Shown here in pieces: positions 1 to 64,000 of a DNA stretch of 64,000 nucleotides. The stretch comes from a virus. How positions within the stretch are numbered: the first letter of the stretch is position 1; every line of letters begins with the position of its first letter. The stretch is from the IMG/VR virus record IMGVR_UViG_3300044628_000090; one strand, written 5' to 3'. The notes below the pieces were generated by a model. The model saw nothing but the letters and a program-made list of their open reading frames with translations. It had not been told where the DNA came from and ran no database searches. The position numbers and the translations under genes are program-made.

Positions 1-9
1 ACCCTTGCT

Positions 10-342
10 GTGAAGATGATGATTTCTGAGAAGATGATTGAGACAGTGATAAACCACCAGTTTCAATCTGCCAACGAGGCGATGGACACAAATAACAGTA
101 TAGAAATCTCTGGGTTTGGGAAGTTTTATTTCAACGAGAAGAAAGCCAAGAAACGTCTAGAAGACTTGACTAGGAAGAAAAACCTAATGCTTGAGTTCCT
201 AGCCAGTGCTGAAACCTCAGAACAAAAGAAACGTTCCTCTCAGGTGACACTAGAAAAAACAGAAGCTCTGATCAACTTACTAAAAAGTAAAATTACATAT
301 GAAGATCAACTTCTCTCAGATTTACGAGGGCTGGAAGAATAA
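10..342 (+). CDS. small DNA-binding protein, HU/IHF-like N-terminal fold (possibly 5' truncated by window start)
   Basis: The N-terminal ~50 aa follow the bacterial HU pattern (helix-turn then ISGFGKFYF, cf. HU 'V.L.GFGTF.V'). The C-terminal half diverges into a charged coiled segment. The ORF is open to the window start. Confidence 0.3.
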   Translation: MKMMISEKMIETVINHQFQSANEAMDTNNSIEISGFGKFYFNEKKAKKRLEDLTRKKNLMLEFLASAETSEQKKRSSQVTLEKTEALINLLKSKITYEDQLLSDLRGLEE

Positions 343-361
343 TCTGTTTCCAGCTAATGAC

Positions 362-646
362 ATGAAGGAACGCATCAGGGAAATTAGCCAACAACGTATG
401 GCTATTTGTGATACCTGTGAATGGTGTTCTGAGAACAGACCTAAGAAACCTCGAAGGTTTGATAAGCATTGTACACATTGTGGGTGCGTTCTATCAGCAA
501 AAACTAGGTGTTTATCTTGTGCTTGCCCTATAGAAAAGTGGGGAGCAGAGATGGAATCAAGGGAGGAAGAAGAACAATTAATACAAACAGTATATGGAAA
601 ACAAGGAAGTGAAGATTCAGAAGATTCCACTGGACGCTCTGATTGA
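362..646 (+). CDS. Cys-rich zinc-ribbon protein (ORF track start 299; internal Met at 362 avoids overlap with the upstream ORF)
   Basis: Contains CDTCEWC...HCTHCGC...CLSCAC, i.e. multiple CxxC pairs typical of Zn-ribbon/zinc-finger proteins, followed by an acidic C-terminal tail. Confidence 0.4.
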   Translation: MKERIREISQQRMAICDTCEWCSENRPKKPRRFDKHCTHCGCVLSAKTRCLSCACPIEKWGAEMESREEEEQLIQTVYGKQGSEDSEDSTGRSD

Positions 647-851
647 GACGTTAGTTAGCCTTTATAATCAGGGAATAGATTATATTGATATATCTGGAAA
701 ACCAGGTACTGACTTTGATAGTATGGCAATTGTATTCACAAAAGACTATATGACAGAAGAAGGAAAGAAAAACTTCATAGAATATGATGAGTTAGACTTG
801 GAGATTGGTCCAGGTAAACTAACAGATGACGATATAAACCAGTTAATATAA
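594..851 (+). CDS. hypothetical protein
   Basis: An 85-aa ORF co-directional with its neighbours, with codon usage matching the surrounding genes. It overlaps the previous ORF's 3' end. No motif recognised. Confidence 0.35.
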   Translation: MENKEVKIQKIPLDALIETLVSLYNQGIDYIDISGKPGTDFDSMAIVFTKDYMTEEGKKNFIEYDELDLEIGPGKLTDDDINQLI

Positions 852-855
852 TACA

Positions 856-1140
856 ATGAGTAAAAAGACTCACTATACAGAAGTGATATCTATATTACAA
901 GAACTAAATAAAGACTTCCCTACATACAATTTGGGAAGACACTTAGCCACAGCTCTTGCAGACTATGGTGACATTTGGGGTATAACAGATAAAGAACTAG
1001 CATTTGCTCTTAGCAAATATAAGAGTGAAATAGAAATGGATGTGCCTCACACAGATGAATCTGAATTAGAAAAGATAATTAAAGAAGGTATGGACCTTGA
1101 TAACATTCTAAAAGAAGAAGAAGAAGATGGCGACTATTAA
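856..1140 (+). CDS. hypothetical acidic protein
   Basis: A 94-aa ORF with an acidic C-terminus (EEEEDGDY). It is tightly packed with its neighbours. Confidence 0.4.
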   Translation: MSKKTHYTEVISILQELNKDFPTYNLGRHLATALADYGDIWGITDKELAFALSKYKSEIEMDVPHTDESELEKIIKEGMDLDNILKEEEEDGDY

Positions 1141-1459
1141 GAAAACTACATACATAAATACAGAGCTTGAATGGGCTGAAGCACAACTTCTTTCCTGGAA
1201 AGCTTATGTAAATGCTAACCCACTACATGAATTGAAAGATAGGATTGAGTGGAAACCTACAGCTAAAGGAGGAATGTTACCTATGGTCATAGCCTCTATT
1301 GAAGCTCAAGGTAAATTTGTCCAAGAGACAATGAAGAACTACCTAGCATTGGTAGAAGTGGTAGATAAGTTAAGAAACATGGAAGAAGCTAAGGTGGAAG
1401 TGAGAGGAAAAGGTGAGTTATCAGGAGCTGCTGCTGAGTTCTTAGCAAATAGAAAATGA
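1127..1459 (+). CDS. hypothetical protein (small-terminase candidate by position only)
   Basis: A 110-aa ORF directly upstream of the large terminase, translationally coupled by an ATGA overlap at 1456-1459. No sequence motif supports a terminase small subunit. Confidence 0.35.
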   Translation: MATIKKTTYINTELEWAEAQLLSWKAYVNANPLHELKDRIEWKPTAKGGMLPMVIASIEAQGKFVQETMKNYLALVEVVDKLRNMEEAKVEVRGKGELSGAAAEFLANRK

Positions 1460-3498
1460 TAGAACTACAACACATAGATTACAAAGACTGGTTTATAAAT
1501 CAGAAGCGTATTCCTGACAAAGACTCTCAGGAGTGTAAGCCATTCTTTGACTTTCACAGAGAGCTATGTTTGAATGGAGCTATGATGGGGGGTGTTTACA
1601 TCAACCCATTTTTGTATTGGCACTTGAACATCTGGCATACAGAAGTTGACGTAATAGATGAAAGAGGAAGGATTGCACAGAAATATGCCAATCCTTTTTT
1701 AAGAGATAATGAATGGCTTGTGACAAATGAAATTGACAGAGCTCAAAAAGAAAAGAGGGGCTTAGTCATTCTAGGTATTAGACGTTTTGCCAAGTCAGTT
1801 TTAGAAGCATCCTATATTGCATGGGGTGCGACCTTTGATGAAAACAGTCAGAATATCATAGCAGGCTTAAATGCCCCAGATATTAAACTGATTACTGATA
1901 AGATTGACAAAGGATTGAATTTCATTCCTGAGTATTGGAGATGGCAGAGAATTGAGGATAACTGGAAGAACCAAGTGACTCTAGGTATAAAGACCAAGTC
2001 TGGTGAACGTATCCCATTCTCTTCCATTCTAATACGTAACCTTGATGAAGGTAATAATGAAGAGGCCATTGCAGGTACAAAACCACGTAAATTAATTATA
2101 GATGAAATTGGTAAAGGGAATTTCCTTAGAGGCTTACAAGCTGCTATTCCAGGTTTCACTACACCCTATGGCTGGGGATGTAGCCCCATACTTACTGGGA
2201 CTGGTGGGGACATGAAGAAATTTATGGATGCAAAGAGCTTAATGTTTGACGTAGACAACTTTAATTTCCTTACATATAATAATAGTAAAGATGACAAACG
2301 TATACATGGATTGTTCATCTCCCATAAATATAGAATGGAGGCAAAAGATGATTCTACACTAGGAGCATACTTAAATGAACCATCCACATCAGACTTACAC
2401 AATGTAAAAATGCTTGTAAGTGATGAAGAAAAAGCTACAAAGATTACCAATGACAACTTAGAAAGACTTAAGAAAGCTGGTGATCGTATAGCCTATTTAA
2501 AAGAAAAGATGTATTATCCTCAGGAAGTGGATGACATTTTCTTGAATGAGGATACTAATATATTTGATATTGACAGTGCTAAGAGACAGAAGTTTAGATT
2601 ATTAAATCAAGAAAGAACAGGAACTCCTGTTGTATTGTTTCATGATGGAGAGAAGATAGCCCATGAGTTTACAGACAGAATGCCTATATCTAACTTTCCT
2701 CTAAAAAACTCAGATCTAAAAGAAGCACCTATTGTTATATATGAATTTCCTGTAGATAATCCTCCTTATGGATTATATGTAGCAGGGGTCGATCCTTACA
2801 GACAAGGTAAGTCTGCATATAGCTCCTCATTGGGAGCTGTCTATGTTTACAAACGTATGCATGAAATCTCAGGTGAGAAGTATCAAGATATGTTTGTAGC
2901 TTCATATGTAGCAAGACCTGATAAGAAAGAAACTTGGGAAGAACAAGCTAGATTTCTTATAAAGTATTATAACGCTAGAACATTGTGTGAGAATGATGAT
3001 ATATCATTTATTGAATATATGAAGGCTAAAGGAGATGCTCACTATCTAGAGAGACAACCTGATTGGCTTAAAGAAATTGTTCCTAATACCACTGTAAAAA
3101 GAGATTATGGAATTCATCGTTCAAGTCAGAAGATAATTGACTATCTTCACACCTGTTTAAAGAAGTATATGGAAGCTCCCATCTTTGTAGAAAAGAATGA
3201 TGCTGGTGAAGTGATTAGAGAAGTATTGGGTGTGAGTAAGATGTTTGATCCTGTATTGCTTGAAGAGATTATTCAATACAATGATCAAGGTAACTTTGAT
3301 AGAATTGTAGCTGCTGAGCTTGCCATAGCACAAGCATTAAAGATGGACCCAATAATGGGTAAGATAGGTGGCACATCAGATGAGAGAGTGGCTTCTATGT
3401 TTAATAAGAAAAGAGGTAATGTGCTTTTCACTGAAGCTAGGAACAACATGTTTGGACAATCAAGAAATAAATATAAACGAAATAAATTGTTTTCATAA
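1456..3498 (+). CDS. terL: terminase large subunit (ATPase + RNaseH-like nuclease)
   Basis: Deviant Walker A 'LGIRRFAKS' and Walker B 'KLIIDEIG' in the N-terminal half. The C-terminal half has the terminase nuclease motif 'LYVAGVDPYRQGKSAYSS..VYVYK' (cf. T4 gp17-type 'GvDp..g'). The 680-aa size is appropriate. Confidence 0.8.
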   Translation: MIELQHIDYKDWFINQKRIPDKDSQECKPFFDFHRELCLNGAMMGGVYINPFLYWHLNIWHTEVDVIDERGRIAQKYANPFLRDNEWLVTNEIDRAQKEKRGLVILGIRRFAKSVLEASYIAWGATFDENSQNIIAGLNAPDIKLITDKIDKGLNFIPEYWRWQRIEDNWKNQVTLGIKTKSGERIPFSSILIRNLDEGNNEEAIAGTKPRKLIIDEIGKGNFLRGLQAAIPGFTTPYGWGCSPILTGTGGDMKKFMDAKSLMFDVDNFNFLTYNNSKDDKRIHGLFISHKYRMEAKDDSTLGAYLNEPSTSDLHNVKMLVSDEEKATKITNDNLERLKKAGDRIAYLKEKMYYPQEVDDIFLNEDTNIFDIDSAKRQKFRLLNQERTGTPVVLFHDGEKIAHEFTDRMPISNFPLKNSDLKEAPIVIYEFPVDNPPYGLYVAGVDPYRQGKSAYSSSLGAVYVYKRMHEISGEKYQDMFVASYVARPDKKETWEEQARFLIKYYNARTLCENDDISFIEYMKAKGDAHYLERQPDWLKEIVPNTTVKRDYGIHRSSQKIIDYLHTCLKKYMEAPIFVEKNDAGEVIREVLGVSKMFDPVLLEEIIQYNDQGNFDRIVAAELAIAQALKMDPIMGKIGGTSDERVASMFNKKRGNVLFTEARNNMFGQSRNKYKRNKLFS

Positions 3499-6080
3499 TG
3501 GCAATTATAAGATACACAAAAGACGCAACAATTAGGTATGCCTATCTTAACATTTTTCCTGATCAATTTAAAACTGAGAAGGAGAAACAAGATGAGAGCT
3601 GGATTAAAAACTCAATGGATTACTTTGCTAACAAAGCTTATGCTGAGTATGTAAAGAACAGAGATACATTTGTTAAAAACTATGACCTTGTAAAAGGTAT
3701 ATTAAGAAGAGAAGATTTCTATCAAGAACCAGAAGTAAGAAGTTTTACAGATGTGCTCACAGCAGATCTAGCTCTTCCTGCCTATGTAAAACATTATTCT
3801 ATAATGACCACTCCTATTAATGAGTTAGTAGGAGAGATTTCTAAACGACCTGATGCATTTCGTGTCAAAGCATTTGATGATGATAGTAAAGCTGAAGAGC
3901 TTGAGTTCAAAACTCAATTATTACAAGACTATGTTGTTTCTCAAGCACAGAGAAAGATATTAGAGAAAGCAGCATTTGATGGTGTAGAAATTTCAGATGA
4001 TGAACTACAAGAGAAAACATTAGAACAAGTAAAGGATGAACTTGATAATTATACATCTATAGCAGAGAAGTGGGCAAACCACATATTGACTGCTGAGAAA
4101 GCTGAGTTTGTATTAAAGGAAAAATCAGAAGATGCCTTTAGAGATCTTTTGATTTCTTCTAGAGAGTTCTTCCACATATATGAGGATAACTCAAAGACAG
4201 GGTTTAATATTGAAGTGGCTAATCCTAAGAACACTTGGTTCTTAACCACTCCAGATAGAAAATATATTTCAGATCCTACTGGTAGAAACCAAGGAGCATA
4301 CGCTGCTGGTACTGTGCAAGTTATGGAATTATCTGAGATTATTGAATCAATCCCAGACTTAACCAAAGAAGAGATTGATCACTTGCGTAGTTCATTACAA
4401 GACTATGGATTGATCAATGTACGTGAATCTAACTTGGGTAATCCTAATGCAATCCCTGGTAATGACTCTATTCAATATGATACATATGATCCATTGGTCT
4501 TACAGACTAGAATGATTATTGAGTCTGAGATGAAAGAGAACAATGATGGTCTTCAGGATTTCTTAGGACTTACATCTAATGTAAGCTCTTTTGGTTACAA
4601 ATATGTTGTAGTAAGATGTTATTGGATTTCTAAAAAGAAGATAGGTAAAGTCATCTATTTAGATGATATGGGAAATGAACAATCAATGTTAGTGGATGAA
4701 GATTACAAATCTAAAACTATTCCTACAGAACAGTCATTAGAATGGGGATGGATTAACCAATGGTACCAAGGTACTAAGATTGGTCCAGATATCTACCACA
4801 TTAAACCTTATAACTTATTACCTTACTGTCCAATCATTGGTCAAGTATTTGAAGTGAAGAACACAGAGGCCAAGAGCCTTGTAGATATGATGAAACCATT
4901 CCAAGTTTTATATAACGTATGTATGAACCAGTTATATAAGTTACTTGAGAAGGAAGTGGGTAAGGTACAGTTAATGTCTATCAGACACATTCCTATTCCT
5001 AAAGATGGAGACGCTCAAGATGCTCTTGACATTTGGGAAATGGAAGCTCGTAACAGAGGTGTGGTATTTGTTGATGACAGCCCAGAGAACTTAAAGAGCC
5101 CAAGCTCATTTAACCAATATACTAGCTTAGACCTTACACGTACACAGGAGATCCAAGCAAGATATACTCTAGCACAACAACTTAAGAATGAGTGTTGGGA
5201 ATTAATAGGTATGTCAAGACAAAGACTTGGTGCTATACAAGCTAGTGAATCAGCTACAGCAACCAATGCAGCCATTACACAATCTTATGCTCAGACAGAA
5301 CCTTTGTTTGTAGCTCATGAATATGTATTAGGTCAGCTATATCAATCAATCATTGACGCAGCTTTATATGTTGAGAGCAAGAAGCCACAGTCTACTATAT
5401 CTTATATTACATCTGAGGGAGAATCTGCATTTGTATCTGTAAATGGTACAGACTTACGTTTTAGAGACTTAAAAGTATTCTTGACTAACAGACCTGAAGA
5501 CAGACAAATGTTCAATGAGATTAGAGGATTGTCTCAAGCTGTTATACAAAATGGTGGAAGCTTACATGATGTAATTGAATTATATAGCACCAACTCAATG
5601 AGACAAATGAAGCAGGTGTTTAAAAAATTGAAGGATAGACAAGAAGCTTTACAGAATACTCAGTTACAACAAAAACAACAAGAACTTGAACAACAACAAC
5701 AAATTGCTCAAGCTCAGATTGAAGCAGCTCAAGTACAATCAGAAGAAAAACTAGCTAATGAAAACTACCAAGCTGAACTTGATAGAATAAATAAGAAAGA
5801 GATTGCCCTTATTGCAGCTGAATCTAAGAGTGGTCCTTTATCAGATTTAGACACAAGTGGTACTCCTGATGTTTTAGAGATTGATAAACTAGCTTTGGCT
5901 CAGTCAAAGGCTGAAAGAGATTACCAATCTAAGATGATGGATGTACAAAGTAAGAACCAACTCGCTGCTCAAAAGCTAGAGATAGAAAGAGAAAAACTAA
6001 AGATATCTAGAGAGAACCAAGCCAATGATCTTGCTGTAGCTAAAGAGAATGCTAAGGGTAGAGCTAAGAAAACCAAATAA
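3498..6080 (+). CDS. portal protein (candidate)
   Basis: An 860-aa ORF immediately after terL, joined by a TAATG stop/start overlap. Its size and position fit a portal, and it has a C-terminal Q/E/K-rich coiled coil (QQKQQELEQQQQIAQAQIEAAQ). No direct motif proof. Confidence 0.5.
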   Translation: MAIIRYTKDATIRYAYLNIFPDQFKTEKEKQDESWIKNSMDYFANKAYAEYVKNRDTFVKNYDLVKGILRREDFYQEPEVRSFTDVLTADLALPAYVKHYSIMTTPINELVGEISKRPDAFRVKAFDDDSKAEELEFKTQLLQDYVVSQAQRKILEKAAFDGVEISDDELQEKTLEQVKDELDNYTSIAEKWANHILTAEKAEFVLKEKSEDAFRDLLISSREFFHIYEDNSKTGFNIEVANPKNTWFLTTPDRKYISDPTGRNQGAYAAGTVQVMELSEIIESIPDLTKEEIDHLRSSLQDYGLINVRESNLGNPNAIPGNDSIQYDTYDPLVLQTRMIIESEMKENNDGLQDFLGLTSNVSSFGYKYVVVRCYWISKKKIGKVIYLDDMGNEQSMLVDEDYKSKTIPTEQSLEWGWINQWYQGTKIGPDIYHIKPYNLLPYCPIIGQVFEVKNTEAKSLVDMMKPFQVLYNVCMNQLYKLLEKEVGKVQLMSIRHIPIPKDGDAQDALDIWEMEARNRGVVFVDDSPENLKSPSSFNQYTSLDLTRTQEIQARYTLAQQLKNECWELIGMSRQRLGAIQASESATATNAAITQSYAQTEPLFVAHEYVLGQLYQSIIDAALYVESKKPQSTISYITSEGESAFVSVNGTDLRFRDLKVFLTNRPEDRQMFNEIRGLSQAVIQNGGSLHDVIELYSTNSMRQMKQVFKKLKDRQEALQNTQLQQKQQELEQQQQIAQAQIEAAQVQSEEKLANENYQAELDRINKKEIALIAAESKSGPLSDLDTSGTPDVLEIDKLALAQSKAERDYQSKMMDVQSKNQLAAQKLEIEREKLKISRENQANDLAVAKENAKGRAKKTK

Positions 6081-6082
6081 TT

Positions 6083-6613
6083 ATGTTTGATAAACTGATT
6101 GATGTACTGCTTGAATGGTGGGGTCATATCCTACCATTCATTATTATCAGAGACTATGAACAAGCTGTACTTCTAAGATTTGGGAGATTTAATAAAGTGA
6201 TACTTCCAGGTATACACTTCAAGATCCCTTTCTTTGATGAGGTGATTGACCAGCATGTTGTGGTGACAACACTTAGCTTAGATGCACAGTCTTTATACAC
6301 CTTGGACAAACAAAACATTGTTGTTAAAGGAGTTGTAAAATACAAGATATCAGATGTAAAGATATTCCTACTTGAAGTGTTTGATGCACAAGATGCACTG
6401 TCAGACATGTCTCAAAGTATAATAAAAAACATTATTATGTCAATGACCATGGAGGAATGTACAGATTCTGAATTAGATAACACTTTGACAAAGAAAGTTA
6501 GGGTGGAGGCTAGGAAGTGGGGGGTTGATGTTCAACAAGTTACACTTACAGATCTTGCCCCAATCAGAAGTTATAGACTTATAAATGACAATTTTCTTAA
6601 CAAATTAGATTAG
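6083..6613 (+). CDS. SPFH/band-7 (stomatin/prohibitin/HflK-C) domain protein
   Basis: An N-terminal hydrophobic segment (ILPFIII) is followed by 'YEQAVLLRFGRFNKVILPGIHFKIPFFDEVIDQHVVVTTL', matching the SPFH core pattern (E.avv.rfGk....l.PGlhf.iPfid.v). The ORF is 176 aa. Confidence 0.65.
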   Translation: MFDKLIDVLLEWWGHILPFIIIRDYEQAVLLRFGRFNKVILPGIHFKIPFFDEVIDQHVVVTTLSLDAQSLYTLDKQNIVVKGVVKYKISDVKIFLLEVFDAQDALSDMSQSIIKNIIMSMTMEECTDSELDNTLTKKVRVEARKWGVDVQQVTLTDLAPIRSYRLINDNFLNKLD

Positions 6614-6732
6614 AGTAAAAAATATTAATGCTATATTATATTGAATAATGGTCAATATAAAGGCTCCTCTCTTTGCTATTAACTTAAGTTACTTTACTTT
6701 TACATACAAAACCAATTAAAACTCAACTACAT

Positions 6733-8016
6733 ATGGCTGAAAATCTAGATATGCCCCAAATGGGCAACTTTAGTATTCAAGATACTATGGATATGGGAAT
6801 GGGAAATCAAGAGTTATTAAATGATTTACTATCTCCTGATAGTGCTACATCTAACCCTGATGACATTCAGGATATTAAAGATGAACCTGCTCCTGCATCC
6901 ACAAAGAAAACTACTTCTAAACAACCAGCTACATCAGCTCCTGCTCCAGAAGATGATAAGAAAGACGAAGCTCCTGTGAAGGATATTCAAAGTTTCTTAT
7001 ATGGAGATGAAGATGATGAAGATGCTGAAGAAGATGAAGCTCCTGCAACAGATAAAAAACCAGTTGCAAAAGATGCTGATAATCAAGAAGATAGTGATGA
7101 AGAGAATGATGAGGAAGGAGATAGTGCTCCTGAATCAACGTTTTCATCTTTATCCAAAGACCTTTTCAAACTTGGTGTATTCACCCAGGGAGAAGATGAT
7201 GAAGAAGAACCAATTACAACTGCTGAAGAATTCTTAGAGCGTTTTAATGCTGAGAAGAAAAAAGGAGCAATTGAAGTGGTTGATAACTTCATTGGTCAGT
7301 TTGGAGAAGATTATCAAAAAGCATTTGATGCCATATATGTAAAAGGAGTTAGTCCAAAAGACTACTTTGGTGCATATAACCAAATCCAATCTTTCTCTGA
7401 GATGGATTTAAGCGATGAGAGTAATCAAGTTGCTATTATCAAACAAGCATTGACAGATCAAGGGTTTGAACCTGAAGATGTTACAACAGAGGTTGAAAGA
7501 CTTAAAAATTATGGTGACTTAGAAACTGTTGCTGCTAAACACCACAAAGTCTTGATAAAAAAGGAAGCATCAAAGCTTCAACAATTAGAGCAAGATAAAC
7601 AAGCTCAATTACAACAGCAACAAGCCATCAAGCAACAATACTTACAGAATGTAAACCAAGTTTTACAGGATAAGATTAAAGCTAAAGAATTTGATGGCAT
7701 ACCAATTAACCCTAAATTAGCTGGTGAACTACAAGATTTCCTAGTAACAGACAAGTACAAGACAGCATCTGGAGAAACTCTCACAGACTTTGATCGTACT
7801 ATACTGGAGCTGAAACGTCCTGAGAATCATGCAACAAAAGTAAAGCTTGCATTGATAATGAAGATCTTAGAAAAAGATCCTACATTATCTACAATTCAAA
7901 AGACAGGTATCACCAAAAAATCAAATGAGTTATTTGGTGAGGTTGCCAGACAAGCCCAGAAGAGTTCAGTGAAATCTAAACAGTCAGCTAGACCTACTTC
8001 TTCTTGGTTTCAATAA
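6733..8016 (+). CDS. acidic coiled-coil protein, scaffolding-protein candidate
   Basis: The 427-aa product has a highly acidic N-terminal half (DEDDEDAEEDE...) and a Q-rich coiled coil (QQLEQDKQAQLQQQQAIKQQYLQ). It lies between the portal/SPFH genes and the capsid-candidate gene. Confidence 0.4.
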   Translation: MAENLDMPQMGNFSIQDTMDMGMGNQELLNDLLSPDSATSNPDDIQDIKDEPAPASTKKTTSKQPATSAPAPEDDKKDEAPVKDIQSFLYGDEDDEDAEEDEAPATDKKPVAKDADNQEDSDEENDEEGDSAPESTFSSLSKDLFKLGVFTQGEDDEEEPITTAEEFLERFNAEKKKGAIEVVDNFIGQFGEDYQKAFDAIYVKGVSPKDYFGAYNQIQSFSEMDLSDESNQVAIIKQALTDQGFEPEDVTTEVERLKNYGDLETVAAKHHKVLIKKEASKLQQLEQDKQAQLQQQQAIKQQYLQNVNQVLQDKIKAKEFDGIPINPKLAGELQDFLVTDKYKTASGETLTDFDRTILELKRPENHATKVKLALIMKILEKDPTLSTIQKTGITKKSNELFGEVARQAQKSSVKSKQSARPTSSWFQ

Positions 8017-8051
8017 ACAATTTATATAACAAAAATTAAAAAAGTATAACA

Positions 8052-9605
8052 ATGGCAATTCAAACAATTCCAGGTTTAACTGGATTTACTTATGCTCGTG
8101 TCGCTTCTATGGATAAGCGTGCAGTAGGTAAGTTAACTGATGCAAACCATTTAGAGAGCTTTCACTCTACAGAGCCTGCAGACTATGATAAGAAAATTAT
8201 CAGTTTGTACACTCAGAGTTCTCTTTATAGTAATGACTTCTTAGACATGATTAACAAGTCTACTCCTTACTATATTGACAACAACAGTGATGCTTGGAAA
8301 TGGCAAGTACAAGTTCCTTACAAATTCCCAAAAATCATTGATGTTCCTACAAGCACATTAGAATTAAACAAACCTGGTATTGATGGTCAAGAATTCCAAT
8401 TGATCATTGACACTAATGAGTTCTCTAAGAATGCAATTATTTCTGTAGGTACTCGTCAGTATGGTCCTCGTTTCTATGTAGTAAAAGATCCTGTTCCTTG
8501 GAACGTAGGTTTCTTATACACTTTCACTTTAGTAAGTGACAACCCAACAGTTGATTTCGTAAGTGCTACATTCTTACAAGTGGGTATCGAACTAGAATTA
8601 GTTGATGCTGCAATTGGTGAATTTGATCAAGACTTATTAGGTCTTCCTCGTTTAGGTGAGCAAATCACAATGTTTGAATCTTTAGGTTCTGCATATGGTT
8701 ATGAGCACAAGATCACTGAGTGGGCTGATGATAAGATGATGAGAGATACAAAAGGTAATCCATTGGATATCTTAGTGTATGCTCCTCAAAGACGTAACCA
8801 ATTACCTTTAACTCGTAATGATGTTAAGTGGGAACCATTTATTGAGTTCTGGATGCGTAAGTCTATGTTAGAATTAAAAGTTAAGCGTATGATCTGGGCT
8901 CGTCCTGGAACTGTGAAGACTAATGGTTCTAAGCAAGAATTAAAGCGTACTTCTGCTGGTGTATATCACAGAATGCGTAATAATGGTAACTTAGTACAGT
9001 ACAACAGAGGTGAGTTCACTGCGAACTTAATTCGTTCTGTATTTGGTGACTTATTCTACAGACGTGTGGATGTTAAAGACAGACGTGTTAAAATGTACAC
9101 TAATGAAGCTGGCTTTGACGTATTCCAACAAGCTTTAAAGACAGATGCTTTGAATTCTGGCTTAACTTTCATGGCTGATTCTGGTAACAGATACATGCAA
9201 GGAGAAGGACAACACATCACTTACAACTTTGCATTCGATGCAATGGTAACTCGTGAGACTGGTCGTGTTGAATTAATCCACTTGAAAGAATTAGACCTTC
9301 CTCAAACAAACTTAGAATTTGGACAGAACAAGAAGTCAACTCCAGTATTTATGGTATTTGATGTATCTCCAATGTCTGATGGTTCTATGATCAATAATAT
9401 TCGTGAAGTACGTATGAAGGGTGCACCTTCTATGACTTGGGGTTATATCGATGGTACTCGTCACCACTTAGGTTTTGCTAAGTCTCAAGGTATGAGTTCT
9501 GCGAACAAGTTCCCTGGATATGAGATTTGGATGAAGGATCGTTGTGATGTATTCATTGAAGATTTATCTAGAACAGTATTGATTGAAGAAATTCCTCAAT
9601 TCTAA
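8052..9605 (+). CDS. major capsid protein (candidate)
   Basis: A 517-aa ORF downstream of the scaffold-like gene. Its codon usage differs strongly from its neighbours (Arg mostly CGT, Ser TCT, Gly GGT), as in highly expressed genes. It is followed by a strong GC-rich hairpin. Confidence 0.5.
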   Translation: MAIQTIPGLTGFTYARVASMDKRAVGKLTDANHLESFHSTEPADYDKKIISLYTQSSLYSNDFLDMINKSTPYYIDNNSDAWKWQVQVPYKFPKIIDVPTSTLELNKPGIDGQEFQLIIDTNEFSKNAIISVGTRQYGPRFYVVKDPVPWNVGFLYTFTLVSDNPTVDFVSATFLQVGIELELVDAAIGEFDQDLLGLPRLGEQITMFESLGSAYGYEHKITEWADDKMMRDTKGNPLDILVYAPQRRNQLPLTRNDVKWEPFIEFWMRKSMLELKVKRMIWARPGTVKTNGSKQELKRTSAGVYHRMRNNGNLVQYNRGEFTANLIRSVFGDLFYRRVDVKDRRVKMYTNEAGFDVFQQALKTDALNSGLTFMADSGNRYMQGEGQHITYNFAFDAMVTRETGRVELIHLKELDLPQTNLEFGQNKKSTPVFMVFDVSPMSDGSMINNIREVRMKGAPSMTWGYIDGTRHHLGFAKSQGMSSANKFPGYEIWMKDRCDVFIEDLSRTVLIEEIPQF

Positions 9606-9610
9606 TAATG

Positions 9611-9770
9611 CCCCTCTAAGGATAGTATTCTTAGACTGACACCTCTGGTGTTTCGCATAAAAAAATCAGAAGACGTTCCCCCCACATCCCAGTGGGGGAG
9701 TCTTCTAACACAGATGGACATGTACAGGCTCCATGCCTTACAGTGTTCCCTTCGATGGGAACCATCTGCA
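9611..9770 (+). ncRNA. structured non-coding element (four or more hairpins, including a tRNA-like 3-way junction at 9711-9769)
   Basis: A 190-nt non-coding gap with local GC enrichment in an AT-rich genome. Hairpins: CTAAG/CTTAG (9616-9634); the large hairpin at 9668-9706; and CAGATGG (9711-9717) pairing with CCATCTG (9763-9769) to enclose two hairpins, TGTAcAGGC/tccat/GCCTTACA and GTTCC/cttcgatg/GGAAC, the latter with a T-loop-like TTCGAT sequence. Confidence 0.35.
9668..9706 (+). terminator. strong GC-rich hairpin downstream of capsid gene
   Basis: AGAAGAC-G-TCCCCCCAC/ATCCCA/GTGGGGGA-G-GTCTTCT forms a ~15-bp stem with one bulge and a 6-nt loop. No U-tract follows, so it may be a processing or stability element rather than a canonical intrinsic terminator. 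Confidence 0.55.
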
Positions 9771-9796
9771 AATAAACCAAATAAAAACAACTACAT

Positions 9797-10765
9797 ATGG
9801 GCAAGATAGGAAAAATATCTACTATTAAAAAAGACTACAACAATTCTCAGTTACAAACAATGCAAGGTGGACTTGCATCAAGAGGTTACACAAGAATTCC
9901 TGGTACAGGAGTTTTTAAGTATCCTTATAAAGAATTGGATGGTCAGTACAGAACAGGCTTAGATCCAAAGGCTGCTTACATCAGAAGAATCTCTGATCCT
10001 CTTGAAAGAGAGATGGAGATTGAAAGAGTAACAGAGTTAAGAGAAAGACTTGAAGCAGCATTAGGTGGTGTTGACTTAGGTCCTCGTTCTAGTTTCTGGA
10101 ACTATGGCTTATCAACTTCTGTTGATGATTCCTTACACGTACAACCTGTTAAGCTTATGGATGGCGACAATTATTATGATTTGTCAATGCCATTGCAAGA
10201 GCTAGCATTCTCATGGTTGAGAGTTCATCCAACAATTGCTTCTAGCTATCAAGCTTGGGAGCGTGGTGAATTCCCTGCAGACATTCAATATTATGTTGCA
10301 GATGATGAGATTGAAAACAAGGTGATGTTTAAAAAGAAACAACTTATTAATAAAGCTATTGTTAAGTTTGATTCTATGACTCCTGAGAAGAAGAAGAAAG
10401 TGGCTCGTCTACTTGGTCTTCCAGTATCTGATGATTCTAAAGAAGAAGCAGTTTACAATCAGGTGGATAACCTCCTAAAACAAACAGAATTCAAGAATGG
10501 CAAATATCAAGGTTTGAACCCTATAGAAGTGTTCAACAGATTTGCAGATATGAAAGAAAACTTGCTCCATATCAAAGACCTAGTGAAACAAGCTGTTGCT
10601 CATTCAATTTATAGAGTGAGACCTAATGGTAGAGTTTTCGAAGGTGAATTTGAAATAGCAGTTGATGAAGATGATTTAGTTAAATTCCTTGCAGATGAAG
10701 ACAACCAAGATCAGTTATTGACTTTGGAAGGTAAACTAAAAGGAAAAAAAATAGCCTCATTATGA
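9797..10765 (+). CDS. hypothetical virion-associated protein
   Basis: A 322-aa ORF that follows the capsid gene and starts in the conserved AACTACATATG context. No motif recognised. Confidence 0.4.
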   Translation: MGKIGKISTIKKDYNNSQLQTMQGGLASRGYTRIPGTGVFKYPYKELDGQYRTGLDPKAAYIRRISDPLEREMEIERVTELRERLEAALGGVDLGPRSSFWNYGLSTSVDDSLHVQPVKLMDGDNYYDLSMPLQELAFSWLRVHPTIASSYQAWERGEFPADIQYYVADDEIENKVMFKKKQLINKAIVKFDSMTPEKKKKVARLLGLPVSDDSKEEAVYNQVDNLLKQTEFKNGKYQGLNPIEVFNRFADMKENLLHIKDLVKQAVAHSIYRVRPNGRVFEGEFEIAVDEDDLVKFLADEDNQDQLLTLEGKLKGKKIASL

Positions 10766-11493
10766 TCCCAGTAGATAGTTTATTATACAAGATTGATCAG
10801 AAACTAAATAAACTATCAACAAATGAGCATCAACAAATTAACCTAGAAGATAAGATTCTAGCACTTAACGAAGCTCAGATAAAGCTAATAAAGCAAAAGG
10901 TTGATGGTCAAAGTACAAACTCTGGTTATGGATTGGATGCGTTTAAAAAACGCTATGAAGACCTTCAAAGTTTGGTTATAACTTATAACCATCAACCTTT
11001 GCCATTAGTCTTGAAGAACTCTGAGTTAAATCAGTGGTTTGCAAGTCTTAATGTTTTGACTCCAAAGTATATGTTCTATCTTGATAGTTATATATTAGCA
11101 GACAAAGGAAGATGTACAGATAGAAAGATATGGATAAATAGAGACTTGGCTAAACATGGTGACATTCAGTTTATAATAACTAATGACAACTACAAGCCTT
11201 CTTTTGAATATCAAGAAACATTTAACTTCTTATCCTCTGACGAAATATCTGTATTTACAGATGGTACGTTTACACCAAAAGATATTTACATATCATATAT
11301 GAGATATCCAGTGTATATTAACAAGACAGGATATATTATGTTAGATGGCTTGCCTTCTTTTGATGCAGACTGTGAACTTGAAACTTACTTAGAAGATGAG
11401 TTGTTGGATCTTACAGTACAAAACTTGGCAATGTATACAGAAAACCAAAGTGCTGTTCAAAGCTCAATCTATAGGATACAAACAAACGAATAA
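10762..11493 (+). CDS. hypothetical protein
   Basis: A 243-aa ORF coupled to the upstream ORF by an ATGA overlap at 10762-10765. Confidence 0.4.
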   Translation: MIPVDSLLYKIDQKLNKLSTNEHQQINLEDKILALNEAQIKLIKQKVDGQSTNSGYGLDAFKKRYEDLQSLVITYNHQPLPLVLKNSELNQWFASLNVLTPKYMFYLDSYILADKGRCTDRKIWINRDLAKHGDIQFIITNDNYKPSFEYQETFNFLSSDEISVFTDGTFTPKDIYISYMRYPVYINKTGYIMLDGLPSFDADCELETYLEDELLDLTVQNLAMYTENQSAVQSSIYRIQTNE

Positions 11494-11519
11494 TTTTTAA
11501 CAATTAAATATAAAGCAAA

Positions 11520-12680
11520 ATGGCTGATTTTTCTCTAACCACCCTCTTTGTAGTACCAGTAGGAAATACATTACCTAGCTCTGGATCTACACAGAATTTA
11601 ACAGCTGGTCAAGTAGGAATATTCCTAAATGACTACAGCGTTGCTACTGCAGGTAATATCGCAGCTGCCCCTTATTTCTATGTTGCTCAAGGTAGAACAA
11701 ACACGTATTTACAAGGCTCTAAGCGTTCAGACAAAATTGCTGGATGTCCTAGTGGTAACTCTTGTAAAACAAACGTAACTGAATGGTACAAATCTTTAGG
11801 TTGTCCTACTCCAGTGAATCAAGTAACTGACGTAGTTGACTTCACAGTAAAACCTGGTGAGATTGTAACATTAACTTTACGTGGTTTCTCTAGCTACTTA
11901 GAAACATTGTACTTCAATGGTTTCACTCGTTCTGTAACAGTGAACGCTCCATGTCTTGGATGTGGTGACGATCCTTGTACAGATGTAGATGTACCTGCGT
12001 TGATCGATGATCTTATCTATCATTTAGAGTTAGATGCTCCAGGTAACAATCCTGATAACATCACTTTAAATCAATTTTACCAATTCCAAAGACTTGGTAA
12101 CGATGCAAATGCGTTCTTACGTATTACTGGTAAGCCATTAACTAAATATGGTCAGCCTTGTGACGTTGCTGCATTCCCTTGGGAGTATGACAGATTCTAC
12201 TTCAGAACTTTCATCTTCTCTGGTCCAGCTACAACTGCTGACTTCATTGTTGATGATCCTTGTAATAGAGTTGCTACTCCAGTGATTAGACAACGTTCTA
12301 ACTATGCTGTTGGTACTTCTGCTGAAGTTCAACAATTAGAGAAGAACTTCTATAGCTACCAAGCTGGTTACTTAAAGCATTTATACAGAATGAATGGTTA
12401 CAACGAGAACTTTGAGTCTTGGGTAACTGATGGTCAGATCTATGATTTGTACTATATCAAATTCAATGAGTATAACAAATCTGAGTACCAATGGGGTGAC
12501 TATATCTACGAAGATAGCATGGTGATCATTGCTGTTCCTGAGAATCAAACATCTGCTATCGAAGCTATCTTAGTAGCTGGTTTAGGAGCTGTTGCAGGTG
12601 ACACAGCATGTATCACAACTACTAGTACTACAACTACTGTATGGCCTAGCACTTCAACAACAACTACTTTGATCCCTTAA
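11520..12680 (+). CDS. abundant structural protein (decoration/tail-tube candidate) with C-terminal poly-Thr tail
   Basis: The 386-aa ORF has codon usage suggesting high expression (CGT/TCT/GGT/GCT enriched) and a C-terminal TTTSTTTTVWPSTSTTTT tail. A canonical intrinsic terminator follows immediately. Confidence 0.45.
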   Translation: MADFSLTTLFVVPVGNTLPSSGSTQNLTAGQVGIFLNDYSVATAGNIAAAPYFYVAQGRTNTYLQGSKRSDKIAGCPSGNSCKTNVTEWYKSLGCPTPVNQVTDVVDFTVKPGEIVTLTLRGFSSYLETLYFNGFTRSVTVNAPCLGCGDDPCTDVDVPALIDDLIYHLELDAPGNNPDNITLNQFYQFQRLGNDANAFLRITGKPLTKYGQPCDVAAFPWEYDRFYFRTFIFSGPATTADFIVDDPCNRVATPVIRQRSNYAVGTSAEVQQLEKNFYSYQAGYLKHLYRMNGYNENFESWVTDGQIYDLYYIKFNEYNKSEYQWGDYIYEDSMVIIAVPENQTSAIEAILVAGLGAVAGDTACITTTSTTTTVWPSTSTTTTLIP

Positions 12681-12708
12681 GAATTAAGGTAAGATCATAT
12701 TAACCTAT

Positions 12709-12754
12709 GCCAGAGGGTGAGAGGATATCTCAAATCCTCTGGCATTTTTATTTT
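12709..12754 (+). terminator. rho-independent terminator
   Basis: GCCAGAGG-(20 nt loop)-CCTCTGGC followed by TTTTTATTTT, directly after the highly expressed gene 11520-12680. Confidence 0.7.
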
Positions 12755-12761
12755 ACAAACC

Positions 12762-13319
12762 ATGACACTAGATTTTTTAGTAATCAATACATATGAGACC
12801 ACAACATTGGGTATAGCTGATACATCAGTTTATAATACAACTCCACCTGTTGTTAGTGCTCCAACTATGCAGATCACTGTACCTGGTTTTACTAGTCCTG
12901 TTTCTATTCCATTTAATGTTAATAGCTTTAATGTTTACAACTCAATTATTTTAGGACTGAGCCCATTCCCTACAATAAATCCACTACCTGATGGTGTGTA
13001 TTTTATGAAGTATTCTGTGGCTCCAGCCACTACAAACTTTGTAGAGAAAAACATTATGCGTACAGCACTTATACAAGAAAAGTTTGATGGTGCATTTATG
13101 AAGCTTGATATGATGGAATGTGACTCAGCTATTAGAACCCAAGCAAAGGTGGTTTTAAGTAGTATTAATTTTATGATTCAAGGCTCAATAGCAGCAGCTA
13201 ATAACTGTGCTATAGATACAGCCAATAAGTTATACATGCAAGCTAATAGACAATTAGATTATTTTATTGCAAACCAATGTGGTTGTACAGGAAACAATTA
13301 CATAATTAATTTCCCTTAA
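12762..13319 (+). CDS. hypothetical protein (start revised from GTG 12717 to ATG 12762)
   Basis: The ORF-track start at 12717 is a GTG lying inside the terminator stem. The first ATG after the T-tract is at 12762 (MTLDFLVINTYETTT...). Confidence 0.45.
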   Translation: MTLDFLVINTYETTTLGIADTSVYNTTPPVVSAPTMQITVPGFTSPVSIPFNVNSFNVYNSIILGLSPFPTINPLPDGVYFMKYSVAPATTNFVEKNIMRTALIQEKFDGAFMKLDMMECDSAIRTQAKVVLSSINFMIQGSIAAANNCAIDTANKLYMQANRQLDYFIANQCGCTGNNYIINFP

Positions 13320-13320
13320 T

Positions 13321-13473
13321 ATGGCAAACTGTAGAGGATGTGGCATGAAGGTGGGATGTGGCTGTCAATTAATTAATGGCCTATGTTCAGCATGCAACAA
13401 CAAACTTAAGAACGCTACAAATAGAATAAAAGATGTTATCACCAAGATTAACAGATTGTGTAGTCAATGGTAG
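13321..13473 (+). CDS. small Cys-rich (zinc-ribbon-like) protein, 50 aa, absent from ORF track
   Basis: Translates to MANCRGCGMKVGCGCQLINGLCSACNNKLKNATNRIKDVITKINRLCSQW, with 8 Cys arranged as CxxC/CxC/CxxC. It starts 1 nt after the previous stop. Confidence 0.35.
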   Translation: MANCRGCGMKVGCGCQLINGLCSACNNKLKNATNRIKDVITKINRLCSQW

Positions 13474-13708
13474 CATTCCAGCTACGTTGACACAGATTGA
13501 TGAAAGACTTACTTACTGGGCAAATCGCCAGTATAACAATATTATATTCTCTATGAATAACTATATTCCTGGAGAAGTAATCAATGACCTATTAAATTAT
13601 AAACAAATATTAACATATAGACTTTGTAATCCTGACTATGCTATGGTGTGTGGCCTTCCTACCACCTCTCAAGTTGTGAGCAGAGTTATAGTGTTAATTA
13701 ATAAATAA
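13433..13708 (+). CDS. hypothetical protein (start uncertain; overlaps the small Cys-rich ORF in another frame)
   Basis: A 91-aa ORF with no motif. An internal Met (MNNYIPGE...) is an alternative start. Confidence 0.25.
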   Translation: MLSPRLTDCVVNGSIPATLTQIDERLTYWANRQYNNIIFSMNNYIPGEVINDLLNYKQILTYRLCNPDYAMVCGLPTTSQVVSRVIVLINK

Positions 13709-13716
13709 ATTAAACC

Positions 13717-14844
13717 ATGTCTTGCGAAAGTTGCTATAATGGCTGTGTAGAAATTGTATCTGATCAATGTGTTAGATATACAGGATTCAGCAGTCTTCCT
13801 TTAGGAATACAAACTGGAGATAACCTTCAGACTGTTATTGAAGATTTAATAAGTAAGTTAGGACCTCTTCTTACTGGAAGTGGTGATGCAATTGCTTTAG
13901 CTTCAGGAATTCGTTGTGCTTTAATAAATAGTTTTTTACCTCCTACTTCGCAGCCAAATGCGTGGACATCAGGACAGGTATTTGAAGCATTAACAAAATC
14001 TGTATGTAGTTTACAAACACAAGTTACTGCTGTTGCTGCTGATATAGCTGTATTAAATGCTGATTATACAATTGATTGTCTTACAGGAGTAACTGCTTCT
14101 TCTGACACTCATGCTATTGTCCAAGCAACTATAAATAAACTTTGTGCTACTATAGTTCAACTAACTGCTCTTGAACTTAATGTAGATACAAACTATGTTA
14201 AATTAGCAGACTTAGATGCTTTGATTGCTGCTTACATAGCTAGCACTTCAGGTGGTGGATCTAATCAACAATATTTAAAGATGGTTCCTTATGTAGCCTA
14301 TGAATACTATGGACCAATAACAAACTTTGATGGATCAGGTATTGGTATCCCAGCAAATGGTTTCTTCAAGGTATATTTATGTAATGGTTTAAATGGCACC
14401 CCTGATAAAAGAGGACGTGTTGCTGTAGGAGCTATTCAGCTTGTTCCAGGTGCTCCATTAGATGCTGCAGTGAATCCAGCTAATGCTGGTAATCCAAACT
14501 ATGCTTTATATACCACATCAGGAGCAAACACTGTAACTTTGATTACATCACAAATTCCTGAACATTCACACAGTGCTGTAGCTGTATCTACTTCTGCAGT
14601 TTCTCCAAATCCTCATAGTCATACTGTTTCTTGGCAAAAAGGACAAGCTGATCAAAACGAGCCTGGAGTTTATGGCGAACTTTATGATGCTAGAACACCT
14701 TATAATAGAACAACAACAACATCTACTGTAAGTCTTACTGTTGATGTAAGTACAGGTGTTACAATATCATCTACAGGAAGTGGAGCAGCTCATGCAAACA
14801 TACAACCTGTTATAGCTGCATATTATATTATGTACATTCCTTAA
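13717..14844 (+). CDS. tail fibre protein with C-terminal phage-tail-collar (MdpB-like) domain
   Basis: The C-terminus 'LCNGLNGTPDKRGRVAVG...IPEHSHSA...PHSHTV...GSGAAHANIQPVIAAYYIMYIP' matches the Phage_tail_collar pattern (LPDlRGRv..G ... lP.HtH...H.H ... gg.aHnN.qPy..lnyiI). The N-terminus carries the Cys-rich 'GIQTGDNLQTVIEDL' module shared with 14865 and 53353. Confidence 0.65.
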   Translation: MSCESCYNGCVEIVSDQCVRYTGFSSLPLGIQTGDNLQTVIEDLISKLGPLLTGSGDAIALASGIRCALINSFLPPTSQPNAWTSGQVFEALTKSVCSLQTQVTAVAADIAVLNADYTIDCLTGVTASSDTHAIVQATINKLCATIVQLTALELNVDTNYVKLADLDALIAAYIASTSGGGSNQQYLKMVPYVAYEYYGPITNFDGSGIGIPANGFFKVYLCNGLNGTPDKRGRVAVGAIQLVPGAPLDAAVNPANAGNPNYALYTTSGANTVTLITSQIPEHSHSAVAVSTSAVSPNPHSHTVSWQKGQADQNEPGVYGELYDARTPYNRTTTTSTVSLTVDVSTGVTISSTGSGAAHANIQPVIAAYYIMYIP

Positions 14845-14864
14845 TCTTTTAAACTAACTATAAA

Positions 14865-16928
14865 ATGGCTTGTAATCCTGGCGATCCTTGCTACAACGCA
14901 TACTATCATCCTAATCAAACTTCTGGATGTTCTCCTTGTGAGACAACAGCAGATCATGTTATATATAATGGACCTAACCTACCTAATACAGGAATTCAAA
15001 CTGGAGATAATCTAGACTGTGCTCTATCAAAAATAGATGACACTTTTAGTGAAGGTGTTGTTGGTCTGAATGGTACTTCTGGTACATCTGGCTCTAGTGG
15101 TAACACTGGAACTTCTGGAGTGAATGGTTCTGGAGGTACATCAGGTTCTTCTGGTTCTTCTGGTACTAATGGCTCATCTGGTTCTTCTGGAAAAGATGGA
15201 AGTTCTGGTATATCATCTAATGGTACTAGTGGTACAAATGGTACAGCTGGAAAAGATGGGTCTAGTGGTGTTAATGGTTCTTCTGGTTTGAGTGGTACTG
15301 CTGGAACTAGTGCTTCAAGTGGAACATCTGGTATAGATGGCACTAATGGCACTGATGGTTCTAATGGAACAAGTGCTACTTCTGGTACTTCTGGAACTAG
15401 TGGTCAAGACGCAACTGCAGGAACTAGTGGAGTTGATGCAACTTCAGGTACAGCTGGTACGAGTGCAAGTTCAGGTACGTCTGCATCTAGTGGATTAACT
15501 GGTACTGCTGGCACTGCTGGCACTTCAGCATCTTCTGGAACTGCTGGTAAAGATGGAGATAGATATTTAACAAGTTCTACAACTTCTTTATTAATAGGAA
15601 CAGGATCAAAAAGTTTAATAGTAGGAACAGGACTAGCATATAGTATTGCACAGACAGCTATCATAGTATATGATGGAAGTAATACAATGCAAGGAACTGT
15701 TACCTCTTACAATAGTGGAACAGGTGATATAGTGATTAATGTTACCACTGCAGTGGGTTCAGGAACTTATGCTGTATGGACAGTGAATCTATTTGGTGCA
15801 GCTGGTGGTAATGGTACTTCTGGAATAAATGGTACCTCTGGCACAGCTGGTACATCTGCTTCCTCAGGTACATCTGGAACTACAGGTACATCTGGTACCT
15901 CTGCATCTTCTGGAACTTCTGCATCTTCTGGTACATCTGGAACAAATGGCACCACTGGTACATCTGGAACTAATGGTACTTCTGGAACTAATGGTACATC
16001 AGCTACTAGTGGATTAACAAATGGTACATCAGGTACATCAGGTACCTCAGGTGCTAATGGTGGTGCTGGACCAACTGGTCCAAATGGAACTAGTGGAACT
16101 AGTGGTACCTCAGGCACCTCAGGTGCAAATGGTGGTGCTGGTCCAAATGGAACTAGTGGAACTAGTGGAACATCAGGTGCAAATGGTGGAAATGGTTCTT
16201 CTGGTACTTCTGGTACTTCTGGTGCTAATGGTGGAAATGGTTCTTCTGGAACAAGTGGTACAAGTGGTGCTAATGGTGGAAATGGAAGTAGTGGTACTTC
16301 TGGAGCTAATGGTGGAGTTGGTTCAAGTGGTACTTCAGGATCATCAGTAGCACTTTCTGGAACAACTAATACAATAGGTAAATTTACAAGTGCATCAACT
16401 CTTGGTGATGCTCCTATAACAGATAATGGAACTATAGTTAATTTTAGTAGATATGTATCTATTAATGCTGTTGGTGGCTCAGGACAAAGTCTTGAATGTA
16501 GTGGAGGTGTATATAGTGCTACAGAAGTAAAGAGTAGTGGTCACTTTGTAAATGACGTTGTAGATAAAGGTATATATAACTCAGCATTAGGTTTTTCATT
16601 TTATGCAATTACAGCTACAGGATGGGTATCTAATACAGCCATCTCAGCAACAGCATTTTTTGAGACATCAGATATTAGATATAAAAATGTATTAGAATAT
16701 AATCCTCAAATAGATTTATTAGGAATAGACGTAATTAAGTTTGTAAGAACTGACGATGACACAAATAAAGTTAGATATGGTTATTCTGCTCAACAAGTAC
16801 AATCAATACTTCCAGATGCTGTTGTAGGAGAAGATAAACTATCTGTAAACTATATGGATGTACATACATTAAAGATAGCAGCATTAGAAAAACGTATTGC
16901 AGAACTTGAAGCTAAATTAAACAAATAA
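14865..16928 (+). CDS. collagen-like (Gly-X-Y, Ser/Thr-rich) tail fibre with C-terminal peptidase-S74 intramolecular chaperone domain
   Basis: Two long (G-T/S-S)n triplet tracts are separated by a ~75-aa globular insert (YDGSNTMQGTVTSYNSGTGDIVINV...GSGTYAVWTVNL). The C-terminus 'TSDIRYKNVLEYNP...YGYSAQQVQSILPDAV...LSVNYMDVHTLKIAALEKRIAELEAKL' fits the S74 pattern (SDxRxK...GfIAQEV..vlPe.V...vdY..L.plL.eAiKeL). The N-terminus has the Cys-rich GIQTGDNL module. Confidence 0.65.
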   Translation: MACNPGDPCYNAYYHPNQTSGCSPCETTADHVIYNGPNLPNTGIQTGDNLDCALSKIDDTFSEGVVGLNGTSGTSGSSGNTGTSGVNGSGGTSGSSGSSGTNGSSGSSGKDGSSGISSNGTSGTNGTAGKDGSSGVNGSSGLSGTAGTSASSGTSGIDGTNGTDGSNGTSATSGTSGTSGQDATAGTSGVDATSGTAGTSASSGTSASSGLTGTAGTAGTSASSGTAGKDGDRYLTSSTTSLLIGTGSKSLIVGTGLAYSIAQTAIIVYDGSNTMQGTVTSYNSGTGDIVINVTTAVGSGTYAVWTVNLFGAAGGNGTSGINGTSGTAGTSASSGTSGTTGTSGTSASSGTSASSGTSGTNGTTGTSGTNGTSGTNGTSATSGLTNGTSGTSGTSGANGGAGPTGPNGTSGTSGTSGTSGANGGAGPNGTSGTSGTSGANGGNGSSGTSGTSGANGGNGSSGTSGTSGANGGNGSSGTSGANGGVGSSGTSGSSVALSGTTNTIGKFTSASTLGDAPITDNGTIVNFSRYVSINAVGGSGQSLECSGGVYSATEVKSSGHFVNDVVDKGIYNSALGFSFYAITATGWVSNTAISATAFFETSDIRYKNVLEYNPQIDLLGIDVIKFVRTDDDTNKVRYGYSAQQVQSILPDAVVGEDKLSVNYMDVHTLKIAALEKRIAELEAKLNK
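15064..15560 (+). repeat. collagen-like GGT-NNN-NNN codon triplet repeat tract 1 of gene 14865
   Basis: Uninterrupted Gly every third codon ([19 protein letters not shown]...). It generates spurious antisense and out-of-frame ORFs. Confidence 0.8.
15796..16345 (+). repeat. collagen-like triplet repeat tract 2 of gene 14865
   Basis: (G-T/S/A/N-S/G)n, including internally duplicated [15 protein letters not shown] units. Confidence 0.8.
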
Positions 16929-18598
16929 TGAGTTGGAATACATTACTACCTAATCAGTGTATATCATTTAATAATTTACAAGATGCTTGTAACATAGGAT
17001 TATTTTTATTTAGTCAACCTATTCCTGTAAGTACTGAACAAATTACTAAACAAAACTTTGAAGATTATATACTTGTACCCACTAGTGTATCGCAATATCC
17101 TCCATTTGTTAATAAGTCTCAAAATCAACTAGTTGTAAAAGAAGATATTGCCTTATATGGAAATGCTACATTAGTTCCTAATTATGGTATATCTTTTACA
17201 GGAATATATTATACTGATTTTACTAATCAATCACCAGTAGGAATTTGGAGTCTTCCTGCATCTTCAACTCAAATTTCTCAATATTATTCTGAATTTGGTG
17301 GTCTTTTTTATCCTTATTTATATATAGAAGTTGATGGTACTAGTACTAGCCCATCAGGATTTTTTAGTGTGACATTATCTGTAAATGGAAATGTAGTCTC
17401 TGATGGTACTTTTTTTAATGTAAGTGGACCACAAGCTGCTATAGTTTTTCTTAATAATGAAATTATATATGCTCCTAATGATATAGAATTAACTATCATT
17501 GATGGACAAGCAACTCCTATAAATTTTACTTTCCAAGATCAGAATGGAGGAATTCCTATAACAGCAGTATCTATGAATAGAGGATCTGGTCAATATCAAA
17601 TGGTAGCAACTGGTTCTGCTGGAGGAAATATAGGTTTCTTACAAGGAAGTTTATATAGATCTATTGATTATGGTGCAACGTGGCAAGCATCTTCTACAAA
17701 TACATTATATTATTGGCAAAGAATAGCAATGTCTGACACTGGTCAGTATATGATTGCTAGTTCATTAAATGGTCCACTATTTTTATCTAGTAATTATGGT
17801 GCGTCTTATGATGATATAACTACTAGAATACGAGGAAATGCTACAGAATATTTTGAAGGAACAGGAATGTCTGGAAATGGACAGTATATAATTGTTTGCT
17901 ATGAATTAGGTAATTCTACCTATACTACAAAGATTTCAAACAACTATGGAGCACCTGGCTCTTGGTCAGTTATTCCAGGAATATCATACAGTGCTTCACC
18001 TCCTGTTGGGAGTGGTTACAGTATTCAAGGAGTGGCAATAAGTGACACTGGTCAGTATATATATCTTTCATTTACTAGTGGTTTTACTGGAGAAGTTTAT
18101 AAGTCATCTGACTATGGTGCTACATGGCAAACAGTATATCCTGGAACTCAATATGTAGTAGATATTAGTTGTAGTAGTGATGGTTCAACTGTTGTTGTAA
18201 CAGGATCTACTAGTGGTTTTGGTGGAGGATATTTATCAAGAGGATATATGTTTAAGTCTACTAATTATGGAGCATCTTTTACCAGTATTACAAATGGAGA
18301 CTCTTTAAGAAGGTGGTACAGAGTTGGACAATTATATACATCTACATCTCCTTCTGGATATGGCACTGTAATGACTTATGCAGGTGACTCTCCTAACCAA
18401 ATAACTTTTCCAGCAGAAACATATCCTGTTGGTGGTGATACTTTAGGATCTGTTATTAATAGTAATCTTACTGGTATGGGACAAAGACCATTTACAGATT
18501 GTGCTGTAGGTGGTACAGATGGAGTATATAGATTACTTGGATCAACAACTGGATTATTTAGATCAATAACTGGAGGAGGCTCATGGACTCAACTTTAA
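16928..18598 (+). CDS. BNR/Asp-box repeat (sialidase-like beta-propeller) protein, receptor-binding/glycosidase candidate
   Basis: Five spaced S-x-D/N-x-G-x-(T/S)-W/Y/F motifs: SIDYGATWQ, SSNYGASYD, SNNYGAPGSW, SSDYGATWQ, STNYGASFT. Joined to the upstream gene by a TAATG overlap. Confidence 0.6.
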   Translation: MSWNTLLPNQCISFNNLQDACNIGLFLFSQPIPVSTEQITKQNFEDYILVPTSVSQYPPFVNKSQNQLVVKEDIALYGNATLVPNYGISFTGIYYTDFTNQSPVGIWSLPASSTQISQYYSEFGGLFYPYLYIEVDGTSTSPSGFFSVTLSVNGNVVSDGTFFNVSGPQAAIVFLNNEIIYAPNDIELTIIDGQATPINFTFQDQNGGIPITAVSMNRGSGQYQMVATGSAGGNIGFLQGSLYRSIDYGATWQASSTNTLYYWQRIAMSDTGQYMIASSLNGPLFLSSNYGASYDDITTRIRGNATEYFEGTGMSGNGQYIIVCYELGNSTYTTKISNNYGAPGSWSVIPGISYSASPPVGSGYSIQGVAISDTGQYIYLSFTSGFTGEVYKSSDYGATWQTVYPGTQYVVDISCSSDGSTVVVTGSTSGFGGGYLSRGYMFKSTNYGASFTSITNGDSLRRWYRVGQLYTSTSPSGYGTVMTYAGDSPNQITFPAETYPVGGDTLGSVINSNLTGMGQRPFTDCAVGGTDGVYRLLGSTTGLFRSITGGGSWTQL

Positions 18599-18618
18599 TA
18601 TAAAAAACCAAATATAAT

Positions 18619-19242
18619 ATGACAGTCTTAGTAACATTAACTTTAGCAGGGACAGACGTAGGTCCCTTCAACCTTTATTCAAATGTAGATGGATATACTA
18701 CACCATTAGCAACAGGAATAACTAGAGCTGCATTATTGGCAGGGTACAGCCTTACAGGTGTTCCAGACACAGCTTCTGTTATCAGAGCACAATCTACAGG
18801 CACTTGTACAAATTTTCTTGATATGCTTTTAAGTGGTGCAACAACCACTACAACTAGTAGCACTTCTACAACAACCTCTACAACTACATCTGTTGTACCA
18901 TGTCTCACTGGTGACACAAGTGCTGTGGCATCTTGTTTAGGTGGAGAATCAGCGTTGTTCACAGTAAGTGCAGGAAATCTAGCATTAATCACTCCTGGTG
19001 GATACTTTAATGGTGGAAGTGGTACAAGAACATATGCATGTTACATTATGAATGCTGCTAATGATACAGTTTTATATACGTTCACTTACACTCAGACAAG
19101 CATGAGTCCAGGAACTTGGACATCAACATTACCTTCTAACATCTTATCTGCAGGTAGCTATCGTTTAAGAACAGACACTGTGAACTGTTTCACTAGTTCT
19201 GGTTCATTTAGTTTAAATGCTACATGTAGTGCACCTGATTAA
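18619..19242 (+). CDS. paralog 1 of a 'GPF(N/D)LYS' N-domain family with poly-Thr linker (fibre/decoration candidate)
   Basis: The N-terminal ~75 aa (LTLAGTDVGPFNLYSNVDGY...LLAGY...CTNFLDM) are shared with the ORFs at 27882 and 28371. A TTTTTSSTSTTTSTTTS linker follows. Confidence 0.45.
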   Translation: MTVLVTLTLAGTDVGPFNLYSNVDGYTTPLATGITRAALLAGYSLTGVPDTASVIRAQSTGTCTNFLDMLLSGATTTTTSSTSTTTSTTTSVVPCLTGDTSAVASCLGGESALFTVSAGNLALITPGGYFNGGSGTRTYACYIMNAANDTVLYTFTYTQTSMSPGTWTSTLPSNILSAGSYRLRTDTVNCFTSSGSFSLNATCSAPD

Positions 19243-19273
19243 AAACCTCTGTTTGTTGGTTTACAGAAGGTCT

Positions 19274-19305
19274 CCCCTAGGGTTTCTACCCTGGGGGTTT
19301 TTTGT
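19274..19305 (+). terminator. rho-independent terminator
   Basis: CCCCTAGGG-tttctac-CCCTGGGGG (9-bp stem with one G-U pair) followed by TTTTTTGTTT. A 110-nt AT-rich gap follows before the next gene. Confidence 0.7.
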
Positions 19306-19417
19306 TTAAACTCTAACTAAAAAAGTTATTCTATATAATTAAATTAGTTAACAAAATTTTGAAAATGTCAAAAATAATTCCTACCTTTACAGTAATTTTA
19401 ACTAAACTAAACTACAT

Positions 19418-20668
19418 ATGCCTGAAAATCAATCCTTGCTGCAACAGCTAGAAGAGATTCTACACTGGAAAAAAAGTAAAAAGTTCTATGCTGATAAGCT
19501 TGGAATTACAGAGTTTGAGGTGGATGAGCTATTAAAAGAATTAAGAAATCAAGAGAAGAGTGAAGAAGATGCTGAGATAGGGAACTATATTGCTGATCTA
19601 GAAAACAGGGTTATTAAGTTTACAGAAGATCTAGCTAAGGGTACAGGAGAGGTTGTAGCCAACTTTAGCGAAGAGGTTAAGAGTCTTGATGAGCTTATTG
19701 AGAAATGTAAGATAGATACAGAGAAGTGGGAGATAACCAAATATGTTCAAAACTTCTGGGGAAATGGAAACAATCCTCATTGGCAAGTCAAAGCATGGTT
19801 AGGGAAGAAGTCTACAGAGCAAGTTTTTCAAGATGTGTTTGTAGACTTTTTAGCTTCATATAAGCCTGTATCTCAAGAAGTTATGAGTCCTAAGGTTGAC
19901 TTTAACAAACCAAATGGTATGTTAGTTATCAACAAACAAGACTCTCACTTAAACAAATGGGACATAGATGGTAACAATAATGTAACAGATAGACTAGCTA
20001 ACATTATGTACAAGGTGGAACTGATAGCTAATCAAGCTCAGTTATCCAACAACTTACAGAACATAACTTACATAATAGGATCTGATGAGTTTAACAGTGA
20101 GTATACCAATGCCACTACAAAAGGAACTCCTCAACAGAACACACATACATATCATACATCTTTTGAATACATCTGTGGACATGAGGTTTTGATGATTACA
20201 ATGTTATTACAATATGCTCAAAATGTCAATGTGATCTATGTGGCAGGTAATCATGATGAGTTTGTAGGTTGGCACTTAGTTAACTGGTTACAAACCTACT
20301 TCAGAAATACAGAGAGATTAGCATTTGATGTATCTCCTAAGTATAGAAAGTATGTAAGCTATGGTGATTCAGCATTGATGTTTAACCATGGAGATGCTAT
20401 TAAACCAGCTAAGCTTGCAGCTTTATTCCCAATAGAGTTTAGAGAACATTGGTCTAGTCATAGCAAGTTCTACATTTTTACAGGAGACAAACACCATGAG
20501 GTGAGTCATGATTTCAATGGTATAAAGTTTTATCAAATTCCAGCATTTTCAAATGCTAAAAGTCTTTGGGACGACAAGATGGGTCACACAATGTCCAAGG
20601 CAGAAGTAACAGGATTTTTAATAGATGACTGTGATGGAATGACAAATATATTCAAACAGTATTTATAA
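19418..20668 (+). CDS. calcineurin-like metallophosphoesterase family protein (SbcD/Mre11-like or phosphatase-like)
   Basis: Motifs occur in canonical order: QDSHL (D-x-H), IIGSDEF (GD..D variant), YVAGNHDEF (GNHD/E), FNHGD, TGDKHHE (GH.H variant). The N-terminal ~100 aa form a charged coiled-coil region. Confidence 0.5.
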   Translation: MPENQSLLQQLEEILHWKKSKKFYADKLGITEFEVDELLKELRNQEKSEEDAEIGNYIADLENRVIKFTEDLAKGTGEVVANFSEEVKSLDELIEKCKIDTEKWEITKYVQNFWGNGNNPHWQVKAWLGKKSTEQVFQDVFVDFLASYKPVSQEVMSPKVDFNKPNGMLVINKQDSHLNKWDIDGNNNVTDRLANIMYKVELIANQAQLSNNLQNITYIIGSDEFNSEYTNATTKGTPQQNTHTYHTSFEYICGHEVLMITMLLQYAQNVNVIYVAGNHDEFVGWHLVNWLQTYFRNTERLAFDVSPKYRKYVSYGDSALMFNHGDAIKPAKLAALFPIEFREHWSSHSKFYIFTGDKHHEVSHDFNGIKFYQIPAFSNAKSLWDDKMGHTMSKAEVTGFLIDDCDGMTNIFKQYL

Positions 20669-21405
20669 TGGCAACATTAAGACAAATGGTTTCAGATGTA
20701 CGTTCAGTACATAAATTGCTCACTACAGATAATCTAATTACTGATAGAGTGGTTGCGTCTGAAATCAAGAACAACACATTTTTACTAATCAAGCGTGAGA
20801 CTAATCTCAGAAAGCTTTGGGCTACTGATACTGTATTCCAAACACTTCCTTGTTTGGAAATGGTAGAGGTACCTATTTCTGATTGTTGTGAATATGTGGA
20901 CCCTTGTCAAGTTGCAAGAAGCAAATATAAGCTTCCTCGTATCAGTGAAGGAAACTATCAATACTTAATCCAAGGTGTTTATTCTATCAACGCTATGGGT
21001 GGTAAAGGAAAAAGATTCAAAGAGATTACAATCAATAGATACTTAAATCTATTGAAGCTACCTATTATCAGAGCTGAACAATACTATTGGATAGCTAATG
21101 GTGGGTATTTATATATTAACAATCCTCACTTACAATCAGTTAGAATATCTGCATTCTTTGAAGAAGATGTTCCAAACAGTATTTTATATCCTGATGGTTG
21201 TAGTTGTGGAAACATTCCCACTGTAACTGATGAGGAATATTGTATTAATCCATTAGACAAAGAATTTGGATGCCCAGGATACTTAATAACACAAGTGTTA
21301 CAACTTACTTCTCAAAAACTATTATCGACATACTTTAGCATTAAAACAGACCAAACATTTGATGGCATTGATGGACAAGCTCCCAATGCAAAACCAACAA
21401 GCTAA
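20668..21405 (+). CDS. hypothetical protein
   Basis: A 245-aa ORF joined to its neighbours by TAATG overlaps at both ends. Confidence 0.4.
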   Translation: MATLRQMVSDVRSVHKLLTTDNLITDRVVASEIKNNTFLLIKRETNLRKLWATDTVFQTLPCLEMVEVPISDCCEYVDPCQVARSKYKLPRISEGNYQYLIQGVYSINAMGGKGKRFKEITINRYLNLLKLPIIRAEQYYWIANGGYLYINNPHLQSVRISAFFEEDVPNSILYPDGCSCGNIPTVTDEEYCINPLDKEFGCPGYLITQVLQLTSQKLLSTYFSIKTDQTFDGIDGQAPNAKPTS

Positions 21406-21881
21406 TGCGTACTAAGATAGACTGGAGAAGCTCTAGTAAAGAAAACTATAGTAACTTTTGTAAGAAACATCCCACCATAAAAATTACATTTGATGAGTGG
21501 CGAAACATTATATATTTATATAATGACAATTTTAAAAACTACATTCTAGAAACAGGAGAGAAAGCAAGACTTCCTTTTGGCTTTGGTGAGTTCTCTATTA
21601 ATAAAAAGAAGAGAAGAAAAACAAAGACAGTTGATGGAAAGGAGATAGTTAACCTACCAGTTGATTGGCAAAAGACAAAACAAAAAGGAAAGATTATCTA
21701 CAACTTCAACTTCCATACAGAAGGGTTCTTCTTTGGATGGATTTGGTTTAAAGAGTCTACTAGAATTCGTAATATAAATCTGTGGTATTTCAAACCTTCT
21801 CGTACCACTTCTAGATTGCTGTCACATTACATAAAAACAGATGATAAATACCAACACATTTATTGTGAATGGAAAAAATAA
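21405..21881 (+). CDS. basic hypothetical protein (possible nucleic-acid binding)
   Basis: A 158-aa product that is Lys/Arg-rich (KKKRRKTKT) and Trp-rich. No defined motif. Confidence 0.35.
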   Translation: MRTKIDWRSSSKENYSNFCKKHPTIKITFDEWRNIIYLYNDNFKNYILETGEKARLPFGFGEFSINKKKRRKTKTVDGKEIVNLPVDWQKTKQKGKIIYNFNFHTEGFFFGWIWFKESTRIRNINLWYFKPSRTTSRLLSHYIKTDDKYQHIYCEWKK

Positions 21882-21887
21882 AAGAAC

Positions 21888-22859
21888 ATGGCATACTACT
21901 ACAGATACAATTTTGTCTCACCTGAACCAATTTATTCAGTTGTTAAGGAAGAGTTAAAATCTTACTTTGACACAGGAGCAGTGGATGATTTGCTTTTCCC
22001 TACTTACTTAGACAAATGTCTACAGAAGTTGGGTAGGTCAAGTTATGTCATTGCTGAACAAACATTGGATATTTCTGGCTTTGAGGCTAGACTTCCTGAC
22101 AACTTCTTTGCTGTTAGGGAAGCTTGGATGTGTACAGAGATACCATCTAACTACCCATATCAAACAGCTAACTCGTTCTATTCTCAAGCTGCTTCTCAAA
22201 CAACAATACAAGTCTCTCCTATTATTAGTGGAACTGTACCATGTACAAATCCACAATGTACAACAGGATGCCCTACGTGTATGCCTGATATCATCCAAGC
22301 AGTATATAAAACCAATCAACAGATTGCTAGATCAATAAAGAGAGAATACTTATTAAAACCAGGTAATATATCTTGTCAAGGTAAGTGTGATGTAAGTTAT
22401 ACAGATGCTTGGGAATTCTACACACCTGCTCCTCCTATACATGAGTTCACTCCAGGATCAGCAGGATATGATAGCTTTGACATTAGAGATAATAAATTTG
22501 TCACCAACTTTGGTTGTGGTATAGTTCATATGATATTCTATGCTACAGACTATGATGCTATTGGTAATCAGTTAATTCCTGATAACTATCGTATTAGAGA
22601 GTTTGTAGAAGCGTTTATTAAATACAAAGTGTTTGAGACATTGGCTAATCAAATCAATGATGAAACTTTTAATCAAATACAACAGAAGCTAGCATATTAC
22701 AAACAGTTACATGATGAAGCATTCATTATGGCTTACACTGAAATTAAGAAGCAAGACGCATGGACTAAACAAAGAAGAGTAAGAAATGACTTACAACGCT
22801 TTGGACAATATGAATTACCAAATAGAAGCTCAAGATATGGCAGAGGATGGAATAGATAA
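21888..22859 (+). CDS. hypothetical Cys-containing structural protein
   Basis: A 323-aa product with the cluster CTNPQCTTGCPTCMPD. Its 3' end overlaps the start of the giant ORF by 74 nt. Confidence 0.4.
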   Translation: MAYYYRYNFVSPEPIYSVVKEELKSYFDTGAVDDLLFPTYLDKCLQKLGRSSYVIAEQTLDISGFEARLPDNFFAVREAWMCTEIPSNYPYQTANSFYSQAASQTTIQVSPIISGTVPCTNPQCTTGCPTCMPDIIQAVYKTNQQIARSIKREYLLKPGNISCQGKCDVSYTDAWEFYTPAPPIHEFTPGSAGYDSFDIRDNKFVTNFGCGIVHMIFYATDYDAIGNQLIPDNYRIREFVEAFIKYKVFETLANQINDETFNQIQQKLAYYKQLHDEAFIMAYTEIKKQDAWTKQRRVRNDLQRFGQYELPNRSSRYGRGWNR

Positions 22860-25800
22860 TCAAGGAACATCTAACGTAAGACAAGAATTTAATCTTGGCA
22901 GAGTTGGATTAGACATGGACTCTTCTGTAAATCAAATACAGAAGGGTAAGCTTTCTTATGCTCTAAACGCAGCATTAGAAAACTTTGACGCTAATTCTGT
23001 AAGCTATCAGAATGAGCCAAGTAATGAAGCTTGCTTAGAGTTTCCTGAAGGCTTTCAGCTTATTGGAACTCATTTCATACAAGAGAAAAACAAACACATA
23101 TTCTTCTTAGCTAATCCTCAAACAGGAGGAAGTGAGATAGGATATATGGATAACAATGATTGTGTATATCGCACACTTTGTACTCCTATTCCTGATACAG
23201 AGTTGATAGTTTGTGCTAACTCAGACTGTTTAAACTTTGATATAAACTATCCAATACACAAAGCTGTACATAAGATTACAAACTGTACCACTGAGATTTA
23301 TTGGACTGATGGATTGAATCCAAGAAGATATATTAACATTGAGCAAGTTCCATATGTTTTTTCATATGAAGGAGATAGCACTTGTGATCCAACTATTCTA
23401 GTAGTAGATGGACAAGGAGTTCTTGATTGTAATAAGTTAGATGTACAACCTAACTTTCAAATTCCTAATATAGAAGTTGCTGACATTGTTGTAGGAGGAG
23501 ATTTAAAAGCTGGTACTTATCAGTTTGCTATTCAGTATGGTAACTCTTCAGGAGATGCTTATACATCCTACTTCTCTATAACTAATCCTACATCTATTGC
23601 TAATACAGAAATAACAACTCCTGATTTTCAATATTCTGTAGGTGAATCTATTGTATTAAATATTACTAACTTAGATGTTACAGGATACTTCCAATACTTT
23701 AACTTAGCTGTTATAAAGACCATTAATAATGGTACCACTGTAGAATTAGTGGGAACATATAACATTGAAGAAAGGTCTACATCAATTACTTATACAGGAC
23801 AGAACACAACTCAGATTCCTTTGAGTCTTGCAGATGTTCTTGAAAAGTTTCCTTATTATGAAATTGCTCAAGATGTAACAAACGTACAAGATGTTATTGT
23901 TTGGGACAACTTAACTTCTATTGATAGAATCAACTATCAAAGCGTTGCTAATCAAATACAACTTCAATGGGAGACATACAAACTACCAGCTGGTAATACT
24001 TATGCTGATGGTTTTTATACTTCCAACTTAAGAGGATATTTAAGAGATGAGGTCTATGCATTTGAAATTGTATTCTTATTAACCAATGGTAAGCAAACAG
24101 ATGGTTTTCATATTCCTGGTAGATCACCAATTTTTAATGATTTAACTCCTATTTATGAAACTGGTCCTAATGCAACTCCTGACTTCATAGGTACTGCTAC
24201 TAATATTGAACCTGTTACACTTTATAAATATAGTCCTAATTGGAAAATATATAACACAGCTAGTGTATCTACAACGTATCCTGTTCCTACAGACAATACT
24301 AGGAAGATAGGAGATGCCTATCCTTATCAATCTGGAGACTTTGCATATTGGGAGTCTACTGAGGAGTATCCATGTAACGTAGACGTATGGGGAGACTTAG
24401 CTGGTAAACCAATTAGACACCATAAGTTTCCTGATGTTCTTGTAAGTCCTTACTTTGAGAGCCCCACCATTATATATACTGGAGGTCAAATAGAACCTGT
24501 AATGCAAGTTGCTAATGCTATCTATCCAATAGGTGTAAAGATAGATGTACAACAAGTGACTTTTGCTATTCAAAATTCTAGTTTAACAAATGAAGAGAAG
24601 GCATCTATTGCTGGATTTAAAATAGTAAGGGGTAATAGAAGCACAAACAAATCTATTATTGCTAAAGGTATTCTTAGAAATGTAGGTAAATACACTAGAG
24701 AAGATCCTAGTGATCCTAATGCTACATACTACTACTATCCTAACTATCCATATAATGACTTAAGTGAAGATCCATTCTTGCTTGAGAGAAACAATGCATA
24801 CAACTCTCAATGTGATACGTTCTCTATATCAGTGACAACTCCTGGTATCTTACAATACACAAACTGTTATACAGGAGAAGCAGATACACAAGCATTTGAT
24901 AGTAGCACCACTGAAATATGTTCTATTACACTTCCTGTTGTAAATAGTCCAGGAGCAGCTACGTTTACAAATATTACAACTACTACTTATACAATTACAA
25001 ATAATTCACCTGTTTTCTCTGTTACATTTAATTATACAGATCCAGTTACAGGAGCATTACAAACTATAATAATAGATGGTTTTGCATTAGGTATAAACAC
25101 TAAAACATTTAATTCTATCACTGTACCTGTGCGTACAGGAGGATCAACTAATTATAAAATAGTAGCTAGCAACACAAGTGAAAACTTAAATTGTTATCCT
25201 AATAAATTAGATGGATTTAATAATCCTGAGTCTGCTTACAGACAAGTATTTAATTCTCCAGAAACATCTTTTGGACAACCTACACTAGGTAATGTTCTTA
25301 AGTTAGAGAGTGTATTATTTGGTGGAGGAAGAGCTCATTTTGTTGAAGTGCAGAAACATGCTATGTATAAGCTTATCACTGAACAAACACAAGTTGATGC
25401 TTTGAACTCTAGTAAGAGAATAGCTGATCTTGGAGGATTTAGTGCTACAGCATTCTTCACAGCATATCAGACTTACTTACAGATTTATATTAATGGTATT
25501 AGTAGACAAAACTTTGCATATTCATTTAACTCTATATCTAGTTATGACTATAGTGCAGATGTTCCTAATAATCAAAAAATTAAACAAAGACAACTTGATC
25601 TAGCTCAATACGTATTCCCAGGTGTGCAGAACGTAGGTGATAATTATGATCTTAATAACTGGAATAGAGAGTCTTCAGTTTATGTTAAAACTATTGATGT
25701 TAGAAATGGAATACCTGTATCACCTTTACCATATCCTAATGATACTCCTTCTCTTGTTATAGCAGGTGTAAGTCAAATTAGTGACAATTCAAGATTTACA

Positions 25801-27870
25801 ATTTCAGAAGCAGAAAACTGTGCTAGTCCTGAAGCTCAGAGAGATATCAAAGTAGTATCTTACTATGGTTCTATAAAGGTTATTAATAATGGTCAATATG
25901 GACAAATCTATTCATATCAAACTATTGACACAGGATTCCAAAGAATATTCAGTGCAATATCTGCTAATGATCCTGAAGTGATATTTGGTGGTGATACATA
26001 TATTGGTAAGTTTGGATTTAAAACAAAGCTTCCTTTCTTTATTGACAATAGAGTGAATGCTCCAGATGATTCTGATATATACTATGATGAGATAGGTAAT
26101 GTAGCTTACCCACAATATTGGTATTCAGCAAGATCTATCTTGTCTGATTTTACTGTAGGCTCTACTGTAATGAAGAACATAATCTCTACCAAAGCACATT
26201 ATTTTGATTGTCCTAATGATGATATTGTTGACAATGCTACAACAACTACATCAACTACACCTGCTCCAGGAACAGTAACAGCTGGTTCTTTAAATTATGT
26301 ATATAGTGGTAAGATGTATTTGTTTGCTTATGGTATTCCTTACTATTATGTAGAGAGTTCTATTAATGTAGACTTACGTCAAGCATTCAATAACTTAGAA
26401 GGTGACTTCTATCCACATGTAAGTTCAGGTATTCCTGATACTTGGTTCCAAGAAAGTAGAGTTCCTATTGCTCTTGATAATACTTATTATTACAATACAA
26501 CCTTCTCTAAGCAGAATGTAGAGAACTTCTTCTCTCACTTGCCTGCAGATTGGATACAGCAATTGTGTTATAAAAACTTCCCATTCAGAGCAATATACTC
26601 TGATAGACAAGAAAGCTATTCTGATAATAGAATAAATAGCTGGTTGATATATCGTCCAATAAGCTTCTTTGATTTCCCTCAAAACTATGGTAATCTTATA
26701 TCTTTAGATGGTATTCAGAACAGAGCTACATTAGCTAGATTTGAGAACAAGACATTGTTATATGGTAACATGTTAACATTGAATACAAGTAATCCTCAAG
26801 CAGCTTATTTAGGTAATCCTTCATTATTCAGCAGTGTTGAACCACCTCCTATAGATTATGCTGAGACAGATCTTGGATATGTTGGTTGTCAAAATAAGAT
26901 GTTGCTTAAGATACCTCAAGGGCAGATAACTATTGATGCTAAGAGATGTCAAGTATTTTTAATTCAAGGAACACAAGCAACTGATATTTCAGGATTTGGT
27001 TCTGGTCTTAATAGATTCTTTACAAATCATTTAGCATTTGAAATACTAAGATACTTCCCAACAGTTAACACAGATAATCATTTTAAGAATATTGGTATTC
27101 ATGGTGTGTATGATAGTGTATTTGAAAGAGTAATAATTACTAAGTTAGACTATGTTCCACAACCAGGTAAAGAGGTATTTTATGATGAGGTGGTTAAACA
27201 GTTTTATGTTGACCAACCAGTAGCTGGTGATCTTGTAGTTAAGAAATATATCGAGGTGACAGATCTTGAATACTTCTGTAACAAATCATGGACTGTTTCA
27301 TTTAACTTCAATACAAAGAGTTGGGTGAGTTTTCACACATATCTTCCTAACTTCTATATAGGAGAAAACAGTTTCTTCTATTCTGGATTAAATGAAGGTT
27401 GTGATGTCACAGCAGTGGCAGTTGTACCAATACCTTCTCCAACCACAACAACTACAACAACAATAATTATATATTGTAACCTAACTGGTACAGCAGTAGT
27501 AACAGGATATCCTTGTCTTTTAGAAGGAACAGCTACAGAACAAACTACTACCACAACTACTACTACTACTCCTCCAAATTGTACTTTAACAGCAGGTAGT
27601 GTTCAAGTGAGTTATTTATTGTATTCTGAAGATAGATTTCATTTTAGCAACAGTATTCTTGGAACATGTATTGCTGTAGCAAGTCCTGCTTACTATGAAC
27701 CAGGAGCATTACTTTTTGATCCTGTAGTAAAAATATTCCAAGATCCACAAGGTTTAGTTCCTTTTCCATATACTTATGTAACTGACACACTATTTTCACC
27801 TCCTACAGCTATATATAACTATAATAGCACCACAGGAGTTGTAGGATCATATGTAAGTTCATGTTTATAA
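22786..27870 (+). CDS. giant virion protein (1694 aa; tail/baseplate or ejected-cargo candidate)
   Basis: A long uninterrupted ORF with consistent codon usage and poly-Thr linkers (TTTTSTTPAPG, TTTTTTTTII, TTTTTTTTTTPP). An internal ATG at ~22838 is an alternative start. Confidence 0.5.
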   Translation: MTYNALDNMNYQIEAQDMAEDGIDNQGTSNVRQEFNLGRVGLDMDSSVNQIQKGKLSYALNAALENFDANSVSYQNEPSNEACLEFPEGFQLIGTHFIQEKNKHIFFLANPQTGGSEIGYMDNNDCVYRTLCTPIPDTELIVCANSDCLNFDINYPIHKAVHKITNCTTEIYWTDGLNPRRYINIEQVPYVFSYEGDSTCDPTILVVDGQGVLDCNKLDVQPNFQIPNIEVADIVVGGDLKAGTYQFAIQYGNSSGDAYTSYFSITNPTSIANTEITTPDFQYSVGESIVLNITNLDVTGYFQYFNLAVIKTINNGTTVELVGTYNIEERSTSITYTGQNTTQIPLSLADVLEKFPYYEIAQDVTNVQDVIVWDNLTSIDRINYQSVANQIQLQWETYKLPAGNTYADGFYTSNLRGYLRDEVYAFEIVFLLTNGKQTDGFHIPGRSPIFNDLTPIYETGPNATPDFIGTATNIEPVTLYKYSPNWKIYNTASVSTTYPVPTDNTRKIGDAYPYQSGDFAYWESTEEYPCNVDVWGDLAGKPIRHHKFPDVLVSPYFESPTIIYTGGQIEPVMQVANAIYPIGVKIDVQQVTFAIQNSSLTNEEKASIAGFKIVRGNRSTNKSIIAKGILRNVGKYTREDPSDPNATYYYYPNYPYNDLSEDPFLLERNNAYNSQCDTFSISVTTPGILQYTNCYTGEADTQAFDSSTTEICSITLPVVNSPGAATFTNITTTTYTITNNSPVFSVTFNYTDPVTGALQTIIIDGFALGINTKTFNSITVPVRTGGSTNYKIVASNTSENLNCYPNKLDGFNNPESAYRQVFNSPETSFGQPTLGNVLKLESVLFGGGRAHFVEVQKHAMYKLITEQTQVDALNSSKRIADLGGFSATAFFTAYQTYLQIYINGISRQNFAYSFNSISSYDYSADVPNNQKIKQRQLDLAQYVFPGVQNVGDNYDLNNWNRESSVYVKTIDVRNGIPVSPLPYPNDTPSLVIAGVSQISDNSRFTISEAENCASPEAQRDIKVVSYYGSIKVINNGQYGQIYSYQTIDTGFQRIFSAISANDPEVIFGGDTYIGKFGFKTKLPFFIDNRVNAPDDSDIYYDEIGNVAYPQYWYSARSILSDFTVGSTVMKNIISTKAHYFDCPNDDIVDNATTTTSTTPAPGTVTAGSLNYVYSGKMYLFAYGIPYYYVESSINVDLRQAFNNLEGDFYPHVSSGIPDTWFQESRVPIALDNTYYYNTTFSKQNVENFFSHLPADWIQQLCYKNFPFRAIYSDRQESYSDNRINSWLIYRPISFFDFPQNYGNLISLDGIQNRATLARFENKTLLYGNMLTLNTSNPQAAYLGNPSLFSSVEPPPIDYAETDLGYVGCQNKMLLKIPQGQITIDAKRCQVFLIQGTQATDISGFGSGLNRFFTNHLAFEILRYFPTVNTDNHFKNIGIHGVYDSVFERVIITKLDYVPQPGKEVFYDEVVKQFYVDQPVAGDLVVKKYIEVTDLEYFCNKSWTVSFNFNTKSWVSFHTYLPNFYIGENSFFYSGLNEGCDVTAVAVVPIPSPTTTTTTTIIIYCNLTGTAVVTGYPCLLEGTATEQTTTTTTTTTPPNCTLTAGSVQVSYLLYSEDRFHFSNSILGTCIAVASPAYYEPGALLFDPVVKIFQDPQGLVPFPYTYVTDTLFSPPTAIYNYNSTTGVVGSYVSSCL

Positions 27871-27881
27871 AATAAAATAAT

Positions 27882-28361
27882 ATGCCATTTTCAGTAATAA
27901 CATTAGCAGCAGCAGGGGCAGATACAGGACCTTTTGATTTATATTCAGATGATGATAGTTATGCTGTTGCATTTGAAACAGGGGTTAGTAAAGCTAATTT
28001 ATTGGCTGGATACTACACGTTTGTTCCTAATGCAGCTACTGTAGTTAGAGTTAAATCAGCTAGTGCATTGTGTACAAACTTTGTAGATATGGAAATAACT
28101 AGTACTACAACTACAACTACAACACCAGCTCCAATATATAATTACTATACATTTACACCTTGTAATGGTGGTGCAGGAACTGATTATAGAAGCATATTAT
28201 CATTAGCATTAAACGATGTATACGCATTCCAAGAATCTCCTCCTGACAGAGCTTGTTATACAATTACAGATATAACAGCAGCACCTAATACAAATGATTT
28301 ACCTACACTATATGGACCTAAAGCTGGAGGATGTTTAGATGGTGATTGTATACAATTATAA
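27882..28361 (+). CDS. paralog 2 of the GPFDLYS N-domain family
   Basis: ITLAAAGADTGPFDLYSDDDSY...LLAGYY...CTNFVDM followed by a TSTTTTTTTPAP linker. Aligns with the ORFs at 18619 and 28371. Confidence 0.45.
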   Translation: MPFSVITLAAAGADTGPFDLYSDDDSYAVAFETGVSKANLLAGYYTFVPNAATVVRVKSASALCTNFVDMEITSTTTTTTTPAPIYNYYTFTPCNGGAGTDYRSILSLALNDVYAFQESPPDRACYTITDITAAPNTNDLPTLYGPKAGGCLDGDCIQL

Positions 28362-28370
28362 TTAAAAAAG

Positions 28371-29237
28371 ATGGCTAAAACAGTAATAATAAGATTAACA
28401 TGTGCAGGTGGCAGAACAGGACCCTTTGATATCTCTGATAACTTAGGGACAGTTTTGGGTACTGATATAACTAAGCAAAATCTTATTGATGGATACACTG
28501 TTAGTGTTGCTGATGCTGTTACTACAATAGTTATTCAATCTCAAGGTAAGTGTTCTACTAGTATAAACGTTACTATTGGCACTGCCACCATAGAACAACT
28601 TGCTGCTTTAGATTACACTGTGTGTAATACAGGATCTATATGGAAGCATTTAGATGATACAATACATTATAACAAATACTATGGTAATGTAGAACCATAC
28701 ATAATTGAATATCCATTTGCTTATCAAACCTATGATGAGATACTTCAGAATGTTAAAGACTATAGTAAGGTGTATAACTATATACCATCTGTAGATGGAG
28801 TGGTTAATGAAACTGCTAAGATAGAGGTTGATAATCAATGGTTTAACAAAGCTGTTCTATACAATGGACAACAGTCTACAGGTATATTAGAACTTGTACC
28901 AAAGCCAATCAACAACCTAAAACAATACTTAGCTTACCCAATATATAATGACTTTAGCAAGACTATCACTTATACTAAGTCAGATAACTTCTATCAATAT
29001 AATACATTCTGGGGATTAGTTAAGAATAAATCATTACCTTTGTTTAGAACAAGTTGTGAATCTTTATCAATAGATAAGATTGTAAATCAAGTGAATATGG
29101 ATTATGGAAAACGTTCATTTAAGAAAGAACCATTGAGAGCCAAAGATCTTAAGGTGAGACACATTCTTGACAATAGCTCTGAAGCACACATAGTTTCTCA
29201 ATTCATTGTTGCACCTGCTCAAATCTCTTATAAATAA
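28371..29237 (+). CDS. paralog 3 of the GPFDLYS N-domain family with larger C-terminal domain
   Basis: IRLTCAGGRTGPFDISDNLG...LIDGY...CSTSINV at the N-terminus, followed by a unique 200-aa C-terminal domain. Confidence 0.45.
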   Translation: MAKTVIIRLTCAGGRTGPFDISDNLGTVLGTDITKQNLIDGYTVSVADAVTTIVIQSQGKCSTSINVTIGTATIEQLAALDYTVCNTGSIWKHLDDTIHYNKYYGNVEPYIIEYPFAYQTYDEILQNVKDYSKVYNYIPSVDGVVNETAKIEVDNQWFNKAVLYNGQQSTGILELVPKPINNLKQYLAYPIYNDFSKTITYTKSDNFYQYNTFWGLVKNKSLPLFRTSCESLSIDKIVNQVNMDYGKRSFKKEPLRAKDLKVRHILDNSSEAHIVSQFIVAPAQISYK

Positions 29238-31432
29238 TGGTTAACTGGTTAGACAAATATGAACAAGGAGGCTTAGTCTTAAAGAAAAAGACTAAGGATA
29301 ACTATGGCAAGAAAGCTAATCCTAATGATGTCCAAGCGTCTGTAGGTCCTGACTTTGTAGGACTTGGATATAACATTAAGGGTAGGGACTATTCTCCTGC
29401 ATGGGGTGGGCGATTTGCTATGGGTGGTAGCATGCCAGGTGCTGTAGGATTCATGTACGCACGTACACAAGACCCTGCTCCTGCTAATGGCAAGTATACT
29501 AAGAAGACAAAAGCAAGTGCTCAGAATGGTAAAAAGGTAGATAAGCCAAATCCAAATGAAAAGAAATATCAAGCACCAGATAAAAAAGAAATTGTAAATT
29601 GGTTTAAAAACTATTATGCTTCTCCTTTGTTTAAAGAAAACTTATACAATAAAGGTCTTCCAGATGAGGGAACTAAAGTAGGGAAAGAAACAACAGATGT
29701 AATCAATAAATTAAACTTTACATACAATGATCTTGACTCTTTAGGAAATCCAGATATTACTTCATATGATAATGACAAGACTATAAATATGGGTGATCCA
29801 AATAAATATTGGAATCAACCAAAGTCTACTGCATTAGCTCATGAACTTGCCCACGTTAATCAAGATGAGATATTAAGTCATCAGCCTAGACATCTACTAT
29901 ACATGCTTAATCGTAATAAAAACATGGATAGAAAATCTGAGGCAAACAGACTATTTTCATTAGCAAATCAAAAGCCTGTTAACCCAGCTATTCCTACAGC
30001 ACCATATAGATTAAGTGAATTAAAAGAGTGGGTAAAATTAGAAAATAGTGGAAGATCACCTTGGATGCATGATGATAGTATAGGAGAGATAAGAGCAGAT
30101 GTAATGGCATTAAGATACTTAGCAGCTAAAGAAGGAATTTGGGATGCAGTAACAAATAAACCTGGTTCATTTACTCCTGAAATGTTAGATAAGTTATATA
30201 AAATAAAAGACTTAAATACACCTATGGTGACTTATGATCAGTATGGAGTAACACGTAGTATACCTAATCCAGAGAGTTTAAACCCTAATGATTTAAAAAA
30301 TGTAGCACCTCCTAAAAAACCAGGAATGATTCTTGAGAGACTTAGAAAGAGATACAGAGATAGTGAGTTGATAGACTTAATAAATTGGTTAGCTAAGAAC
30401 GAAGATACAACTCCTATGGATCAGGCTCAGAATGGTACAGAGATGAAATTCTACCAAGAAGGACTAGACTTCAAACCTAAGACTATATCTAAGAATGGTT
30501 CTGCTATTAAAGATGATATGGGACAGTGGGCTCATCCAGGTGAGATAACACAGATAGGTTCTAATGAAATAACAATGAAGGGAGTTGAGTATCCTGTACT
30601 TGGTATATCTGATACAGGTGATAGAAAGATGATGTATCCTGGTAAAGATTATAAGTTTGATGGTAATATGGTTACAGAATACCCACTAGCTCAAGATGGT
30701 GAGAACATTACCAAAAAACTGAAGAAAGAAGCTGAGGAGAAATTAGAAAGGATGAAGAAGCCTAAGGCTACTGTGTCTCAATACACTCCTAAGAAAGGAG
30801 AAGCAGAGAGATTAGATAGAGAGAAGTTACAAAGAATAGCTGATGAAAACAAACCATTAAATAAGTTTGCTAGATCTAAAGCATCTGGTAATCTACAAGA
30901 TGCTATAGAAGCAGCATTGATAATGGAAGGTGGATTGGCAGCAGGTAAGCTTGTTGGCAAAGGTGCTAAAGCTGCAGGTAAATATCTTACAGAGGAAACA
31001 GCTTTAAAGAATGCTTATAAGTTAAATCCTTTAGCATTTAAACCTAAGACAGATGCTTATTATAGAATGATAGGTGAAGGAGGATATGCAGATGCTCTAG
31101 AGAGTGGTGTAGTTAGACCTCCAAAAGAACTAGGTCAAGAGTATGCATATTATAATAAAGGATATCCTTTAGATACAAGATTTAGAAACGCTACTGGAAG
31201 AGCAGGATATGAAGGGCCTTATATGGCAGAAGTAAAAGGAAATAAAGACTTGTTTGTAAATGATAATCCACAAGGTTTTACTGGACCTATGTTTGATGAT
31301 CCTATTTATTACTCAAAACAAAATATACCAATTGGTAATTCAGATGTTAAGTTATATAAAGAAAATTGGTTAAAAAGATATAAAGAAGTTTCTAAAAAGG
31401 AAGATGGTGGCTGGTTAAACAAATATAAATAA
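29237..31432 (+). CDS. large basic virion protein with HExxH (zincin-like) motif
   Basis: 'STALAHELAHVNQDE' at nt 29840-29854 is an HExxH motif. The protein is Lys-rich and 731 aa. A peptidase assignment is tentative. Confidence 0.35.
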   Translation: MVNWLDKYEQGGLVLKKKTKDNYGKKANPNDVQASVGPDFVGLGYNIKGRDYSPAWGGRFAMGGSMPGAVGFMYARTQDPAPANGKYTKKTKASAQNGKKVDKPNPNEKKYQAPDKKEIVNWFKNYYASPLFKENLYNKGLPDEGTKVGKETTDVINKLNFTYNDLDSLGNPDITSYDNDKTINMGDPNKYWNQPKSTALAHELAHVNQDEILSHQPRHLLYMLNRNKNMDRKSEANRLFSLANQKPVNPAIPTAPYRLSELKEWVKLENSGRSPWMHDDSIGEIRADVMALRYLAAKEGIWDAVTNKPGSFTPEMLDKLYKIKDLNTPMVTYDQYGVTRSIPNPESLNPNDLKNVAPPKKPGMILERLRKRYRDSELIDLINWLAKNEDTTPMDQAQNGTEMKFYQEGLDFKPKTISKNGSAIKDDMGQWAHPGEITQIGSNEITMKGVEYPVLGISDTGDRKMMYPGKDYKFDGNMVTEYPLAQDGENITKKLKKEAEEKLERMKKPKATVSQYTPKKGEAERLDREKLQRIADENKPLNKFARSKASGNLQDAIEAALIMEGGLAAGKLVGKGAKAAGKYLTEETALKNAYKLNPLAFKPKTDAYYRMIGEGGYADALESGVVRPPKELGQEYAYYNKGYPLDTRFRNATGRAGYEGPYMAEVKGNKDLFVNDNPQGFTGPMFDDPIYYSKQNIPIGNSDVKLYKENWLKRYKEVSKKEDGGWLNKYK

Positions 31433-31452
31433 ATCATACAATAGAGTATAAT

Positions 31453-34311
31453 ATGAAAGACCAAATATTAAAGATTGCTAAAGTAAAGTCTGAGAAGGAA
31501 TTCTACAAGAAGTATCCTACAGAAGAAGCATTTATGAAAGCTCATGGTAAAGAGTTAAAGAAAGCTGCTATGGGTAAGTCTATGGTAAACAAACAGTTAC
31601 ACCAACTTACAGACTTTGGCAATCCTCCTATTGCTCAATATGGGGGTGCAGTTAATCCTAATACAGGAATGTTTAACATGCCTATGAGTGGACAGTCTGT
31701 AAGTCGAGTTGATACAATGGCTGCAGGTTATGGATCAGCTGCTCCTCCTGAAGGGTTTGGTAATGTAGAAGGTGGTGAAGGAGCTGGTGCAGCAGGAGTA
31801 GTAGGGGCAGCTATTGGTGCATTGCCAGGAATCATAGGTGGTATCCAAGCAATGGAAGCACAGACAAAATCAATAAATAAAGCATATCAAGCTAGAGAGT
31901 TATCAGAACTAGCTTTACAAGCTAGCTCTACAAGAGAGAAAGTTAAACGTAAGTATGTAAGACCAGAAGATAATATTGCACAGCCTGGACAGTTAGGTAA
32001 TCCTTATGGATCAGGTACAAACTTTTTATCTAAGAATGGTAGAACGATTGGTGGCAATCCTACAGAGATTCAGAACATGTACAATCCTGGTGACATCTAT
32101 ACAGATGCTGGATATGAACCATTAGAGTCTCAGAAGTTAAAACAATATAGACAAGGAGGTGATCTTCCTGAAGCAGCATTTGGAGATTACTTTCAAAGTT
32201 CTGGTCAAGCACAGATTGGTAGTGCTGTAGGTACAGCAGCAGGTAGTCTTATAGGTGGACCATTAGGTGGTGCAATTGGTGGACTTATTGGTACAGCAGC
32301 TGGTAACTTATTAGGTGGTGCTAAACAAGCAAGAGAACTAGAGGCAGAGAAAAAGAAAGCTGAGATGAACACTCAACAAGCTGCGTTCCAACAAGCTCAA
32401 CAAAATCAGTTTGGTGCATATATGGAGCAAGGTGGTAAAGTGGATGTAGGTAATGAATATAAGTGGGTTAGTCATACATGGCAACCACAAACAATTGCTA
32501 AGTTTGGTGAGTATAATGTTAAAGACTTGTTAAAGCCACCTACAGATGCAGATATGCTAAGAAGTGGTGGTCATTTAAAAGATGAGTATTATACACCTCC
32601 TAGTGCAGAAGCATTGTTTACTGGCAGACCTGAGCGAAAGCCTTTAACTATGGAACAGGGTGGACAGATGGCTATGGGTGGTGACTTAGAAGTAATTGAA
32701 GGTGGTAAGGCAGAAACTATCTCTTACAATCCTTTCCTACCAGATGGTGGTGAGACTATAATGTTTAAAGGAAGATCTCATGACAATGGTGGTATTCCTA
32801 TTAACTTTGGTGAGAATGGTGTAGAGGTTGAAGGTGGTGAGCCAGCAGTTAAATTAAGAGATGGTGGAAATGAAAGTAATATGGTTGTCTTTGGTAACAT
32901 GAAGTTATCAAAGATGGCTGCTGATGAGTTTGGTATCCCAGATGCAAAAGGCAAGAAGTTCAAACATGTTGCTAATGAAATAAGCAAGGTGGAGAAAAAA
33001 CAAAATAAACTAATAGATCAAGCTACAGAAAGAGCAGACATGACTACAGGAAGTAGTGGTTTTGATCAATTAAAAATGAATACAAGTCAAGCTCAACTTA
33101 TGGGTGCTAATATGAAATTAAGAAGTGCAGCTATTTTAAAACAAAACCTAGGAGCTGTTCAAAATGCTATTCTTGATACAGCTAGTGAACTAGGTGTAAA
33201 AAGTGATGAGTTGGCTCAAGGAAAATTAGTAAAAGAAAAAGATCCTCGTATGATGGCTAAATATGGTAAGAAATTAAAGAAGGCTCAAAGTGGTGACTAT
33301 GAATATCTTGGTCCTAAAGAAGAAGAGTTTAACTTTTCTGATATAGGTACTGGTGGTGTAATGTCTGGATATGATCAAAATATGAATTACTTTGATCAAT
33401 CAGGAAATCTAGTAGATCAATCTGGAGATCTTCCTGGAGTAGTTGAAATAGCTGGAGTAGGTGGAGGTGGAGGTGAAGGTGGAGGATTTGGACAAACATT
33501 AAAGTCATTAGGAAGTACTTTAGGTAAAGGACTTGAGAAGTATGGTCCTACTCTTCTATCTAATCTAGCACCATTGCTAAGACCTAGAACTAAATTAGGT
33601 CTTGATCCTGAAGAACTATATCCTGAATACTTTGCTATAGCTACCAATCAGTTAGAACCTGTACAGGCTCAGACGTTCCAGCCAATGCTAGACACTCCTA
33701 TGGATATTTCTTTTAATGATCAGCTTAGTGCTATTGATTCTCAATCTAGAGCAGCCATCAGAGCAGCAGGTTCAAATCCAGCTGCCCAAGCAATGATTAT
33801 GTCTCAAAGCTTAGAAGCTAAGAACAAAGTTTTGGGAGAGCAAACAAGAATCAATGCTGCAAACAAGATGCAGACCTATGATAAGAACAGAGCAATATTG
33901 AATGATGCTCAGCTTAAAAACTTACAAATTCTTGATAATCAATATGTTAGACAAGCTCAAGCTAAATCTAACACTAAGGCTCAGACACTTGAAGCCCTTA
34001 AATCTATTGCTGCTAAAACTGCTCAGAATAAACTTGAGAATAGAACACTTAATACCTATGAGAACATGTACAACTACAGATTCTCTCCAAGTGGTGTAGC
34101 CTATAATACAAATGCTCCTGCTCAGTTTAACATCCCTGGAGCAGGTGGTATAGAAGGTTTAACAGACTTAGATAAAGATAAGATAAAAGAGCTATATGAA
34201 AAAATTGTTAGTAGAGATAGGACTGGCAACATTACAGGAAGTAGAGAGAGAAGTCGTACTACAAGACAGAGAAGAAATGGTGCAATTGTTCAAGCTCTAA
34301 AAAATCTATAA
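31453..34311 (+). CDS. glycine-zipper protein (tape-measure / ejection-pore candidate)
   Basis: Segments GAGAAGVVGAAIGALPGIIGGIQAM and IGSAVGTAAGSLIGGPLGGAIGGLIGTAAGNLLGG are GxxxG glycine-zipper membrane-type helices. The ORF is 952 aa, with coiled-coil stretches. Confidence 0.4.
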   Translation: MKDQILKIAKVKSEKEFYKKYPTEEAFMKAHGKELKKAAMGKSMVNKQLHQLTDFGNPPIAQYGGAVNPNTGMFNMPMSGQSVSRVDTMAAGYGSAAPPEGFGNVEGGEGAGAAGVVGAAIGALPGIIGGIQAMEAQTKSINKAYQARELSELALQASSTREKVKRKYVRPEDNIAQPGQLGNPYGSGTNFLSKNGRTIGGNPTEIQNMYNPGDIYTDAGYEPLESQKLKQYRQGGDLPEAAFGDYFQSSGQAQIGSAVGTAAGSLIGGPLGGAIGGLIGTAAGNLLGGAKQARELEAEKKKAEMNTQQAAFQQAQQNQFGAYMEQGGKVDVGNEYKWVSHTWQPQTIAKFGEYNVKDLLKPPTDADMLRSGGHLKDEYYTPPSAEALFTGRPERKPLTMEQGGQMAMGGDLEVIEGGKAETISYNPFLPDGGETIMFKGRSHDNGGIPINFGENGVEVEGGEPAVKLRDGGNESNMVVFGNMKLSKMAADEFGIPDAKGKKFKHVANEISKVEKKQNKLIDQATERADMTTGSSGFDQLKMNTSQAQLMGANMKLRSAAILKQNLGAVQNAILDTASELGVKSDELAQGKLVKEKDPRMMAKYGKKLKKAQSGDYEYLGPKEEEFNFSDIGTGGVMSGYDQNMNYFDQSGNLVDQSGDLPGVVEIAGVGGGGGEGGGFGQTLKSLGSTLGKGLEKYGPTLLSNLAPLLRPRTKLGLDPEELYPEYFAIATNQLEPVQAQTFQPMLDTPMDISFNDQLSAIDSQSRAAIRAAGSNPAAQAMIMSQSLEAKNKVLGEQTRINAANKMQTYDKNRAILNDAQLKNLQILDNQYVRQAQAKSNTKAQTLEALKSIAAKTAQNKLENRTLNTYENMYNYRFSPSGVAYNTNAPAQFNIPGAGGIEGLTDLDKDKIKELYEKIVSRDRTGNITGSRERSRTTRQRRNGAIVQALKNL

Positions 34312-34327
34312 CTAATTAAGTTATAGT

Positions 34328-34362
34328 GAATTACCAAAAAATGTTATACCTCTTGGTAATTC
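34328..34362 (+). promoter_or_regulatory. perfect 10-bp inverted repeat hairpin in intergenic gap
   Basis: GAATTACCAA-(15 nt)-TTGGTAATTC, followed by an AT-rich tract (TAATATTTTAAATTAAATTT) and then the ATG at 34398. Confidence 0.45.
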
Positions 34363-34397
34363 TAATATTTTAAATTAAATTTGCTAATTATAATACC

Positions 34398-37175
34398 ATG
34401 GCATCGTTTACAGATCAAATACAAACATTTAACCCTTACGTCTCCCAGGCTCCTTTGATAGAAGCTATGGTCGCTGTTGGCACTCAAAAGCAACAACAGT
34501 ATGACCAAGGTGTGCAAAAGATTCAAGGGTATATAGATAACATTGCTGGTATGGATGTTGTCAATGACGCTGACAAAAAGTATTTACAGTCTAAGTTAAA
34601 TGACTTAGGTAGTCGTTTAAAGACTGTTGCAGCTGGTGATTTCTCTAATCAACAACTAGTTAACTCTGTAGGTGGTATGGCTACTCAAATTGTTAAAGAT
34701 CCTACAGTTCAGAATGCTGTATACTCTACAGCTAATTATAGAAAAGAATTAGCTAGATTACAGAAAGATATAGAAGAAGGAAAGTCTAGTCCAGCTAATG
34801 TTGAGTTTTTTAACAAAAGAGCTGACAGTTGGTTGTCTTCTGACAAAGCTGGTCAAAAGTTTTCATCAAGTTATATTCCTTACTTTGATGTACAAAAGTT
34901 TGCTAAAGAAACATTCGATGCTATAAAGCCTGATGGTTTTACAATTGATCAAGTGTATGAAACAGATACTCAGGGTAATATCAAACTTGATAAAGCAGGT
35001 AGACCTATTTATTCTCCAGTAATGAAAAGAATGGAGCAAGAAGGTAGAACTCCACAAAAAGTAAAAGAAACATTAGAACAAATCTTTTCTGATGCTAGAG
35101 TGAGTCAGCAATTAGATATCTCAGGTCAATATGAATATAGAGGTTACTCTCCAGAGATGTTGACTCAAAAAATCAACTTACAGAAAGAAAGTCTTATCTC
35201 TAAATATGATGAGCAGATAAATGAACTTGCTTTACAAAAAGGCACAGGTAAAGATGTCCAAGCTCAGATAGATCAACTTGAGTTAAGAAAGAACAATATT
35301 AAAAGTCAGTATGATGATATAATGACTGTAGCTCAAGATAATCCAGATTCTATCAGATCTCTTTTATATAAGGATGATGTTAAAAGTAGATTCACCACAA
35401 TGTTTGGTGAGATGAAAACTAAAGAAGCATTAATGGATAACCCAGGTTGGAATGCTAACTTCAAGTTACAACAAGAAGCTAATGAACAATCTAGATGGGC
35501 TCAAGGAATGGCATGGGATGTTAAGAAGTTTAATATAGGATTATCAGAGGCAGAGAAAAATCGTAACTTACGAATCCTTCTTGCTCAAATGAAAGGAACC
35601 AAAGGCAAAGGTATTGATACTAATGGTGATGGTATTCCTGATGATTTTGGAGCAGGTGCAGGTTTTGAACAAGGAGATATGCCAGGTAGTGTTGATCTTA
35701 TTGCTAGGTTTGAATCAGAGTTAACTAATGCTGCAGATGACTTTATTAATGCTTCTGATAACTTTATTTGGAATGCAGGTTTTTCTAAAGTGCCTGGAAA
35801 CCAAGCTAAGCTTGATTCTATGATGAAGCAAGGAATTGGTAAAGACCAAGCTATTAAAAACTTACTTGATAATACAGCATTTTTAAATAAAGAAACTCCA
35901 GAAAACTTTAGAGCTAGATGGGGAGATAAATCTACAGTGGCTTATAACAAAATGACTGCTGAACAGAGGAAAAAAAATCCTGATCTTCAAGATGCTTACT
36001 ATTTATATGGTGAATCAAAAAGAAACTATGATGTATTAAATACTGTTAAAACTAAAGTTAACGAGGTTACAGGAAATATACTAGGAAAGGATGTTGATAA
36101 GACAAAAGTAATTGAAGGAATTAAACCTGTTACAGGTTTCATTAAAGGTAAACCTGTTCAACTTACTCCAGAAGACTTTTATGATATGGCAATTTATCTA
36201 AAAGGTAATGCGTCTTCTGTTGGATTTTTGAATGATAAAACTGCAAGAGAACAAGCTAAGAAAGCTGAAGCTAGATTAGACTTAAGAGGTAAATCAGAAT
36301 TATTACCTATATTATTAGAACAACAAGGTAAAGGTAAAGGAGGACTTATAACAGGTGCTATAAGAGGAGTTAAAGCATTGGTAGGTTTAGCAAAAGCAGG
36401 AGGACCTGTTCCAAACATGGGTGCAATGGATCTTGTTGATTTATCTCAAGTTAATAAGATATATGATAAGTTGGGAGATGATTATGCAGGAGCTTTAAAA
36501 ACAAAAGCAGATGTTGTAAAACAATACTATAACATTCAGCCAAACTTAAAAGCTGGTTTATTAACTGGAGATGCTGGTGATGATAAAGTTATGGTAGATA
36601 AGATAACAAGATATGCTGCTAATTACAATACAGCAGGAAAGAATCTTTCTCCTGACTTCAAAGCATTTGCTTCTAATGTTGGTGGTAAAGATGTTACTTA
36701 TGAAGCACAAGTTATTACAGGTCCTGGAAGCAAACCAGTAGTAGAGATTGTAGCATATGGTGGAGAAGATAATAAGAGATTAGGTGGTATGATTGTAGCT
36801 GATGATGAATCTACTAGACTTGGTATTAATCCTGCAACATTATATGAACCAAAGCAAGTAACTAATCTTAGAACTTATATCCAAGCAAATGGTGACCAAA
36901 CTTCTAAGGGAGACCCTAAAGAAAAACAAACTTACATACAAGGAGATAGTTATCTTAAGACTCCTAATTTTATAAACTTAAAAGGAAGTGGCTACGATGC
37001 AGCTGCTAACATTACATATAAAAATGGTTTATATTATGCAAACATATTTGGAAGCGATGGCAGAAGGTCAAACATAATGACCATGCCTGGTAGTCCAAAC
37101 TTGCAAGCTGTTCTTCAGAACTTAACAAATAACGTAAACGCACAGTGGATTGAAGCACTTTTAACTGAAAGATAA
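34398..37175 (+). CDS. hypothetical large virion protein (925 aa)
   Basis: A long ORF with coiled-coil content, coupled to the giant ORF by a TAATG overlap. No motif. Confidence 0.4.
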   Translation: MASFTDQIQTFNPYVSQAPLIEAMVAVGTQKQQQYDQGVQKIQGYIDNIAGMDVVNDADKKYLQSKLNDLGSRLKTVAAGDFSNQQLVNSVGGMATQIVKDPTVQNAVYSTANYRKELARLQKDIEEGKSSPANVEFFNKRADSWLSSDKAGQKFSSSYIPYFDVQKFAKETFDAIKPDGFTIDQVYETDTQGNIKLDKAGRPIYSPVMKRMEQEGRTPQKVKETLEQIFSDARVSQQLDISGQYEYRGYSPEMLTQKINLQKESLISKYDEQINELALQKGTGKDVQAQIDQLELRKNNIKSQYDDIMTVAQDNPDSIRSLLYKDDVKSRFTTMFGEMKTKEALMDNPGWNANFKLQQEANEQSRWAQGMAWDVKKFNIGLSEAEKNRNLRILLAQMKGTKGKGIDTNGDGIPDDFGAGAGFEQGDMPGSVDLIARFESELTNAADDFINASDNFIWNAGFSKVPGNQAKLDSMMKQGIGKDQAIKNLLDNTAFLNKETPENFRARWGDKSTVAYNKMTAEQRKKNPDLQDAYYLYGESKRNYDVLNTVKTKVNEVTGNILGKDVDKTKVIEGIKPVTGFIKGKPVQLTPEDFYDMAIYLKGNASSVGFLNDKTAREQAKKAEARLDLRGKSELLPILLEQQGKGKGGLITGAIRGVKALVGLAKAGGPVPNMGAMDLVDLSQVNKIYDKLGDDYAGALKTKADVVKQYYNIQPNLKAGLLTGDAGDDKVMVDKITRYAANYNTAGKNLSPDFKAFASNVGGKDVTYEAQVITGPGSKPVVEIVAYGGEDNKRLGGMIVADDESTRLGINPATLYEPKQVTNLRTYIQANGDQTSKGDPKEKQTYIQGDSYLKTPNFINLKGSGYDAAANITYKNGLYYANIFGSDGRRSNIMTMPGSPNLQAVLQNLTNNVNAQWIEALLTER

Positions 37176-40100
37176 TGCCAGATAAAATAGTAAACTTAGG
37201 AGGTACAATTGAAGGTTTTCCAAATACACCTGTAGTAAATACAGATATTAGACAATCTAAAGGACCTACTCCTTCTATAACTGATTTGTATACACAAGGA
37301 CTAAGCACTGTTAAACCAGCAGGTGTAAAGGCTGTTCCTACGTCCAATATATATATTGGAGAAAGATATGCTGCTGTTAGACCTGGTGAAGACCTAGAAG
37401 AGATGTATGGTCAGCAACAATCTAGTGCAGATAAATGGAAGAATGGTGCTATTAAGTTTTTTGGTACTGCAACTGCTTCTCTTGTTTCTGGTACAGCTGG
37501 TCTTGTTTATGGTGTGGGTTCTGCTATAAAAGATGGAAAGTTTTCTAGTCTTTATAATAATGATTTGACTAGAAAGATGGATGAAACATTTATCCAAGGT
37601 TTAGACAATACTGCTCCTAACTATTACACTACAAAAGAAAGAGACTCTGACTGGTGGTCTCCTGATAATATCTGGACTGCTAACTTCTTCTCAGATAAGC
37701 TGATGAAGAACTTAGGTTACACAGTGGGTGCTTTAGCAGGTGGTGTGGGTTGGGCTAAATTATTAAAAACATTAGGTACAACAAATGCGTTGGTTAGAGG
37801 TGGTTATGGTTTAGAAGCTGTAACTGCTGCAGAAAATGCAATGCAAGCTGTTCCTAAAGTAAATCAATTTGCTGCATTTGATGGTGCTGTTAATTCTGTA
37901 GCACAGAAGTATTTAAAAACACCTTTAGCTAAGATACTAAGTGATCCTGAAAGAATTGTTGCTTCTACAATGGGTACATTTGGTGAAGCTTCATTAGAGG
38001 CTTTACAGAATGCAAATGAGTTTAGAAAAGGAGCAATAGAACAATATGTAAGAAAGTATGGTAAAAATCCTACAGGTGCTGACTTAGAAGAGATTGATGA
38101 CTATGTAAGTAGTGTTGGTAACTTCACTTGGGGAATGAATACTTTATTATTAACTGGCACAAACTATATTCAACTTCCAAAGATATTAGGTTCTTCTAAT
38201 AGAGCTGATAAGATGTTACTTAATCAGATTGAAAAGAAAGGACAAGGTGCTGCATTCACAGAAGTGATGCCAGCTACTAAGTTTGGAAAGGTGTTACAAA
38301 GATCAAAGGATGTTTCAAAACTATTCTTTGCTCCATCAGAAGCATTTGAAGAAGGTGCACAGTTTGCAATCCAAGTAGGTACAAATGATTATTTTAACAG
38401 AGCCTTTAGAAATAGACAAGGAACTCAAGACTTCTTGACTGCTCTAAATGGTACTATGGGTAATGTACTTGGTAAAGGGGTAGAAGAAACTATATCTACT
38501 AAAGAAGGTTTAGAGAGTATATTGATTGGTGGTCTTTCTGGTGGTATTCAAAGAGCTAGAAATACAATTCAACAACAAGGTATATTAGGTACAGGAGGAT
38601 TACGAAGAGCTAATACAGATATTGCTCTAGGTGCTTTGAATCAAAGTAATATTGAAACTGTACTTGGAGACTATGCTAGATACATAGGTATTGGTATTGG
38701 TTCTCAAAAGGCTAGACAACAAGCTATTGTAAATAATGATAAGGTTTCTGAGAAAGACTTTGAAAATGATTTCACTCTATCTTACATTATGCCAAGAGTT
38801 AAGTATGGTAAGGTGGATTCTATTGGAGAAGAACTTTCATACTACTCTCAACAATCATCTACAGAAGAAGGCTTCCAACAATTGGTTGCAAATGGCATTG
38901 TAAATGCTGGTGAAAGTAGAGAAGATTTCTTAGCTAGAATTACAAACGTTGCAAGAATTACTAAGAACATTAATGATCTTTATGATTCATTAGGTAGAAA
39001 ATATAGTAATCAACCTGGCTATACATCAGAGATCTTAGATAAGATGGTGTACTCTTTAGCTAAGGTGGGTAGTTATGATGTACGTATCCCTGAAGTAAAC
39101 AATCTATTGTTCATAGCAGGTGTAAATACACAAGACATATTACAAAGTGTTATCAAGGAAAACAAACCTAACAAAGAAGCTGTAGAAGAATCATTGAAAC
39201 AAATCAATGAGATGGATGTAACTTCTGAGACTAAGGATGATCTTAAGACAGCATTGTCTGATATCATTGAGTTAGGCTTACGTAGGAAAATGTTTATTGA
39301 TGAGTATGATGCTATCAAGGCTAATCCTACAGAATTCCAATTCAAGCCTGACGTAGAGTTTGGTGCCACAGAAGAAGTGCCTGTAACAGTTACAGAAGAG
39401 GAAGAACAAAAAGTTACTCCAGAAGGACAGATTGAATTGTTTCCTACAAAGAAAGAAAGAAAACTAGAGGTTGGTAGAGAATACTTCTTGAAACAACCTG
39501 TTAGAAAAGAAGACAATACACTTACCCTAGCACCTAAGATTAAGGTGTTATCTCAAACATTAGGTGGTGAGTTTGAAGTGCAGTTGCCTAGAGGTAATGT
39601 GAGCTTCTTAACTCCTGAAGATTTTGCAAAATTAGACTTAGCAGATGAAGGTGCAGCGTCACCAGAGCTTAGAGATATAATGGAAGCTGCTATTGATAAT
39701 GTATTATCTACTTCTGAGTTTGCAGGTGTAACACTTCCTGAGGGAGAAGATAAGTTAGCATCTCTTAACTCTTTAAACAACGCACAATTAGTTGATGCTG
39801 TTGAGACTGAGTTCAATGCACTTTCAGAAACATATCTGAAAGAACAAGCTGATCTTCAAGCTAATAGAGAGAAGATGAACGCTGTAGCAGATAAGATTAA
39901 ATCTGCACAAACTGATATTGCTGCTACATCTGGAGTTGTCCCAACAGGCAACAATGATGAAGACTTAATGAACACTCCTAGTTCTAAGGAGACTCCTAAG
40001 AAAGATGCAGGTATATTGTTTACCTCTTCTACGTCTGCCTCTGTTGACTGGGAGAAAGTATTAGCTCCTAATGTTACACGTTATAATGAGTTTATAAACA

Positions 40101-43100
40101 AGGTAAAGACCTTTAAGAATAATAAGAACATCAAAGCTATTGTTGTCACTCAGAAGCAAGAAGCTGCATTAGGACTAGCTGGTCTTGGTGAACTATCTTT
40201 TAGAGAAGGTAACTTTGATACAGATTTGTTAAATGATCCTATTGAAGGATTTATTGGTCTTGTGTTTGTAGAAGATAAGAAAGGAGAAAGACAATTTATA
40301 GATAAGAATGGTAATCCTATTGGTAAGGTGGGGGAGCAAGTAGAATTAAACAAGGTGGTATTTACAAGCATGCCTGCTGCTAAACTAACTAATAGTAAAG
40401 GTGAACCTAGAAATAGAGCTGGTCAAGAAGAACAAGCTGCATTAGAGTTAGCAGCATATGAAGTATATCGTAAAGACTTAAGAGAGGCTGCTGAAGAAGA
40501 GTATCCAATATTTAACTTTACTCCATCTAAAGGTATTGCTATTACAGATGATGTTAAGAAATCTGTAGGTGGTGTTCTTGTTCCTGAGAATCAGATTGCT
40601 ACACAACAAGTATTGACTGTTGTGACTAAAGGAGGTGTTGACCATGTAGATGGTATAACTTATAACTTTCCTAATGGCAGACCTGTATTCCAAAGCCAAG
40701 ATACATTAGAATATCTAAACAATTCTAACTTAACTAAAGACCAAGCAAGTGCAGTTTATAATGTACTCAAAGCTATGTCTAATGAAGCTAAGCAACAAAT
40801 TGTTGCTAAGAAGCCAGTTAAGTTTAATGAGATATATAAGAGATTTTTACAAGGTGTTACATTCTATACCAACGCAGATGCTGTAGCAAAAGGTGTGGGT
40901 GAAGGAAGTAGCAATCGTATTTATATAGAAGGATCTGTATTGCATATTGGAAGCAACACATATGACTTTGCTAATATAGAAAAGCAAGAGATCCCTATTG
41001 TAAGTGATTTACAAGGAGTGTTTCATAATGTAAATAGCTTCACAGTTAACTTAGGACTAGGTGAACCATTTGTAGAATTCTATGTAGACGCTGCTGGTAA
41101 GTTAGCACAAAGAAGCTGGAAGAACTATCAGTCTTATTTGTTAGCAAGTAAGAACCCTGATGGATCTGGACGTATAGCTCCTTTGACAACCACTGTGGCT
41201 AAACCTACAGAGGCTGTTCCTTATACACACAAACAAAAGTATATCATTCTAAATGGCTTAGAACTTCCAAAACAATCTGTAGCTAAACCTGCAGAACCTG
41301 GAGTGGAGACATATAAGTCTAATGTAGGTGATGTTACATATACAGTTACTACAGACAGTAAAGGTGACTTCACTGTAGATTTAGTTGGTGAGAATCCAAA
41401 CATCCAAAAGATTGTAGACAACCCACAATTAATGGCTGTTGCTACACAACAGTTGAAAGACTTAGGTAAGTTTGATGAGTTAGATCAACCTATTCAAACT
41501 GCTGCTAAGTTTGCTGCTGAGGTTATTACAGCTAAGTTATTAAGTGAAAGAAAAGCTGCAGCTCCTGTTGTTGAAGAAGAAGTCATTACTCCTGACCAAC
41601 CTAAGAACATCAACATTGGTGATGCTGAATATAGAAGAATTGGTAGAACAGATGTAGATAGAATAAGTGATGCTGAGCTTGCATTGTTTAAAGAATGGCA
41701 CGCTAAGAATGCTAAAACTATTCCTTACGAAGTGTTAGAGAATGTTATTAAGATTAATAACACAGAGAAAGCATGGGGAGCATTTGAGAATGGTGTAGCT
41801 AAGTTCTTTAAGGGAGCTCAGAGAGGTACAGAATATCATGAGATATTTGAAGGTATCTGGAAAGGATTCTTATCTCAAGGAGAACAACAATCTATCCTTG
41901 ATGAGTTCAAAGCTCAAACAGGTTCTTTCTTAGATAGAGAGTCTGGTAGAAGAATAGATTATGCAAACGCTACAGATCAACAAGCTAAGGAAAGAATAGC
42001 TGATGACTTTGCTGAGTTCAGACTTGGTAAGTTACCTGCTAGAAACCTTACAGAAAAGATCAAGAACTTCTTCAAAGCTATTGTGGATTTCTTCAAATCA
42101 TTTGTAAATAAACCTACATTGAAAGAAGACTTATTCAAAGCTATAGATACAGGTGAGTTTGCAGATAGAACACTTCCTGAAACTGTTAAGAATCAAGCTG
42201 CTGAGTATAGAAAGATTGAAGGTATAAATGCTAAACAAACTAATGAGTTTGTACAAGACATTACAGCTAGAGTGTTTGGTGAGATATTTGCTAACAACAG
42301 CTCTTTGTTTAATATAGAAGATATTACAGCTTTTGATTTATTTAATAGAATCAAGGAGAAATACATACAGAACAATGTTATAGGTGACAATCCTGTAACA
42401 CAAATCACTGAGAATCAATACGCTAAGTTAGTTGAAAGAACTAAAGAGTTCTTAAAGACATACAGAATTGAGTTTGATGAAGATAGTAGAGTTACAGTTA
42501 ATGATGATGGAGCTAATAGAAAAGACTATGCAGCTGAAGCGTTCACTGTTAATTTCAAGAAGTCTTCTCCATATGCTGTTAAGTTATTGATTGGTACTTT
42601 GATTAAGACAAAAGGTTTGAATCAAGAAGCAAGTGCAGTACTTAAACGTCCTGAAGCTGATACATCTAGTATTGGTGGACTTAAGCTATTGCCTTTCAAT
42701 CAAGCGTTCACAACTTTGATGAATAGACTTTCTAACACAAGAAGTATCCCTGAGTTTGTATCTAAGCTACATGAATTAGCTAAACAAAACAGTGACTACG
42801 TTAGATTGTTTGAGCGTTTAGGTGGTAACCTAACCACTGGTCAGATTGACTTTGCTAGCTACCAACCACATGACATTAGATTGTTTACTAACTTCTATCA
42901 GGTGTTTACAAAACAAAGACCTGATGCGTTGGCTATGTTCATGGATGGTAATAACGTATACACTGCTCCTGCTAACCAAGCTTCTGCTATTGCTGGGATA
43001 AGATCTGAGTGGATAGAGAACATGAAGACTAAGGCTGAACAGCCTGGTTCTATCATTAGCTATAATGGAAGAGTATACAAAGTTAAGAAAGAAGATTATA

Positions 43101-46100
43101 ACATTAAATTTCCTGAAGACAAGGTAGCGTTCTTAGGAGAGTTGGGTATAGAATTCCCAATGGCTGTATACAATAAGGTTAAGAACAAGAAAGCTTTCTC
43201 TGACGCTGTAAGTGGTATTAAGTTAGGTCTTAGTAAGACAGATGAGTTGATGAGCTTTGGTGGTAGAAAGCTTGGTATTCGTACACAGTTAAATGAGTTA
43301 GCTAAGTTATATACAGTAGCTGCTTCTCCTGCAGAAGACAGCACATACTTTGGTGTAGATGGTAATAGAATACAATCTGACACAGATGCAAACTATCCTT
43401 CTTTATTAGAATACGTATTTAACTCTTCTGATACGTTAGAAGAATTGAAGCAAAACATGCCTCAATTAAATGATGTATTCTCTACAAACAGCCAAGTCTT
43501 AAAGTTAGGTGGTAAGTTCTTTGATGAAGAAGGTAATAGAATTGCTGAAATCAAGTTACAATACATACAAGGAGTTAAGGATATTGTAAACAATGATGGT
43601 CAAACAACATCTTCTCTAAGCATAGGTGATAGGTACATTACAGAAATGAACCAAAACTTAGATGGTAGATATTATGTATTAATCCCTGCAGATAGTTCTA
43701 GAGAGTGGATGATGGACTTAGGTAATACAATTGCCTACACAGATGTAGCTGCTGGAAATGTAGATACATTGTTCACAGATGTATTCTTAGGCTATTTAAA
43801 AGATGAGATTAAGTTAGCTCAAGACAGCACTAACAGAACTAAGCTTAGAAATGTAGGAGATAAAGCTACAGAACTTAGATTCTTAAAGGATATGCTTCCT
43901 GCTAACTTGTTAAAGGAGATAAATACTCTTATTGAGAAGAGAGCATCAGAAGCAGAGATTAATGATTTCATTTCTAAGAATCGTGAGGATAAAGACGAAC
44001 AACCTGGTTTAGATTCAAGTATTTTAGAGTCATTAGATAACACTGTAACTAAGACTAGACAAAACTTAGTAGAAACACAAAAGGTTATTGCTAGTAAAGA
44101 AGCAGGTAGTTTCTTAATGCCTGAAATAGAGAACAGATTTACTGAAAAAGCTGGCTTAAATAAGTTTGCCTTGACAGATCAAGACGTTAATAATGTTATC
44201 AAGTTTGCTAATGCTAACTACATGATTAACAACGTGGAGTTCCATAAGATTTTGTTTGGTGATCCATATCAGTTTGAGATTAAGGGCAATCAATTAGATG
44301 AGACTAAGCGTATTAAGTCTTTCTTATCTCCAAGAAGAATCACTGTAAACTCTGATGAGTTTAACAACTTATTCAATAAACAATATAATACTGTAGCTGG
44401 TGTTGAGTTAACTCCTAATGACTATGGATATCATGAGCATAAAAACTTTGCTAAGACATTCACAGCTGCTGACGTAAATGTAACAGATAGTTTCTACCCT
44501 AAATCAAATGAAGCAGATGCTGCTTCTTGGATTATGGATGGTGCGTTTAAAGAAGTGAAGTTAAAGAATGGTCAATGGTCTGATGAGGCTGAAGCATGGC
44601 ATCAGTGGCAAATGGCTTACACAAGACAGAACGTTCCTGGCTACACTTACAGAAGTGAAGCATTGCGTAAACATGATGAAGCGTTAGTAGAACAACCTGA
44701 ACCTTTATATGTTACAGATGTATTGAAACCTATTGTATCTGGTAACAAGTTTGGTAAAGCAAACTTTGATCTAGTACTAGATAAGTTTTCTCAAATGCCT
44801 TTATACTATAAAGCTATAAAAGGAACTAACCTTGGCAAATTCTATGAGAAGATGTTCAAGGAAGGATATGACTATGCTGTAGTAGTTTCTGGTAGAAAGG
44901 TGGGAGCTGAGAAGTTACATAAATTATACAATGAAGATGGTAGCTTTAATGAAGAACCATTTAATAATACAATCAATGTTGGCTGGGATAGTTATGGTAT
45001 CCAAGTAGAAAATAGCTATGACAAAGACAGCAAACAAACTCTTGGTTCTCAGTTAACTAAGTTGTCTACTGTTGACTTATATAATAATGGTAAGGCTAAT
45101 AATGAAGCTGCTAGAAAGGCAGTAGAAAAGAATACAGAAGTATTAAAAGAGATGTTACTTAATGGATATCAAGAGTTATTAAGAAAGCTTGGTATTGAAG
45201 ACCTAGGTGACAATTTTGTTGTTAAAGATAAAACTGTTGTAGCTGATACATTGAGACAAGAGATGCTTAAGAGAGAAATGTCTGAGAATGGTATTGATAG
45301 TATATCTATTGATCCAGAAACTGGAGAGTTTTATATGCCATTCGAAGCATCTACAAACTACATTCAAATCAAGAACATCTTGTATTCAATTGTAAATAAG
45401 TCTATTGTATCTCCTAAGGTGAATGGTTTCCCTGCTGTACAGGTTCCTGTAACAATGTGGGAGAAAGCTGGTGAGTCTAGAGGAGAAGGATTAAAAAAGT
45501 CTGCTCTTAAGTTCTACACTAAAGAAGATCCATACATGGAAGTATATCTTCCTGCATGGTTCAAGAAACAATTACCTAAAGGTAAGACTGATGAAGAACT
45601 GATTAAGTTATTAGAAGGATCAGAGATATTAAAGGGTATAGGATTTCGTATTCCAACACAGGGTTTAAACTCTGCAGAGGTATTTAGAATCAAAGGTTTC
45701 CTACCTGAGTTTATGGGTAAGACAATTGTGGTTCCTTCTGAGATCACCACAAAAGCTGGATCTGACTTTGACATAGATAAATTAAATCTATACTTAAAGA
45801 ACATATATGTAACTCCTTCTGGAGAGATTAAGTCTGTACCATTCTTTGGATATGGAGATCAAGCTAAAGAGGCTATCAAGAAGTTTATTCTTGAAGAAGA
45901 CATCAAAGCAATGTTAGATATCAATAGTGAAATCTCTGGAAGCAGAGTTGATGACTATGGTACATTAGCAGATAAGCTATACAAGCAATCGCTTGAGAAT
46001 GAATACTTTAGATCTATCGAAGCATTGTTAACTCTAGAAGAGAACTTTGATAGATTGACTTCTCCTAATACAGACAAGACTCTTAAAGATATTGCTAATG

Positions 46101-48169
46101 ATTTAGATATATTAAGAGGGGAGAATGAAGGTGGTATCAAGAACAGATTGTTAGATAGAAACTACATGACTAATCAAAGACATGCGTTCTTGACTGGTAA
46201 GAGATGGATTGGTATTGCTGCTGTAAACATTACAGGTAATTCCCTTGCACAGAAGACAGACGTGTTTGTAGAGAATCCACAAACAGAAATGGCTTTACAA
46301 CATAATAAGTTTACTGATGGTGGCTTTGAGCATATATCACTTTCTGGTATGTTAGATCAAGCTGGTAAATATATCTCTGATAAGTTATCAATGTATGCGA
46401 ATGCTTTCGTAGATATTGCTAATGACCCATACATCATGAAGATTATTTACAGCAATAGAGTTGTAGGTACATTTGTGTTGTTAGAGCGTGCAGGTGTTCC
46501 TATGAAGACAGTGACTATGTTTATGAATCAGCCTATTGTAAGAGAACATATCAAAAACTTAGATGCTAATGGTGCTCCTAGATATGCAATAAGCAATGCT
46601 GATTATATTAAACAGGCTAAGATAAACTTCCCTGCAAATCCAAAAGCTATCCAAGCAGCTACAGTTGCTGAAGGTAACTTTGAAGATAACATATCTTCTT
46701 ATGCTAAGAATACAATGACTGAAGCTCAGAATGCTGAACAACACAAGATACTGAATGAGTTCTTATCTTATGTTACCCTAGCTGATGAGAACTTCAACTT
46801 CACACAGGCTATCAATTATGATACCACTACGTTTAGAAATGCTGATGACTTCTATAGAAAAGAAATGATGACTGATCGTGCACAAACTAAAGGTGCTATT
46901 AGTTCTCCAGAGAAGGTTTTAGAAAGCTCATTCTTAGGTACAGAAAAAACTGTGTTAGATCAATCTAATACAGCGTTGGGTGCTATCCTTAAGTTTAACC
47001 AATCTGAATTCAGAGGAGTGCTTGAGAATACTATTCAACAATATGCTGAGAAGTTTTACATGGCTAAGGATACATTTAATAGAGTGGCTGAAAAAGCTAC
47101 AGCAAGCCTACTTGATTATATTATTCAAACAGGTAGAAAGAACGCATTGAATATCAGTGAGTTATCTTTTGGTCCAGAGTCTGTAGCAGTGAAGTTAGAA
47201 GAAGCTAAACAAAAATATCCTAATGTACAAATACTACAAGACTTAGTTGTAGTGTCTGCAGAAAGACCAAACAGTCCTAAGACTATTAAGCTTAAAGCTA
47301 ATGTAAAAGAAGCTTATGACGAGAACATGTATATTGGTATGATGAGAGAGTTAAGAGACAATCCAGATACTAACCAACTATATAAAGATCTTATCAAAGT
47401 AGCTATCATACAAGGTACATATCAATCTGCTGTGTCTATCAAGAATATTATTCCTATTGAAGACTATTCTGCAGAGGTAAAGAATATTGTAAACACAGCT
47501 GTGGTAGATACAAACATTCAAGAGTTTGCTAACAACAATTGGTTCCAAAGAAACAATTGGAAGAATCCAGATGTCACTCCTGCTATTGCTCCTTATATTG
47601 ATGAAGAGTCTGTAACAGAGATTGGTGAATTCAAGAATCAAATAGTTTCTCAATACAAGTTTTCAGGATTTGTAGAAATCCCAGAGATTGGAATTGGTGA
47701 AAATGATAAACTTGTACTATCTGTAGGAGAAAAATCTAAAGCTGCTGGCTATGATATGATAACTATCCCACGCATTATTACTACTAAGTATGGTGAGATG
47801 ATTGACTTCATGACTGGCAAGACTATTACAAGAGCAGGCTATGCAGAATTAAAAACTAAGGGTGATCCTATTATTGGACAAATGTTTGGTTATCAGAAAG
47901 TTAAGTTTGTAAGTGGTGAAGCATTAAGAACATATAAAGGAAAGTTTGTATTTAAGATGGTAAACTTATATGGAGATGGACAATTCACTTCTGAATATTA
48001 TAAATTCAACAAACCTTCTGAGCTAGATAATAATACAGGCAAGGTGAACAATGAAATCCCTAATTCAGAAATCATAAAATACTTTACAGGTATTGTTGAA
48101 AATGAATTAAATTCGCAACCTGAAACAGAAACAGATCTAAGTACTAAAGACTTTAAATGTAAATTCTAA
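37175..48169 (+). CDS. giant 3664-aa protein with beta-prime-like RNA polymerase catalytic segment (virion RNAP candidate)
   Basis: Residues ~2824-2868, 'FRIPTQGLNSAEVFRIKGFLPEFMGKTIVVPSEITTKAGSDFDIDK', align motif-for-motif with the multisubunit RNAP beta-prime active site 'NRAPTLHRLGIQAFEP...HPLVCAAYNADFDGDQM' (RxPT ... F ... G ... P ... aDFDxD). The ORF is uninterrupted with coherent codon usage. Confidence 0.5.
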   Translation: MPDKIVNLGGTIEGFPNTPVVNTDIRQSKGPTPSITDLYTQGLSTVKPAGVKAVPTSNIYIGERYAAVRPGEDLEEMYGQQQSSADKWKNGAIKFFGTATASLVSGTAGLVYGVGSAIKDGKFSSLYNNDLTRKMDETFIQGLDNTAPNYYTTKERDSDWWSPDNIWTANFFSDKLMKNLGYTVGALAGGVGWAKLLKTLGTTNALVRGGYGLEAVTAAENAMQAVPKVNQFAAFDGAVNSVAQKYLKTPLAKILSDPERIVASTMGTFGEASLEALQNANEFRKGAIEQYVRKYGKNPTGADLEEIDDYVSSVGNFTWGMNTLLLTGTNYIQLPKILGSSNRADKMLLNQIEKKGQGAAFTEVMPATKFGKVLQRSKDVSKLFFAPSEAFEEGAQFAIQVGTNDYFNRAFRNRQGTQDFLTALNGTMGNVLGKGVEETISTKEGLESILIGGLSGGIQRARNTIQQQGILGTGGLRRANTDIALGALNQSNIETVLGDYARYIGIGIGSQKARQQAIVNNDKVSEKDFENDFTLSYIMPRVKYGKVDSIGEELSYYSQQSSTEEGFQQLVANGIVNAGESREDFLARITNVARITKNINDLYDSLGRKYSNQPGYTSEILDKMVYSLAKVGSYDVRIPEVNNLLFIAGVNTQDILQSVIKENKPNKEAVEESLKQINEMDVTSETKDDLKTALSDIIELGLRRKMFIDEYDAIKANPTEFQFKPDVEFGATEEVPVTVTEEEEQKVTPEGQIELFPTKKERKLEVGREYFLKQPVRKEDNTLTLAPKIKVLSQTLGGEFEVQLPRGNVSFLTPEDFAKLDLADEGAASPELRDIMEAAIDNVLSTSEFAGVTLPEGEDKLASLNSLNNAQLVDAVETEFNALSETYLKEQADLQANREKMNAVADKIKSAQTDIAATSGVVPTGNNDEDLMNTPSSKETPKKDAGILFTSSTSASVDWEKVLAPNVTRYNEFINKVKTFKNNKNIKAIVVTQKQEAALGLAGLGELSFREGNFDTDLLNDPIEGFIGLVFVEDKKGERQFIDKNGNPIGKVGEQVELNKVVFTSMPAAKLTNSKGEPRNRAGQEEQAALELAAYEVYRKDLREAAEEEYPIFNFTPSKGIAITDDVKKSVGGVLVPENQIATQQVLTVVTKGGVDHVDGITYNFPNGRPVFQSQDTLEYLNNSNLTKDQASAVYNVLKAMSNEAKQQIVAKKPVKFNEIYKRFLQGVTFYTNADAVAKGVGEGSSNRIYIEGSVLHIGSNTYDFANIEKQEIPIVSDLQGVFHNVNSFTVNLGLGEPFVEFYVDAAGKLAQRSWKNYQSYLLASKNPDGSGRIAPLTTTVAKPTEAVPYTHKQKYIILNGLELPKQSVAKPAEPGVETYKSNVGDVTYTVTTDSKGDFTVDLVGENPNIQKIVDNPQLMAVATQQLKDLGKFDELDQPIQTAAKFAAEVITAKLLSERKAAAPVVEEEVITPDQPKNINIGDAEYRRIGRTDVDRISDAELALFKEWHAKNAKTIPYEVLENVIKINNTEKAWGAFENGVAKFFKGAQRGTEYHEIFEGIWKGFLSQGEQQSILDEFKAQTGSFLDRESGRRIDYANATDQQAKERIADDFAEFRLGKLPARNLTEKIKNFFKAIVDFFKSFVNKPTLKEDLFKAIDTGEFADRTLPETVKNQAAEYRKIEGINAKQTNEFVQDITARVFGEIFANNSSLFNIEDITAFDLFNRIKEKYIQNNVIGDNPVTQITENQYAKLVERTKEFLKTYRIEFDEDSRVTVNDDGANRKDYAAEAFTVNFKKSSPYAVKLLIGTLIKTKGLNQEASAVLKRPEADTSSIGGLKLLPFNQAFTTLMNRLSNTRSIPEFVSKLHELAKQNSDYVRLFERLGGNLTTGQIDFASYQPHDIRLFTNFYQVFTKQRPDALAMFMDGNNVYTAPANQASAIAGIRSEWIENMKTKAEQPGSIISYNGRVYKVKKEDYNIKFPEDKVAFLGELGIEFPMAVYNKVKNKKAFSDAVSGIKLGLSKTDELMSFGGRKLGIRTQLNELAKLYTVAASPAEDSTYFGVDGNRIQSDTDANYPSLLEYVFNSSDTLEELKQNMPQLNDVFSTNSQVLKLGGKFFDEEGNRIAEIKLQYIQGVKDIVNNDGQTTSSLSIGDRYITEMNQNLDGRYYVLIPADSSREWMMDLGNTIAYTDVAAGNVDTLFTDVFLGYLKDEIKLAQDSTNRTKLRNVGDKATELRFLKDMLPANLLKEINTLIEKRASEAEINDFISKNREDKDEQPGLDSSILESLDNTVTKTRQNLVETQKVIASKEAGSFLMPEIENRFTEKAGLNKFALTDQDVNNVIKFANANYMINNVEFHKILFGDPYQFEIKGNQLDETKRIKSFLSPRRITVNSDEFNNLFNKQYNTVAGVELTPNDYGYHEHKNFAKTFTAADVNVTDSFYPKSNEADAASWIMDGAFKEVKLKNGQWSDEAEAWHQWQMAYTRQNVPGYTYRSEALRKHDEALVEQPEPLYVTDVLKPIVSGNKFGKANFDLVLDKFSQMPLYYKAIKGTNLGKFYEKMFKEGYDYAVVVSGRKVGAEKLHKLYNEDGSFNEEPFNNTINVGWDSYGIQVENSYDKDSKQTLGSQLTKLSTVDLYNNGKANNEAARKAVEKNTEVLKEMLLNGYQELLRKLGIEDLGDNFVVKDKTVVADTLRQEMLKREMSENGIDSISIDPETGEFYMPFEASTNYIQIKNILYSIVNKSIVSPKVNGFPAVQVPVTMWEKAGESRGEGLKKSALKFYTKEDPYMEVYLPAWFKKQLPKGKTDEELIKLLEGSEILKGIGFRIPTQGLNSAEVFRIKGFLPEFMGKTIVVPSEITTKAGSDFDIDKLNLYLKNIYVTPSGEIKSVPFFGYGDQAKEAIKKFILEEDIKAMLDINSEISGSRVDDYGTLADKLYKQSLENEYFRSIEALLTLEENFDRLTSPNTDKTLKDIANDLDILRGENEGGIKNRLLDRNYMTNQRHAFLTGKRWIGIAAVNITGNSLAQKTDVFVENPQTEMALQHNKFTDGGFEHISLSGMLDQAGKYISDKLSMYANAFVDIANDPYIMKIIYSNRVVGTFVLLERAGVPMKTVTMFMNQPIVREHIKNLDANGAPRYAISNADYIKQAKINFPANPKAIQAATVAEGNFEDNISSYAKNTMTEAQNAEQHKILNEFLSYVTLADENFNFTQAINYDTTTFRNADDFYRKEMMTDRAQTKGAISSPEKVLESSFLGTEKTVLDQSNTALGAILKFNQSEFRGVLENTIQQYAEKFYMAKDTFNRVAEKATASLLDYIIQTGRKNALNISELSFGPESVAVKLEEAKQKYPNVQILQDLVVVSAERPNSPKTIKLKANVKEAYDENMYIGMMRELRDNPDTNQLYKDLIKVAIIQGTYQSAVSIKNIIPIEDYSAEVKNIVNTAVVDTNIQEFANNNWFQRNNWKNPDVTPAIAPYIDEESVTEIGEFKNQIVSQYKFSGFVEIPEIGIGENDKLVLSVGEKSKAAGYDMITIPRIITTKYGEMIDFMTGKTITRAGYAELKTKGDPIIGQMFGYQKVKFVSGEALRTYKGKFVFKMVNLYGDGQFTSEYYKFNKPSELDNNTGKVNNEIPNSEIIKYFTGIVENELNSQPETETDLSTKDFKCKF

Positions 48170-51100
48170 TGAGTTGTCAAACAGGTATAAAAACTGCAGT
48201 TGAGAAATATGTACAGAACAAGCCTTACTTGAACTTTGATGGTAAGGACTTTATAGAAGTGAGGACATCTCCTAGAGAGAAAGTTAATCCTGAAAACTAC
48301 TATGGAGTATCACGTTCTGTGGCAGACACTCTTAACAAAGCAATCAATTCTGAAATTGCCCTAGGGAAAGTATTCTATCCCAAAGCATATTCAGATAAGA
48401 TAGGAGTTATTATTGCTCCTACAGTGAAGCAGTTGGATGCTTTGAATGCAAAAGATGCAGCTGAGCTTGACCAAGCTTTGGCTGAATTAGATCTTGAGAT
48501 ACCTGAGGCTAATAGACTAGATCTTGAGAATGACACTACGTTTGGTGTCAACTCTGATGGAGATAGTATTTTATTACAAACAGGAGAGATACCTGCTTCT
48601 AAAGCAGCCCCTCAAACTGTAAGTCTTGTTAAAGATCTTTTAAATAGAATAGGTGTAGATATTAAAACACTACAAGCCATAGAGATAGATGGTATTAAGC
48701 AAGATGTAAATGGTGTTGCTGACATCATGCAAAAGCTTGTAAAGGTAACTCAAGGTAAAGAAGATGTAGCTCTTACAGAAGAAGCTATGCACTTTGTTGT
48801 AGAAATACTAGAGCAAAAGAACCCTCAGTTATTTAATAGGTTGCTAGGAGAAATCAATAGCTACAAAATGTACTCTGATGTCCTAGCTACATATGGTAAG
48901 TATAAACAATATCAAACTGCTGATGGCAAACCTAACATCAGAAAGTTAAAAGTGGAGGCTATTGGTAAAGTTTTAGCTGAGACTATTATTAAAAAGAATG
49001 AAGGTTCTACAGAGAAGCCTGAGCTATTAGCTAAGGTGGAAGGTTGGTGGAACCAAATAGTTGACTTTATTAAAGGATTATTTGTTAAGTCTGGGTTTGA
49101 TCAAGCAGCTATGATGGTATTAGGTGGTGAAGAAATTGGAACTGTAGATGATATTAGAAATGCTGAAGGTGTGTATTTCCAACAAAACATCAATTCTCAA
49201 CAGGCTATAATTGATAAGCTAAGATTTACTAGTGATCAGATTACAAAAGATGACACTGGTTATTTAATCAATGGTAATAGAATCAAGAGAAGAGTTACTG
49301 ACTTTGTTAAGGATTGGTATAGCACAAGATTTTCTAACAAAGACTTAACTAAGTCTGAGTATGATCAAGCTGTAGATGATCTTAAGAAAGAAAAAGGTAC
49401 AGCAGGACATGCTGATATTGAACACATGCTTAAAAACTATTTTTTAAATGAAGATGGTACATTAAGACCTGAGAATGAAAGACCTGATGATAATGGATAT
49501 GTATCTCAGTTAAATCCTAAGAACAAAGACTTGTACACTATATTAAAGAAAAACATGGCTGCTCGTTTGGAACAATTTAACAAAACAGCTCCTGGTACTA
49601 AGTTTCTTGCTGAGATGACTGTATATGATGCATCACGTGATGTAGCTGGTACTATAGACTTTATTGCTGTTACTCCTGAAGGAAAGGTGAGCATCTTAGA
49701 CTGGAAGTTTATGGACCTTAATGTTCAAAGATATAAAGATGTTCCTTGGTATAAGGTTAGTGGTTGGAGACAACAAATGAAACAATACAAGTCTATTATA
49801 GAAAAGGGATATGGTGTTAAGCCAGAGGACTTTGAACAGACAAGAATGATTCCTATCAGAGCAATCTATTCTGGAGCTATTCCTAAAGAAGGTGTGCTAC
49901 CACAGTTAACAGGTGTTCAGATAGGAAATGTAGATTTAAAGAAAGAAGAACTGGCATATTTATTACCTGTAGGATTAGAAACTGAGAAGACTGGTATTAA
50001 GAAGGTGGATACTTTGATTGAGAAGTTGAATAAGATATATGATACTATATCTTCTAAGAAAGCTACTCCTGAAGAGAAAAGAAATAAGGCTGAGTTGTTA
50101 AACTCATTGTATGAGTCTATTAGACAATTACAAATCAGACAGAACGTTGAGCCTCTTGTTAGACAAGCTAAGTTATTAAATGCTGATGTTCAAAGAGTTA
50201 TAGATACATATAACAATGAGTGGAAAGGTAAGGATGCTGGATCATTCACAGACAAACAAAAGAGTGAACTATCTGACAGAATCCTATCTTATGAAACCTC
50301 TCTAATGGTTTATACATCTTTGGCAACAGACTTAAAGAGTGTGTTTAAAAAAGACATGTCTGAGAAAGATCAAGCACTGTGGCAAGATATCAGAGACACT
50401 GCAGAAAGTGCAAATGAACTTGAAGCAGATCTTGAAGAAGTGAGAAAAGACTTTGCTGAGAACGTTATCGCTAAGGATGCAAACGTTATGGACTATTTAA
50501 AACCTGAGAAGGTTATTAAAGGGTTTAGTAAGTTGTTTAACTCTACGTCTGTAATACAGCTTAAGTCTACTGAGATTTTATATAAGATGGCTAACAGAGC
50601 CTTTGGTCTTGCGTCTATTGAAACGTCAGAACAAGGAAACAAACTTTTAGCTATTAAAGAGAAGTATGATAAGTGGGCTAAGTCTAAAGGACTTACAAAC
50701 AAAAACTACTTTGACATCATCAAGAAGAAGGGCAAGAATGAGTTGATAGATGAATATAGTCCTGAGTTCTACAAAACTTTAAAGAGTAAGATTGCTGAGA
50801 AAGATACACAATGGGTTAGAGATAACATAGACGTGTCTGCTTACAATGAATTCTTAAAAGAACAAAAGGAAAAAGAACTTAAGAGAATAGAAGATAAGAC
50901 TAGATTTGGTGATGAAGAGACTATAAAGAAAGATAAGAAAAGAGAGATTGCTGAAACAAATGCTTTGTATAATACATCAACATCTGATTCTCCTGGTTGG
51001 TTATTGTATGATCTTACTAAGAAGTTTCCTAAGAAAGAAAATTGGCAGTCTGAAGCATGGAAAGAACTTAACAAAGCAGAGAACAAACCTGCCAAAGAAT

Positions 51101-53178
51101 TCTTTGATTATATTAGAGAGAGGAATGAATACTTAGATCAGATTGGTTACATTAACAAAGCTGATGCTAGAGTATTTTTACCTTTCATAAGAAAGAGTCT
51201 TACAGAGAAGATTGTAATGGGTGGTGATTTTAGATTGGGAGAGTCATTCCTAAGAAACATTACTATTACAGAAGGTGACGTTGGCTATGGTCAAATAGAT
51301 CCTATTACTAAAGAGCCAGTATATTCTATTCCTAAATATTTTACTAGAGAAACTGTAGAAGAAGCAAGTGAAGACTTGTTTAGAAACATGACTCTATTAA
51401 ATAGTATGGCTATTCGTTATGAATATCTAAGCAATATTGAAAACCAGTTAAACTTAATTGTAAAGACTGAAGGAAACAAAGAGGCTATCAAGACATCTTA
51501 CTTTGGTAAAACTAAGTACAGACCTGATGGTACACTTGAGACTACATCAGATAACTCTGACAATACTAAGCTTGTAAGAGACATGATGGCAGCTATTGTG
51601 TATGGTCAGAAGTATGTAGAGAGTGAAAACTTTGACCAGCTATTAGGAGGTATAAGTAACTTTGGTAAGAGAGCAAACAAAGTGTTAGGTAGAAAGATAT
51701 TTACAGAAGACTATGATGATGCTCAGATATCTTTGAACAAAACAATCACACAGTTAAATACTGTCTTCCAAATGAAGACGCTAGGATTAAATCCTATCTC
51801 AGCCCTATCAAACTTCTTAGGTGGTAGCTTCCAGAGTTATATCAATGCTGGTAAGTTCTTTACAAAGACAGACTTTGTACGTAATGAGTTTATGATGGCA
51901 GGTAAAATGAATGGTGTAGATTCTAAGAAATATATAGGAGCATTACAATACTTCCAACCTTTAACAGAAAACTATAACAACATCCTTGCTAAAGAATTGT
52001 CTGTTAGTAAGTTTAGCCAAGAAGGAATACAAGACTTCTTAATGATTTTGATGAGAACTGGAGATCAATATGTACAGTCTATCAACTTCTTTAGCTACTT
52101 AGAAAACTCTATTGTAGAAGATGGTAAGGTGTTTAACGTAAGAGAATATCTTAAGAAACAGCCAGAGTTTGCTAATATGTTCACAGGCACAGCTCAAGAA
52201 AGAAATCAATTAAAAGAGAAGTTTGAGACAGAGGTAAAGAGGCTAATTGAGGAGAAAGGATTTTTAAAACTAGCTAAGGTAGAAAATAATGAGCTTGTAG
52301 TGGAAGGTTTGGATAGAAAGTCTGATAGTGTAATTGAACTTAGAAGAAAGGTACAGGCTATCACTAAAGATGCGTTAGGTAACCTATCTGAGGATGACCT
52401 TAGAAAGATTAACTTAAATATATATGGTAAGTCATTCATGGTATTTAAAAACTGGATACCAAGACTTGTGGATGTAAGATTTGGTAACCTGAAATATAAC
52501 TCAGCTACAGAAGCGTATGAGTGGGGTAGAACTAGAAACATGTTCAGACTTCTAACACAAGACTTCATGGGTTCTGTTGATAGCTTAATCAGTTCTATAA
52601 AAGGAGATGACCAAAAGTTTGTCGATCAAATAAAGACACTTTATGAATCAAAAAGATCTGACTATGAGAAAGATACAGGTAAGACTTTAAACATGACAGA
52701 AGGGGAGTTTGTAGAATTAGTAAGTAATAACATACGTAACCAAATGACAGACTTCATGTTCTATCTTGCATTGTCCACATTAATCATAGGAGCTAAAGCT
52801 GCACAGCCAGGAGATGATGATGATAGAGCCACAAAGAATAGATATAAGTATATGCTTAGAGTGATGGATAAGATTAGAGATGAGGTTGCTTATTTCTACA
52901 ATCCAACATCCTTCTTGGGCCTAACCACATCAGGTATCTTCCCAGCAATAAGTTACTTGGAGAATTTCAAGAAGCTATTCCTAAACTTTGGTACAGAGAT
53001 GTACGCTCTAGGTGTAGGAGATGAAGAGTTGGCAAAGAAAACACAAGTGGTTAAATACTTATTAAAAGGATTCCCTATAGCTTCACAAGTAGATGCTGTT
53101 CTGTTGATGTTCTATCCAGATATAGCTAAAGACTTAGGTATGAAAGCACAATCTGAGGCTAAGCCATTTGGTAAATAA
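48169..53178 (+). CDS. giant virion protein (1669 aa)
   Basis: A long ORF following the 3664-aa ORF after a TAATG overlap. It contains a possible PD-(D/E)xK-like segment (TIDFIAVTPEGKVSILDWKF). An intrinsic-terminator-like hairpin follows. Confidence 0.45.
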   Translation: MSCQTGIKTAVEKYVQNKPYLNFDGKDFIEVRTSPREKVNPENYYGVSRSVADTLNKAINSEIALGKVFYPKAYSDKIGVIIAPTVKQLDALNAKDAAELDQALAELDLEIPEANRLDLENDTTFGVNSDGDSILLQTGEIPASKAAPQTVSLVKDLLNRIGVDIKTLQAIEIDGIKQDVNGVADIMQKLVKVTQGKEDVALTEEAMHFVVEILEQKNPQLFNRLLGEINSYKMYSDVLATYGKYKQYQTADGKPNIRKLKVEAIGKVLAETIIKKNEGSTEKPELLAKVEGWWNQIVDFIKGLFVKSGFDQAAMMVLGGEEIGTVDDIRNAEGVYFQQNINSQQAIIDKLRFTSDQITKDDTGYLINGNRIKRRVTDFVKDWYSTRFSNKDLTKSEYDQAVDDLKKEKGTAGHADIEHMLKNYFLNEDGTLRPENERPDDNGYVSQLNPKNKDLYTILKKNMAARLEQFNKTAPGTKFLAEMTVYDASRDVAGTIDFIAVTPEGKVSILDWKFMDLNVQRYKDVPWYKVSGWRQQMKQYKSIIEKGYGVKPEDFEQTRMIPIRAIYSGAIPKEGVLPQLTGVQIGNVDLKKEELAYLLPVGLETEKTGIKKVDTLIEKLNKIYDTISSKKATPEEKRNKAELLNSLYESIRQLQIRQNVEPLVRQAKLLNADVQRVIDTYNNEWKGKDAGSFTDKQKSELSDRILSYETSLMVYTSLATDLKSVFKKDMSEKDQALWQDIRDTAESANELEADLEEVRKDFAENVIAKDANVMDYLKPEKVIKGFSKLFNSTSVIQLKSTEILYKMANRAFGLASIETSEQGNKLLAIKEKYDKWAKSKGLTNKNYFDIIKKKGKNELIDEYSPEFYKTLKSKIAEKDTQWVRDNIDVSAYNEFLKEQKEKELKRIEDKTRFGDEETIKKDKKREIAETNALYNTSTSDSPGWLLYDLTKKFPKKENWQSEAWKELNKAENKPAKEFFDYIRERNEYLDQIGYINKADARVFLPFIRKSLTEKIVMGGDFRLGESFLRNITITEGDVGYGQIDPITKEPVYSIPKYFTRETVEEASEDLFRNMTLLNSMAIRYEYLSNIENQLNLIVKTEGNKEAIKTSYFGKTKYRPDGTLETTSDNSDNTKLVRDMMAAIVYGQKYVESENFDQLLGGISNFGKRANKVLGRKIFTEDYDDAQISLNKTITQLNTVFQMKTLGLNPISALSNFLGGSFQSYINAGKFFTKTDFVRNEFMMAGKMNGVDSKKYIGALQYFQPLTENYNNILAKELSVSKFSQEGIQDFLMILMRTGDQYVQSINFFSYLENSIVEDGKVFNVREYLKKQPEFANMFTGTAQERNQLKEKFETEVKRLIEEKGFLKLAKVENNELVVEGLDRKSDSVIELRRKVQAITKDALGNLSEDDLRKINLNIYGKSFMVFKNWIPRLVDVRFGNLKYNSATEAYEWGRTRNMFRLLTQDFMGSVDSLISSIKGDDQKFVDQIKTLYESKRSDYEKDTGKTLNMTEGEFVELVSNNIRNQMTDFMFYLALSTLIIGAKAAQPGDDDDRATKNRYKYMLRVMDKIRDEVAYFYNPTSFLGLTTSGIFPAISYLENFKKLFLNFGTEMYALGVGDEELAKKTQVVKYLLKGFPIASQVDAVLLMFYPDIAKDLGMKAQSEAKPFGK

Positions 53179-53262
53179 ACAATATAGTTATTGCTATATT
53201 ATGTAGGAATAATTTTCCTAACTCATTGAAAATAAATTAAATTCATTACTTTTGCTAATAAG

Positions 53263-53291
53263 GGTGCACATGCTATATCTAGTTGTGCACC
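53263..53291 (+). terminator. hairpin terminator after giant-gene block
   Basis: GGTGCACA-(13 nt)-TGTGCACC is a perfect 8-bp stem, followed by TTATTGTAT (a weak U-tract). A 170-nt AT-rich gap precedes the next gene. Confidence 0.5.
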
Positions 53292-53352
53292 TTATTGTAT
53301 ATCATACACATATGTATAGCAAAAAATTGTTATAACATCACAATCTAAAAAC

Positions 53353-56300
53353 ATGAACGTTACTTGCTCAGCACAAACTTGTCCTGTAATATTAGATTCG
53401 ACCTGCGTATTCTATGAAGGTCCTAATCTAATATGCTCTGGTATTAATACCAATGACAATCTTGAAACCATAATTGAAAAACTTAATGATGCCATCTGTG
53501 GCTCAGGACTATATGGTACTTCTGGTACCAGTGGTGCATCTGGTACTAATGGATCTAGTGGTGTCTCTGGGTCTTCTGGTACATCAGGATTAACAGGTTC
53601 TTCTGGTACCTCTGGTAAAACAGGAACATCTGGTACAAATGGTACCTCAGGTTCGTCTGGTAACAATGGTTCATCAGGCACTTCAGGTTCTTCTGGAAGT
53701 TCTGGATCTAGTGGTAAAGCAGGTACTTCTGGTACAGCTGCAACTAGTGGTACTGGTGGCAGTTCTGGTTCATCAGGTAGTTCTGGTACATCAGGATCTT
53801 CAGGTAGCTCAGCTTCTTCAGGTAGTTCAGGTTCTTCTGGTATCTCAGGTGATAGATATGCAACAATATCTAGTAGCACATTTACATTAGGTAGTGCAGG
53901 TTCTATTGTTGTTGGATTAGGCTTAGCTTATACAGCAGCACAGAACGTAATCATAGCATATAATGCAAGCAATCATCAAACCTCTGAGGTTATTTCTTAT
54001 AATGCTTCAACAGGTGTTTTAACCTTTGCAGCTCCTACAGACGTTGTTGGTTCTGGAACATATTCAATATGGACAGTAAACCTAGCTGGAGCAGCAGGTG
54101 GTGATGGATCAAGTGGTACTAGTGGTAGTGCTGGAACCTCAGGTTCAGTTGGTACTTCTGGTTCTTCTGGTACATCAGCTTCTTCTGGTAGCTCTGGTAC
54201 AAATGGTAGCTCTGGAACAGATGGATCTTCTGGAACATCTGCAACTGCAGGTACATCAGGAAGTTCTGGTAGTTCTGGTAGTTCTGCAACAGCAGGAACC
54301 TCTGGTTCTACTGGTACATCAGGTTCTGCTGGAACAAGTGGTACAACAGGTACAACTGGAACGAGTGGTACAACTGGAACAAGTGGAAGCAGTGGTACAT
54401 CAGCATCTTCTGGTACTGTAGGAACTAGTGGAACATCTGGTAAAGATGGTTCTACTGGAGCAGCAATTGCTAACTGGTATGGTCAATGGCATTCAGCAAC
54501 TACACAACAAGTTCTTGCTGCAGACACACCAACAGTTTGGTCTTATACTTTTACAGACATAGCATATGGTATTACATTAGTTTCAGGTACAAGACTTGAA
54601 GTGGCATACCCTGGACAATATGAGTTTGCTTTCTCAGCACAAGTTGATAAACAAACTCCTGGTTTAGCTACAGTATTTATTTGGTTAAGAGTAAATGGTG
54701 TAGATGAACCTAATAGTAAATCTTCTTTAGAATTGAATGGTCAAGAAGAAGAACAACTTCCATACGTAGGATATTTCTTAGATTTAGTAGCAGGTGATTA
54801 TGTTGAATGGGTATTTGCTTCTTCTGATGCAACAGTTAGACTTAAGGCTGTCCCAGCAACAGCAACTCCTGCTAATCCATATAATTCTCCTTTTGCTCCA
54901 TCAGTTATTGTTTATGCTAAACAAATTGGTGTAGCAGTGAGTGGTACTTCAGGTACCAATGGTACATCAGGAAGTTCTGGTACAAGTGCTGCAGATGGTA
55001 CAGCAGGTACGTCTGCTTCTTCTGGATCTTCTGGAACTTCAGCTACTGCTGGAACAGATGGGTCTAGTGGAACTGATGGCTCTTCTGGTACTTCTGGATC
55101 AAGTGGAACTTCAGCATCTTCTGGATCAAGTGGCACATCAGCTACTGCTGGTACATCAGGTACAACTGGTACTGATGGAAGCTCAGGAACTGATGGTTCT
55201 AGTGGTACGTCTGGTTCTAGTGGTACATCAGGTTCATCTGCAACATCAGGTTCTTCTGGAACTGATGGTAGCTCAGGAACAGCTGGTACAGATGGAAGTA
55301 GTGGTACAGATGGAAGCAGTGGTACGTCTGGCACTGATGGCTCAAGTGGTACTTCAGCAAGCTCAGGTACATCAGCAACAGCTGGTACTTCAGGTTCTTC
55401 AGGAACAACAGGCACCTCAGGTACAACTGGTACTTCTGGTACAACAGGTACAGATGGGTCTAGTGGTACTGATGGATCTAGTGGAACAGATGGTAGCTCA
55501 GGTACAAGTGGCACTACAGGTACAAGTGGTACAAGTGCAACAAGTGGATCTAGTGGATCTTCTGGAACAGATGGTTCATCTGGCACAGATGGTTCTTCAG
55601 GTACTAGTGGTACAGATGGTTCATCTGGAACAAGTGGAACAAATGGTACTGATGGTTCATCAGGCACTGCTGGAACAAGTGGAACAAATGGTACTGATGG
55701 TTCTAATGGAACTTCAGGATCAAGTGGTACAAATGGTTCAAGTGGTACAGATGGCTCTTCAGGCACTGATGGAAGTTCTGGTACTTCAGGTACAAGTGCT
55801 TCTGCAGGTACTGCTGGTCTTTCTGGAACAAGTGGATCTAGTGGTACTACAGGTACAGATGGTTCAAGTGGTACTTCAGGTACAACAGGAACTGATGGAA
55901 GCTCTGGTACTTCTGCATCTAGTGGTACTAGTGGAACAAGTGGAAGTTCTGGCACATCTGGTACATCAGGTACTGATGGTAGTTCAGGAACATCAGCTAG
56001 TTCAGGTACAGCAGGTCTTTCTGGAGACTTATACAAAACAACATCTAGTAGTAGTTTAGCAATAGGAATTGGTACAAAAAATCTTACTGTTGGTACAGGA
56101 CTTGCATATACTGTAGGACAGGCTGTAGTTATTGCTTATGATGGAAGTAATAGCATGGGTGGTGATCTTATTTCTTATGATTCTGGTACAGGTGCAATGT
56201 CAGTTAATATCACTGCAACTACTGGTTCTGGTACATACACAGCATGGCAAGTAAACTTAGGTGGTGCTGCTGGAGGTGATGGTACTTCTGGAACCTCAGG

Positions 56301-57129
56301 ATCTAGTGGTACTACTGGTACTAGTGGCACTGATGGATCAAGTGGAACAAGTGGAACTGATGGATCAAGTGGAACTTCTGCTTCTTCAGGCACTTCAGGC
56401 ACCTCTGGTTCTTCAGGAACAAGTGCTACGTCTGGAACATCAGGATCATCTGGTACTTCTGGTTTACAAGGTTTGGATGGTAACTTAGCTAGTTGGAGAA
56501 TATCAAGTTCTACAGATACAAGTACAGATCCAGGCAGTGGTTTCTTTGCTCTTAGCAGTGGCTTGACTTGGGGTACAACTACAACAAGCATTGCTATTGA
56601 CAACATATCTTATGACCCAGCAATTAACTTCTCATCTTACCTTGACTATTTACAACCTAACACAGTACTTAAGATAGTTAAGAATGATGATAAGAATACA
56701 TATAAAATATTATTAATTACAGCAAGAGATCCATTGGAGCCTGGCTTTGAGCAGTTCTCTGTTTCACAGATTGCTTCTGCAGGTCCTGATCCAGATGCTA
56801 GTGATGTATTCTATTTTAACGTTATTGGTGTAAGTGGATCTTCTGGTACTGCTGGAACAAGTGCATCTGCAGGTACAAGTGGACAAGATGCTACATCAGG
56901 AACTGATGGTTCATCTGGTACTAGTGGAACCTCTGGTTCATCTGGAACTAGTGGATCAGCAGGTACAAGTGCATCTTCTGGTACTTCTGCAAGCTCTGGT
57001 TCAAGTGGCACAGCTGGAACATCTGGTTCTTCTGGAACTGCAGCGTCTTCTGGAACTGCAGCAACATCAGGAGAAACATCAGTATACTCAGGAACAAGTG
57101 GAACAACAGAAACCTTACCTCCTGCTTAA
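53353..57129 (+). CDS. large collagen-like fibre protein (1258 aa) with interspersed globular domains including a C1q/TNF-like signature
   Basis: N-terminal Cys-rich 'GINTNDNLETIIEKL' module, then five (G-S/T-S)n tracts. The globular inserts include two copies of the ~75-aa 'YN/DxSxxx...SY(N/D)xxTG...GSGTY..W.VNL' module and a ~160-aa domain containing 'LEVAYPGQYEFAFSAQV', close to the C1q signature (F.....G.Y.F.F). Confidence 0.6.
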   Translation: MNVTCSAQTCPVILDSTCVFYEGPNLICSGINTNDNLETIIEKLNDAICGSGLYGTSGTSGASGTNGSSGVSGSSGTSGLTGSSGTSGKTGTSGTNGTSGSSGNNGSSGTSGSSGSSGSSGKAGTSGTAATSGTGGSSGSSGSSGTSGSSGSSASSGSSGSSGISGDRYATISSSTFTLGSAGSIVVGLGLAYTAAQNVIIAYNASNHQTSEVISYNASTGVLTFAAPTDVVGSGTYSIWTVNLAGAAGGDGSSGTSGSAGTSGSVGTSGSSGTSASSGSSGTNGSSGTDGSSGTSATAGTSGSSGSSGSSATAGTSGSTGTSGSAGTSGTTGTTGTSGTTGTSGSSGTSASSGTVGTSGTSGKDGSTGAAIANWYGQWHSATTQQVLAADTPTVWSYTFTDIAYGITLVSGTRLEVAYPGQYEFAFSAQVDKQTPGLATVFIWLRVNGVDEPNSKSSLELNGQEEEQLPYVGYFLDLVAGDYVEWVFASSDATVRLKAVPATATPANPYNSPFAPSVIVYAKQIGVAVSGTSGTNGTSGSSGTSAADGTAGTSASSGSSGTSATAGTDGSSGTDGSSGTSGSSGTSASSGSSGTSATAGTSGTTGTDGSSGTDGSSGTSGSSGTSGSSATSGSSGTDGSSGTAGTDGSSGTDGSSGTSGTDGSSGTSASSGTSATAGTSGSSGTTGTSGTTGTSGTTGTDGSSGTDGSSGTDGSSGTSGTTGTSGTSATSGSSGSSGTDGSSGTDGSSGTSGTDGSSGTSGTNGTDGSSGTAGTSGTNGTDGSNGTSGSSGTNGSSGTDGSSGTDGSSGTSGTSASAGTAGLSGTSGSSGTTGTDGSSGTSGTTGTDGSSGTSASSGTSGTSGSSGTSGTSGTDGSSGTSASSGTAGLSGDLYKTTSSSSLAIGIGTKNLTVGTGLAYTVGQAVVIAYDGSNSMGGDLISYDSGTGAMSVNITATTGSGTYTAWQVNLGGAAGGDGTSGTSGSSGTTGTSGTDGSSGTSGTDGSSGTSASSGTSGTSGSSGTSATSGTSGSSGTSGLQGLDGNLASWRISSSTDTSTDPGSGFFALSSGLTWGTTTTSIAIDNISYDPAINFSSYLDYLQPNTVLKIVKNDDKNTYKILLITARDPLEPGFEQFSVSQIASAGPDPDASDVFYFNVIGVSGSSGTAGTSASAGTSGQDATSGTDGSSGTSGTSGSSGTSGSAGTSASSGTSASSGSSGTAGTSGSSGTAASSGTAATSGETSVYSGTSGTTETLPPA
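54936..56025 (+). repeat. longest collagen-like triplet repeat tract (~360 triplets) in gene 53353
   Basis: (GGT/GGA-ACN/TCN-NNN)n with many near-identical 9-18-nt subunits ([15 protein letters not shown]...). Prone to slippage and recombination. Confidence 0.8.
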
Positions 57130-57138
57130 TAAATAAAT

Positions 57139-58452
57139 ATGCCTTACAGTAATTTAACTTTTAATATTTCCCTGAATAAAGAGTTCAACACTAATGACTT
57201 TGTCAAAGTGGCTCATGATGGGAATAACTATATCACAGGAAGGGTTGTATCTTACAATCCTTCCACTGGTGCATTGGTTGTTGAACCTTATGAAGTTGTA
57301 GGTAGTGGTACTTACAGCAGCTGGAACGTTTCCTTAACAGGATTCAATGGTTCAGCTGGAACTTCTGGTTCATCTGGTACATCAGGAACAACTGGCACAA
57401 GTGGATCTACAGGTACATCTGGTACAGCAGGTACTGCAGCAACAACAGGAACAGATGGTAGCTCTGCTACTTCTGGTAGTTCTGGTGATGCAGGTTCTTC
57501 TGCAACTAGTGGAGACAGTGGTTCTTCAGGAACTTCAGCCTCTTCTGGTACAGCTGGAACAGCAGGAACAGCAGGATCAGATGGATCTTCTGCAAGTTCA
57601 GGTACAAATGGTACATCAGGAAGTACTGGTTCTTCTGGTACAAGTGGTGGAATAGGTACAAGTGGCAGTTCTGGAAACTCTGGTAGTACTGGAAACTCTG
57701 GTGCTAGTGGTGGAAGTGGAACTTCTGGATCAAATGGAGCAACTGGACCTCAAGGTCCAATAGGTCCCCAAGGACCTCAAGGTGCACAAGGTGGTAAAGG
57801 TCCATCAGGTGTAAATGGTGGTACAGGACCTCAAGGTGGTACAGGCCCAACAGGGGCACCAGGAGGAACAGGTGCAGCAGGTGCACCAGGACCACAAGGT
57901 CCAACTGGCCCTCCAGGACCTCAAGGACCCACTGGTGGTCAAGGTGGTACTGGTCCTACAGGTGGTGCAACATCGTATAATCAAAACTTAAATACTAATG
58001 GTAGTGTTGTATTTGGTAATTGTGCGATGCCTGCCAATGCTAATACTAGTAGTAGATTGTATGTTGGAAACTTTGGTAGACTAGTGTCATCTGCAAATCA
58101 AGGAGTTCCTTGGACAGGATATAATGATGGTTGGTATACAGTTGGTGCTTTAGGAGCAGCGTTTTTCTTTAATACATCTTCTAGAACAGCAAAAGAAAAT
58201 ATAATACCATTTTCTCCATCAGCAGTAGAAATATTGAATGAAGTAGATATAGTTTCATATAACTATGAAGTAGACCAAAATGATGAAGATACAAGAATAG
58301 GGTTCATAGCAGAAGATACTCCAACTATTTTATCTGGTAATAATAATGATAGAATGGACACAATTAGTGTTATTGGATTAGCTTTGAAATCCATTCAAGA
58401 AATAGATAAAAGAATAACCAACCTAGAAAATATAAAGAATAATGCCATCTAA
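57139..58452 (+). CDS. collagen-like tail fibre paralog with N-terminal anchor module and C-terminal S74 chaperone domain
   Basis: N-terminus '[40 protein letters not shown]', then (G-T/S-S)n, then Pro-containing [13 protein letters not shown]...[13 protein letters not shown], then a ~70-aa tip, then '[32 protein letters not shown]...[13 protein letters not shown]...[21 protein letters not shown]' (S74 pattern). Confidence 0.6.
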
Positions 58453-59725
58453 TATGACCTTTAACATAAATCCTGGACTAGCATATCTCCCTGGAGATAA
58501 TGTACAACTTAGCCATGATGTTAATAACTATGTCATTGGTACTGTTGTATCATATAATCAAGGTACAGGAGTATTAGTAATTGCTCCAACTTTATCAAGA
58601 GGTACTGGTACATTTAGTACATGGACTGTTAGTTTAACTGGTGTTGTAGGTTCCTCAGGTACAGCAGGATCTGCTGGCTCTTCTGGAAAAGCTGGAAAGA
58701 GTGGAAGCTCTGGTAAAGATGGAGCTCCTGGTCAATCTGGTAGTTCTGGTAAAGCTGGTAGTTCTGGATCTGCTGGTACTGCTGCTACATCAGGCACTGC
58801 AGGTACTACAGGAACTGCAGGTACACATGGTCAAGCAGGTTCTTCTGGAAAGGGAGGAGAAAATGGTAAATCAGGAAACAGTGGTAAGTCTGGTTCTTCT
58901 GGAGCTGCTGCATCTAGTGGTAACTCAGGTGGGTCTGGAAACAGTGGTAAGTCTGGGTCTAGTGGAAATAGTGGAACAGCAGGTTCTAGTGGTAAATCAG
59001 GAGCAAGTGGTTCTTCAGGATCAAGTGGTAAATCAGGAGCAAATGGAGCAACTGGACCACAGGGTGCACAGGGTCCAATAGGAGCACAAGGTCCTACAGG
59101 TGCTGGTGGAACAAGTGGTGCACAAGGTCCTACTGGTGCACCAGGTCCAACAGGGGCACAAGGTCCAAGAGGTCCACAAGGTGGCACTGGTCCTCAAGGG
59201 GGTGGTGGTCCACAAGGTCCAACAGGACCAACAGGTGCAACAGGACCTACAGGTCCTCCAGGAGGAACAGGTCCACAAACTGTTTACAATCAATTATTGA
59301 ACACAGATAGTAATGTTTCATTTGCTACTACAGGTAGTGCAGGAGAAGTATTTACTGGTTCAGATTTTAATGTTGCACCTGGAACTGGTATGGTTTCTGG
59401 AGGTAACCAAGGTATTGGATGGTTAGGTACTGGTAATTGGCAAACATTTGGAGCTTGCGGTTCTACAAACTTTTTCAGTACTTCTTCTAAAATATATAAA
59501 AAAAATATTCAACCATATTCTCCTTCTGCTGTAAAAATTATAAATGATGTTAACATTGTTTCTTTTAATTATATAGATTATGAGCATACTAAAGTTGGAT
59601 TTATTGCAGAAGATACTCCAGTTGAACTATCAACAGAAAAACAGGATAGCTTAGATACAATGAACTCACTTGGACTAATATTAAAAGGGTTACAAGAATT
59701 AAATAGTAGAATAGATAAATTATAA
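58442..59725 (+). CDS. collagen-like tail fibre paralog (same architecture)
   Basis: N-terminus '[36 protein letters not shown]', G-X-Y tracts with [16 protein letters not shown], and a C-terminus '[31 protein letters not shown]...[13 protein letters not shown]...[18 protein letters not shown]'. Confidence 0.6.
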
Positions 59726-59735
59726 AATAATTAAA

Positions 59736-60098
59736 ATGATAGTTAATTACACATTTAAAATTTCAAGTTGGCATTTAATCCCACATATAAATGGGTTAGA
59801 CAATGTTATACAAAGAGTAGATTGGGTTATTGTTGGAGAAACAATAGATGCCAATGGTAAAACTCATACATGGGACCATACTCAGACAACAACTATTAAA
59901 TTTGATGATACTGCTGATTTTATTTCAGCTAATGAGTTAACTCCTGAAGTTGTTCAATCTTGGGTTTTTGAAATTGAAAATAGGAAACAAAGAAACATTG
60001 ATTGGATTAAAGAAAACATTATTTATAAAAGACTTGATGAGAAAGTAAATCCAGCAATTGCAAAAATTGTAAAACCTTTTTGGGAGCAACAACAATAA
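59736..60098 (+). CDS. hypothetical protein
   Basis: A 120-aa ORF between fibre paralogs. No motif. Confidence 0.35.
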   Translation: MIVNYTFKISSWHLIPHINGLDNVIQRVDWVIVGETIDANGKTHTWDHTQTTTIKFDDTADFISANELTPEVVQSWVFEIENRKQRNIDWIKENIIYKRLDEKVNPAIAKIVKPFWEQQQ

Positions 60099-60105
60099 AT
60101 AAACT

Positions 60106-60732
60106 ATGCCATACTCTAATATGACATTCACTGTCACCACAGGTTTAGCTTTTGTAGTTAATGACTTTGTTCTAATATCTGCTGTTGATACAACTACAAC
60201 CACTACAACATCGCCTATTGTAGATTGTGTTGAGTTTGTAAACATTGAGGTAACAGGAGCAGGTAATGTAACTTATTTAGATTGTAATGGAAATCCACAA
60301 TTACAAAATGTAGGAATAGGACCAGAAGTAATTGGAACATCATTATATTGTGTTCAATGGAGTACATTAAGTGGAACTGCAACGTTTACTATTGATAGTC
60401 TTGGTCCTAGTTGTACACTAACTACAACTACTACAACTACTACAATTAACACAACTACCACCACATCTACAACTACTGTTGCACCTACAACAACTACAAC
60501 AAGTACAACTACTACAGAAGCACCTGTATATTACAATATATTAGATTGTGGAAATAGTTCTACTGCATTCTCAATATTATATGCTGCTGGAACATTTGCA
60601 ACTAGTGAAAGATGTACTGCAGTTGCAAGTGGTTTCCCAACAAGAACAGTAATTATTATTGGTAGCACAACAACATTACCTGGTGGTCCTTTATATACAT
60701 TAACTTCACAAGGCATATTTGGTTGCCCTTAA
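60106..60732 (+). CDS. Thr-rich protein with fibre-family N-terminal motif but no collagen tract
   Basis: Starts MPYSNMTFTV, matching [10 protein letters not shown] of the ORF at 57139 and MPSNMTFNI of the ORF at 58442. It has long poly-Thr runs (TTTTTTTTINTTTTTSTTTVAPTTTTTSTTTTEAP). Confidence 0.4.
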   Translation: MPYSNMTFTVTTGLAFVVNDFVLISAVDTTTTTTTSPIVDCVEFVNIEVTGAGNVTYLDCNGNPQLQNVGIGPEVIGTSLYCVQWSTLSGTATFTIDSLGPSCTLTTTTTTTTINTTTTTSTTTVAPTTTTTSTTTTEAPVYYNILDCGNSSTAFSILYAAGTFATSERCTAVASGFPTRTVIIIGSTTTLPGGPLYTLTSQGIFGCP

Positions 60733-60751
60733 TTGTTAAAATAAAAAAATT

Positions 60752-61966
60752 ATGTCTGATAATTATATAATTGGTAGAGTTGTATCTTATAATCCCACAA
60801 CTGGAGAACTAGTAGTTACTCCTTATGATGTAAAAGGGTCTGGTACATACAGTGATTGGATTGTGTCTTTAACAGGATTTAATGGAACTGCTGGTACAGC
60901 AGGTACATCAAGTATTTCAGATTCTTCTGGTACTGCTGGTACATCTGGCACAGCTGCTACAGCTGGTACAGCAGGAGAAAGTGATAGCTCAGGTACTTCT
61001 GGAACAACAGGAACTTCTGGTTCATCAGCTACTTCAGGACAGTCACAACCAACAGGAACAAGTGGTACAGCAGGAACATCTGCAGAAAGTGGAACATCAG
61101 CCACTGCAGGCACAAGTGCAAGCTCTGGTACATCTGCTGAGAGTGGAACTTCAGGTTCTAGTGGAACTTCAGGTAGTTCAGCTACAGCTGGTACATCTGG
61201 TTCTAGTGGCACATCAGGAAGCTCAGCTAGCACAGGAACAGGTGGAACCTCTGGTTCTTCTGGAGTGAGTGGTGTTAATGGAGCTACTGGTCCACAGGGT
61301 GCAGCTGGTGGTACTGGACCAACAGGTGCAACAGGATCATCAGGTGTAAATGGTCCTACAGGTGGTACTGGTCCTGCAGGAGGTACAGGTCCACAAGGCC
61401 CACAAGGATTTCAAGGACCACAAGGTGCAACTGGTCCTGCAGGTGGTCCAGGTGGTACAGGTGCTCCAGGACCTACAGGTCCACAAGGTCCCCAAGGTCC
61501 TACAGGTAGTAATAACCAGAATTTGAATTTATATGTACCAGCAACATTTAATTCAGTTTCAACTGGAGAATGGTATTCAAATACTAGATTTTATTGTAGT
61601 AATAATAGAGGACTCGTTGGACCATCACCAAGATGGACAGGTTATGGACCAGGTTGGTATACTTTTGCTGCTGTAGGCTCAGTATATTTTTTTAATCCTT
61701 CTACAAGAGAGATGAAAACAAATATTCAACCTTTTACAAAATCAGCTTTAGATATTATTGACTCTACAGAAATTGTGTCTTTTAACTACGAATTAGATGG
61801 GTTAGAAGATAATCAAAAAATTGGGTTTATTGCAGAAAATACCCCTGAAGAATTATCTACTAAAGGTCATGATAGAATGGATTATAATTCAACTATGGGT
61901 GTAATCATGAAAGCCATTCAAGAGTTAGATGCTAAATTAAAAATAAAAGAAGAACACTACAAATAA
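60752..61966 (+). CDS. collagen-like tail fibre paralog with S74 chaperone domain
   Basis: N-terminus '[40 protein letters not shown]', G-X-Y tracts including [40 protein letters not shown], and a C-terminus 'PSTREMKTNIQPFTKSALDIIDSTEIVSFNYE...KIGFIAENTPEEL...MGVIMKAIQELDAKL'. Confidence 0.6.
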   Translation: MSDNYIIGRVVSYNPTTGELVVTPYDVKGSGTYSDWIVSLTGFNGTAGTAGTSSISDSSGTAGTSGTAATAGTAGESDSSGTSGTTGTSGSSATSGQSQPTGTSGTAGTSAESGTSATAGTSASSGTSAESGTSGSSGTSGSSATAGTSGSSGTSGSSASTGTGGTSGSSGVSGVNGATGPQGAAGGTGPTGATGSSGVNGPTGGTGPAGGTGPQGPQGFQGPQGATGPAGGPGGTGAPGPTGPQGPQGPTGSNNQNLNLYVPATFNSVSTGEWYSNTRFYCSNNRGLVGPSPRWTGYGPGWYTFAAVGSVYFFNPSTREMKTNIQPFTKSALDIIDSTEIVSFNYELDGLEDNQKIGFIAENTPEELSTKGHDRMDYNSTMGVIMKAIQELDAKLKIKEEHYK

Positions 61967-61981
61967 CTACTTGTAGTGTTC
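61952..61981. terminator. bidirectional hairpin terminator between convergent genes
   Basis: GAACACTACAA-ataactac-TTGTAGTGTTC is a perfect 11-bp stem. The stop codons of both convergent genes (TAA at 61964-61966 on +, CTA at 61967-61969 on -) lie inside the loop. Confidence 0.65.
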
Positions 61982-62569
61982 TCCTCCTACCCATAATACA
62001 AAAGATCTTCTAATACCTTTTGTAACAGGTGTCACTCTATGCATCATATATGATGGAAAGATAAACACCAATCCTTTATCTCTTTGCACCTTTAATGCAT
62101 TATTAGGATCTCCTCCTATAAAATATTCAAGATCACCACCTTCGTACTCTGAAGGATCTGATAACTGAACTGTTACAGATATTTTTCTGGTAGATAACAT
62201 ACCTGGCCCAAAGTCTTGGTGCCATCCATAATGCCCATTCTCAGTGGCATGATACTCTGTATATTGTACAGCGTCTAATACTCCAGTCAAATTAAAATTC
62301 CAAAGAGCATCATTTGCTTCTATTATCATTCCCATTAACTTATCGTACAACCACTCCCATTGTTGGGAAGGATGTATCCATTTGATTTGAGAAGATCTAA
62401 CTGTAAGATCATTGTATTCATTAGAAGATCCTGTTTCTCCTGCTTTGAATGGAAGAAATGCAACGTCTGCATATATTTTATCTAGCTCTTCGTTAGAAAA
62501 ACCTTCTTTAAAATAATAGTAGTTTTGAATATCTACTAACTTAGGGGGAAATATTATTGCGTTTTTCAT
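61967..62569 (-). CDS. 2OG-Fe(II) oxygenase, prolyl 4-hydroxylase (P4Hc/PKHD) type
   Basis: Fe-binding 'YGWHQDF' (HxD); 'RKISVTVQLSDPSEYEGGDLEY'; a distal His and 2OG-binding Arg/Ser in 'LVFIFPSYMMHRVTPVTKGIRRSFVLW'. Matches the 2OG-FeII_Oxy_3 pattern (HxD...H...RxS). Confidence 0.7.
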   Translation of the reverse strand: MKNAIIFPPKLVDIQNYYYFKEGFSNEELDKIYADVAFLPFKAGETGSSNEYNDLTVRSSQIKWIHPSQQWEWLYDKLMGMIIEANDALWNFNLTGVLDAVQYTEYHATENGHYGWHQDFGPGMLSTRKISVTVQLSDPSEYEGGDLEYFIGGDPNNALKVQRDKGLVFIFPSYMMHRVTPVTKGIRRSFVLWVGGEHYK

Positions 62570-62574
62570 ATGTT

Positions 62575-63276
62575 TTATTTTATATTGTTAAATTCTATAT
62601 AGTTTGGAATATCACTTGAGATACCTAATCTTCCTTCAAAATAAGAGTTGAAAGCTAAACTTACTCTAGTATAATTACCTGTTGTAAAAGGAACAGAATG
62701 AGACAAGTCTGAAGGAAATAAAACAATATCACCATTACTCACTTTAAAAGTTGTTTGTAATGAATTAAATTGATTCAAACTTCTAGGCTCTATGTATGTA
62801 GTTAATTTTCTATCTGAATGAAAACTAATCATATCATGTTCTTCTTGGGCACTTACATAAATTACTCCACTTACCATACTATTAGGATGATAATGTCGTT
62901 GATGTTCTTCTTTATGTTTAGTGTAATTTAACCAAGATTGTGTTATTTTTAATCTAAATTCATCACCATATAAAGGATCATAAACTTGTTTGCACCATTC
63001 CTTTAAACAACCTTCTGCAATTGCTTTTAAATGAACCATAACTGGCTCTTCTAGTATTCTTTTACTTTTAGTAGTGTTGTTACCTAAATAAATTTCATAA
63101 GGAGGAAGTGTAACATCTTTTTCTTTATTAAGAATAAATTCTATTTCTTCTTTTGTAAAATTTCTACCTATGTTGAATTTTAAAATAGGAGTTGGGAAAA
63201 TTTCAAAGATTTCTAACTGCATATAATTTATTTTATTAGATTTAAAATTGATTCTACTTTTATTGATTTGTGACAT
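62575..63276 (-). CDS. 2OG-Fe(II) oxygenase of the phage-associated PF13759 type (start possibly at internal Met ~63222)
   Basis: 'SWLNYTKHKEEHQRHYHPNSMVSGVIYV...ISFHSDR...VSNGDIVLFPSDLSHSVPF...RVSLAFN' follows the 2OG-FeII_Oxy_5 pattern (Wlni...H.Hp.s.lSgvyYl ... G.lvlFPs.l.H.V ... RiSiSFN). Confidence 0.6.
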   Translation of the reverse strand: MSQINKSRINFKSNKINYMQLEIFEIFPTPILKFNIGRNFTKEEIEFILNKEKDVTLPPYEIYLGNNTTKSKRILEEPVMVHLKAIAEGCLKEWCKQVYDPLYGDEFRLKITQSWLNYTKHKEEHQRHYHPNSMVSGVIYVSAQEEHDMISFHSDRKLTTYIEPRSLNQFNSLQTTFKVSNGDIVLFPSDLSHSVPFTTGNYTRVSLAFNSYFEGRLGISSDIPNYIEFNNIK

Positions 63277-64000
63277 TCAAAATGCCTAGGGGTATCTTCA
63301 TGCTCAGGACACCAGTTCCAATCACCTTTGTTAAACTTAAACAGAGGATTATTCCAACAACTGTTACATACATTAGGATTAATTATACGTGTGCAGTTAG
63401 ATATAAACTCATGACCAGCTTCTGTAAAGTTAGAGATCATTATAGTATGTTTACCTACAGCCCAGTTTAACCAGCTGATACCACTAGAAAGACCAATGTA
63501 ATGATCTGCATGATACAAGTAACGCATTGCATTTTGTAATGATTTATCTTCTAATGTTTCTGCACCTAAGTCATCTGCTTCCTGTGACAGTTCAAACACT
63601 CTATATCCTTTTGTTTTTAATGCTTCTATTAACTCTTTCCAATAGTACCAATGTTTACATTGTGCTGTAGAACGTGTAGATATACAAACGTAATTATCAA
63701 CTACAGGTCTTTCTCCTCGATCAAAAGCAATGCGTGGATGTATCTCTTCATATTCTAGTGCTAATATATTACTAGCTGCTTGTTGTAAAGGTATTGTTGC
63801 AGGATGTGTAGGTTCTTTATGTTCATCCCAAAACCAACCAAGTTCTACCATGGCTTGGATGTTATCTACTGTTACACCTCTGCCTACAAACTCTAACTCA
63901 GGATACACAGATTCAAACAGATCATTCTTAAATGTAGATACAATCACCTTACACTTATACTTCTCTTGAAATTCATAACAGTATGGTATCCAAGCTATAC
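63228..64000 (-). CDS. GT9/heptosyltransferase-like glycosyltransferase C-terminal domain with Cys/His metal cluster (N-terminus beyond window end)
   Basis: The ORF stays open through the annotated GTG to nt 64000. 'VCISTRSTAQCKHWYYWKELIEALKTKGYRVFEL...LQNAMRYLYHADHYIGLSSGISWLNWAVGKHTIMISNFT' resembles the GT-B C-domain of ADP-heptose transferases (kWp.e.w.eL...L...g..vvl... DSG..HLAaA.g.P.v.lFG.T). It is followed by CTRIINPNVCNSCWNNP...CPEHEDTPRHFEC, reminiscent of the iron-finger of TibC/Aah autotransporter heptosyltransferases. Confidence 0.4.
   Translation of the reverse strand, partial: IAWIPYCYEFQEKYKCKVIVSTFKNDLFESVYPELEFVGRGVTVDNIQAMVELGWFWDEHKEPTHPATIPLQQAASNILALEYEEIHPRIAFDRGERPVVDNYVCISTRSTAQCKHWYYWKELIEALKTKGYRVFELSQEADDLGAETLEDKSLQNAMRYLYHADHYIGLSSGISWLNWAVGKHTIMISNFTEAGHEFISNCTRIINPNVCNSCWNNPLFKFNKGDWNWCPEHEDTPRHFECHKSIKVESILNLIK

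Follow-up and report, generated by a model that had tools for sequence, protein, structure and literature searches.

A conserved tRNA-shaped RNA junction behind the capsid gene of crAss-like phages, a possible processing mark for capsid mRNA

In the tRNA punctuation model, said to go back to Ojala and colleagues in 1981, tRNA-shaped units punctuate transcripts. For the MALAT1 and MEN-beta RNAs, RNase P reportedly cuts at a tRNA-like fold, mascRNA, and thereby makes the 3′ end of the abundant upstream RNA, a finding credited to Wilusz and colleagues in 2008. In phage T7, the T-phi terminator and RNase III sites flank capsid gene 10, and capsid mRNA exceeds the downstream messages. The capsid transcript is also the most abundant one in the crAss-like phage phi14:2. 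In plant mitochondria, RNase P makes mRNA 3′ ends and RNase Z makes 5′ ends at t-elements, which can survive their excision (Forner et al. 2007, PMC1920247). A hairpin consisting of acceptor stem, T stem, and T loop suffices for accurate and efficient cleavage by RNase P, whose natural substrates include the P1/P7 C4 RNA, the phi80 M3 RNA, and the polycistronic his, tna, and rbs mRNAs (PMC11143913).

The element studied here lies in a 64,000-nt stretch of viral DNA (IMG/VR record IMGVR_UViG_3300044628_000090), referred to below as the window, which is part of an environmental crAss-like phage. An 860-aa P22-type portal gene is located upstream of the capsid gene, the large terminase gene occupies positions 1456-3498, and all genes from 3498 to 19242 are encoded on the + strand. 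The capsid gene, called putative in the preliminary description of this DNA, is confirmed as such by its Pfam match (Table 1). When positions 8000-11000 were queried with megablast, no DNA relative was found among the INPHARED phages. The sole tblastn relative is the cyanophage Leptolyngbya phage Lbo-JY46 (26% identity), whose gap between the capsid gene and the next gene measures 64 nt and contains no comparable element.

Pattern scans located Bacteroidota-type promoters only at 6672 and 19358 and none in the gap behind the capsid gene. Likewise, a consensus scan that does call the terminator at 19274-19297 found no canonical terminator in the gap. Because the gap has no comparable promoter or terminator, the element appears to sit inside a late operon of approximately 12.6 kb, running from the promoter near 6690 to the terminator near 19290. 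The leader that follows helix P1 of the junction (CAAAUAAACCAAAU..AACUACAU-AUG) is similar, both in its sequence and in its length, to what lies between the -7 box and the ATG at both promoters. A sigma-70-like promoter at 9715-9744 was discarded, as it is a single match no better than those in shuffled sequences. Three ORFs overlapping the gap, at 9648-9809 (+), 9602-9790 (-), and 9631-9804 (-), are spurious, since relatives differ there by non-triplet indels and paired substitutions. No candidate partner protein was found encoded next to the element.

Table 1. Features of the capsid gene region and its operon boundaries in the window.
Feature	Position	Strand	Evidence or remark
Bacteroidota-type promoter, TTTG-N19-TAnnTTTA	6672-6702	+	Pattern scan; probably drives the capsid operon
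Major capsid protein gene, 517 aa	8052-9605	+	Pfam PF23898 Crass_capsid, E 1.3e-27; ORF list
HP1, 9-bp hairpin just past the stop codon	9615-9635	+	RNAfold; arm swaps in relatives
HP2, 6-bp hairpin, window's subclade only	9638-9652	+	Folds, alignment
HP3, 14-bp hairpin	9668-9706	+	z = -4.9; kept among relatives
Spacer AACA, HP3 to junction	9707-9710	+	A9710 (position -1) invariant
tRNA-shaped three-way junction (3WJ), 58 nt	9711-9768	+	z = -4.1; covariance model match, 75.7 bits
P1, closing helix, 7 bp, CAGATGG/CCATCTG	9711-9717 with 9762-9768	+	
P2, long hairpin inside the 3WJ	9718-9745	+	
P3, short hairpin, 5 bp	9746-9750 with 9757-9761; loop UUCGAU 9751-9756	+	
A-rich leader of the next gene, CAAAUAAACCAAAUAAAAACAACUACAU, 28 nt, unstructured	9769-9796	+	z = +0.6; C9769 invariant
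Downstream structural-module gene, 322 aa	9797-10765	+	PHROG 16383, unknown function; co-oriented with the capsid gene
Canonical intrinsic terminator, GC stem (19274-19297) and T6	19274-19303	+	First downstream of the capsid gene; marks operon end
Bacteroidota-type promoter, TTTG-N19/20-TAnnTTTA	19358-19389		Pattern scan

The gap spans 191 nt (9606-9796) and is, as first described, no ordinary AT-rich spacer. Its GC content is 0.45-0.49, compared to 0.29-0.40 for most flanking 100-nt windows, and it folds far beyond shuffled sequences: RNAfold gives an MFE of -61.1 kcal/mol for the whole gap (z = -5.25), which none of 200 shuffles equals. HP1 and HP2 together have a z of -2.6; the values for the other parts are given in Table 1. 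All stems listed in the preliminary description are present in the sequence, with some corrections. The pairing of CTAAG (9616-9620) with CTTAG (9630-9634) forms the core of HP1, which RNAfold lengthens to 9 bp. The C/G-rich stem at 9668-9706 was placed correctly but has 14 bp rather than 15, arranged as two 7-bp blocks around a 4x1 internal loop, with a GC apex (CCCCCAC/GUGGGGG) atop a purine/pyrimidine base (AGAAGAC/GUCUUCU). The closing helix CAGATGG/CCATCTG indeed encloses two hairpins, but the structure ends at 9768 and measures 58 nt, not 59 nt ending at 9769, which is the first unpaired base past P1. The count of at least four stable stems holds, and HP2 comes in addition to those listed.

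To sample relatives, the capsid protein was used as an anchor. This yielded 80 IMG/VR loci with 96-100% protein identity to the window's capsid, to which were added 80 loci around a representative with an 82% identical capsid, some loci around a 64% identical representative, and 80 metagenome contigs reaching 57-70% capsid identity. The capsid genes are 76-99% identical in DNA, which means that their silent sites have changed. The gap measures 154-200 nt in 76 of the 80 loci of the first set. HP3 and the three-way junction were found in the same slot and on the same strand in approximately 170 related phage contigs, with capsids 57-100% identical. The 5′ third of the gap, holding HP1 and HP2, is swapped for other hairpins in relatives, while HP3, the junction, and the leader are kept. 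In the alignment, the HP1 arms appear as CTAAGGA/TCCTTAG, CTAGAGA/TCTCTAG, CCAAGGA/TCCTTGG, or CTGCAGT/ATTGCAG.

A covariance model built on the junction matched 96 of 100 unique IMG/VR loci exactly once each, always on the + strand and always directly after the capsid gene. Among 88 further loci, which include capsids 57-70% identical, 70 same-slot matches were obtained at an E value of ≤1 and 66 at ≤0.01. Across the 64-kb window, searched with filters off, the model has a single match (9703-9776, 75.7 bits), the next best scoring 15 bits (E 0.17). In the model alignment, standard pairs make up 88.3% of the pair cells, in contrast to 30-50% in slid controls. Covariation, which had been proposed as a check of the element in related phages, is pronounced, with double-sided, compensatory changes in 18 of the 20 modelled pairs and a covariation score of 0.516 compared to 0.05-0.13 in controls; no shuffle reaches 0.516. 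This alignment was fitted to the covariance model, and the independent check is given by single-sequence folds, in which the distinct junction sequences each adopt the same three-way junction on their own. The comparative record thus indicates that the element is a selected RNA structure. Because G-U pairs outnumber A-C mismatches 113 to 24, the functional molecule is the + strand RNA, in the sense of the capsid operon. The same counts rule out a minus-strand RNA; the A-run that could act as the tail of a minus-strand terminator occurs only in the subclade of the window.

Neither junction nor tRNA is present in the lineages L165-167, L245, L247, and L093, so the element is dispensable. Scans of viral contigs for two capsid representatives at 51% identity (P0122 and P0123) found nothing. 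The lineage is well represented in public metagenomes, with 3,829 sequences in a single capsid cluster.

The junction resembles a tRNA in its helical dimensions. Among 91 unique sequences, P1, linker, and P3 add up to 12 in 50, to 13 in 37, and to 11 in 4 (7+5+0 in the window); P1 has 6-10 bp and P3 has 3-5 bp, in splits of 7+5, 8+4, and 9+3. By eye, the deep relatives follow with 9+3 (L162), 8+4 (L163), 7+2+3 (L164), and 7+5 (L242). In tRNA, acceptor stem and T stem add up to 12 bp (7+5). As with the T arm of a tRNA, P3 is immediately followed by the 3′ strand of P1, on which it may be stacked coaxially. Unpaired linker nucleotides are almost absent; the junction linkers are 0-2 nt long and unconserved. 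P1 is preceded by A and followed by C in all 85 distinct sequences. In the same set, the P3 loop reads U-U-C-R-N-U, the first two U's and the R being present in 85 of 85 and the C in 80 of 85. The fifth loop position, equivalent to A58, is A in 57, G in 21, and another base in 7. Hence, the loop described at the outset as T-loop-like has a conserved UUCR, whereas a canonical T-loop fold is doubtful because the loop has 6 nt instead of 7 and its A58-equivalent position varies.

No D arm is present in the junction, and P2 is hypervariable, with 3-11 bp, loops of 3-7 nt, and unrelated sequences. In mitochondrial mode, ARAGORN reports 9711-9769 as a D-armless tRNA and calls about a dozen of 100 unique variants at the junction, with unrelated anticodons. 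In its standard mode, it finds 0 tRNA genes in the window, and it detects no tmRNA in the window or the scanned loci. An Rfam search, also suggested in the preliminary description, matches no family to the element: Rfam 15 returned only chance matches and true tRNAs at an E value of ≤10 on 9300-10100 and of ≤1 on 13 diverse loci. Specifically, the tRNA model RF00005 has no match in 9300-10100 at ≤10 and none at ≤1 to the junctions of the 13 loci, in contrast to true tRNAs in the same slot, which score 60-68 bits. With so few and unrelated anticodon calls, and without a conserved 7-nt loop in its central arm, the junction has the shape of a tRNA but is neither a tRNA nor a decoder. A real anticodon in P2 is ruled out by the unrelated loops and inconsistent calls. 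A tertiary pair between the loop C and a conserved bulged G of P2 was also considered and has no supporting covariation. The original notion of a tRNA-like three-way junction is thus supported by covariation, the sum of 12-13, the UUCR loop, and tRNA-Met swaps, though not by the tRNA models, which it fails.

HP3 precedes the junction in 75 of 75 unique relatives, with a mean z of -6.4 and 29 distinct apical stems, mostly at a distance of 2-7 nt from P1. Its tail in the window (AGUCUUCU) has 4 U's in 8 nt; the stem is of terminator type, yet the consensus scan does not call it. In the window's clade, this tail is UCUUCU, paired with an upstream GAGAAGA, and there is no clean U-run. The earlier remark that no poly-U follows the big stem is therefore correct for the window, but to conclude that it is no terminator goes too far, as homologous hairpins in distant relatives (L110, L138, L144, and L253) carry runs of U4-U5. 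Some lineages retain HP3 alone. From these sequences, we read HP3 as a weakened terminator and 3′ stabilizer.

In relatives, the junction is interchangeable with real tRNA-Met genes. A tRNA-Met(CAT) lies between junction and leader in L084, L096, and L130, and it follows HP3 in place of the junction in L145, L246, and L252; the tRNAs of L084, L096, and L145 have Rfam scores of 60-68 bits. L081 contains a degenerate, tRNA-shaped sequence whose anticodon loop has 6 nt and which is no longer matched by Rfam, and L101 has, by eye, a D-armless form whose 7-nt loop, TTCGACT, is canonical. None of the slot's tRNAs has an encoded CCA, so that, from general tRNA biology, endonucleolytic 3′ processing would be expected. 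Small endonuclease-like ORFs also insert into the slot, and an inserted Cys-rich ORF has no Pfam match.

Among the functions put forward in the preliminary description, the comparative data favor the tRNA-like reading combined with capsid mRNA processing or stability, because of the covariation, the 12-13 sum, the conserved UUCR, and the tRNA-Met substitution. In the scheme that we propose, which in our judgment has about an even chance of being right, the junction is the phage counterpart of mitochondrial t-elements or mascRNA, cut by host RNase P and RNase Z so that the capsid mRNA is left capped by HP3. Transcripts would either stop at HP3 or read through it, and HP3 would end, or later cap, the capsid mRNA. 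The junction would mimic a D-armless tRNA, P1 and the UUCRNU hairpin P3 forming an acceptor/T-arm-like unit of 12-13 positions. In read-through RNA, host RNase P would recognize this 12-bp unit and cut at 9710/9711, and a second cut, by RNase Z or an equivalent, would fall directly behind C9769. The capsid mRNA would then end in HP3 and a short tail of 3-4 nt (2-7 nt across relatives); a tail of 2-7 nt is too short for RNase R or PNPase loading. The downstream mRNA would gain a leader like that of promoter-proximal genes, and the abundance of capsid mRNA would no longer be tied to that of mRNA from the structural genes downstream. The acting enzymes, the cleavage itself, and the effect on mRNA stability are what we infer from this comparison. 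In line with a cut are the lack of a promoter or canonical terminator in the gap, the 2-7-nt spacer, and the promoter-proximal type of leader. Against it, the loop has 6 nt and a variable A58 equivalent, so that a canonical T-loop fold is doubtful; RF00005 matches no junction in the loci searched; the elbow has no D-loop partner, which implies weaker S-domain recognition by RNase P; and position -1 is an A and no CCA follows the junction. E. coli RNase P prefers U at -1. In addition, stacking of P1 on P3 has to be assumed, with unpaired linker nucleotides almost absent; some lineages do without both junction and tRNA; and junction and tRNA coexist in three loci, which would be redundant if providing a cut site were the sole role.

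This last point may mean that the junction does something there that the tRNA does not, as would be the case if it were a tRNA-mimicking RNA active in its own right, as a small RNA or within the mRNA, with any cleavage incidental. Such an RNA would bind a tRNA-binding protein of host or phage and could thereby act as a decoy for a tRNA-directed defense or toxin, recruit modification or CCA enzymes, or control translation of the 322-aa gene as an operator. We regard this as unlikely: the invariant single-stranded A at -1, UUCR, and C after P1 are as expected for specific recognition, and a slot behind the most transcribed gene would give high dosage, but the hypervariability of P2 in sequence, length, and loop means that no anticodon-like arm is presented, and a tRNA-Met alone can fill the slot. 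An operator is further disfavored in that 28 nt of unstructured leader separate the junction from the ATG, in contrast to operators that overlie the ribosome-binding region, and there is no adjacent gene for a candidate partner protein. It seems improbable that the excised 58-nt element is an abundant minimal tRNA mimic that engages a host tRNA-recognizing factor through its acceptor/T-arm face. It could, for example, soak up a tRNA-directed defense nuclease or toxin, or be CCA-tagged, and the tRNA-Met genes of the slot would then be an ancestral or alternative solution.

The tRNA likeness might also be ancestry or coincidence, with HP1, HP2, HP3, and the junction forming a passive stack of helices that involves no tRNA-processing enzymes and that blocks 3′-to-5′ exonucleases, attenuates transcription, or keeps the A-rich leader unpaired. 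The entire gap is indeed helical with the leader left free, relatives replace HP1 and HP2 by other hairpins, HP3 homologs with U-runs look like true terminators, and some lineages have HP3 only. A generic barrier, however, would not fix P1 plus P3 at 12-13 across differing splits; it gives no reason for the invariant UUCR, the flanking A and C, or the fixed branch order, and it leaves the specific swap with tRNA-Met unexplained, which makes this reading rather unlikely. A self-cleaving ribozyme that processes the operon RNA, either of a new class or a diverged hammerhead or twister-sister type, would suit an intergenic three-way junction in a phage, where a processing role is plausible. We nevertheless consider it very improbable: no Rfam ribozyme family matches at an E value of ≤10, there is essentially no conserved unpaired core, the conserved bases being in a hairpin loop and outside P1, and forms with a short P2 shrink the junction almost to a two-helix element. 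Hardly any credence is given, finally, to a DNA-level element (an attP-type tRNA fragment or a replication or packaging site) or to a functionless, decaying tRNA pseudogene. tRNA genes and remnants do occur in the slot, and endonuclease-like small ORFs insert at it. Yet helix-keeping compensatory changes and the G-U to A-C ratio of 113:24 speak for selection on the + strand RNA fold, retention from 100% down to approximately 60% capsid identity does not fit decay, and an attP site would copy the 3′ half of a host tRNA rather than a self-complementary mini-fold.

No description of a tRNA-like element after the capsid gene of crAss-like or other phages was found in the literature searched. tRNA-like processing marks are known in principle; what is new is a conserved D-armless form of 58 nt that follows a phage capsid gene together with a terminator-type hairpin and is interchangeable with tRNA-Met. 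If RNase P and RNase Z do cut here, the phage would have its own version of mitochondrial tRNA punctuation and t-elements, in which a stripped-down tRNA mimic borrows host enzymes to shape a late operon and protect the 3′ end of capsid mRNA. The element would also represent a compact natural class of bacterial RNase P/Z substrates, with P1 and P3 adding up to 12, no D arm, and a 6-nt loop, and it would account for the tRNA genes directly behind capsid genes in some relatives. In practical terms, this would make it a portable processing and insulation part of approximately 60 nt.

With HP3 read as a weakened terminator, the layout is similar to that of T7 in having a leaky terminator and stabilizing hairpin directly after the major capsid gene, but T7 relies on RNase III sites and an RNA polymerase of its own and has no tRNA-like element there. 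With D-armless mitochondrial tRNAs, the junction shares the branch order of acceptor, one central arm, and T arm, although the phage central arm lacks a conserved 7-nt loop. The minihelices and non-tRNA substrates of RNase P usually have a 3′ RCCA or are single hairpins, and no conserved branched element placed behind a capsid gene is among them. Like mascRNA, the phage element consists of a 3′ stabilizing structure followed at once by a tRNA-like fold. It differs in that mascRNA is eukaryotic and nuclear, with a full cloverleaf and a triple-helix stabilizer, in contrast to a terminator-type hairpin and no D arm in the phage. In plants, t-elements retain the T-arm motif GGTTCRANYCC along with a loose cloverleaf (PMC1920247); this motif does not occur in the window, where the corresponding sequence is CCCTTCGATGGG and only TTCR is shared. 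In the phage element, a C-G pair closes the 6-nt UUCRNU loop, the D arm is missing, and P2 is hypervariable; the host is a bacterium, presumably with an RNA-based RNase P, and cleavage is so far predicted. In both systems, nevertheless, non-canonical tRNA-like folds lie beside mRNAs in polycistronic transcripts, and genuine tRNAs do the same elsewhere (PMC1920247). The phage fold, embedded in its operon and interchangeable with real tRNAs, follows the pattern of t-elements in this respect.

The slot directly 3' of the major capsid gene, which in the window carries HP3 (a 14-bp GC-rich, terminator-like hairpin) and the tRNA-shaped three-way junction, holds a tRNA-Met(CAT) gene in the IMG/VR loci L084, L096, L130, and L145 and likewise in the metagenome contigs L246 and L252. 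These genes lack an encoded CCA. The corresponding sequence in L081 is tRNA-shaped and has an anticodon loop of 6 nt; it was missed by the Rfam tRNA model. In L096, L130, L198, L244, and L252, HP3 is separated from the following junction or tRNA by one or two inserted stem-loops; the L096 insert, a 7-bp helix around UUUCC-UUCGU-GGAAA, looks like a second copy of the junction without its P2 arm.

In the junction, the apical half of P2 reads GGCTCCATGCC in the window and AGTAAATTCTG in L001, whose capsid gene is 98.7% identical to that of the window at the DNA level, while L018 (92.8%) has the same P2 as the window, which suggests mosaic exchange inside the element. The junction is absent from L165 to L167, L245, and L247. 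In these loci, in the region approximately 20 to 110 nt 3' of the capsid stop, the HP3 loop ATATCCTTCC is complementary to AAGGAAGGAT(A), approximately 15 nt 5' of the ATG of the next gene, and this complementarity is suggestive of a pseudoknot or an alternative-pairing switch.

A Cys-rich small ORF of approximately 110 to 150 amino acids is inserted 3' of the junction in L037, L039, L066, L076, L090, L103, and L119, where the leader and first codons (AACTACATATGGG) occur in duplicate, and directly 3' of the capsid stop in L101 and L249. Judged by eye, its CxxC...H..N...CxxCH motif looks HNH-endonuclease-like; a Pfam search with the L103 copy (E ≤ 0.01) gave no match.

Features of the window other than HP3
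Feature	Position	Strand	Details
Promoter region, Bacteroidota type	6672-6735		TTTG-N19/20-TAnnTTTA
Promoter region, Bacteroidota type	19358-19420		TTTG-N19/20-TAnnTTTA
P2 apical half	9728-9738
Leader region 3' of junction	9769-9799		same type as promoter leaders
Intrinsic terminator, textbook form	19274-19303		stem CCCCTAGGG...CCCTGGGGG, then T6
Very large ORF	37175-48169	+	3664 aa
Very large ORF	48169-53178	+	1669 aa

The structural operon ends at an intrinsic terminator, whose T6 tract shows that U-run terminators are in use in this phage-host system; HP3 differs in this respect. Both promoters are followed by an ATG 28 to 30 nt downstream, and their common leader, ending in AACTACATATG, contains no Shine-Dalgarno sequence. 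Together, this shared leader and the promoter type hint at a host belonging to the Bacteroidota.

Follow-up and report, generated by a model that had tools for sequence, protein, structure and literature searches.

The closest characterised relative of the protein described here is gp66 of the crAss-like Cellulophaga phage phi14:2 (PDB 6VR4), a DNA-dependent virion RNA polymerase (vRNAP) of 2180 aa that transcribes the early genes. Its DFDID motif is conserved and essential, and each Asp-to-Ala mutant of the motif is inactive. The products of g065, g066 and g067 are all found in the virion, and in some phages they form a fused polyprotein. In PhiCrAss001, gp47, gp49 and gp50 are capsid cargo proteins that were detected in the virion and whose ejection has been proposed to occur in a partly unfolded state (PMC10172136). 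A virion two-barrel RNAP is also known from the Thermus siphovirus P23-45, where gp96 carries the polymerase at the N-terminal end of a fusion with the tail tape measure protein. Earlier publications thus cover the enzyme family, its DFDID motif, its packaging in virions and the fact that fused polyproteins occur, and the locus reported here adds no new kind of enzyme or mechanism. gp66 is a separate protein, whereas here a g067-like protein is fused upstream of the polymerase to give a total of 3664 aa, and the RNAP lies at the C-terminal end, in contrast to P23-45 gp96.

We analysed ORF 37175-48169 (the giant ORF) in a window of 64,000 nt of viral DNA, the window being the whole stretch that was available. 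According to the ORF list and the translation, the giant ORF starts with ATG and runs in a single unbroken frame, and TAATG stop/start overlaps tie it to the ORFs on either side. With a probability of roughly 0.88, we read its product from sequence and predicted fold as a virion-packaged, single-chain, two-barrel DNA-dependent RNAP of the crAss-like type, homologous to gp66 and fused N-terminally to a g067-like cargo protein. A phmmer search of the PDB sequences matched 6vr4_A at E=4.8e-25 in two stretches, residues 2331-2880 with gp66 863-1391 and residues 2934-3125 with gp66 1484-1671. BLASTP aligned residues 2333-3124 with gp66 851-1656 (E ~1e-36 over 862 aa), at an identity of only ~24% in the core, and tblastn matched 134 phage records, nearly all of them crAss-like. 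The first-pass annotation had claimed a beta-prime-like RNAP active-site segment in this ORF and a giant virion RNAP of the crAss-like type. The former was borne out by the 6vr4_A match, in which the segment is aligned and which is not a chance resemblance, and the latter is supported by the gp66-family core, the presence of both barrels and the crAss-type virion genes nearby. Packaging, ejection, activity and template preference are assigned to the giant-ORF protein by homology, and we infer them from its relatives.

Comparisons with separate polymerases delimited the vRNAP part of the giant ORF. Residues 1458-3466 corresponded to residues 87-2239 of the stand-alone RNAP ORF of relative L007, and residues 1684-3637 to residues 61-2116 of the 2180-aa RNAP of relative L005 (BLASTP). 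A full-length vRNAP thus occupies the last part of the chain, and only ~1400 N-terminal residues are added to it, instead of the ~2800 aa that had been taken to be fused upstream. The N-terminal 850 residues of gp66 had nothing detectable in the giant ORF by BLAST, and a separate BLASTP comparison, at the sequence level only, of the N-terminal 400 residues of gp66, whose self-inhibiting cleft-blocking domain spans 196-233, gave no significant similarity either. The whole giant ORF yielded only sub-threshold noise against Pfam-A and PHROGs (DUF6165, E=0.017; phrog_33535, E=0.005), and megablast against 50,697 phage records gave no match. The features of the locus are listed in Table 1.

Table 1. 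Features of the giant ORF and its neighbours, with positions in the 64,000-nt window. Domain bounds marked ~ are approximate.
Feature	Residues	Positions	Strand	Evidence and remarks
Crassvirus muzzle protein		22786..27870	+	Pfam PF25731 crAss_MUZ E=3.6e-31; phrog_37948 E=2.8e-95
Giant ORF, 3664 aa		37175..48169	+	Probable g067/gp47-like cargo protein fused to gp66-like virion RNA polymerase; two parts delimited by BLASTP against split and fused relatives
N-terminal part, phi14:2 g067 homologue	1-1397	37175..41365	+	Profile A2 against phi14:2 g067, hhalign 98.5% probability, E=3.5e-15
Best-conserved all-alpha domain of N-terminal part	~64-720	37364..39334	+	Invariant Gly-rich and acidic positions (alignment A5)
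Fusion junction/linker	~1398-1457	41366..41545	+	Then '...KAAAPVVEEEVITPDQPKN'; lies between two BLASTP homology blocks
Full-length crAss-like vRNAP part	1458-3664	41546..48166	+	BLASTP to L007 and L005 RNAPs and gp66
Beta-like double-psi beta-barrel, DPBB-A	~2515-2605	44717..44989	+	Conserved L-K (2517-2518), K2537, S-G-R-K-V-G (2572-2577)
Connector domain linking both barrels	~2606-2754	44990..45436	+	Aligned with gp66 1095-1238; invariant anchor pairs Q2610/1100, K2748/1232, G2751/1235
Beta'-like catalytic double-psi beta-barrel, DPBB-B	~2755-2885	45437..45829	+	HMMER alignment to gp66 ~1240-1391; houses the segment of the first-pass annotation
Catalytic metal-binding motif DFDID (D2864, D2866, D2868)	2864-2868	45764..45778	+	Identical to gp66 1361-DFDID-1365
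Bridge-helix equivalent	~2994-3027	46154..46255	+	Aligned with gp66 1529-1559; anchors K3009/1544, G3013/1548, I3014/1549, A3016/1551
Trigger-loop equivalent	~3066-3104	46370..46486	+	Aligned with gp66 1598-1636; anchors I3067/1599, V3079/1611, D3080/1612, P3085/1617, L3103/1635
Downstream ORF, 1669 aa, candidate third 'RNAP-associated' cargo protein		48169..53178	+	Positional counterpart of phi14:2 g065 and cr108_1 gp052

Two double-psi beta-barrels, a connector, a bridge helix and a trigger loop were all present in one polypeptide, and the second, beta-like barrel, which the first-pass annotation had proposed to look for in this or the adjacent giant ORFs, was found inside the same ORF. Among six divergent homologues including gp66, 66 positions were invariant, and these clustered in both barrels, the bridge helix and the trigger loop. 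In the predicted model, the connector was helical (H345-446 of the modelled fragment), strands flanked the catalytic motif of DPBB-B on both sides, and the bridge-helix region formed a single helix of 33 residues (fragment residues 696-728). The translation holds the exact sequence 'FRIPTQGLNSAEVFRIKGFLPEFMGKTIVVPSEITTKAGSDFDIDKLNLYL', and the block 'IGYRIPNQGQSSNDPLQIVGILPEAMGDTIVAYTEIPTKTGSDFDIDKM' was aligned to 6vr4_A by phmmer. The codon of F2824 starts at nt 45644 and that of R2825 at nt 45647, and the segment originally flagged as the active site runs from R2825 to D2868, with the proposed spacing of 39 residues from the Arg to the first Asp confirmed in the translation. Invariant residues in DPBB-B include R2825, I2826, P2827, Q2829, S2833, L2843, P2844, G2848, V2852, K2860, G2862 and S2863. 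DFDID is the sole D-x-D-x-D of the whole 3664-aa protein. Its Ile had been regarded as a notable change from Gly; DFDID is instead the family signature, shared with gp66 and invariant in 23 homologues.

When the PDB was searched by sequence and, as had been suggested at the outset, by fold, 6VR4 and QDE-1 were among the top matches, together with largest subunits of multisubunit RNAPs. An N4-type virion RNAP, that is, a T7-like single-subunit polymerase within a giant protein, was rejected on these matches. The coliphage N4 enzyme gp50 is a functional analogue, packaged in the virion and injected for early-gene transcription, and both its size (~3500 aa) and its lifestyle, that of a podovirus with a virion RNAP, are similar (PMC13434306, PMC10136315). 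However, its T7-like fold is unrelated, neither the PDB sequence searches nor the fold searches matched T7-like or N4 polymerases, and no Pfam RNA_pol match was obtained; the probability of this origin is negligible.

It is also improbable that the protein has the two-barrel fold but is no transcriptase, whether because it copies RNA as QDE-1 does or because it has lost catalysis and serves as a structural or ejection cargo protein. QDE-1 and plant RDR2 were among the next-best structural matches, the conformation of DFDID in the gp66 crystal would not allow Mg2+ to bind (literature), and the RNAP genes of Zeta-group crAss phages are heavily disrupted (PMC7886860). However, the 23-sequence alignment, which extends down to 34% identity, showed the three Asp residues and their surroundings (R, I, P, Q and S-D-F-D-I-D-K) to be invariant, and the bridge-helix and trigger-loop positions common to gp66 were conserved as well. 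The conservation of these Asp, bridge-helix and trigger-loop positions indicates purifying selection on catalysis. Furthermore, gp66, the closest characterised relative, is DNA-dependent and acts on early genes. Neurospora QDE-1 and the eukaryotic RDRs are likewise single-chain two-barrel RNAPs, but they have no detectable sequence similarity to the giant ORF, and QDE-1, which is no virion protein, carries DxDGD with a Gly and has its role in RNA interference.

The N-terminal part was related to phi14:2 g067 by profile comparison, and the same profile matched the N-terminus of cr108_1 gp054 with 96.7% probability (hhalign). In L005/L006 and L007, this sequence is a stand-alone gene of 1839-1958 aa upstream of the RNAP. 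The crAss-like and Cellulophaga phage proteins that matched this part in tblastn bear the label 'structural protein' or 'putative RNA-polymerase subunit', the latter label also being that of its homologues in PhiCrAss001-like phages. From annotation and gene position, we infer that this part, like g067, corresponds to PhiCrAss001 gp47. The AF2 model of residues 1-830 was all-helical to residue 721 (pLDDT 65.7, pTM 0.43), and Foldseek found no significant fold match to this model in the PDB (best E=0.36). The invariant positions in alignment A5 include E75, Q82, N90, K94, G109, G113, E271, E275, E392, E393 and Q396. At the junction, homology to the upstream protein of L007 stopped at residue 1397 and homology to its separate RNAP began at residue 1458 (BLASTP), and 61 residues stand where the separate L007 proteins have, between them, ~217 terminal residues. 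A scan of 34000-53500 for sigma-70 promoters and terminators found 68 against 71 expected, showing no enrichment, and no internal promoter was assignable at the junction.

The single 3664-aa ORF could in principle be a sequencing or assembly artefact in which a stop/start was lost, the phage really making separate g067-like and gp66-like proteins. Some relatives are indeed split with an overlapping stop/start (L005/L006 at 15877; phi14:2 g067/g066 at 9451 of L001), and relative L004 has a frame break, albeit within the RNAP part. However, a replacement of ~217 residues by 61 is not expected of a single-base error, and the homologues argue for a real fusion. The exhaustive search returned 2821 cluster representatives at E<=1e-3, and among the best 150 of these, ~130 were 3100-5650 aa long and had their core at ~residues 2300-3200; such fused ORFs, with the core in the same relative position, come from independent metagenomes. 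Full-length examples (P0083, P0149 and P0172) had the same architecture as the giant ORF, and in P0181 (5544 aa) the part corresponding to the downstream ORF was fused to the other two as well. In BLASTP, both parts fell on one giant ORF each in L003 (4025 aa, unbroken), L004 and cr108_1, where gp054 bears both, and on two adjacent genes in L005/L006 and L007. Loss of a stop/start is therefore a very improbable source of the ORF. Homologue searches with residues 2300-3200 and 1-1200 gave an apparent population of small RNAP genes in relatives (~1.2-1.6 kaa by database lengths), which was rejected given the lengths from the exhaustive search and the gene call in L003, which is 1166 aa where the ORF is 4025 aa. 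Judging from the ~130 representatives, fusion of a g067-like cargo protein to the vRNAP is the usual gene structure in this environmental clade.

The same architecture occurs in cr108_1 (Pipoluvirus rarus, Steigviridae), in which gp054 and gp053 likewise present a g067-like N-terminus followed by the RNAP. Their total length is similar (2967 + 798 aa), and gp052, which comes after them, is homologous to the third protein here. At an identity of ~23%, gp054 corresponded to residues 1279-2864 and gp053 to residues 2865-3441 of the giant ORF. In cr108_1, a group I intron (Rfam RF00028, 80 bits) splits the gene within the catalytic motif (GSD / YDID), whereas the giant ORF is uninterrupted. The PhiCrAss001 locus (gp47, gp49 and gp50) and the present one each have three large 'RNA polymerase-associated' proteins adjoining muzzle and cargo genes; all three are separate in PhiCrAss001, whereas two of the three are fused here. 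The downstream ORF matched cr108_1 gp052 in BLASTP (E=4e-23 and 1e-11), and its C-terminal region matched phi14:2 g065 weakly in hhalign (67% probability, E=5e-5). Because the latter match is weak, the case for orthology to g065 comes chiefly from gene position and from the similarity to cr108_1 gp052. The profile of the downstream ORF had no match in the PDB, and Pfam gave just weak PD-(D/E)XK and DUF7794 signals. Its conserved residues E204, E205 and H208, and its residues D497, D511 and K513, might serve in cutting the fused chain or in a nuclease activity.

Upstream of the RNAP block lie the muzzle, portal (phrog_6547), MCP (phrog_11589) and TerL (phrog_6681) genes. The giant ORF is situated within this crAss-type late/structural block, between the muzzle and smaller cargo-like ORFs on one side and the candidate g065 counterpart on the other. 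The vRNAP thereby forms part of a 'transcription block', with the g067-like sequence fused upstream and the gp052-like ORF immediately downstream. A crass-type muzzle, portal, MCP and TerL occur together with the giant RNAP block, as expected of Crassvirales. The best TerL match was Leptolyngbya phage Lbo-JY46, an unclassified cyanophage (38% identity); Cellulophaga phi17:2 and phi4:1 came next (32%). Judged by this TerL match and the megablast null, no classified crassvirus is a close relative. Lbo-JY46 had no RNAP part when profile A1 was compared with its seven large cargo-block proteins and tblastn was run over the 104 kb examined, and it appears to keep g067-like and g065-like cargo genes without the polymerase. 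No tRNA genes or Rfam families were found within the 64,000-nt window.

Based on the work on phi14:2 and PhiCrAss001, the giant-ORF protein would be produced late and packed as capsid cargo. It would then leave partly unfolded via the tail, either before the DNA or together with it, and refold in the cytoplasm, where D2864, D2866 and D2868 would hold Mg2+ and the phage early genes, presumably those on the minus strand beyond 61.9 kb and others in the remainder of the genome, would be transcribed without the host RNAP. The fused chain, of ~410 kDa, would either act as one polypeptide or be cut near residues 1400-1460, which would release the polymerase from the g067-like piece. We consider it tentatively, and as rather unlikely, that the chain works uncut as one molecule in a lineage outside the classified crassvirus families, its all-alpha g067-like half coupling ejection or envelope translocation to the polymerase. 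If the chain does work uncut, and given the Lbo-JY46 cargo genes without a polymerase, the cargo proteins would have a transcription-independent role, and crAss-type vRNAPs might reach beyond Bacteroidota hosts.

With the vRNAP reading, the largest ORF of the window gains a firm identity and the phage is placed in the crAss-like assemblage. The fused form is a natural construct with which to ask whether the 'RNAP-associated' cargo acts jointly with the polymerase and whether proteolysis separates them.

Pfam and PHROGs scans of the giant ORF gave no match. Its frame is unbroken in DNA of ~35% G+C, and it is thus not a chance ORF. We searched its product against all PDB sequences with phmmer, and the only match was 6vr4_A (E=4.8e-25), which is gp66, the DNA-dependent virion RNA polymerase (vRNAP) of the crAss-like Cellulophaga phage phi14:2. 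Residues 2331-2880 aligned with gp66 863-1391, a stretch in which 'IGFRIPTQGLNSAEVFRIKGFLPEFMGKTIVVPSEITTKAGSDFDIDKL' of the giant ORF pairs with 'IGYRIPNQGQSSNDPLQIVGILPEAMGDTIVAYTEIPTKTGSDFDIDKM' of gp66, and residues 2934-3125 aligned with gp66 1484-1671. The catalytic motif of gp66, 1361-DFDID-1365, is kept in orthologues throughout crAss-like phages, and alanine in place of any single one of its three Asp residues abolishes RNA synthesis; residues 1095-1238 form the connector joining the two double-psi beta-barrels, 1529-1559 the bridge helix and 1598-1636 the trigger loop (bioRxiv 10.1101/2020.03.07.982082). All four elements lie within the phmmer-aligned stretches. The segment quoted in the first-pass annotation exactly matches the translation of the giant ORF, with F2824 starting at nt 45644 and R2825 to D2868 occupying 45647-45778.

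An AlphaFold2 model of residues 2300-3200, built from a 23-sequence alignment, had a mean pLDDT of 75.9 and a pTM of 0.73. The best match in a Foldseek search against the PDB was again 6vr4_A (E=1e-27, TM 0.61), followed by QDE-1 (E=9.5e-4) and then by the non-virion RNAP subunits of PhiKZ and AR9 and beta'/Rpb1-type subunits. Both barrels therefore reside in the giant ORF; the model did not show the absence of a double-psi beta-barrel and of a second barrel that would count against an RNAP. A six-sequence alignment including gp66 contained 66 invariant positions, which map to the barrels, bridge helix and trigger loop. The second position of DFDID is Tyr in crAssphage cr108_1 (Pipoluvirus rarus, Steigviridae) and hence variable in this alignment. 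S-D-F-D-I-D-K does not vary among 23 closer homologues, so the Ile is a family signature, and not the notable local Gly-to-Ile change that it had been taken for. The observation in the first-pass annotation is thus confirmed and its RNAP active-site reading supported, with corrections on three points: the Ile, the second barrel and the upstream residues.

Features of the window and of the giant ORF product
Feature	Window position	Strand	Residues	Remark
TerL	1456-3498
Portal	3498-6080
MCP	8052-9605
Crassvirus muzzle protein	22786-27870			PF25731, E=3.6e-31
Cargo-like ORFs	27882-37175
RNAP block	37175-53178
Giant ORF	37175-48169	+	3664 codons	ATG start
Fusion junction			~1398-1457	61 residues in place of ~217 terminal residues of separate proteins
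Beta-like barrel			L2517, K2518, G2523, K2537	invariant, six-sequence alignment
Catalytic barrel			R2825-I-P-x-Q2829, S2833, K2860, G2862-S-D-x-D-I-D-K2869	invariant, six-sequence alignment
DFDID motif	45764-45778	+	2864-2868	sole D-x-D-x-D in giant ORF product
Bridge helix			K3009, G3013, I3014, A3016	invariant, six-sequence alignment
Trigger loop			I3067, V3079, D3080, P3085, L3103	invariant, six-sequence alignment
Collagen-like tail fibres				several window ORFs

BLASTP comparisons with relatives from metagenomes and GenBank divided the giant ORF into two parts. Residues 1458-3466 aligned with residues 87-2239 of a separate RNAP ORF in one relative (L007, 18804-end), and residues 1684-3637 with residues 61-2116 of a separate 2180-aa RNAP in another (L005, 15877-22419). 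The part from 1458 to 3664 aligns over its whole length with RNAP genes that stand alone and is therefore a complete vRNAP, including the ~850-residue N-terminal region, which has no known fold in gp66 either. Residues 1-1397 aligned to a separate protein of 1839-1958 aa encoded directly upstream of the RNAP in the same two relatives, and their profile matched phi14:2 g067 (hhalign 98.5%, E=3.5e-15) and the N-terminus of cr108_1 gp054 (96.7%). In PhiCrAss001-like phages and IAS virus, the tblastn matches to this part carry the label 'putative RNA-polymerase subunit'. An all-alpha model of the g067-like half (pLDDT 65.7) had no fold match. Of the ~2800 upstream residues previously regarded as a fused extra, therefore, only 1-1397 are an addition, and those from 1458 onward belong to the vRNAP itself.

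Exhaustive phmmer searching of 1.84 billion cluster representatives with residues 2300-3200 retrieved 2821 homologues at E<=1e-3 (738 at E<=1e-30). Among the best 150 of these 2821, ~130 were 3100-5650 aa long, and their core fell at about residues 2300-3200. Six full sequences were retrieved: P0083 (3706 aa), P0149 (3693 aa) and P0172 (3823 aa) share the layout of the giant ORF, and P0181 (5544 aa) is a triple fusion to which a g065-like protein is joined as well. P0129 (5650 aa) and P0103 (5479 aa) carry extra C-terminal domains, in which Walker-A and 'IHKSQGG/IHKSQGS'-type SF1 (RecD-like) helicase motifs were seen by eye. The fused layout was also found in L003 as one 4025-aa ORF, in L004 as 2189 + 1617 aa, where the frame is broken within the RNAP part, and in the classified crassvirus cr108_1 as gp054 (2967 aa) and gp053 (798 aa). 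Giant RNAP genes of up to ~6000 aa are a hallmark of the group (PMC10136315), and fusion of a g067-like protein with the vRNAP is not unusual, in agreement with the literature. The protein database holds the L003 ORF (1424-13501) as 1166 aa and that of L004 (3363-14707) as 2189 + 1568 aa; the L004 frames overlap at 9854-9932, a sign that the RNAP part contains a frameshift or a sequencing error. Since stored gene calls shorten or split these ORFs, database homologue lengths understate real gene size.

The cr108_1 vRNAP gene is split inside the catalytic motif, with gp054 ending in '...KAGSD' and gp053 starting with 'LYDIDKMY'. The interruption is a group I intron (Rfam RF00028, 80 bits, E=1.4e-20) in the region 17492-17810 of NC_055878.1, a record in which both proteins are annotated merely as hypothetical.

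In phi14:2, g067 (1797 aa), g066 (2180 aa) and g065 (1421 aa) are separate and follow in this order, whereas in the window the g067-like and g066-like parts form one 3664-aa protein, followed by ORF 48169-53178. This 1669-aa ORF is a homologue of cr108_1 gp052 and is weakly similar to the g065 C-terminus; TAATG stop/start overlaps join the giant ORF to both neighbouring ORFs. The layout of the window is that of PhiCrAss001, with muzzle, cargo 1 and 2 and three RNAP-associated cargo proteins (PMC10172136). ORF 31453-34311 (952 aa) of the cargo block showed a weak, sub-threshold glycine-zipper/transmembrane-like signal at residues 246-292 (PF13488, E=0.0038) and could be the counterpart of PhiCrAss001 gp45, a proposed membrane-inserting cargo protein.

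The cargo-like ORF 48169-53178 contains an invariant E204-E205-x-x-H208 ('PEEAMHFA'), which may be the zincin-like site that gp65 is reported to have, and a canonical-looking PD-(D/E)XK pattern (G494-T495-x-D497 ... D511-x-K513). The latter, together with weak matches to phrog_298 exonuclease (E=2e-4) and PF12705 (E=0.066), suggests that the protein is ejected and may have a nuclease domain. A search of the PDB with the profile of this ORF found nothing.

G+C is 0.405-0.41 at 52001-60000 and 0.33-0.38 in the remaining window. The rise overlaps the collagen-like tail-fibre genes 53353-57129, 57139-58452 and 58442-59725, and a fourth (60752-61966) lies just past it. Long ORFs overlapping on both strands at 54912-56059 are probably artefacts of Gly-X-Y repeats. 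After the tail-fibre genes the gene orientation changes: three ORFs of 200-239 aa lie on the minus strand at 61967-63947, where a module with divergent and possibly early transcription may begin.

A search of 50,697 phage records gave no near relative of the phage. Among GenBank phages, the closest TerL was that of the unclassified Leptolyngbya phage Lbo-JY46 (PP438436.1; 38% identity), followed by those of Cellulophaga phi17:2 and phi4:1. Lbo-JY46 is a cyanobacterial phage with a muzzle homologue (34% identity), a 1552-aa g067-like protein and a 2748-aa protein matching residues 204-303 of ORF 48169. An RNAP part was found neither in its seven large cargo-block proteins with the RNAP-core profile nor by tblastn over 104 kb of its genome.

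By analogy with phi14:2 and PhiCrAss001, the giant ORF would be expressed late and its product packed into the capsid cargo zone. The protein would be extruded partly unfolded via the portal and tail, ahead of or with the DNA, and would refold in the cell; Mg2+ would be bound by D2864, D2866 and D2868, and early genes would be transcribed without host RNAP. What the analysis itself shows is homology, a fold by prediction, conservation of the catalytic residues and the gene context. The giant ORF is a divergent (~24% identity to gp66) new member of a known, experimentally characterised family, with an architecture that has already been reported and is common in metagenomes.

Follow-up and report, generated by a model that had tools for sequence, protein, structure and literature searches.

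An ORF check of the window, the whole 64,000-nt stretch of viral DNA that was analyzed (IMGVR_UViG_3300044628_000090), found the open reading frames 57139-58452, 58442-59725 and 60752-61966 present as earlier described; they are designated fibers A, B and C, respectively (Table 1). Pfam searches and alignments showed that all three encode an anchor module (N-module), a collagen-like stalk, a small tip and a peptidase S74 chaperone. A preliminary description of the locus had assigned this plan to a fourth gene, 14865, as well; there, the N-module was found at an internal position only. The start of fiber B overlaps the 3' end of fiber A by 11 nt. Automatic gene callers placed this start at 58454 instead, and the start at 58442 (MPSNMTF) is backed by an MP(Y)SN start kept in the paralogues and in metagenome protein P0007.

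Table 1. Features of the fiber genes, their longer relatives and the adjoining modification island (window coordinates)
Feature	Position	Strand	Residues	Remarks
Gene 13717	13717-14844	+	375 aa	Tail-fiber-like; type-A Cys-rich N-terminal module
Gene 14865	14865-16928	+	687 aa	Long fiber; collagen tracts; ~107-aa tip
14865 internal N-module	15555-15797	+	aa 231-311	
14865 S74-like domain	from 16668	+	from Ser602	Lys607; Pfam S74 17.9 bits, sub-threshold
Gene 53353	53353-57129	+	1258 aa	Long "beads-on-a-collagen-string" protein
53353 internal N-module 1	53848-54090	+	aa 166-246	
53353 internal N-module 2	56023-56265	+	aa 891-971	
Fiber A	57139-58452	+	437 aa	
Fiber A N-module	57139-57342	+	aa 1-68	
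Fiber A stalk	57340-57969	+	aa 68-277	70 triplets (45 Ser/Thr-rich, 25 Pro/Gln/Thr)
Fiber A tip	57970-58176	+	aa 278-346	
Fiber A S74 domain	from 58177	+	Ser347 to C-terminal end	Lys352
Fiber B	58442-59725	+	427 aa	
Fiber B N-module		+	aa 1-67	
Fiber B stalk	58640-59278	+	aa 67-279	71 triplets; Lys-rich, net charge +9
Fiber B tip		+	aa 280-347	
Fiber B S74 domain	from 59483	+	from Ser348	Lys353
DUF7936 protein	59736-60098	+	120 aa	
ORF 60106	60106-60732	+	208 aa	
Fiber C	60752-61966	+	404 aa	
Fiber C N-module		+	aa 1-42	Second half only (strands 4-6)
Fiber C stalk	60875-61513	+	aa 42-254	71 triplets; 12/71 without Gly
Fiber C tip		+	aa 255-316	
Fiber C S74 domain	from 61700	+	from Ser317	Lys322
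Modification island	61967-64000	-		Convergent; adjoins fiber cluster
2OG-FeII_Oxy_3	61967-62569	-		
2OG-FeII_Oxy_5/TIGR02466	62575-63276	-		62575-63222 by gene callers
O-heptosyltransferase	from 63228	-		Aah/TibC-type; runs past window end

The N-module is approximately 68 aa long at N-termini and 81 aa long when internal; the approximately 40 aa first ascribed to it are just the portion kept by fiber C. Alignment of six copies gave 15 invariant columns and located the internal inserts in 14865 and 53353 that had been proposed. The AF2 model of the module was a six-stranded barrel (pLDDT 88.8), a fold similar to the N-terminal domains of tail fibers and tailspikes. No sequence-level kinship with the N-termini of GP4 and crAss001 gp22 was detected by hhalign; for PhicrAss001 gp22, whose N-terminal residues 1-26 dock in the tail hub, the probability was only 0.2-0.3% with both types of N-terminal module. 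The N-module was found in 7,201 cluster representatives. Pfam Collagen was matched by all nine of the top hits that were scanned, in six cases above the cut-off. It is a widespread domain that has no Pfam model. Since internal copies exist, with up to 12 copies per protein in total, the module is not solely an anchor.

In fiber C the N-module is split, with the first two strands on the upstream ORF 60106 and the second half on 60752. The first ~28 aa of ORF 60106 correspond to N-module strands 2-3 (MPYSNMTFTVTTGLAFVVNDFVLISAVD) and are fused to poly-Thr linkers together with a pair of small domains bounded by Cys. Compared to intact orthologues, an insertion of approximately 570 nt (60189-60757) introduces both a stop codon and a new start codon. 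The DUF7936 gene was located between fibers B and C in all related cassettes examined; our guess is that its product is an assembly factor or adaptor.

The stalks of fibers A, B and C are in-register Gly-X-Y tracts that matched Pfam Collagen (PF01391) with E values of 1e-16 to 3e-24 (60-85 bits compared to a cut-off of 27.2). Gly occupied 83-97% of first positions, all non-Gly triplets fell within the first 40, and unbroken distal runs extended over 31-41 triplets. Each stalk has two zones that meet at a conserved junction, G(A/S/V)N-GAT-GPQ. The distal zone contains 24-25 perfect Pro/Gln/Thr Gly-X-Y triplets with Pro at X in approximately half of them. The proximal 45 triplets are devoid of Pro and poor in charged residues, Gly is absent from 4-27% of them (27% in fiber C), and they hold all the Gly-to-Ala/Ser/Asp substitutions, so that the triple-helix state of this Ser/Thr-rich zone is uncertain.

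The island adjoining the fiber cluster continues past the window with two more GT1 enzymes, another GT9 and a sulfotransferase. The window fragment of the heptosyltransferase, cut by the window end, scored 197.3 bits against TIGR04414 (cut-off 200), and the full-length enzyme of the same phage (L127) scored 247.5 bits, as expected of a TIGR04414 equivalog. Given its adjacency, the island possibly acts on the fibers. It is conceivable, although less likely than not, that the proximal Ser/Thr-rich zone, two-thirds of the stalk, forms no stable triple helix by itself and either acts as a flexible spacer or needs O-glycosylation by the neighboring phage glycosyltransferases to stabilize its helix, with a classical collagen helix confined to the distal 24-25 triplets. 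The composition of the proximal zone and its Gly substitutions are consistent with this, as are the glycosyltransferases, sulfotransferase and 2OG oxygenases next door, and the poly-Thr linkers of ORFs 60106 and 18619 would be plausible O-glycosylation targets too. The Pro-poor cuticle collagen of Riftia is stabilized by glycosylated Thr, and the GPT repeats of BclA carry O-glycosylation. In contrast, strict register over 45 triplets would be needless for a mere linker, the link between island and fibers is one of adjacency, and in relatives (e.g., L081) the island lies beside different fiber sets. Moreover, the 2OG enzymes matched the generic PKHD/TIGR02466 families, below their cut-offs, rather than collagen prolyl hydroxylases.

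The Peptidase_S74 family (PF13884) scored 34.7, 27.9 and 31.7 bits in fibers A, B and C, respectively, compared to the Pfam gathering cut-off of 22 bits, and the Ser-x4-Lys dyad was kept in each. Thus, the S74 C-terminus proposed for the three short fibers was upheld, and all three exceeded the cut-offs of both S74 and Collagen in HMM searches. For 14865, the proposed S74 pattern held at the level of the motif (FFETSDIRYK) and failed at the level of the Pfam score; its domain scored 112 bits against a profile of all four window S74 domains, a value that is partly circular because its own domain is part of that profile. The C-domain profile matched PDB entries 8jov (phage GP4 tail fiber, E 4.7e-6) and 6f45 (S16 gp37, E 2e-5). 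In these alignments the SxxxxK motif fell on SASDERLK and SSDRRIK, respectively, and it aligned weakly with that of MYRF (7dc3). The C-terminal regions of the three short fibers were 44-48% identical to each other, and their tips measured 62-69 aa. The AF2 model of tip plus S74 was too poor to be of use (pLDDT 42.5) and predicted a long C-terminal helix alone.

The fibers are most likely tail fibers. S74 domains are typically found on tail fibers and tail spikes, the closest cultured relatives of the tip plus S74 region are annotated as Bacillus phage tail proteins, and two tail-fiber families, phrog_17524 and phrog_5555, matched the non-collagen C-terminal part. Together with the tail-fiber-like fold of the N-module, these observations make it unlikely that the proteins are head (capsid) or decoration fibers. 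Most of the PHROG "tail fiber" matches, however, stem from collagen composition, and the cluster is distant from the tail-fiber-like block at 13717-18598 and follows genes for giant internal proteins. The gene plan of the source phage is crAss-like and N4-like. Tail location is not established because crAss-type phages have head fibers as well; those of PhicrAss001 are trimeric and dimeric, with short N-terminal segments docked in hexon pockets (PMC10172136).

A Cys-rich type-A N-terminus is common to 13717, 14865 and 53353. The first of these contains no collagen tract and the second gave Pfam Collagen matches. The third has 255 in-register triplets and, besides its two N-modules, two further globular inserts that gave no family match, and it has no S74 domain. 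Among relatives with a capsid protein at least 96% identical, homologues of 14865 span 535 to 1542 aa, and the differences are module swaps, not triplet-count drift.

The gene order A, B, DUF7936, C was kept in three lineages, and A, B and C are ancient positional orthologues across them. Stalk lengths were 70/71/71, about 62/62/62 and 44/44/44 triplets in the three lineages, and the index of the proximal/distal junction was equal within each genome and different between lineages. Since stalk length is matched within genomes in three lineages, it is constrained and not freely variable. The triplet repeats had been described as near identical and as a source of built-in length variability. The near identity is true of the protein and not of the DNA, whose repeats are degenerate (mostly 62-81% matches by Tandem Repeats Finder). 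The same phage is represented by six independent assemblies. Their fiber region was 99.77-99.97% identical with zero gaps, compared over 8,614 nt for four assemblies and over 5,946 and 2,781 nt for the remaining two, and fiber genes carried by six assemblies without indels are real and stable. Hence, with degenerate DNA repeats and no indel in six assemblies, slippage-driven length variation is not supported. The repetitive triplets and the size range of the 14865 homologues would fit a slippage-prone contingency tract giving length variants within populations, but we judge this very improbable in view of the shared stalk length of three diverged paralogues and the module swaps among relatives.

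The matched lengths raise the question of whether A, B and C are three chains of one heterotrimeric, C1q-like collagen fiber and not three homotrimers. If so, equal triplet counts and zone boundaries would be obligatory, which would fit the matching stalks and junctions in each genome. Moreover, the order of this ancient trio is preserved, its members being positional orthologues between lineages, and the A and B reading frames share 1-14 nt in every lineage. In the window phage and in L141, chain B carries a net positive charge (+9 and +7) and chains A and C carry net negative charges (-3/-5 and -2/-4), which nearly balance, and no triplet position lacks Gly in more than one chain (P about 0.05-0.07). 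However, charge complementarity is missing in the other lineages, the avoidance of shared non-Gly positions breaks down in L136 and L085, and a shared geometric reach would explain the matched length equally well. To our knowledge, the S74-bearing fibers characterized so far are homotrimers without exception, and phage GP4, which has three distinct fiber types, provides a precedent for three homotrimers. A heterotrimer is therefore considered rather unlikely.

The trio is a known kind of phage fiber, unusual in its three equal stalk lengths and one split anchor domain. The same C-terminal Ser-x4-Lys domain of ~80-90 aa is found in the S74 fibers and spikes K1F endosialidase, T5 pb1, S16 gp37 and gp76 of Ralstonia phage GP4, the last of which is similar in size (439 aa) but lacks a collagen stalk. 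The stalk of the window phage is collagen-like and not a beta-helix or coiled coil, and cleavage of its S74 domain is predicted. The presumed trimeric dumbbell layout, in which a collagen stalk joins an N-terminal and a C-terminal globular domain, is shared with EPclA-D, collagen-like side-tail-fiber proteins of E. coli O157:H7 prophages (PMC3368898), and with other phage fibers that contain collagen (PHROG 5073, 6320 and 8745). In the EPcl proteins, the triplets are of the charged GPK/GER type and the domains are PfN, PCoil and PfC, whereas G-[TS]-[SAND] triplets without charge, some with Ala in place of Gly, make up two-thirds of the window stalk and the end domains are an unannotated barrel and S74. 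The distal zone, with Pro at X and Gln/Thr at Y, resembles bacterial and viral collagens. Bacillus BclA and the Thr-rich bacterial collagen-like proteins (NCBIfam Scl1/Scl2/Lcl) have the same Pro-poor, Thr-rich Gly-X-Y tract, although the window fibers scored only 63-74 bits against these families (cut-offs 325-500), and the short fibers, in a viral context, have neither an LPXTG motif nor a C1q-like C-terminal domain. O-glycosylation is established for BclA and, by adjacency, possible for the window fibers. The A, B and C genes of C1q are likewise three adjacent paralogues with equal collagen lengths and homologous C-terminal globular domains, but the end domains differ from those of the window trio, which has no conserved interchain cysteines; the likeness is an analogy and co-assembly is hypothetical.

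Taken together, 57139, 58442 and 60752 probably encode three paralogous trimeric collagen-like virion fibers of an uncultured environmental phage of ~105-118 kb. By analogy with its family, the S74 domain would gather three chains and fold the small tip, and the distal 24-25 triplets beside the tip would then zip into a triple helix that may spread into the imperfect Ser/Thr-rich zone. The chaperone is predicted to cleave itself at the conserved Ser (347, 348 and 317) by means of the Lys at +5, of which the motif was observed, and the 62-69 aa tip would be left as the distal, receptor-facing end. The modeled six-stranded barrel may serve as a proximal knob linking the fiber to the particle or to another fiber protein. 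The products of 14865 and 53353 would be longer fibers with a Cys-rich anchor and the same barrel as internal beads.

A further scheme, which we regard as quite unlikely, combines a length-matched and, in this lineage, charge-complementary ABC trimer with heterotrimeric S74 nucleation, a phage O-glycosylated helix and a barrel completed in trans by the hairpin of ORF 60106. If true, this two-strand hairpin would graft poly-Thr/Cys adhesin domains onto the base of the fiber.

The ORFs of fibres A, B and C (57139, 58442 and 60752) were present as preliminarily described, and all three matched Pfam Collagen. Their Peptidase_S74 scores were 34.7, 27.9 and 31.7 bits, respectively, compared to a gathering score of 22, and their last approximately 160 aa were 44-48% identical in pairwise comparison. 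The interpretation of these genes as modular fibres stands. An S74 C-terminus had also been assigned to the long fibre gene at 14865; this gene matched Collagen, but its S74 score was below threshold at 17.9 bits, yet the canonical FFETSDIRYK motif was present. When the C-domain profile was compared to the PDB, three entries were found with SxxxxK aligned, namely the phage GP4 tail fibre (8jov, E 4.7e-6), S16 gp37 (6f45, E 2e-5) and, weakly, MYRF (7dc3, E 0.45). The predicted nucleophiles, 14865 included, were Ser347, Ser348, Ser317 and Ser602, and Lys occupies +5 in all four. Self-cleavage, if it occurs, would remove 79-90 aa, and the remaining tips would be 62-69 aa long. The tip had no match in Pfam or PDB searches, a single-sequence PDB search with tip plus S74 found no match, and the AF2 model of tip plus S74 had a pLDDT of 42.5. 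In public assemblies, fibre B was automatically called from 58454, giving 423 aa, but paralogues and orthologues share a conserved MP(Y)SN start that favours 58442; from there, B overlaps fibre A by 11 nt at the end of A. As phages are known to use collagen-like fibres capped by S74, this core result is mainly sound annotation.

The stalks of fibres A, B and C contained 70, 71 and 71 triplets in one register, with Gly at the first position in 93%, 97% and 83%, respectively, and mostly Ala in the remainder. They were colinear: 45-46 proximal Ser/Thr-rich triplets held all non-Gly first positions and were followed by a conserved G(A/S/V)N-GAT-GPQ junction and by 24-25 perfect distal triplets carrying Pro in the X and Gln/Thr in the Y position, a composition usual for bacterial and viral collagens (PMC3368898). 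The preliminary description had suggested that near-identical repeats give built-in length variability. This was not borne out, as the repeats were degenerate at the DNA level (mostly 62-81% matches) and six independent assemblies of the same phage (L127-L132) matched the window fibre region with 99.77-99.97% identity and zero gaps, spanning 8,614 nt in four of the six. The number of triplets in A/B/C was 70/71/71, about 62/62/62 or 44/44/44 depending on the lineage, and the index of the proximal/distal junction was likewise matched within each genome. Because the stalks are matched within genomes and differ between lineages, and the fibre region is gapless in the six assemblies, stalk length is constrained rather than free-running. 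Between more distant relatives, the fibre genes differed by swaps of whole modules. Long ORFs within the collagen genes were rejected as genes, being shadow ORFs of the GGN-NNN-NNN periodicity; further shadow ORFs occurred out of frame on the same strand. The same periodicity accounts for the GC content of up to 44% over 54-58 kb.

The gene order A, B, DUF7936, C was kept in three lineages (the window phage with the related stretches L135/L141; L136-L140 with L143; and L084, L085 and L122), across which A, B and C were positional orthologues. The DUF7936 protein (120 aa) was always located between B and C, and the A and B genes overlapped by 1-14 nt. The matched stalk lengths, the ancient trio and the coupling of genes A and B would all suit an assembly in which the A, B and C chains form one ABC heterotrimer. 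Charge complementarity adds to this in one lineage, fibre B of the window being Lys-rich with a net charge of +9 and A and C mildly acidic; however, the charge pattern was not general across lineages. Whether non-Gly triplets of different chains avoid the same positions was tested as a heterotrimer signature; the result was suggestive in two related genomes but negative in others and was given no weight. To our knowledge, all known S74 fibres are homotrimers, and the podophage GP4 provides a precedent for three separate fibre types on one particle. We consider the heterotrimer unlikely, and three homotrimers are the best reading.

An N-terminal module common to four genes had been proposed. 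Six copies aligned, but 14865 lacks the barrel at its N-terminus and carries it only internally. The window phage has three N-terminal modules, two intact (57139 and 58442) and one split (60106 and 60752), and three internal modules (one in 14865 and two in 53353). The module was predicted by AF2 to be a six-stranded beta-barrel (pLDDT 88.8) and matched no Pfam family. In an exhaustive HMMER search it was found in 7,201 cluster representatives (2,367 at E <=1e-10), and a single protein could hold as many as 12 copies; Collagen was present in all nine top matches scanned, above the Pfam cut-off in six. In BFVD, it occurred in many collagen proteins of 'uncultured Caudovirales phage', with TM >0.9 for the eleven best. 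Since hhalign of the N-modules against the N-termini of GP4 gp76 and crAss001 gp22 gave no signal, it is position and predicted fold that make a role as anchor reasonable to propose. As it is found internally and in multiple copies, the barrel is more generally a bead within collagen stalks as well. Docking of the short fibres on the internal modules of long fibres was unsupported; the related stretches L086 and L101 have internal modules without N-terminal-module fibres. In a phage-database tblastn, the N-module hit only one uncultured megaphage of 735 kb, present as two records, with 45% identity across 58 aa, so the barrel is found outside the phage group of the window too.

In fibre C, ORF 60106 opens with barrel strands 2-3, followed by poly-Thr linkers and two Cys-bounded domains, and ORF 60752 starts at strand 4, placing the break at the strand 3-4 turn. 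Intact fibre C orthologues were found in the syntenic contig L126 (P0008) and in L141. Alignment with L126 revealed an insertion of approximately 570 nt (60189-60757) that encodes the poly-Thr linkers and small Cys-bounded domains and supplies both a stop codon and a new ATG. Joining of 60106 to 60752 by readthrough or frameshift was rejected, the frames being different and a stop codon and 19 nt lying between them; cassette insertion is preferred. L084, L085 and L122 have a split at the same hairpin too, there in their fibre A, and variants of 60106 swap or drop the Cys domains with the half-module retained. The recurrence at one hairpin and the retained half-module suggest that the split is being maintained and does not reflect damage, and we hypothesize that the barrel is completed in trans by the two halves. 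The Cys domains were shuffled among the variants P0177-P0188, fused to other N-terminal adaptors resembling the N-termini of 16928 and 18619.

A Cys-rich N-terminus of approximately 50 aa, unlike the barrel, was common to 13717, 14865 and 53353. In the relatives L081, L082 and L085, the fibre gene that comes first after the 1669-aa protein also starts with this module, whatever its distal domains, and the module is probably the primary virion-docking segment. The 53353 protein contained 255 in-register triplets broken by two N-modules and by a further pair of globular inserts, which had no Pfam or PDB sequence match; an S74 domain was absent from its C-terminus. By eye, the second insert of this pair resembles the domain that stands in place of the N-module in the L011 homologue of 14865. 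The 556-aa protein at 16928 is likely a beta-propeller, and it and the 18619 protein are probably further host-binding components.

These genes belong to a strand-biased block with terminase (1456), portal (3498), major capsid (8052) and giant protein genes. When the fibre region and the 1669-aa gene were compared by megablast to 50,697 phage records, no match was found, the sole match of the capsid protein was Leptolyngbya phage Lbo-JY46 (26% identity), and the 1669-aa protein matched crAss-like phages cr108_1 and cr111_1 weakly. On these comparisons, the window phage has no close cultured relative. Capsid relatives were encoded on more than 600 IMG/VR stretches, the best 80 all at least 96% identical; this uncultured phage is abundant in environmental data. 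The 3664-aa and 1669-aa proteins had no Pfam match, and the cr111_1 match of the latter is annotated 'putative RNA-polymerase subunit'; the giant proteins are presumably either internal proteins that are ejected or proteins of a virion RNA polymerase. Related loci were fetched with the S74 alignment and with the C-terminal part of the 1669-aa protein; DUF7936 used as an anchor gave no confirmed match.

Locations of features in the window and in related records
Feature	Location	Strand	Remarks
Cys-rich modules	13717-13870, 14865-15040, 53353-53500		C..C...V.Y.G..L..GI.T.D.L
556-aa protein	16928-18598		BNR/Asp-box repeats; downstream of fibre 14865
207-aa protein	18619-19242		poly-Thr linker; after 16928-18598
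Giant proteins	22786-27870, 37175-48169, 48169-53178		1694, 3664, 1669 aa
53353 protein	53353-57129		1258 aa; other globular inserts at about aa 372-530 and 1046-1158
Fibres A, B, C	57139-58452, 58442-59725, 60752-61966		
DUF7936 protein	59736-60098		
Shadow ORFs	53412-53879, 54912-56036, 56175-56606, 60823-61233	minus	Pro/Glu/Val- or Leu/Val/Gln-rich
Island in window	61967-64000	minus	2OG-FeII_Oxy_3, 2OG-FeII_Oxy_5/TIGR02466, Aah/TibC-type O-heptosyltransferase (cut by window end)
Island continued	L127 11862-20627		DUF6445, two GT1, second GT9, methyltransferase-like ORF, sulfotransferase
Megaphage N-module match	LR756501.1 107766-107945		tblastn

The island is convergent to the fibre cluster, and the full-length copy of its Aah/TibC-type protein O-heptosyltransferase scored 247.5 bits compared to a cut-off of 200. 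The N-termini of ORFs in L081 resemble, by eye only, APS kinase and nucleotidyltransferase. With Ser/Thr-rich, Pro-poor stalks and poly-Thr linkers nearby, modification of the fibres by the adjoining island is a testable lead.

By its adjacency to the fibres, the heptosyltransferase/oxygenase island points to post-translational modification of a Pro-poor viral collagen. Equal stalks among cassette paralogues, differing by lineage, offer a tractable case of length constraint or heterotrimer assembly. The compact, stalk-punctuating barrel, present in thousands of environmental phage proteins without a curated family, could be given one of its own, and its split at one hairpin in two lineages could represent natural domain complementation for attaching new adhesin modules.

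What the first reader, a model, noticed from the sequence alone, without database searches (positions are those of the whole stretch)
61967..64000. Candidate fibre post-translational-modification module: two 2OG-Fe(II) oxygenases plus a heptosyltransferase-like GT next to the collagen-like fibre cluster
These are the only minus-strand genes in the window. They converge on the last collagen-like fibre gene across a bidirectional hairpin.

Gene content:
- one prolyl-4-hydroxylase-type oxygenase (HxD...H...RxS)
- one PF13759-type phage oxygenase
- one protein whose visible C-terminal half looks like a GT9 ADP-heptose transferase domain followed by a Cys/His cluster, as in the Fe-containing autotransporter heptosyltransferases TibC/Aah, which glycosylate Ser in repeat proteins

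The neighbouring +-strand cluster encodes at least five proteins with hundreds of Gly-X-Y triplets. These are dominated by Ser/Thr, with Pro-containing [10 protein letters not shown] stretches, and there are long poly-Thr linkers elsewhere.

By analogy with collagen prolyl/lysyl hydroxylation, Mimivirus collagen hydroxylation/glycosylation, and glycosylated BclA GXT repeats in Bacillus anthracis, this looks like a phage-encoded hydroxylation + O-glycosylation system acting on its own collagen-like fibres. To my knowledge this has not been described as a system in Bacteroidetes-type phages. The module is cut by the window end and may extend further.
Basis: partly seen in the sequence, partly recalled or inferred. 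Interest (0 to 1): 0.85.

Follow-up and report, generated by a model that had tools for sequence, protein, structure and literature searches.

The report
Phage operon that probably decorates collagen-like fibres
An uncultured crAss-like freshwater phage carries, next to its collagen-like tail-fibre genes, a TibC-like protein glycosyltransferase and prolyl-hydroxylase-like oxygenases. Comparative genomics ties the first to serine-rich and the second to proline-containing collagen repeats, so phages may chemically finish their own collagen; this has not been described and is not yet shown experimentally.

Summary
Three minus-strand genes converge on the last collagen-like fibre gene.
- 61967-62569 is a PF13640 oxygenase. 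Its predicted fold is closest to protein prolyl hydroxylases.
- 62575-63276 is a PF13759 oxygenase.
- 63228 to the window end is the C-terminal 256 aa of a TibC/AAH-like glycosyltransferase. It scores 213.6 bits against TIGR04414 (cutoff 200) and keeps the four Fe-binding cysteines.

In relatives with 91-96% identical transferases, the operon continues beyond the window end: kinase, nucleotidyltransferase, sulfotransferase, methyltransferase, GT9, two GT4s and DUF6445.

- In 30 of 32 related loci with enough flank, the transferase lies 0.6-6.4 kb from Ser-rich collagen-like genes.
- The same pairing recurs in the unrelated Microcystis phage Mel-JY01, and in 8 of 120 viral loci chosen only for Gly-Ser/Thr-Ser/Thr repeats.
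- The oxygenases occur only where the collagen repeats contain proline.
- Homologues of the PF13640 enzyme are enriched in loci chosen for Gly-Pro-X repeats (16/120 versus 3/120).

Caveats: no chemistry is shown. The donor sugar is uncertain, because the adenine-contact Arg286 and the dodamer-forming hairpin of TibC are missing. Proline sits mainly at X, not Y. The roles of PF13759 and DUF6445 are unknown. I rate this a new variant of known kinds.

The parts
63228..64000 (-). C-terminal 256 aa (about residues 98-353) of a TibC/AAH-like iron-finger O-glycosyltransferase. The N-terminal beta-barrel and the catalytic Asp lie just beyond the window end.
   Evidence: TIGR04414 at 213.6 bits against a cutoff of 200. 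PF01075. PDB TibC at 1.5e-47 for the homologue in L006, which is 80% identical. Model of the 96%-identical P0001 against 4rap gives TM 0.80. T226, K230, W305 and the four Cys are conserved; R286 and the beta-hairpin thumb are not.
62575..63276 (-). PF13759 / TIGR02466-type 2OG-Fe(II) oxygenase-like protein. The longest ORF is 233 aa; the probable start at 63222 gives 215 aa. Substrate unknown.
   Evidence: PF13759 at 2e-21. TIGR02466 at 61.4 bits against a cutoff of 62.5. phrog_81. The nearest PDB entries are uncharacterised proteins 2rg4 and 3bvc. Relatives are 215 aa.
61967..62569 (-). PF13640 (P4H/PHD-type) 2OG-Fe(II) oxygenase, the candidate peptidyl-prolyl hydroxylase for the Pro-containing collagen repeats.
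   Evidence: PF13640 at 1.2e-13. HxD...H...RxS is invariant. The model (pLDDT 88.5) is nearest to PHD2, PPHD and PhyA. Its presence co-varies with Pro in neighbouring collagen genes.
61943..61990 (-). Hairpin spanning the abutting 3' ends of the fibre gene and the oxygenase gene. It looks like an intrinsic terminator for the minus-strand operon.
   Evidence: Stem of up to 20 pairs followed by a T-run on the minus strand only. The sequence was read directly.
60752..61966 (+). Collagen-like fibre protein (404 aa) with a Ser/Thr-rich region, a GPQGPTG-type region and a C-terminal S74 chaperone domain. Candidate substrate.
   Evidence: Pfam Collagen and Peptidase_S74. Triplet composition.
58442..59725 (+). 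Collagen-like fibre protein (427 aa) with an S74 chaperone domain. Candidate substrate.
57139..58452 (+). Collagen-like fibre protein (437 aa) with an S74 chaperone domain. Candidate substrate.
53353..57129 (+). Large collagen-like protein (1258 aa) with 198 triplets, almost all Gly-Thr/Ser-Ser. Candidate main glycosylation substrate.
   Evidence: Pfam Collagen at 9e-79. Y = Ser in 126 of 198 triplets.
59736..60732 (+). Two further members of the fibre cluster: a DUF7936 protein (59736-60098) and a 208-aa protein with poly-Thr linkers (60106-60732). The second is another possible O-glycosylation target.
   Evidence: DUF7936 is conserved within the fibre cluster of relatives.
14865..16928 (+). 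A fifth collagen-like protein (687 aa, 85 triplets, Y = Ser or Asn), located far from the module.
   Evidence: PHROG tail-fibre and collagen-like hits. Composition.

Best explanation
The three genes are the promoter-distal end of a late, cytoplasmic operon of about 11 genes, which post-translationally modifies the phage's own collagen-like fibres.

Shown:
- The transferase is a TibC/AAH homologue. It keeps the catalytic Asp (seen in full-length relatives), the beta-phosphate and sugar contacts, and the Cys4 iron finger.
- The first oxygenase has a prolyl-hydroxylase-type fold and an intact Fe/2OG motif.
- In near-identical relatives the operon also encodes a canonical GT9, two GT4 transferases, DUF6445, a methyltransferase, a NoeE-like carbohydrate sulfotransferase, a P-loop (APS-kinase-like) kinase and a small nucleotidyltransferase.
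- All of these proteins are soluble, and their genes overlap by 4 nt.
- The transferase tracks Ser-rich collagen repeats, and the oxygenase set tracks Pro-containing collagen repeats.

Inferred:
1. The TibC-like enzyme puts the first sugar on Ser at the Y position of Gly-Thr/Ser-Ser-Gly repeats. TibC's two mapped sites on TibA (Ser-313 and Ser-322) are also Ser-Gly. The sugar is heptose by homology, but the donor is uncertain.
2. GT9 and the two GT4 enzymes extend the glycan, and methyl and sulfate groups decorate it.
3. The PF13640 enzyme hydroxylates Pro in the [14 protein letters not shown] segments before the three chains zip up from the C-terminal S74 chaperone domain.
4. PF13759 and DUF6445 act in the same hydroxylation branch, on unknown atoms.

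The likely benefit is a hydrated, stabilised, protease-resistant or receptor-active fibre coat.
For: Identity of the enzymes.

Operon content in relatives with 91-96% identical transferases. Domain calls: 22 and 73. No transmembrane segment (maximum Kyte-Doolittle 19-residue score 1.32) and 4-nt gene overlaps.

Linkage within the phage group:
- 30 of 32 loci with at least 4 kb of flank have collagen-like genes with Y = Ser 31-88%, lying 0.6-6.4 kb from the transferase.
- The transferase always travels with both GT4 genes, and usually with GT9.

Independent lineages:
- Microcystis phage Mel-JY01 has an unrelated terminase. It encodes a 1016-aa [11 protein letters not shown] collagen ORF 1.7 kb upstream of a GT4-TibC-like fusion.
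- GT4-TibC-like fusions (with an FkbM domain in several) act as Rosetta-stone links.

Reverse test:
- Of 120 IMG/VR loci (1.04 Mb) chosen only for a Gly-[ST]-[ST] x8 DNA pattern, 8 carry a TibC-like gene at 32-50% identity.
- Only 4 of 50,697 phage records carry one.
- Only 1 of 120 loci chosen for a Gly-Pro-X pattern carries one (Fisher p = 0.036).

Oxygenases:
- DUF6445, PF13759 and PF13640 co-occur in exactly the nine loci whose collagen genes contain Pro (X = Pro 6-31%).
- They are absent where Pro is 0-1%.
- The two states are interleaved on the transferase tree.
- L013 and L016 show that Pro, not the S74 domain, is the correlate.
- PF13640 homologues occur in 16 of 120 Gly-Pro-X loci against 3 of 120 Ser/Thr loci (p = 0.003). 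All 3 of the latter are Pro-containing (p = 0.004). In 15 of the 16 the gene lies 0.3-3.7 kb from the repeat.
- In many relatives the PF13640 gene is the last gene of the fibre operon itself.

TibC modifies Ser, not Thr, at N-S-G-G and V-S-G-T (PMC4358343).
Against: - No chemical evidence of any modification exists.
- Gene linkage within one phage group partly reflects shared ancestry, and neighbouring genes can be co-transferred with fibre cassettes.
- Most Ser-rich collagen loci show no TibC-like gene in the stretch fetched: only 5 of 39 loci of at least 10 kb do. Their repeat composition does not differ from loci that have one.
- Some distant TibC-like fusions (L044-L054, LR756504) have no collagen gene within the flank. 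One sits beside a protein whose sequence I read as a tail sheath protein, an assignment by inspection only, not tested with a family search.
- Arg286 contacts adenine N1, and TibC R286A was among point mutants that abolished or largely diminished activity. It is replaced by Ala, Val, Ile or Thr in nearly all phage homologues.
- The beta-hairpin thumb, needed for the TibC dodecamer, is about 11 residues shorter (PMC4358343).
- Only 2% of Y positions are Pro; Pro sits at X.
- L031-L039 carry a PF13640 paralogue (43-44% identical) next to collagen genes with no Pro, and L043 carries two next to one with little Pro.
- Cyanophage homologues lie next to uvsW.
- GT9 and GT4 enzymes are also typical LPS-core enzymes.
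Confidence: 0.62

Rival explanations
1. The glycosyltransferase operon remodels the host cell envelope (LPS core or another surface glycan), for example to block superinfection. It lies next to the fibre genes only because both sit in the phage's hypervariable host-interaction region.
For: GT9 and GT4 are the classic LPS-core families, and the GT9 gene hits the heptosyltransferase I, II and III models weakly. In pelagimyophages, glycosyltransferases clustered with tail-fibre genes have been interpreted in exactly this way (PMC7029224). Soluble peripheral enzymes can act on lipid A-core.
Against: - The anchor enzyme passes the curated protein-O-heptosyltransferase model and has the TibC fold, not the WaaC fold.
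- The operon contains no flippase, polymerase, ligase or lipid-carrier priming enzyme, and no membrane segment.
- The link to Ser-rich collagen genes recurs in an unrelated phage, and in loci selected only on repeat composition. A host-envelope role does not predict this.
Confidence: 0.15
2. The two oxygenases in the window are general auxiliary genes of the kind common in cyanophages and pelagiphages. Their substrates are small molecules, ribosomal or translation proteins, or something else unrelated to the fibres. Only the transferase, if anything, concerns the fibres.
For: - 351 phage records carry PF13640 homologues. Most are T4-like cyanophages, where the gene lies beside uvsW/uvsY.
- PHROGs files both proteins under 'moron, auxiliary metabolic gene'.
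- The closest sequence relatives with solved structures are PiuC/YbiX-type hydroxylases of unclear function.
- PF13759 has no characterised member.
- Few Y-position Pro residues are available.
Against: - All three oxygenase-like genes co-vary with Pro-containing collagen repeats across interleaved branches. This includes DUF6445, which lies on the far side of the transferase and so cannot simply hitch-hike with fibre cassettes.
- PF13640 homologues are enriched in Gly-Pro-X loci and lie within 0.3-3.7 kb of the repeats.
- In relatives the gene is co-directional with the fibre genes and is the last gene of their cluster.
- The fold is nearest to protein prolyl hydroxylases.
Confidence: 0.2
3. 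The module modifies other virion proteins rather than the collagen-like repeats. Candidates are the poly-Thr-linker protein at 60106-60732, the giant 1669-aa and 3664-aa proteins, or a sheath or capsid protein.
For: - Known TibC substrates are beta-helical repeat proteins, not triple helices (PMC4358343).
- In L044-L046 the GT4-TibC-like fusion lies just upstream of a Ser/Thr-rich protein that looks like a tail sheath by inspection, with no collagen gene in the flank.
- Mycobacteriophages glycosylate capsid and tail-tube proteins (Freeman et al. 2023, cited in PMC12582341).
Against: The giant proteins have no recognisable beta-helix or autotransporter domains: no Pfam hits, apart from the crAss muzzle domain in the 1694-aa protein at 22786-27870. 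The statistical association found here is specifically with Ser-rich Gly-X-Y repeats.
Confidence: 0.12
4. The oxygenases and glycosyltransferases hypermodify phage DNA by base hydroxylation followed by glycosylation, as in phage TET/5mYOX-glycosyltransferase systems.
For: Phage dioxygenase-plus-glycosyltransferase gene clusters that build glycosylated bases are known (bioRxiv 10.1101/2023.12.21.572611, listed).
Against: - None of the oxygenases matches the TET/JBP or AlkB families. PF13640 and PF13759 are the only significant hits, and the fold is nearest to protein prolyl hydroxylases.
- The operon shows no cytosine methyltransferase and no nucleotide-metabolism genes.
- The transferase is of the protein-acting TibC type.
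Confidence: 0.02

Closest known systems
TibC / AAH bacterial autotransporter heptosyltransferases (BAHT family; TIGR04414; PDB 4RAP, 4RB4)
   Same: - Overall fold: N-terminal beta-barrel, atypical GT-B domain and Cys4 iron finger.
- Catalytic Asp110, Thr226, Lys230 and Trp305.
- Ser at the AAH-type position 300.
- The gene lies next to the gene(s) for a highly repetitive, Ser-rich surface fibre.
- TibC's two mapped acceptor serines on TibA are both followed by Gly.
   Different: - It is encoded by phages, not by proteobacterial pathogens.
- The neighbouring candidate substrate is a collagen-like triple-helix protein, not a beta-helical autotransporter.
- Arg286 (adenine contact) is not conserved, so the nucleotide sugar may differ.
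- The beta-hairpin thumb that builds the dodecamer is truncated.
- It always travels with GT4 partners, and is fused to one in other phage lineages, which implies oligosaccharides rather than single heptoses.
Bacillus anthracis BclA exosporium collagen: O-glycosylated Gly-X-Thr repeats, plus B. anthracis prolyl 4-hydroxylase
   Same: A prokaryotic collagen-like filament whose Ser/Thr repeat residues carry O-glycans. A PF13640-type P4H that hydroxylates both X- and Y-position Pro in collagen peptides in vitro (PMC8968730).
   Different: The glycosyltransferase families differ and there is no TibC-like enzyme. It is a bacterial spore surface, not a virion. No sulfation or methylation genes are linked to it.
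Mimivirus collagen hydroxylation and glycosylation (L230 lysyl hydroxylase/glucosyltransferase)
   Same: A virus encodes both collagen-like proteins and the enzymes that hydroxylate and glycosylate them (Luther et al. 2011, as cited in PMC8968730).
   Different: - That is a eukaryote-infecting giant virus.
- It hydroxylates Lys and then glucosylates hydroxylysine.
- Here Lys is rare and sits at X, the sugar would go directly on Ser, and the enzymes belong to other families.
Mycobacteriophage virion glycosylation (Freeman et al. 2023, Cell Host Microbe; cited in PMC12582341)
   Same: Phage-encoded glycosyltransferases located beside structural genes O-glycosylate the phage's own virion proteins in the host cytoplasm.
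   Different: - Those are actinobacteriophages, and the targets are capsid and tail-tube C-termini.
- They have no collagen repeats, no TibC-like enzyme, no oxygenases and no sulfation genes.
Skp1 prolyl hydroxylase PhyA and the glycosyltransferases that extend hydroxyproline in Dictyostelium (own knowledge; PhyA structure 6T8M is among the top fold matches)
   Same: A cytoplasmic PHD-type prolyl hydroxylase working alongside soluble glycosyltransferases on a protein substrate. The fold match has TM 0.68.
   Different: That system modifies a single Pro on one regulatory protein, and the glycan is built on the hydroxyproline. Here the repeats are structural, and a link between hydroxylation and glycosylation is only a possibility.
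Glycosyltransferase islands in the tail-fibre hypervariable region of pelagimyophages and cyanomyophages (PMC7029224)
   Same: Aquatic phages with glycosyltransferase genes, rfaE-type heptose genes and 2OG oxygenases clustered with tail-fibre and collagen-repeat genes.
   Different: Those genes were interpreted as host LPS modification. No TibC-like enzyme or repeat-composition link was reported there. The present data suggest that some such islands may act on the fibres themselves.

Membership tests
BAHT (TibC/AAH autotransporter O-heptosyltransferases, TIGR04414) | Scores above the curated equivalog cutoff of TIGR04414 | tested here: met
   The window fragment scores 213.6 bits against a cutoff of 200. 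A full-length relative with a 91%-identical transferase scores 234.9 bits.
BAHT (TibC/AAH autotransporter O-heptosyltransferases, TIGR04414) | TibC architecture: N-terminal beta-barrel, atypical GT-B catalytic domain and iron finger | tested here: met
   The AlphaFold model of P0001 (96% identical to the fragment; pLDDT 83.7) against 4rap gives TM 0.80 over about 374 columns. The next best match, WaaC, gives about 0.4.
BAHT (TibC/AAH autotransporter O-heptosyltransferases, TIGR04414) | Four Fe-coordinating cysteines (TibC Cys339, 342, 358 and 370) | tested here: met
   All four are present in the window protein with identical spacing, and they are invariant in 24 phage homologues.
BAHT (TibC/AAH autotransporter O-heptosyltransferases, TIGR04414) | Catalytic base Asp110 and the contacts Thr226, Lys230 and Trp305 | tested here: met
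   Thr, Lys and Trp are present in the window fragment. Asp lies two residues beyond the window end, but it is invariant in all full-length homologues.
BAHT (TibC/AAH autotransporter O-heptosyltransferases, TIGR04414) | Arg286, which contacts adenine N1 and specifies the ADP-sugar; TibC R286A was among point mutants that abolished or largely diminished activity | tested here: not met
   The window protein has Ala at this position. Other phage homologues have Val, Ile, Thr, Leu or Cys, and only the 735-kb megaphage copy has Arg (PMC4358343).
BAHT (TibC/AAH autotransporter O-heptosyltransferases, TIGR04414) | Beta-hairpin thumb with Phe265/Val266, which mediates the dodecamer | tested here: not met
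   This region is 16 residues in the window's phage group against 27 in TibC, and the hydrophobic tip is absent (PMC4358343).
BAHT (TibC/AAH autotransporter O-heptosyltransferases, TIGR04414) | The gene is paired with an autotransporter substrate gene | tested here: not met
   No autotransporter is present. The conserved neighbours are collagen-like fibre genes.
BAHT (TibC/AAH autotransporter O-heptosyltransferases, TIGR04414) | Transfers heptose from ADP-heptose to Ser | not testable with these tools
   This needs an enzyme assay or glycoproteomics. No ADP-heptose synthesis genes were seen in the DNA available. The operon's kinase and small nucleotidyltransferase are unassigned.
P4H/PHD-type 2OG-Fe(II) oxygenases (PF13640) | Pfam score above gathering, with the HxD...H Fe triad and the RxS 2OG-binding motif | tested here: met
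   52.2 bits against 27. H117, D119, H177, R187 and S189 are invariant.
P4H/PHD-type 2OG-Fe(II) oxygenases (PF13640) | Double-stranded beta-helix fold closest to peptidyl-prolyl hydroxylases | tested here: met
   Top Foldseek PDB matches are PHD2 (TM 0.72-0.76), P. putida EF-Tu P4H (0.73), Dictyostelium PhyA (0.68) and PiuC (0.64).
P4H/PHD-type 2OG-Fe(II) oxygenases (PF13640) | Member of a named NCBIfam PKHD/YbiX equivalog | tested here: not met
   The best score is 64 bits against a cutoff of 143.
Collagen prolyl 4-hydroxylase (functional class) | The substrate offers X-Pro-Gly, that is Pro at the Y position | tested here: inconclusive
   Pro is 2% of Y positions and 10% of X positions in the window's 440 triplets. 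B. anthracis P4H hydroxylates both positions (PMC8968730). The presence of the enzyme tracks Pro-containing repeats.
PF13759 / TIGR02466 putative oxygenases | Score above the curated cutoffs | tested here: inconclusive
   PF13759 is met, at 76.7 bits against 27. TIGR02466 falls just short, at 61.4 bits against 62.5. The family has no characterised member.

The most novel reading that the evidence does not exclude
A widespread group of aquatic phages makes 'finished' collagen. Hydroxyproline would be introduced by a phage PHD-like enzyme, plus two further oxygenases. Sulfated, methylated, heptose-initiated O-glycans would be built on Ser of Gly-X-Ser repeats by a thumb-less TibC-like enzyme that has been re-targeted from beta-helical autotransporters to collagen chains. 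This would be the first collagen modification system in a prokaryotic virus. It would make the fibres proteoglycan-like, and it would overturn the working rule that bacterial and phage collagens are unmodified.
Probability: 0.3. Interest if true: 0.9.

Novelty: new variant of a known kind. Interest (0 to 1): 0.74.

Why it matters
- Prokaryotic and phage collagen-like proteins are generally treated as lacking hydroxyproline and glycans (PMC8968730). TibC-type enzymes are known only as virulence-associated modifiers of autotransporters in proteobacterial pathogens.
- The TibC-like family turns out to be abundant in environmental phages. More than 800 protein clusters match at E <= 1e-10. One linked oxygenase sequence is listed in 205 blocks of the assembly collection, on contigs of up to 120 kb.
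- The transferase and a prolyl-hydroxylase-like enzyme each track the matching collagen repeat chemistry.
- If confirmed, this gives a new substrate class for an unusual enzyme family.
- It would also offer a route to hydroxylated or glycosylated recombinant collagens in bacteria.
- Glycosyltransferase islands beside phage tail-fibre genes are usually read as host LPS modification. Some of them may need a different reading.
- It points to a new layer of phage-host recognition and fibre stability in freshwater ecosystems.
- The prediction can be tested directly by co-expression in E. coli.

Tried and rejected
- A search for relatives of the DUF7936 fibre-cluster protein in viral contigs found nothing usable.
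- The scan of bacterial and archaeal genomes for the phage TibC-like group returned only one 2.2-kb contig, labelled Gammaproteobacteria. That is too short to name a host.
- No tRNA genes were found in the window, so they give no host clue.
- DUF6445 may be a third 2OG oxygenase: by eye it has conserved H-x-D ... H ... R. This could not be confirmed. It has no PDB sequence hit, and profile-profile comparison with PF13759 and PF13640 is insignificant.
- I tested whether Ser-rich collagen loci with a TibC-like gene differ in repeat composition from those without one. They do not: median Y = Ser is 0.84 against 0.78, p = 0.63.
- I give little weight to the collagen gene 3.7 kb from the TibC-like fusion in the 735-kb megaphage. 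That genome has at least 40 collagen-like stretches, so proximity by chance is likely.
- Literature searches found no prior description. The terms were TibC or heptosyltransferase with phage, collagen-like with heptosyltransferase, phage collagen with prolyl hydroxylase, PiuC, and Mel-JY01. The library misses most subscription journals.
- I considered DNA hypermodification and rejected it, because the enzyme families do not fit.

Full report
**What is in the window.** The window is the structural half of an uncultured phage with 35% G+C.
- It encodes a large terminase, portal and major head protein, a crAss-type muzzle protein at 22786-27870, and giant ORFs of 3664 and 1669 aa.
- The nearest isolates by terminase are Leptolyngbya phage Lbo-JY46 (38%), Cellulophaga phages phi17:2 and phi4:1 (32%) and crAss-like phages (26-29%).
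- No known phage matches at the DNA level.
- All credible genes run on the plus strand up to 61966.
- Five plus-strand proteins hold 440 Gly-X-Y triplets. X is Thr 41%, Ser 24%, Pro 10%. Y is Ser 50%, Thr 12%, Pro 2%.
- Three of these fibres end in a Peptidase_S74 intramolecular chaperone domain.

**The observation.** Three minus-strand genes follow.
- 61967-62569 is PF13640.
- 62575-63276 is PF13759.
- 63228 to the window end matches PF01075. It also matches the curated model for TibC/AAH autotransporter O-heptosyltransferases at 213.6 bits, against a cutoff of 200, although the first ~97 residues are missing.
- The last fibre gene and the first oxygenase gene abut with no spacer. A hairpin at 61943-61990 has a T-run on the minus strand only.
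The one correction is that the hairpin looks like a one-way terminator.

**The transferase.**
- TibC is the only significant PDB sequence match for the homologue in L006, which is 80% identical (1.5e-47).
- An AlphaFold model of a full-length protein 96% identical to the window fragment (pLDDT 83.7) superposes on TibC with TM 0.80 along its whole length. The LPS heptosyltransferase WaaC reaches only about 0.4.
- I mapped the residues that the TibC structure paper defines (PMC4358343) onto 24 phage homologues.
- The catalytic Asp110, Thr226, Lys230, Trp305 and the four iron-binding cysteines are invariant. Position 300 is Ser or Gly, as in AAH.
- Arg286 bonds adenine N1, and its Ala mutant was among those that abolished or largely diminished TibC activity. 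In almost all phage homologues it is Ala, Val, Ile or Thr.
- The beta-hairpin thumb that builds the TibC dodecamer is about 11 residues shorter.
- I therefore call this a TibC-like enzyme that very probably O-glycosylates protein serine. It is not a canonical autotransporter heptosyltransferase, and its donor sugar and oligomeric state are open.

**The operon beyond the window.** The PF13759 protein occurs with an identical sequence only on short contigs. Proteins 91-96% identical to the transferase lie on contigs of up to 111 kb, with the same local gene order as the window.
- Upstream of the transferase, and co-directional with it, lie: an APS-kinase-like P-loop kinase, a 130-aa adenylyl/cytidylyltransferase-family protein, a NoeE-like carbohydrate sulfotransferase, a methyltransferase, a canonical GT9, an 887-aa GT4, a 337-aa GT4 and DUF6445.
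- The TibC-like gene and the two oxygenase genes then follow.
- Most neighbouring genes overlap by 4 nt, and none of the products has a hydrophobic segment.
- This looks like one cytoplasmic operon that builds and decorates an oligosaccharide. It has no flippase, polymerase or lipid-carrier enzyme.

**Link between the transferase and Ser-rich collagen.**
- Among 38 viral loci whose transferase is 56-80% identical to the window's, 30 of the 32 with at least 4 kb of flank carry collagen-like genes 0.6-6.4 kb away. These are nearly always convergent, with Ser at 31-88% of Y positions.
- The transferase always travels with both GT4 genes, and mostly with GT9.
- In more distant phages it is fused to a GT4 domain, and often to an FkbM methyltransferase domain.
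- Microcystis phage Mel-JY01 has an unrelated terminase. It encodes a 1016-aa [14 protein letters not shown] collagen ORF 1.7 kb upstream of such a fusion. GenBank annotates the opposite strand there.
- As a reverse test I pulled 120 viral loci (1.04 Mb) that match only a Gly-[Ser/Thr]-[Ser/Thr] x8 DNA pattern. Eight carry a TibC-like gene at 32-50% identity, 1.5-5 kb from the repeats. Others carry the GT9/GT4 or kinase/sulfotransferase genes.
- By comparison, 4 of 50,697 phage records carry a TibC-like gene, and 1 of 120 loci selected for Gly-Pro-X repeats does (p = 0.036).
- TibC's mapped acceptor sites are Ser, not Thr, and both are followed by Gly. That is the context of a Y-position Ser.

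**Link between the oxygenases and Pro-containing collagen.**
- The model of the PF13640 protein (pLDDT 88.5) is closest to the protein prolyl hydroxylases PHD2, Pseudomonas EF-Tu P4H and Dictyostelium PhyA.
- By sequence it is nearest to PiuC/YbiX-type hydroxylases and then to a P4H.
- Within the window's phage group, DUF6445, PF13759 and close PF13640 homologues occur together in exactly nine loci. These are the loci whose collagen genes contain Pro (6-31% of X).
- Loci without the three genes have 0-1% Pro.
- The two states are interleaved on the transferase tree.
- L013 and L016 show that the correlate is Pro, not the S74 domain.
- DUF6445 lies on the far side of the transferase, so simple co-transfer with fibre cassettes does not explain the pattern.
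- In the independent samples, PF13640 homologues occur in 16 of 120 Gly-Pro-X loci against 3 of 120 Ser/Thr loci (p = 0.003). All three of the latter are Pro-containing (p = 0.004). In 15 of the 16 the gene lies 0.3-3.7 kb from the repeats.
- In many relatives the gene is the last gene of the fibre cluster itself.

**Limits.**
- There is no chemical evidence.
- Pro sits mainly at X rather than Y, and Lys is rare, so the animal scheme does not transfer directly. The B. anthracis enzyme does hydroxylate both positions.
- Distant PF13640 paralogues occur next to Pro-free or Pro-poor collagen genes (L031-L039, L043), and next to uvsW in cyanophages.
- Most Ser-rich collagen loci show no TibC-like gene in the stretch fetched.
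- Some TibC-like fusions have no collagen gene nearby.
- PF13759 and DUF6445 have no characterised relatives.
- The host is unknown.

**Comparison and novelty.**
- The parts are of known kinds: TibC/AAH, P4H/PHD oxygenases, BclA glycosylation, Mimivirus collagen modification and mycobacteriophage virion glycosylation.
- I found no paper that links a TibC-like enzyme, or a prolyl-hydroxylase-like enzyme, to phage collagen-like fibres. Similar glycosyltransferase islands have been read as host LPS modification.
- I rate this a new variant of known kinds, with good comparative support and a direct experimental test.

Noticed in passing
window 61943-61990: The fibre gene (ends 61966) and the oxygenase gene (ends 61967) abut with no spacer. 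Both proteins end in ...EHYK, because the last ~12 nt of each gene form the two arms of the terminator palindrome. The oxygenase C-terminus GGEHYK is conserved in homologues, and the zero-spacer arrangement recurs in L057.
   Followed up: partly
L059 (PP395634.1, Microcystis phage Mel-JY01) 2-3052: GenBank annotates two minus-strand hypothetical proteins (1-651 and 739-2298) and a short plus-strand CDS. They lie over what reads as one 1016-aa plus-strand Ser/Thr-rich collagen-like ORF with more than 149 consecutive triplets. This is probably a mis-annotation caused by the repeat, and the ORF may continue across the record start.
   Followed up: partly
L003 30-749 (same phage population as the window): The TibC-like gene is split into two ORFs (118 and 99 aa) in one metagenome contig. 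This is either an assembly error or a natural pseudogene variant.
   Followed up: no
window 22786-27870 and 37175-48169: The 1694-aa protein matches the Crassvirus muzzle protein (PF25731, 3.6e-31), which marks the phage as crAss-like. The 3664-aa ORF, and the 925-aa, 731-aa and 1669-aa ORFs, have no Pfam hit.
   Followed up: partly
window 19418-20668: An SbcD-like DNA repair exonuclease (phrog_704, 1.9e-45) sits inside the otherwise structural gene block.
   Followed up: no
window 62575-63276: The longest ORF of the PF13759 gene (233 aa) overlaps the end of the transferase gene by 49 nt. Starting at Met19 (63222) gives 215 aa and a 5-nt spacer, as in relatives. JGI gene calls use the 233-aa form.
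   Followed up: partly
They also occur in giant-virus MAG contigs (L068, L123). Median Y = Ser is about 0.8.
   Followed up: partly
L007 12045-12857 and L182 9091-9903; L006 1810-2628: The sulfotransferase gene changes position between relatives. In some it lies upstream in the operon, and in others between the oxygenase genes next to the fibre cluster. PF13759 is present in up to three tandem copies (L007, L011, L027, L029).
   Followed up: no
L044 4853-6889: In one distant myovirus-like lineage, the GT4-TibC-like fusion and a PF13640 gene lie just upstream of a protein that reads like a tail sheath protein (by inspection only) and carries an inserted Ser/Thr-rich segment. No collagen gene is in the flank. 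This may be a different substrate.
   Followed up: no
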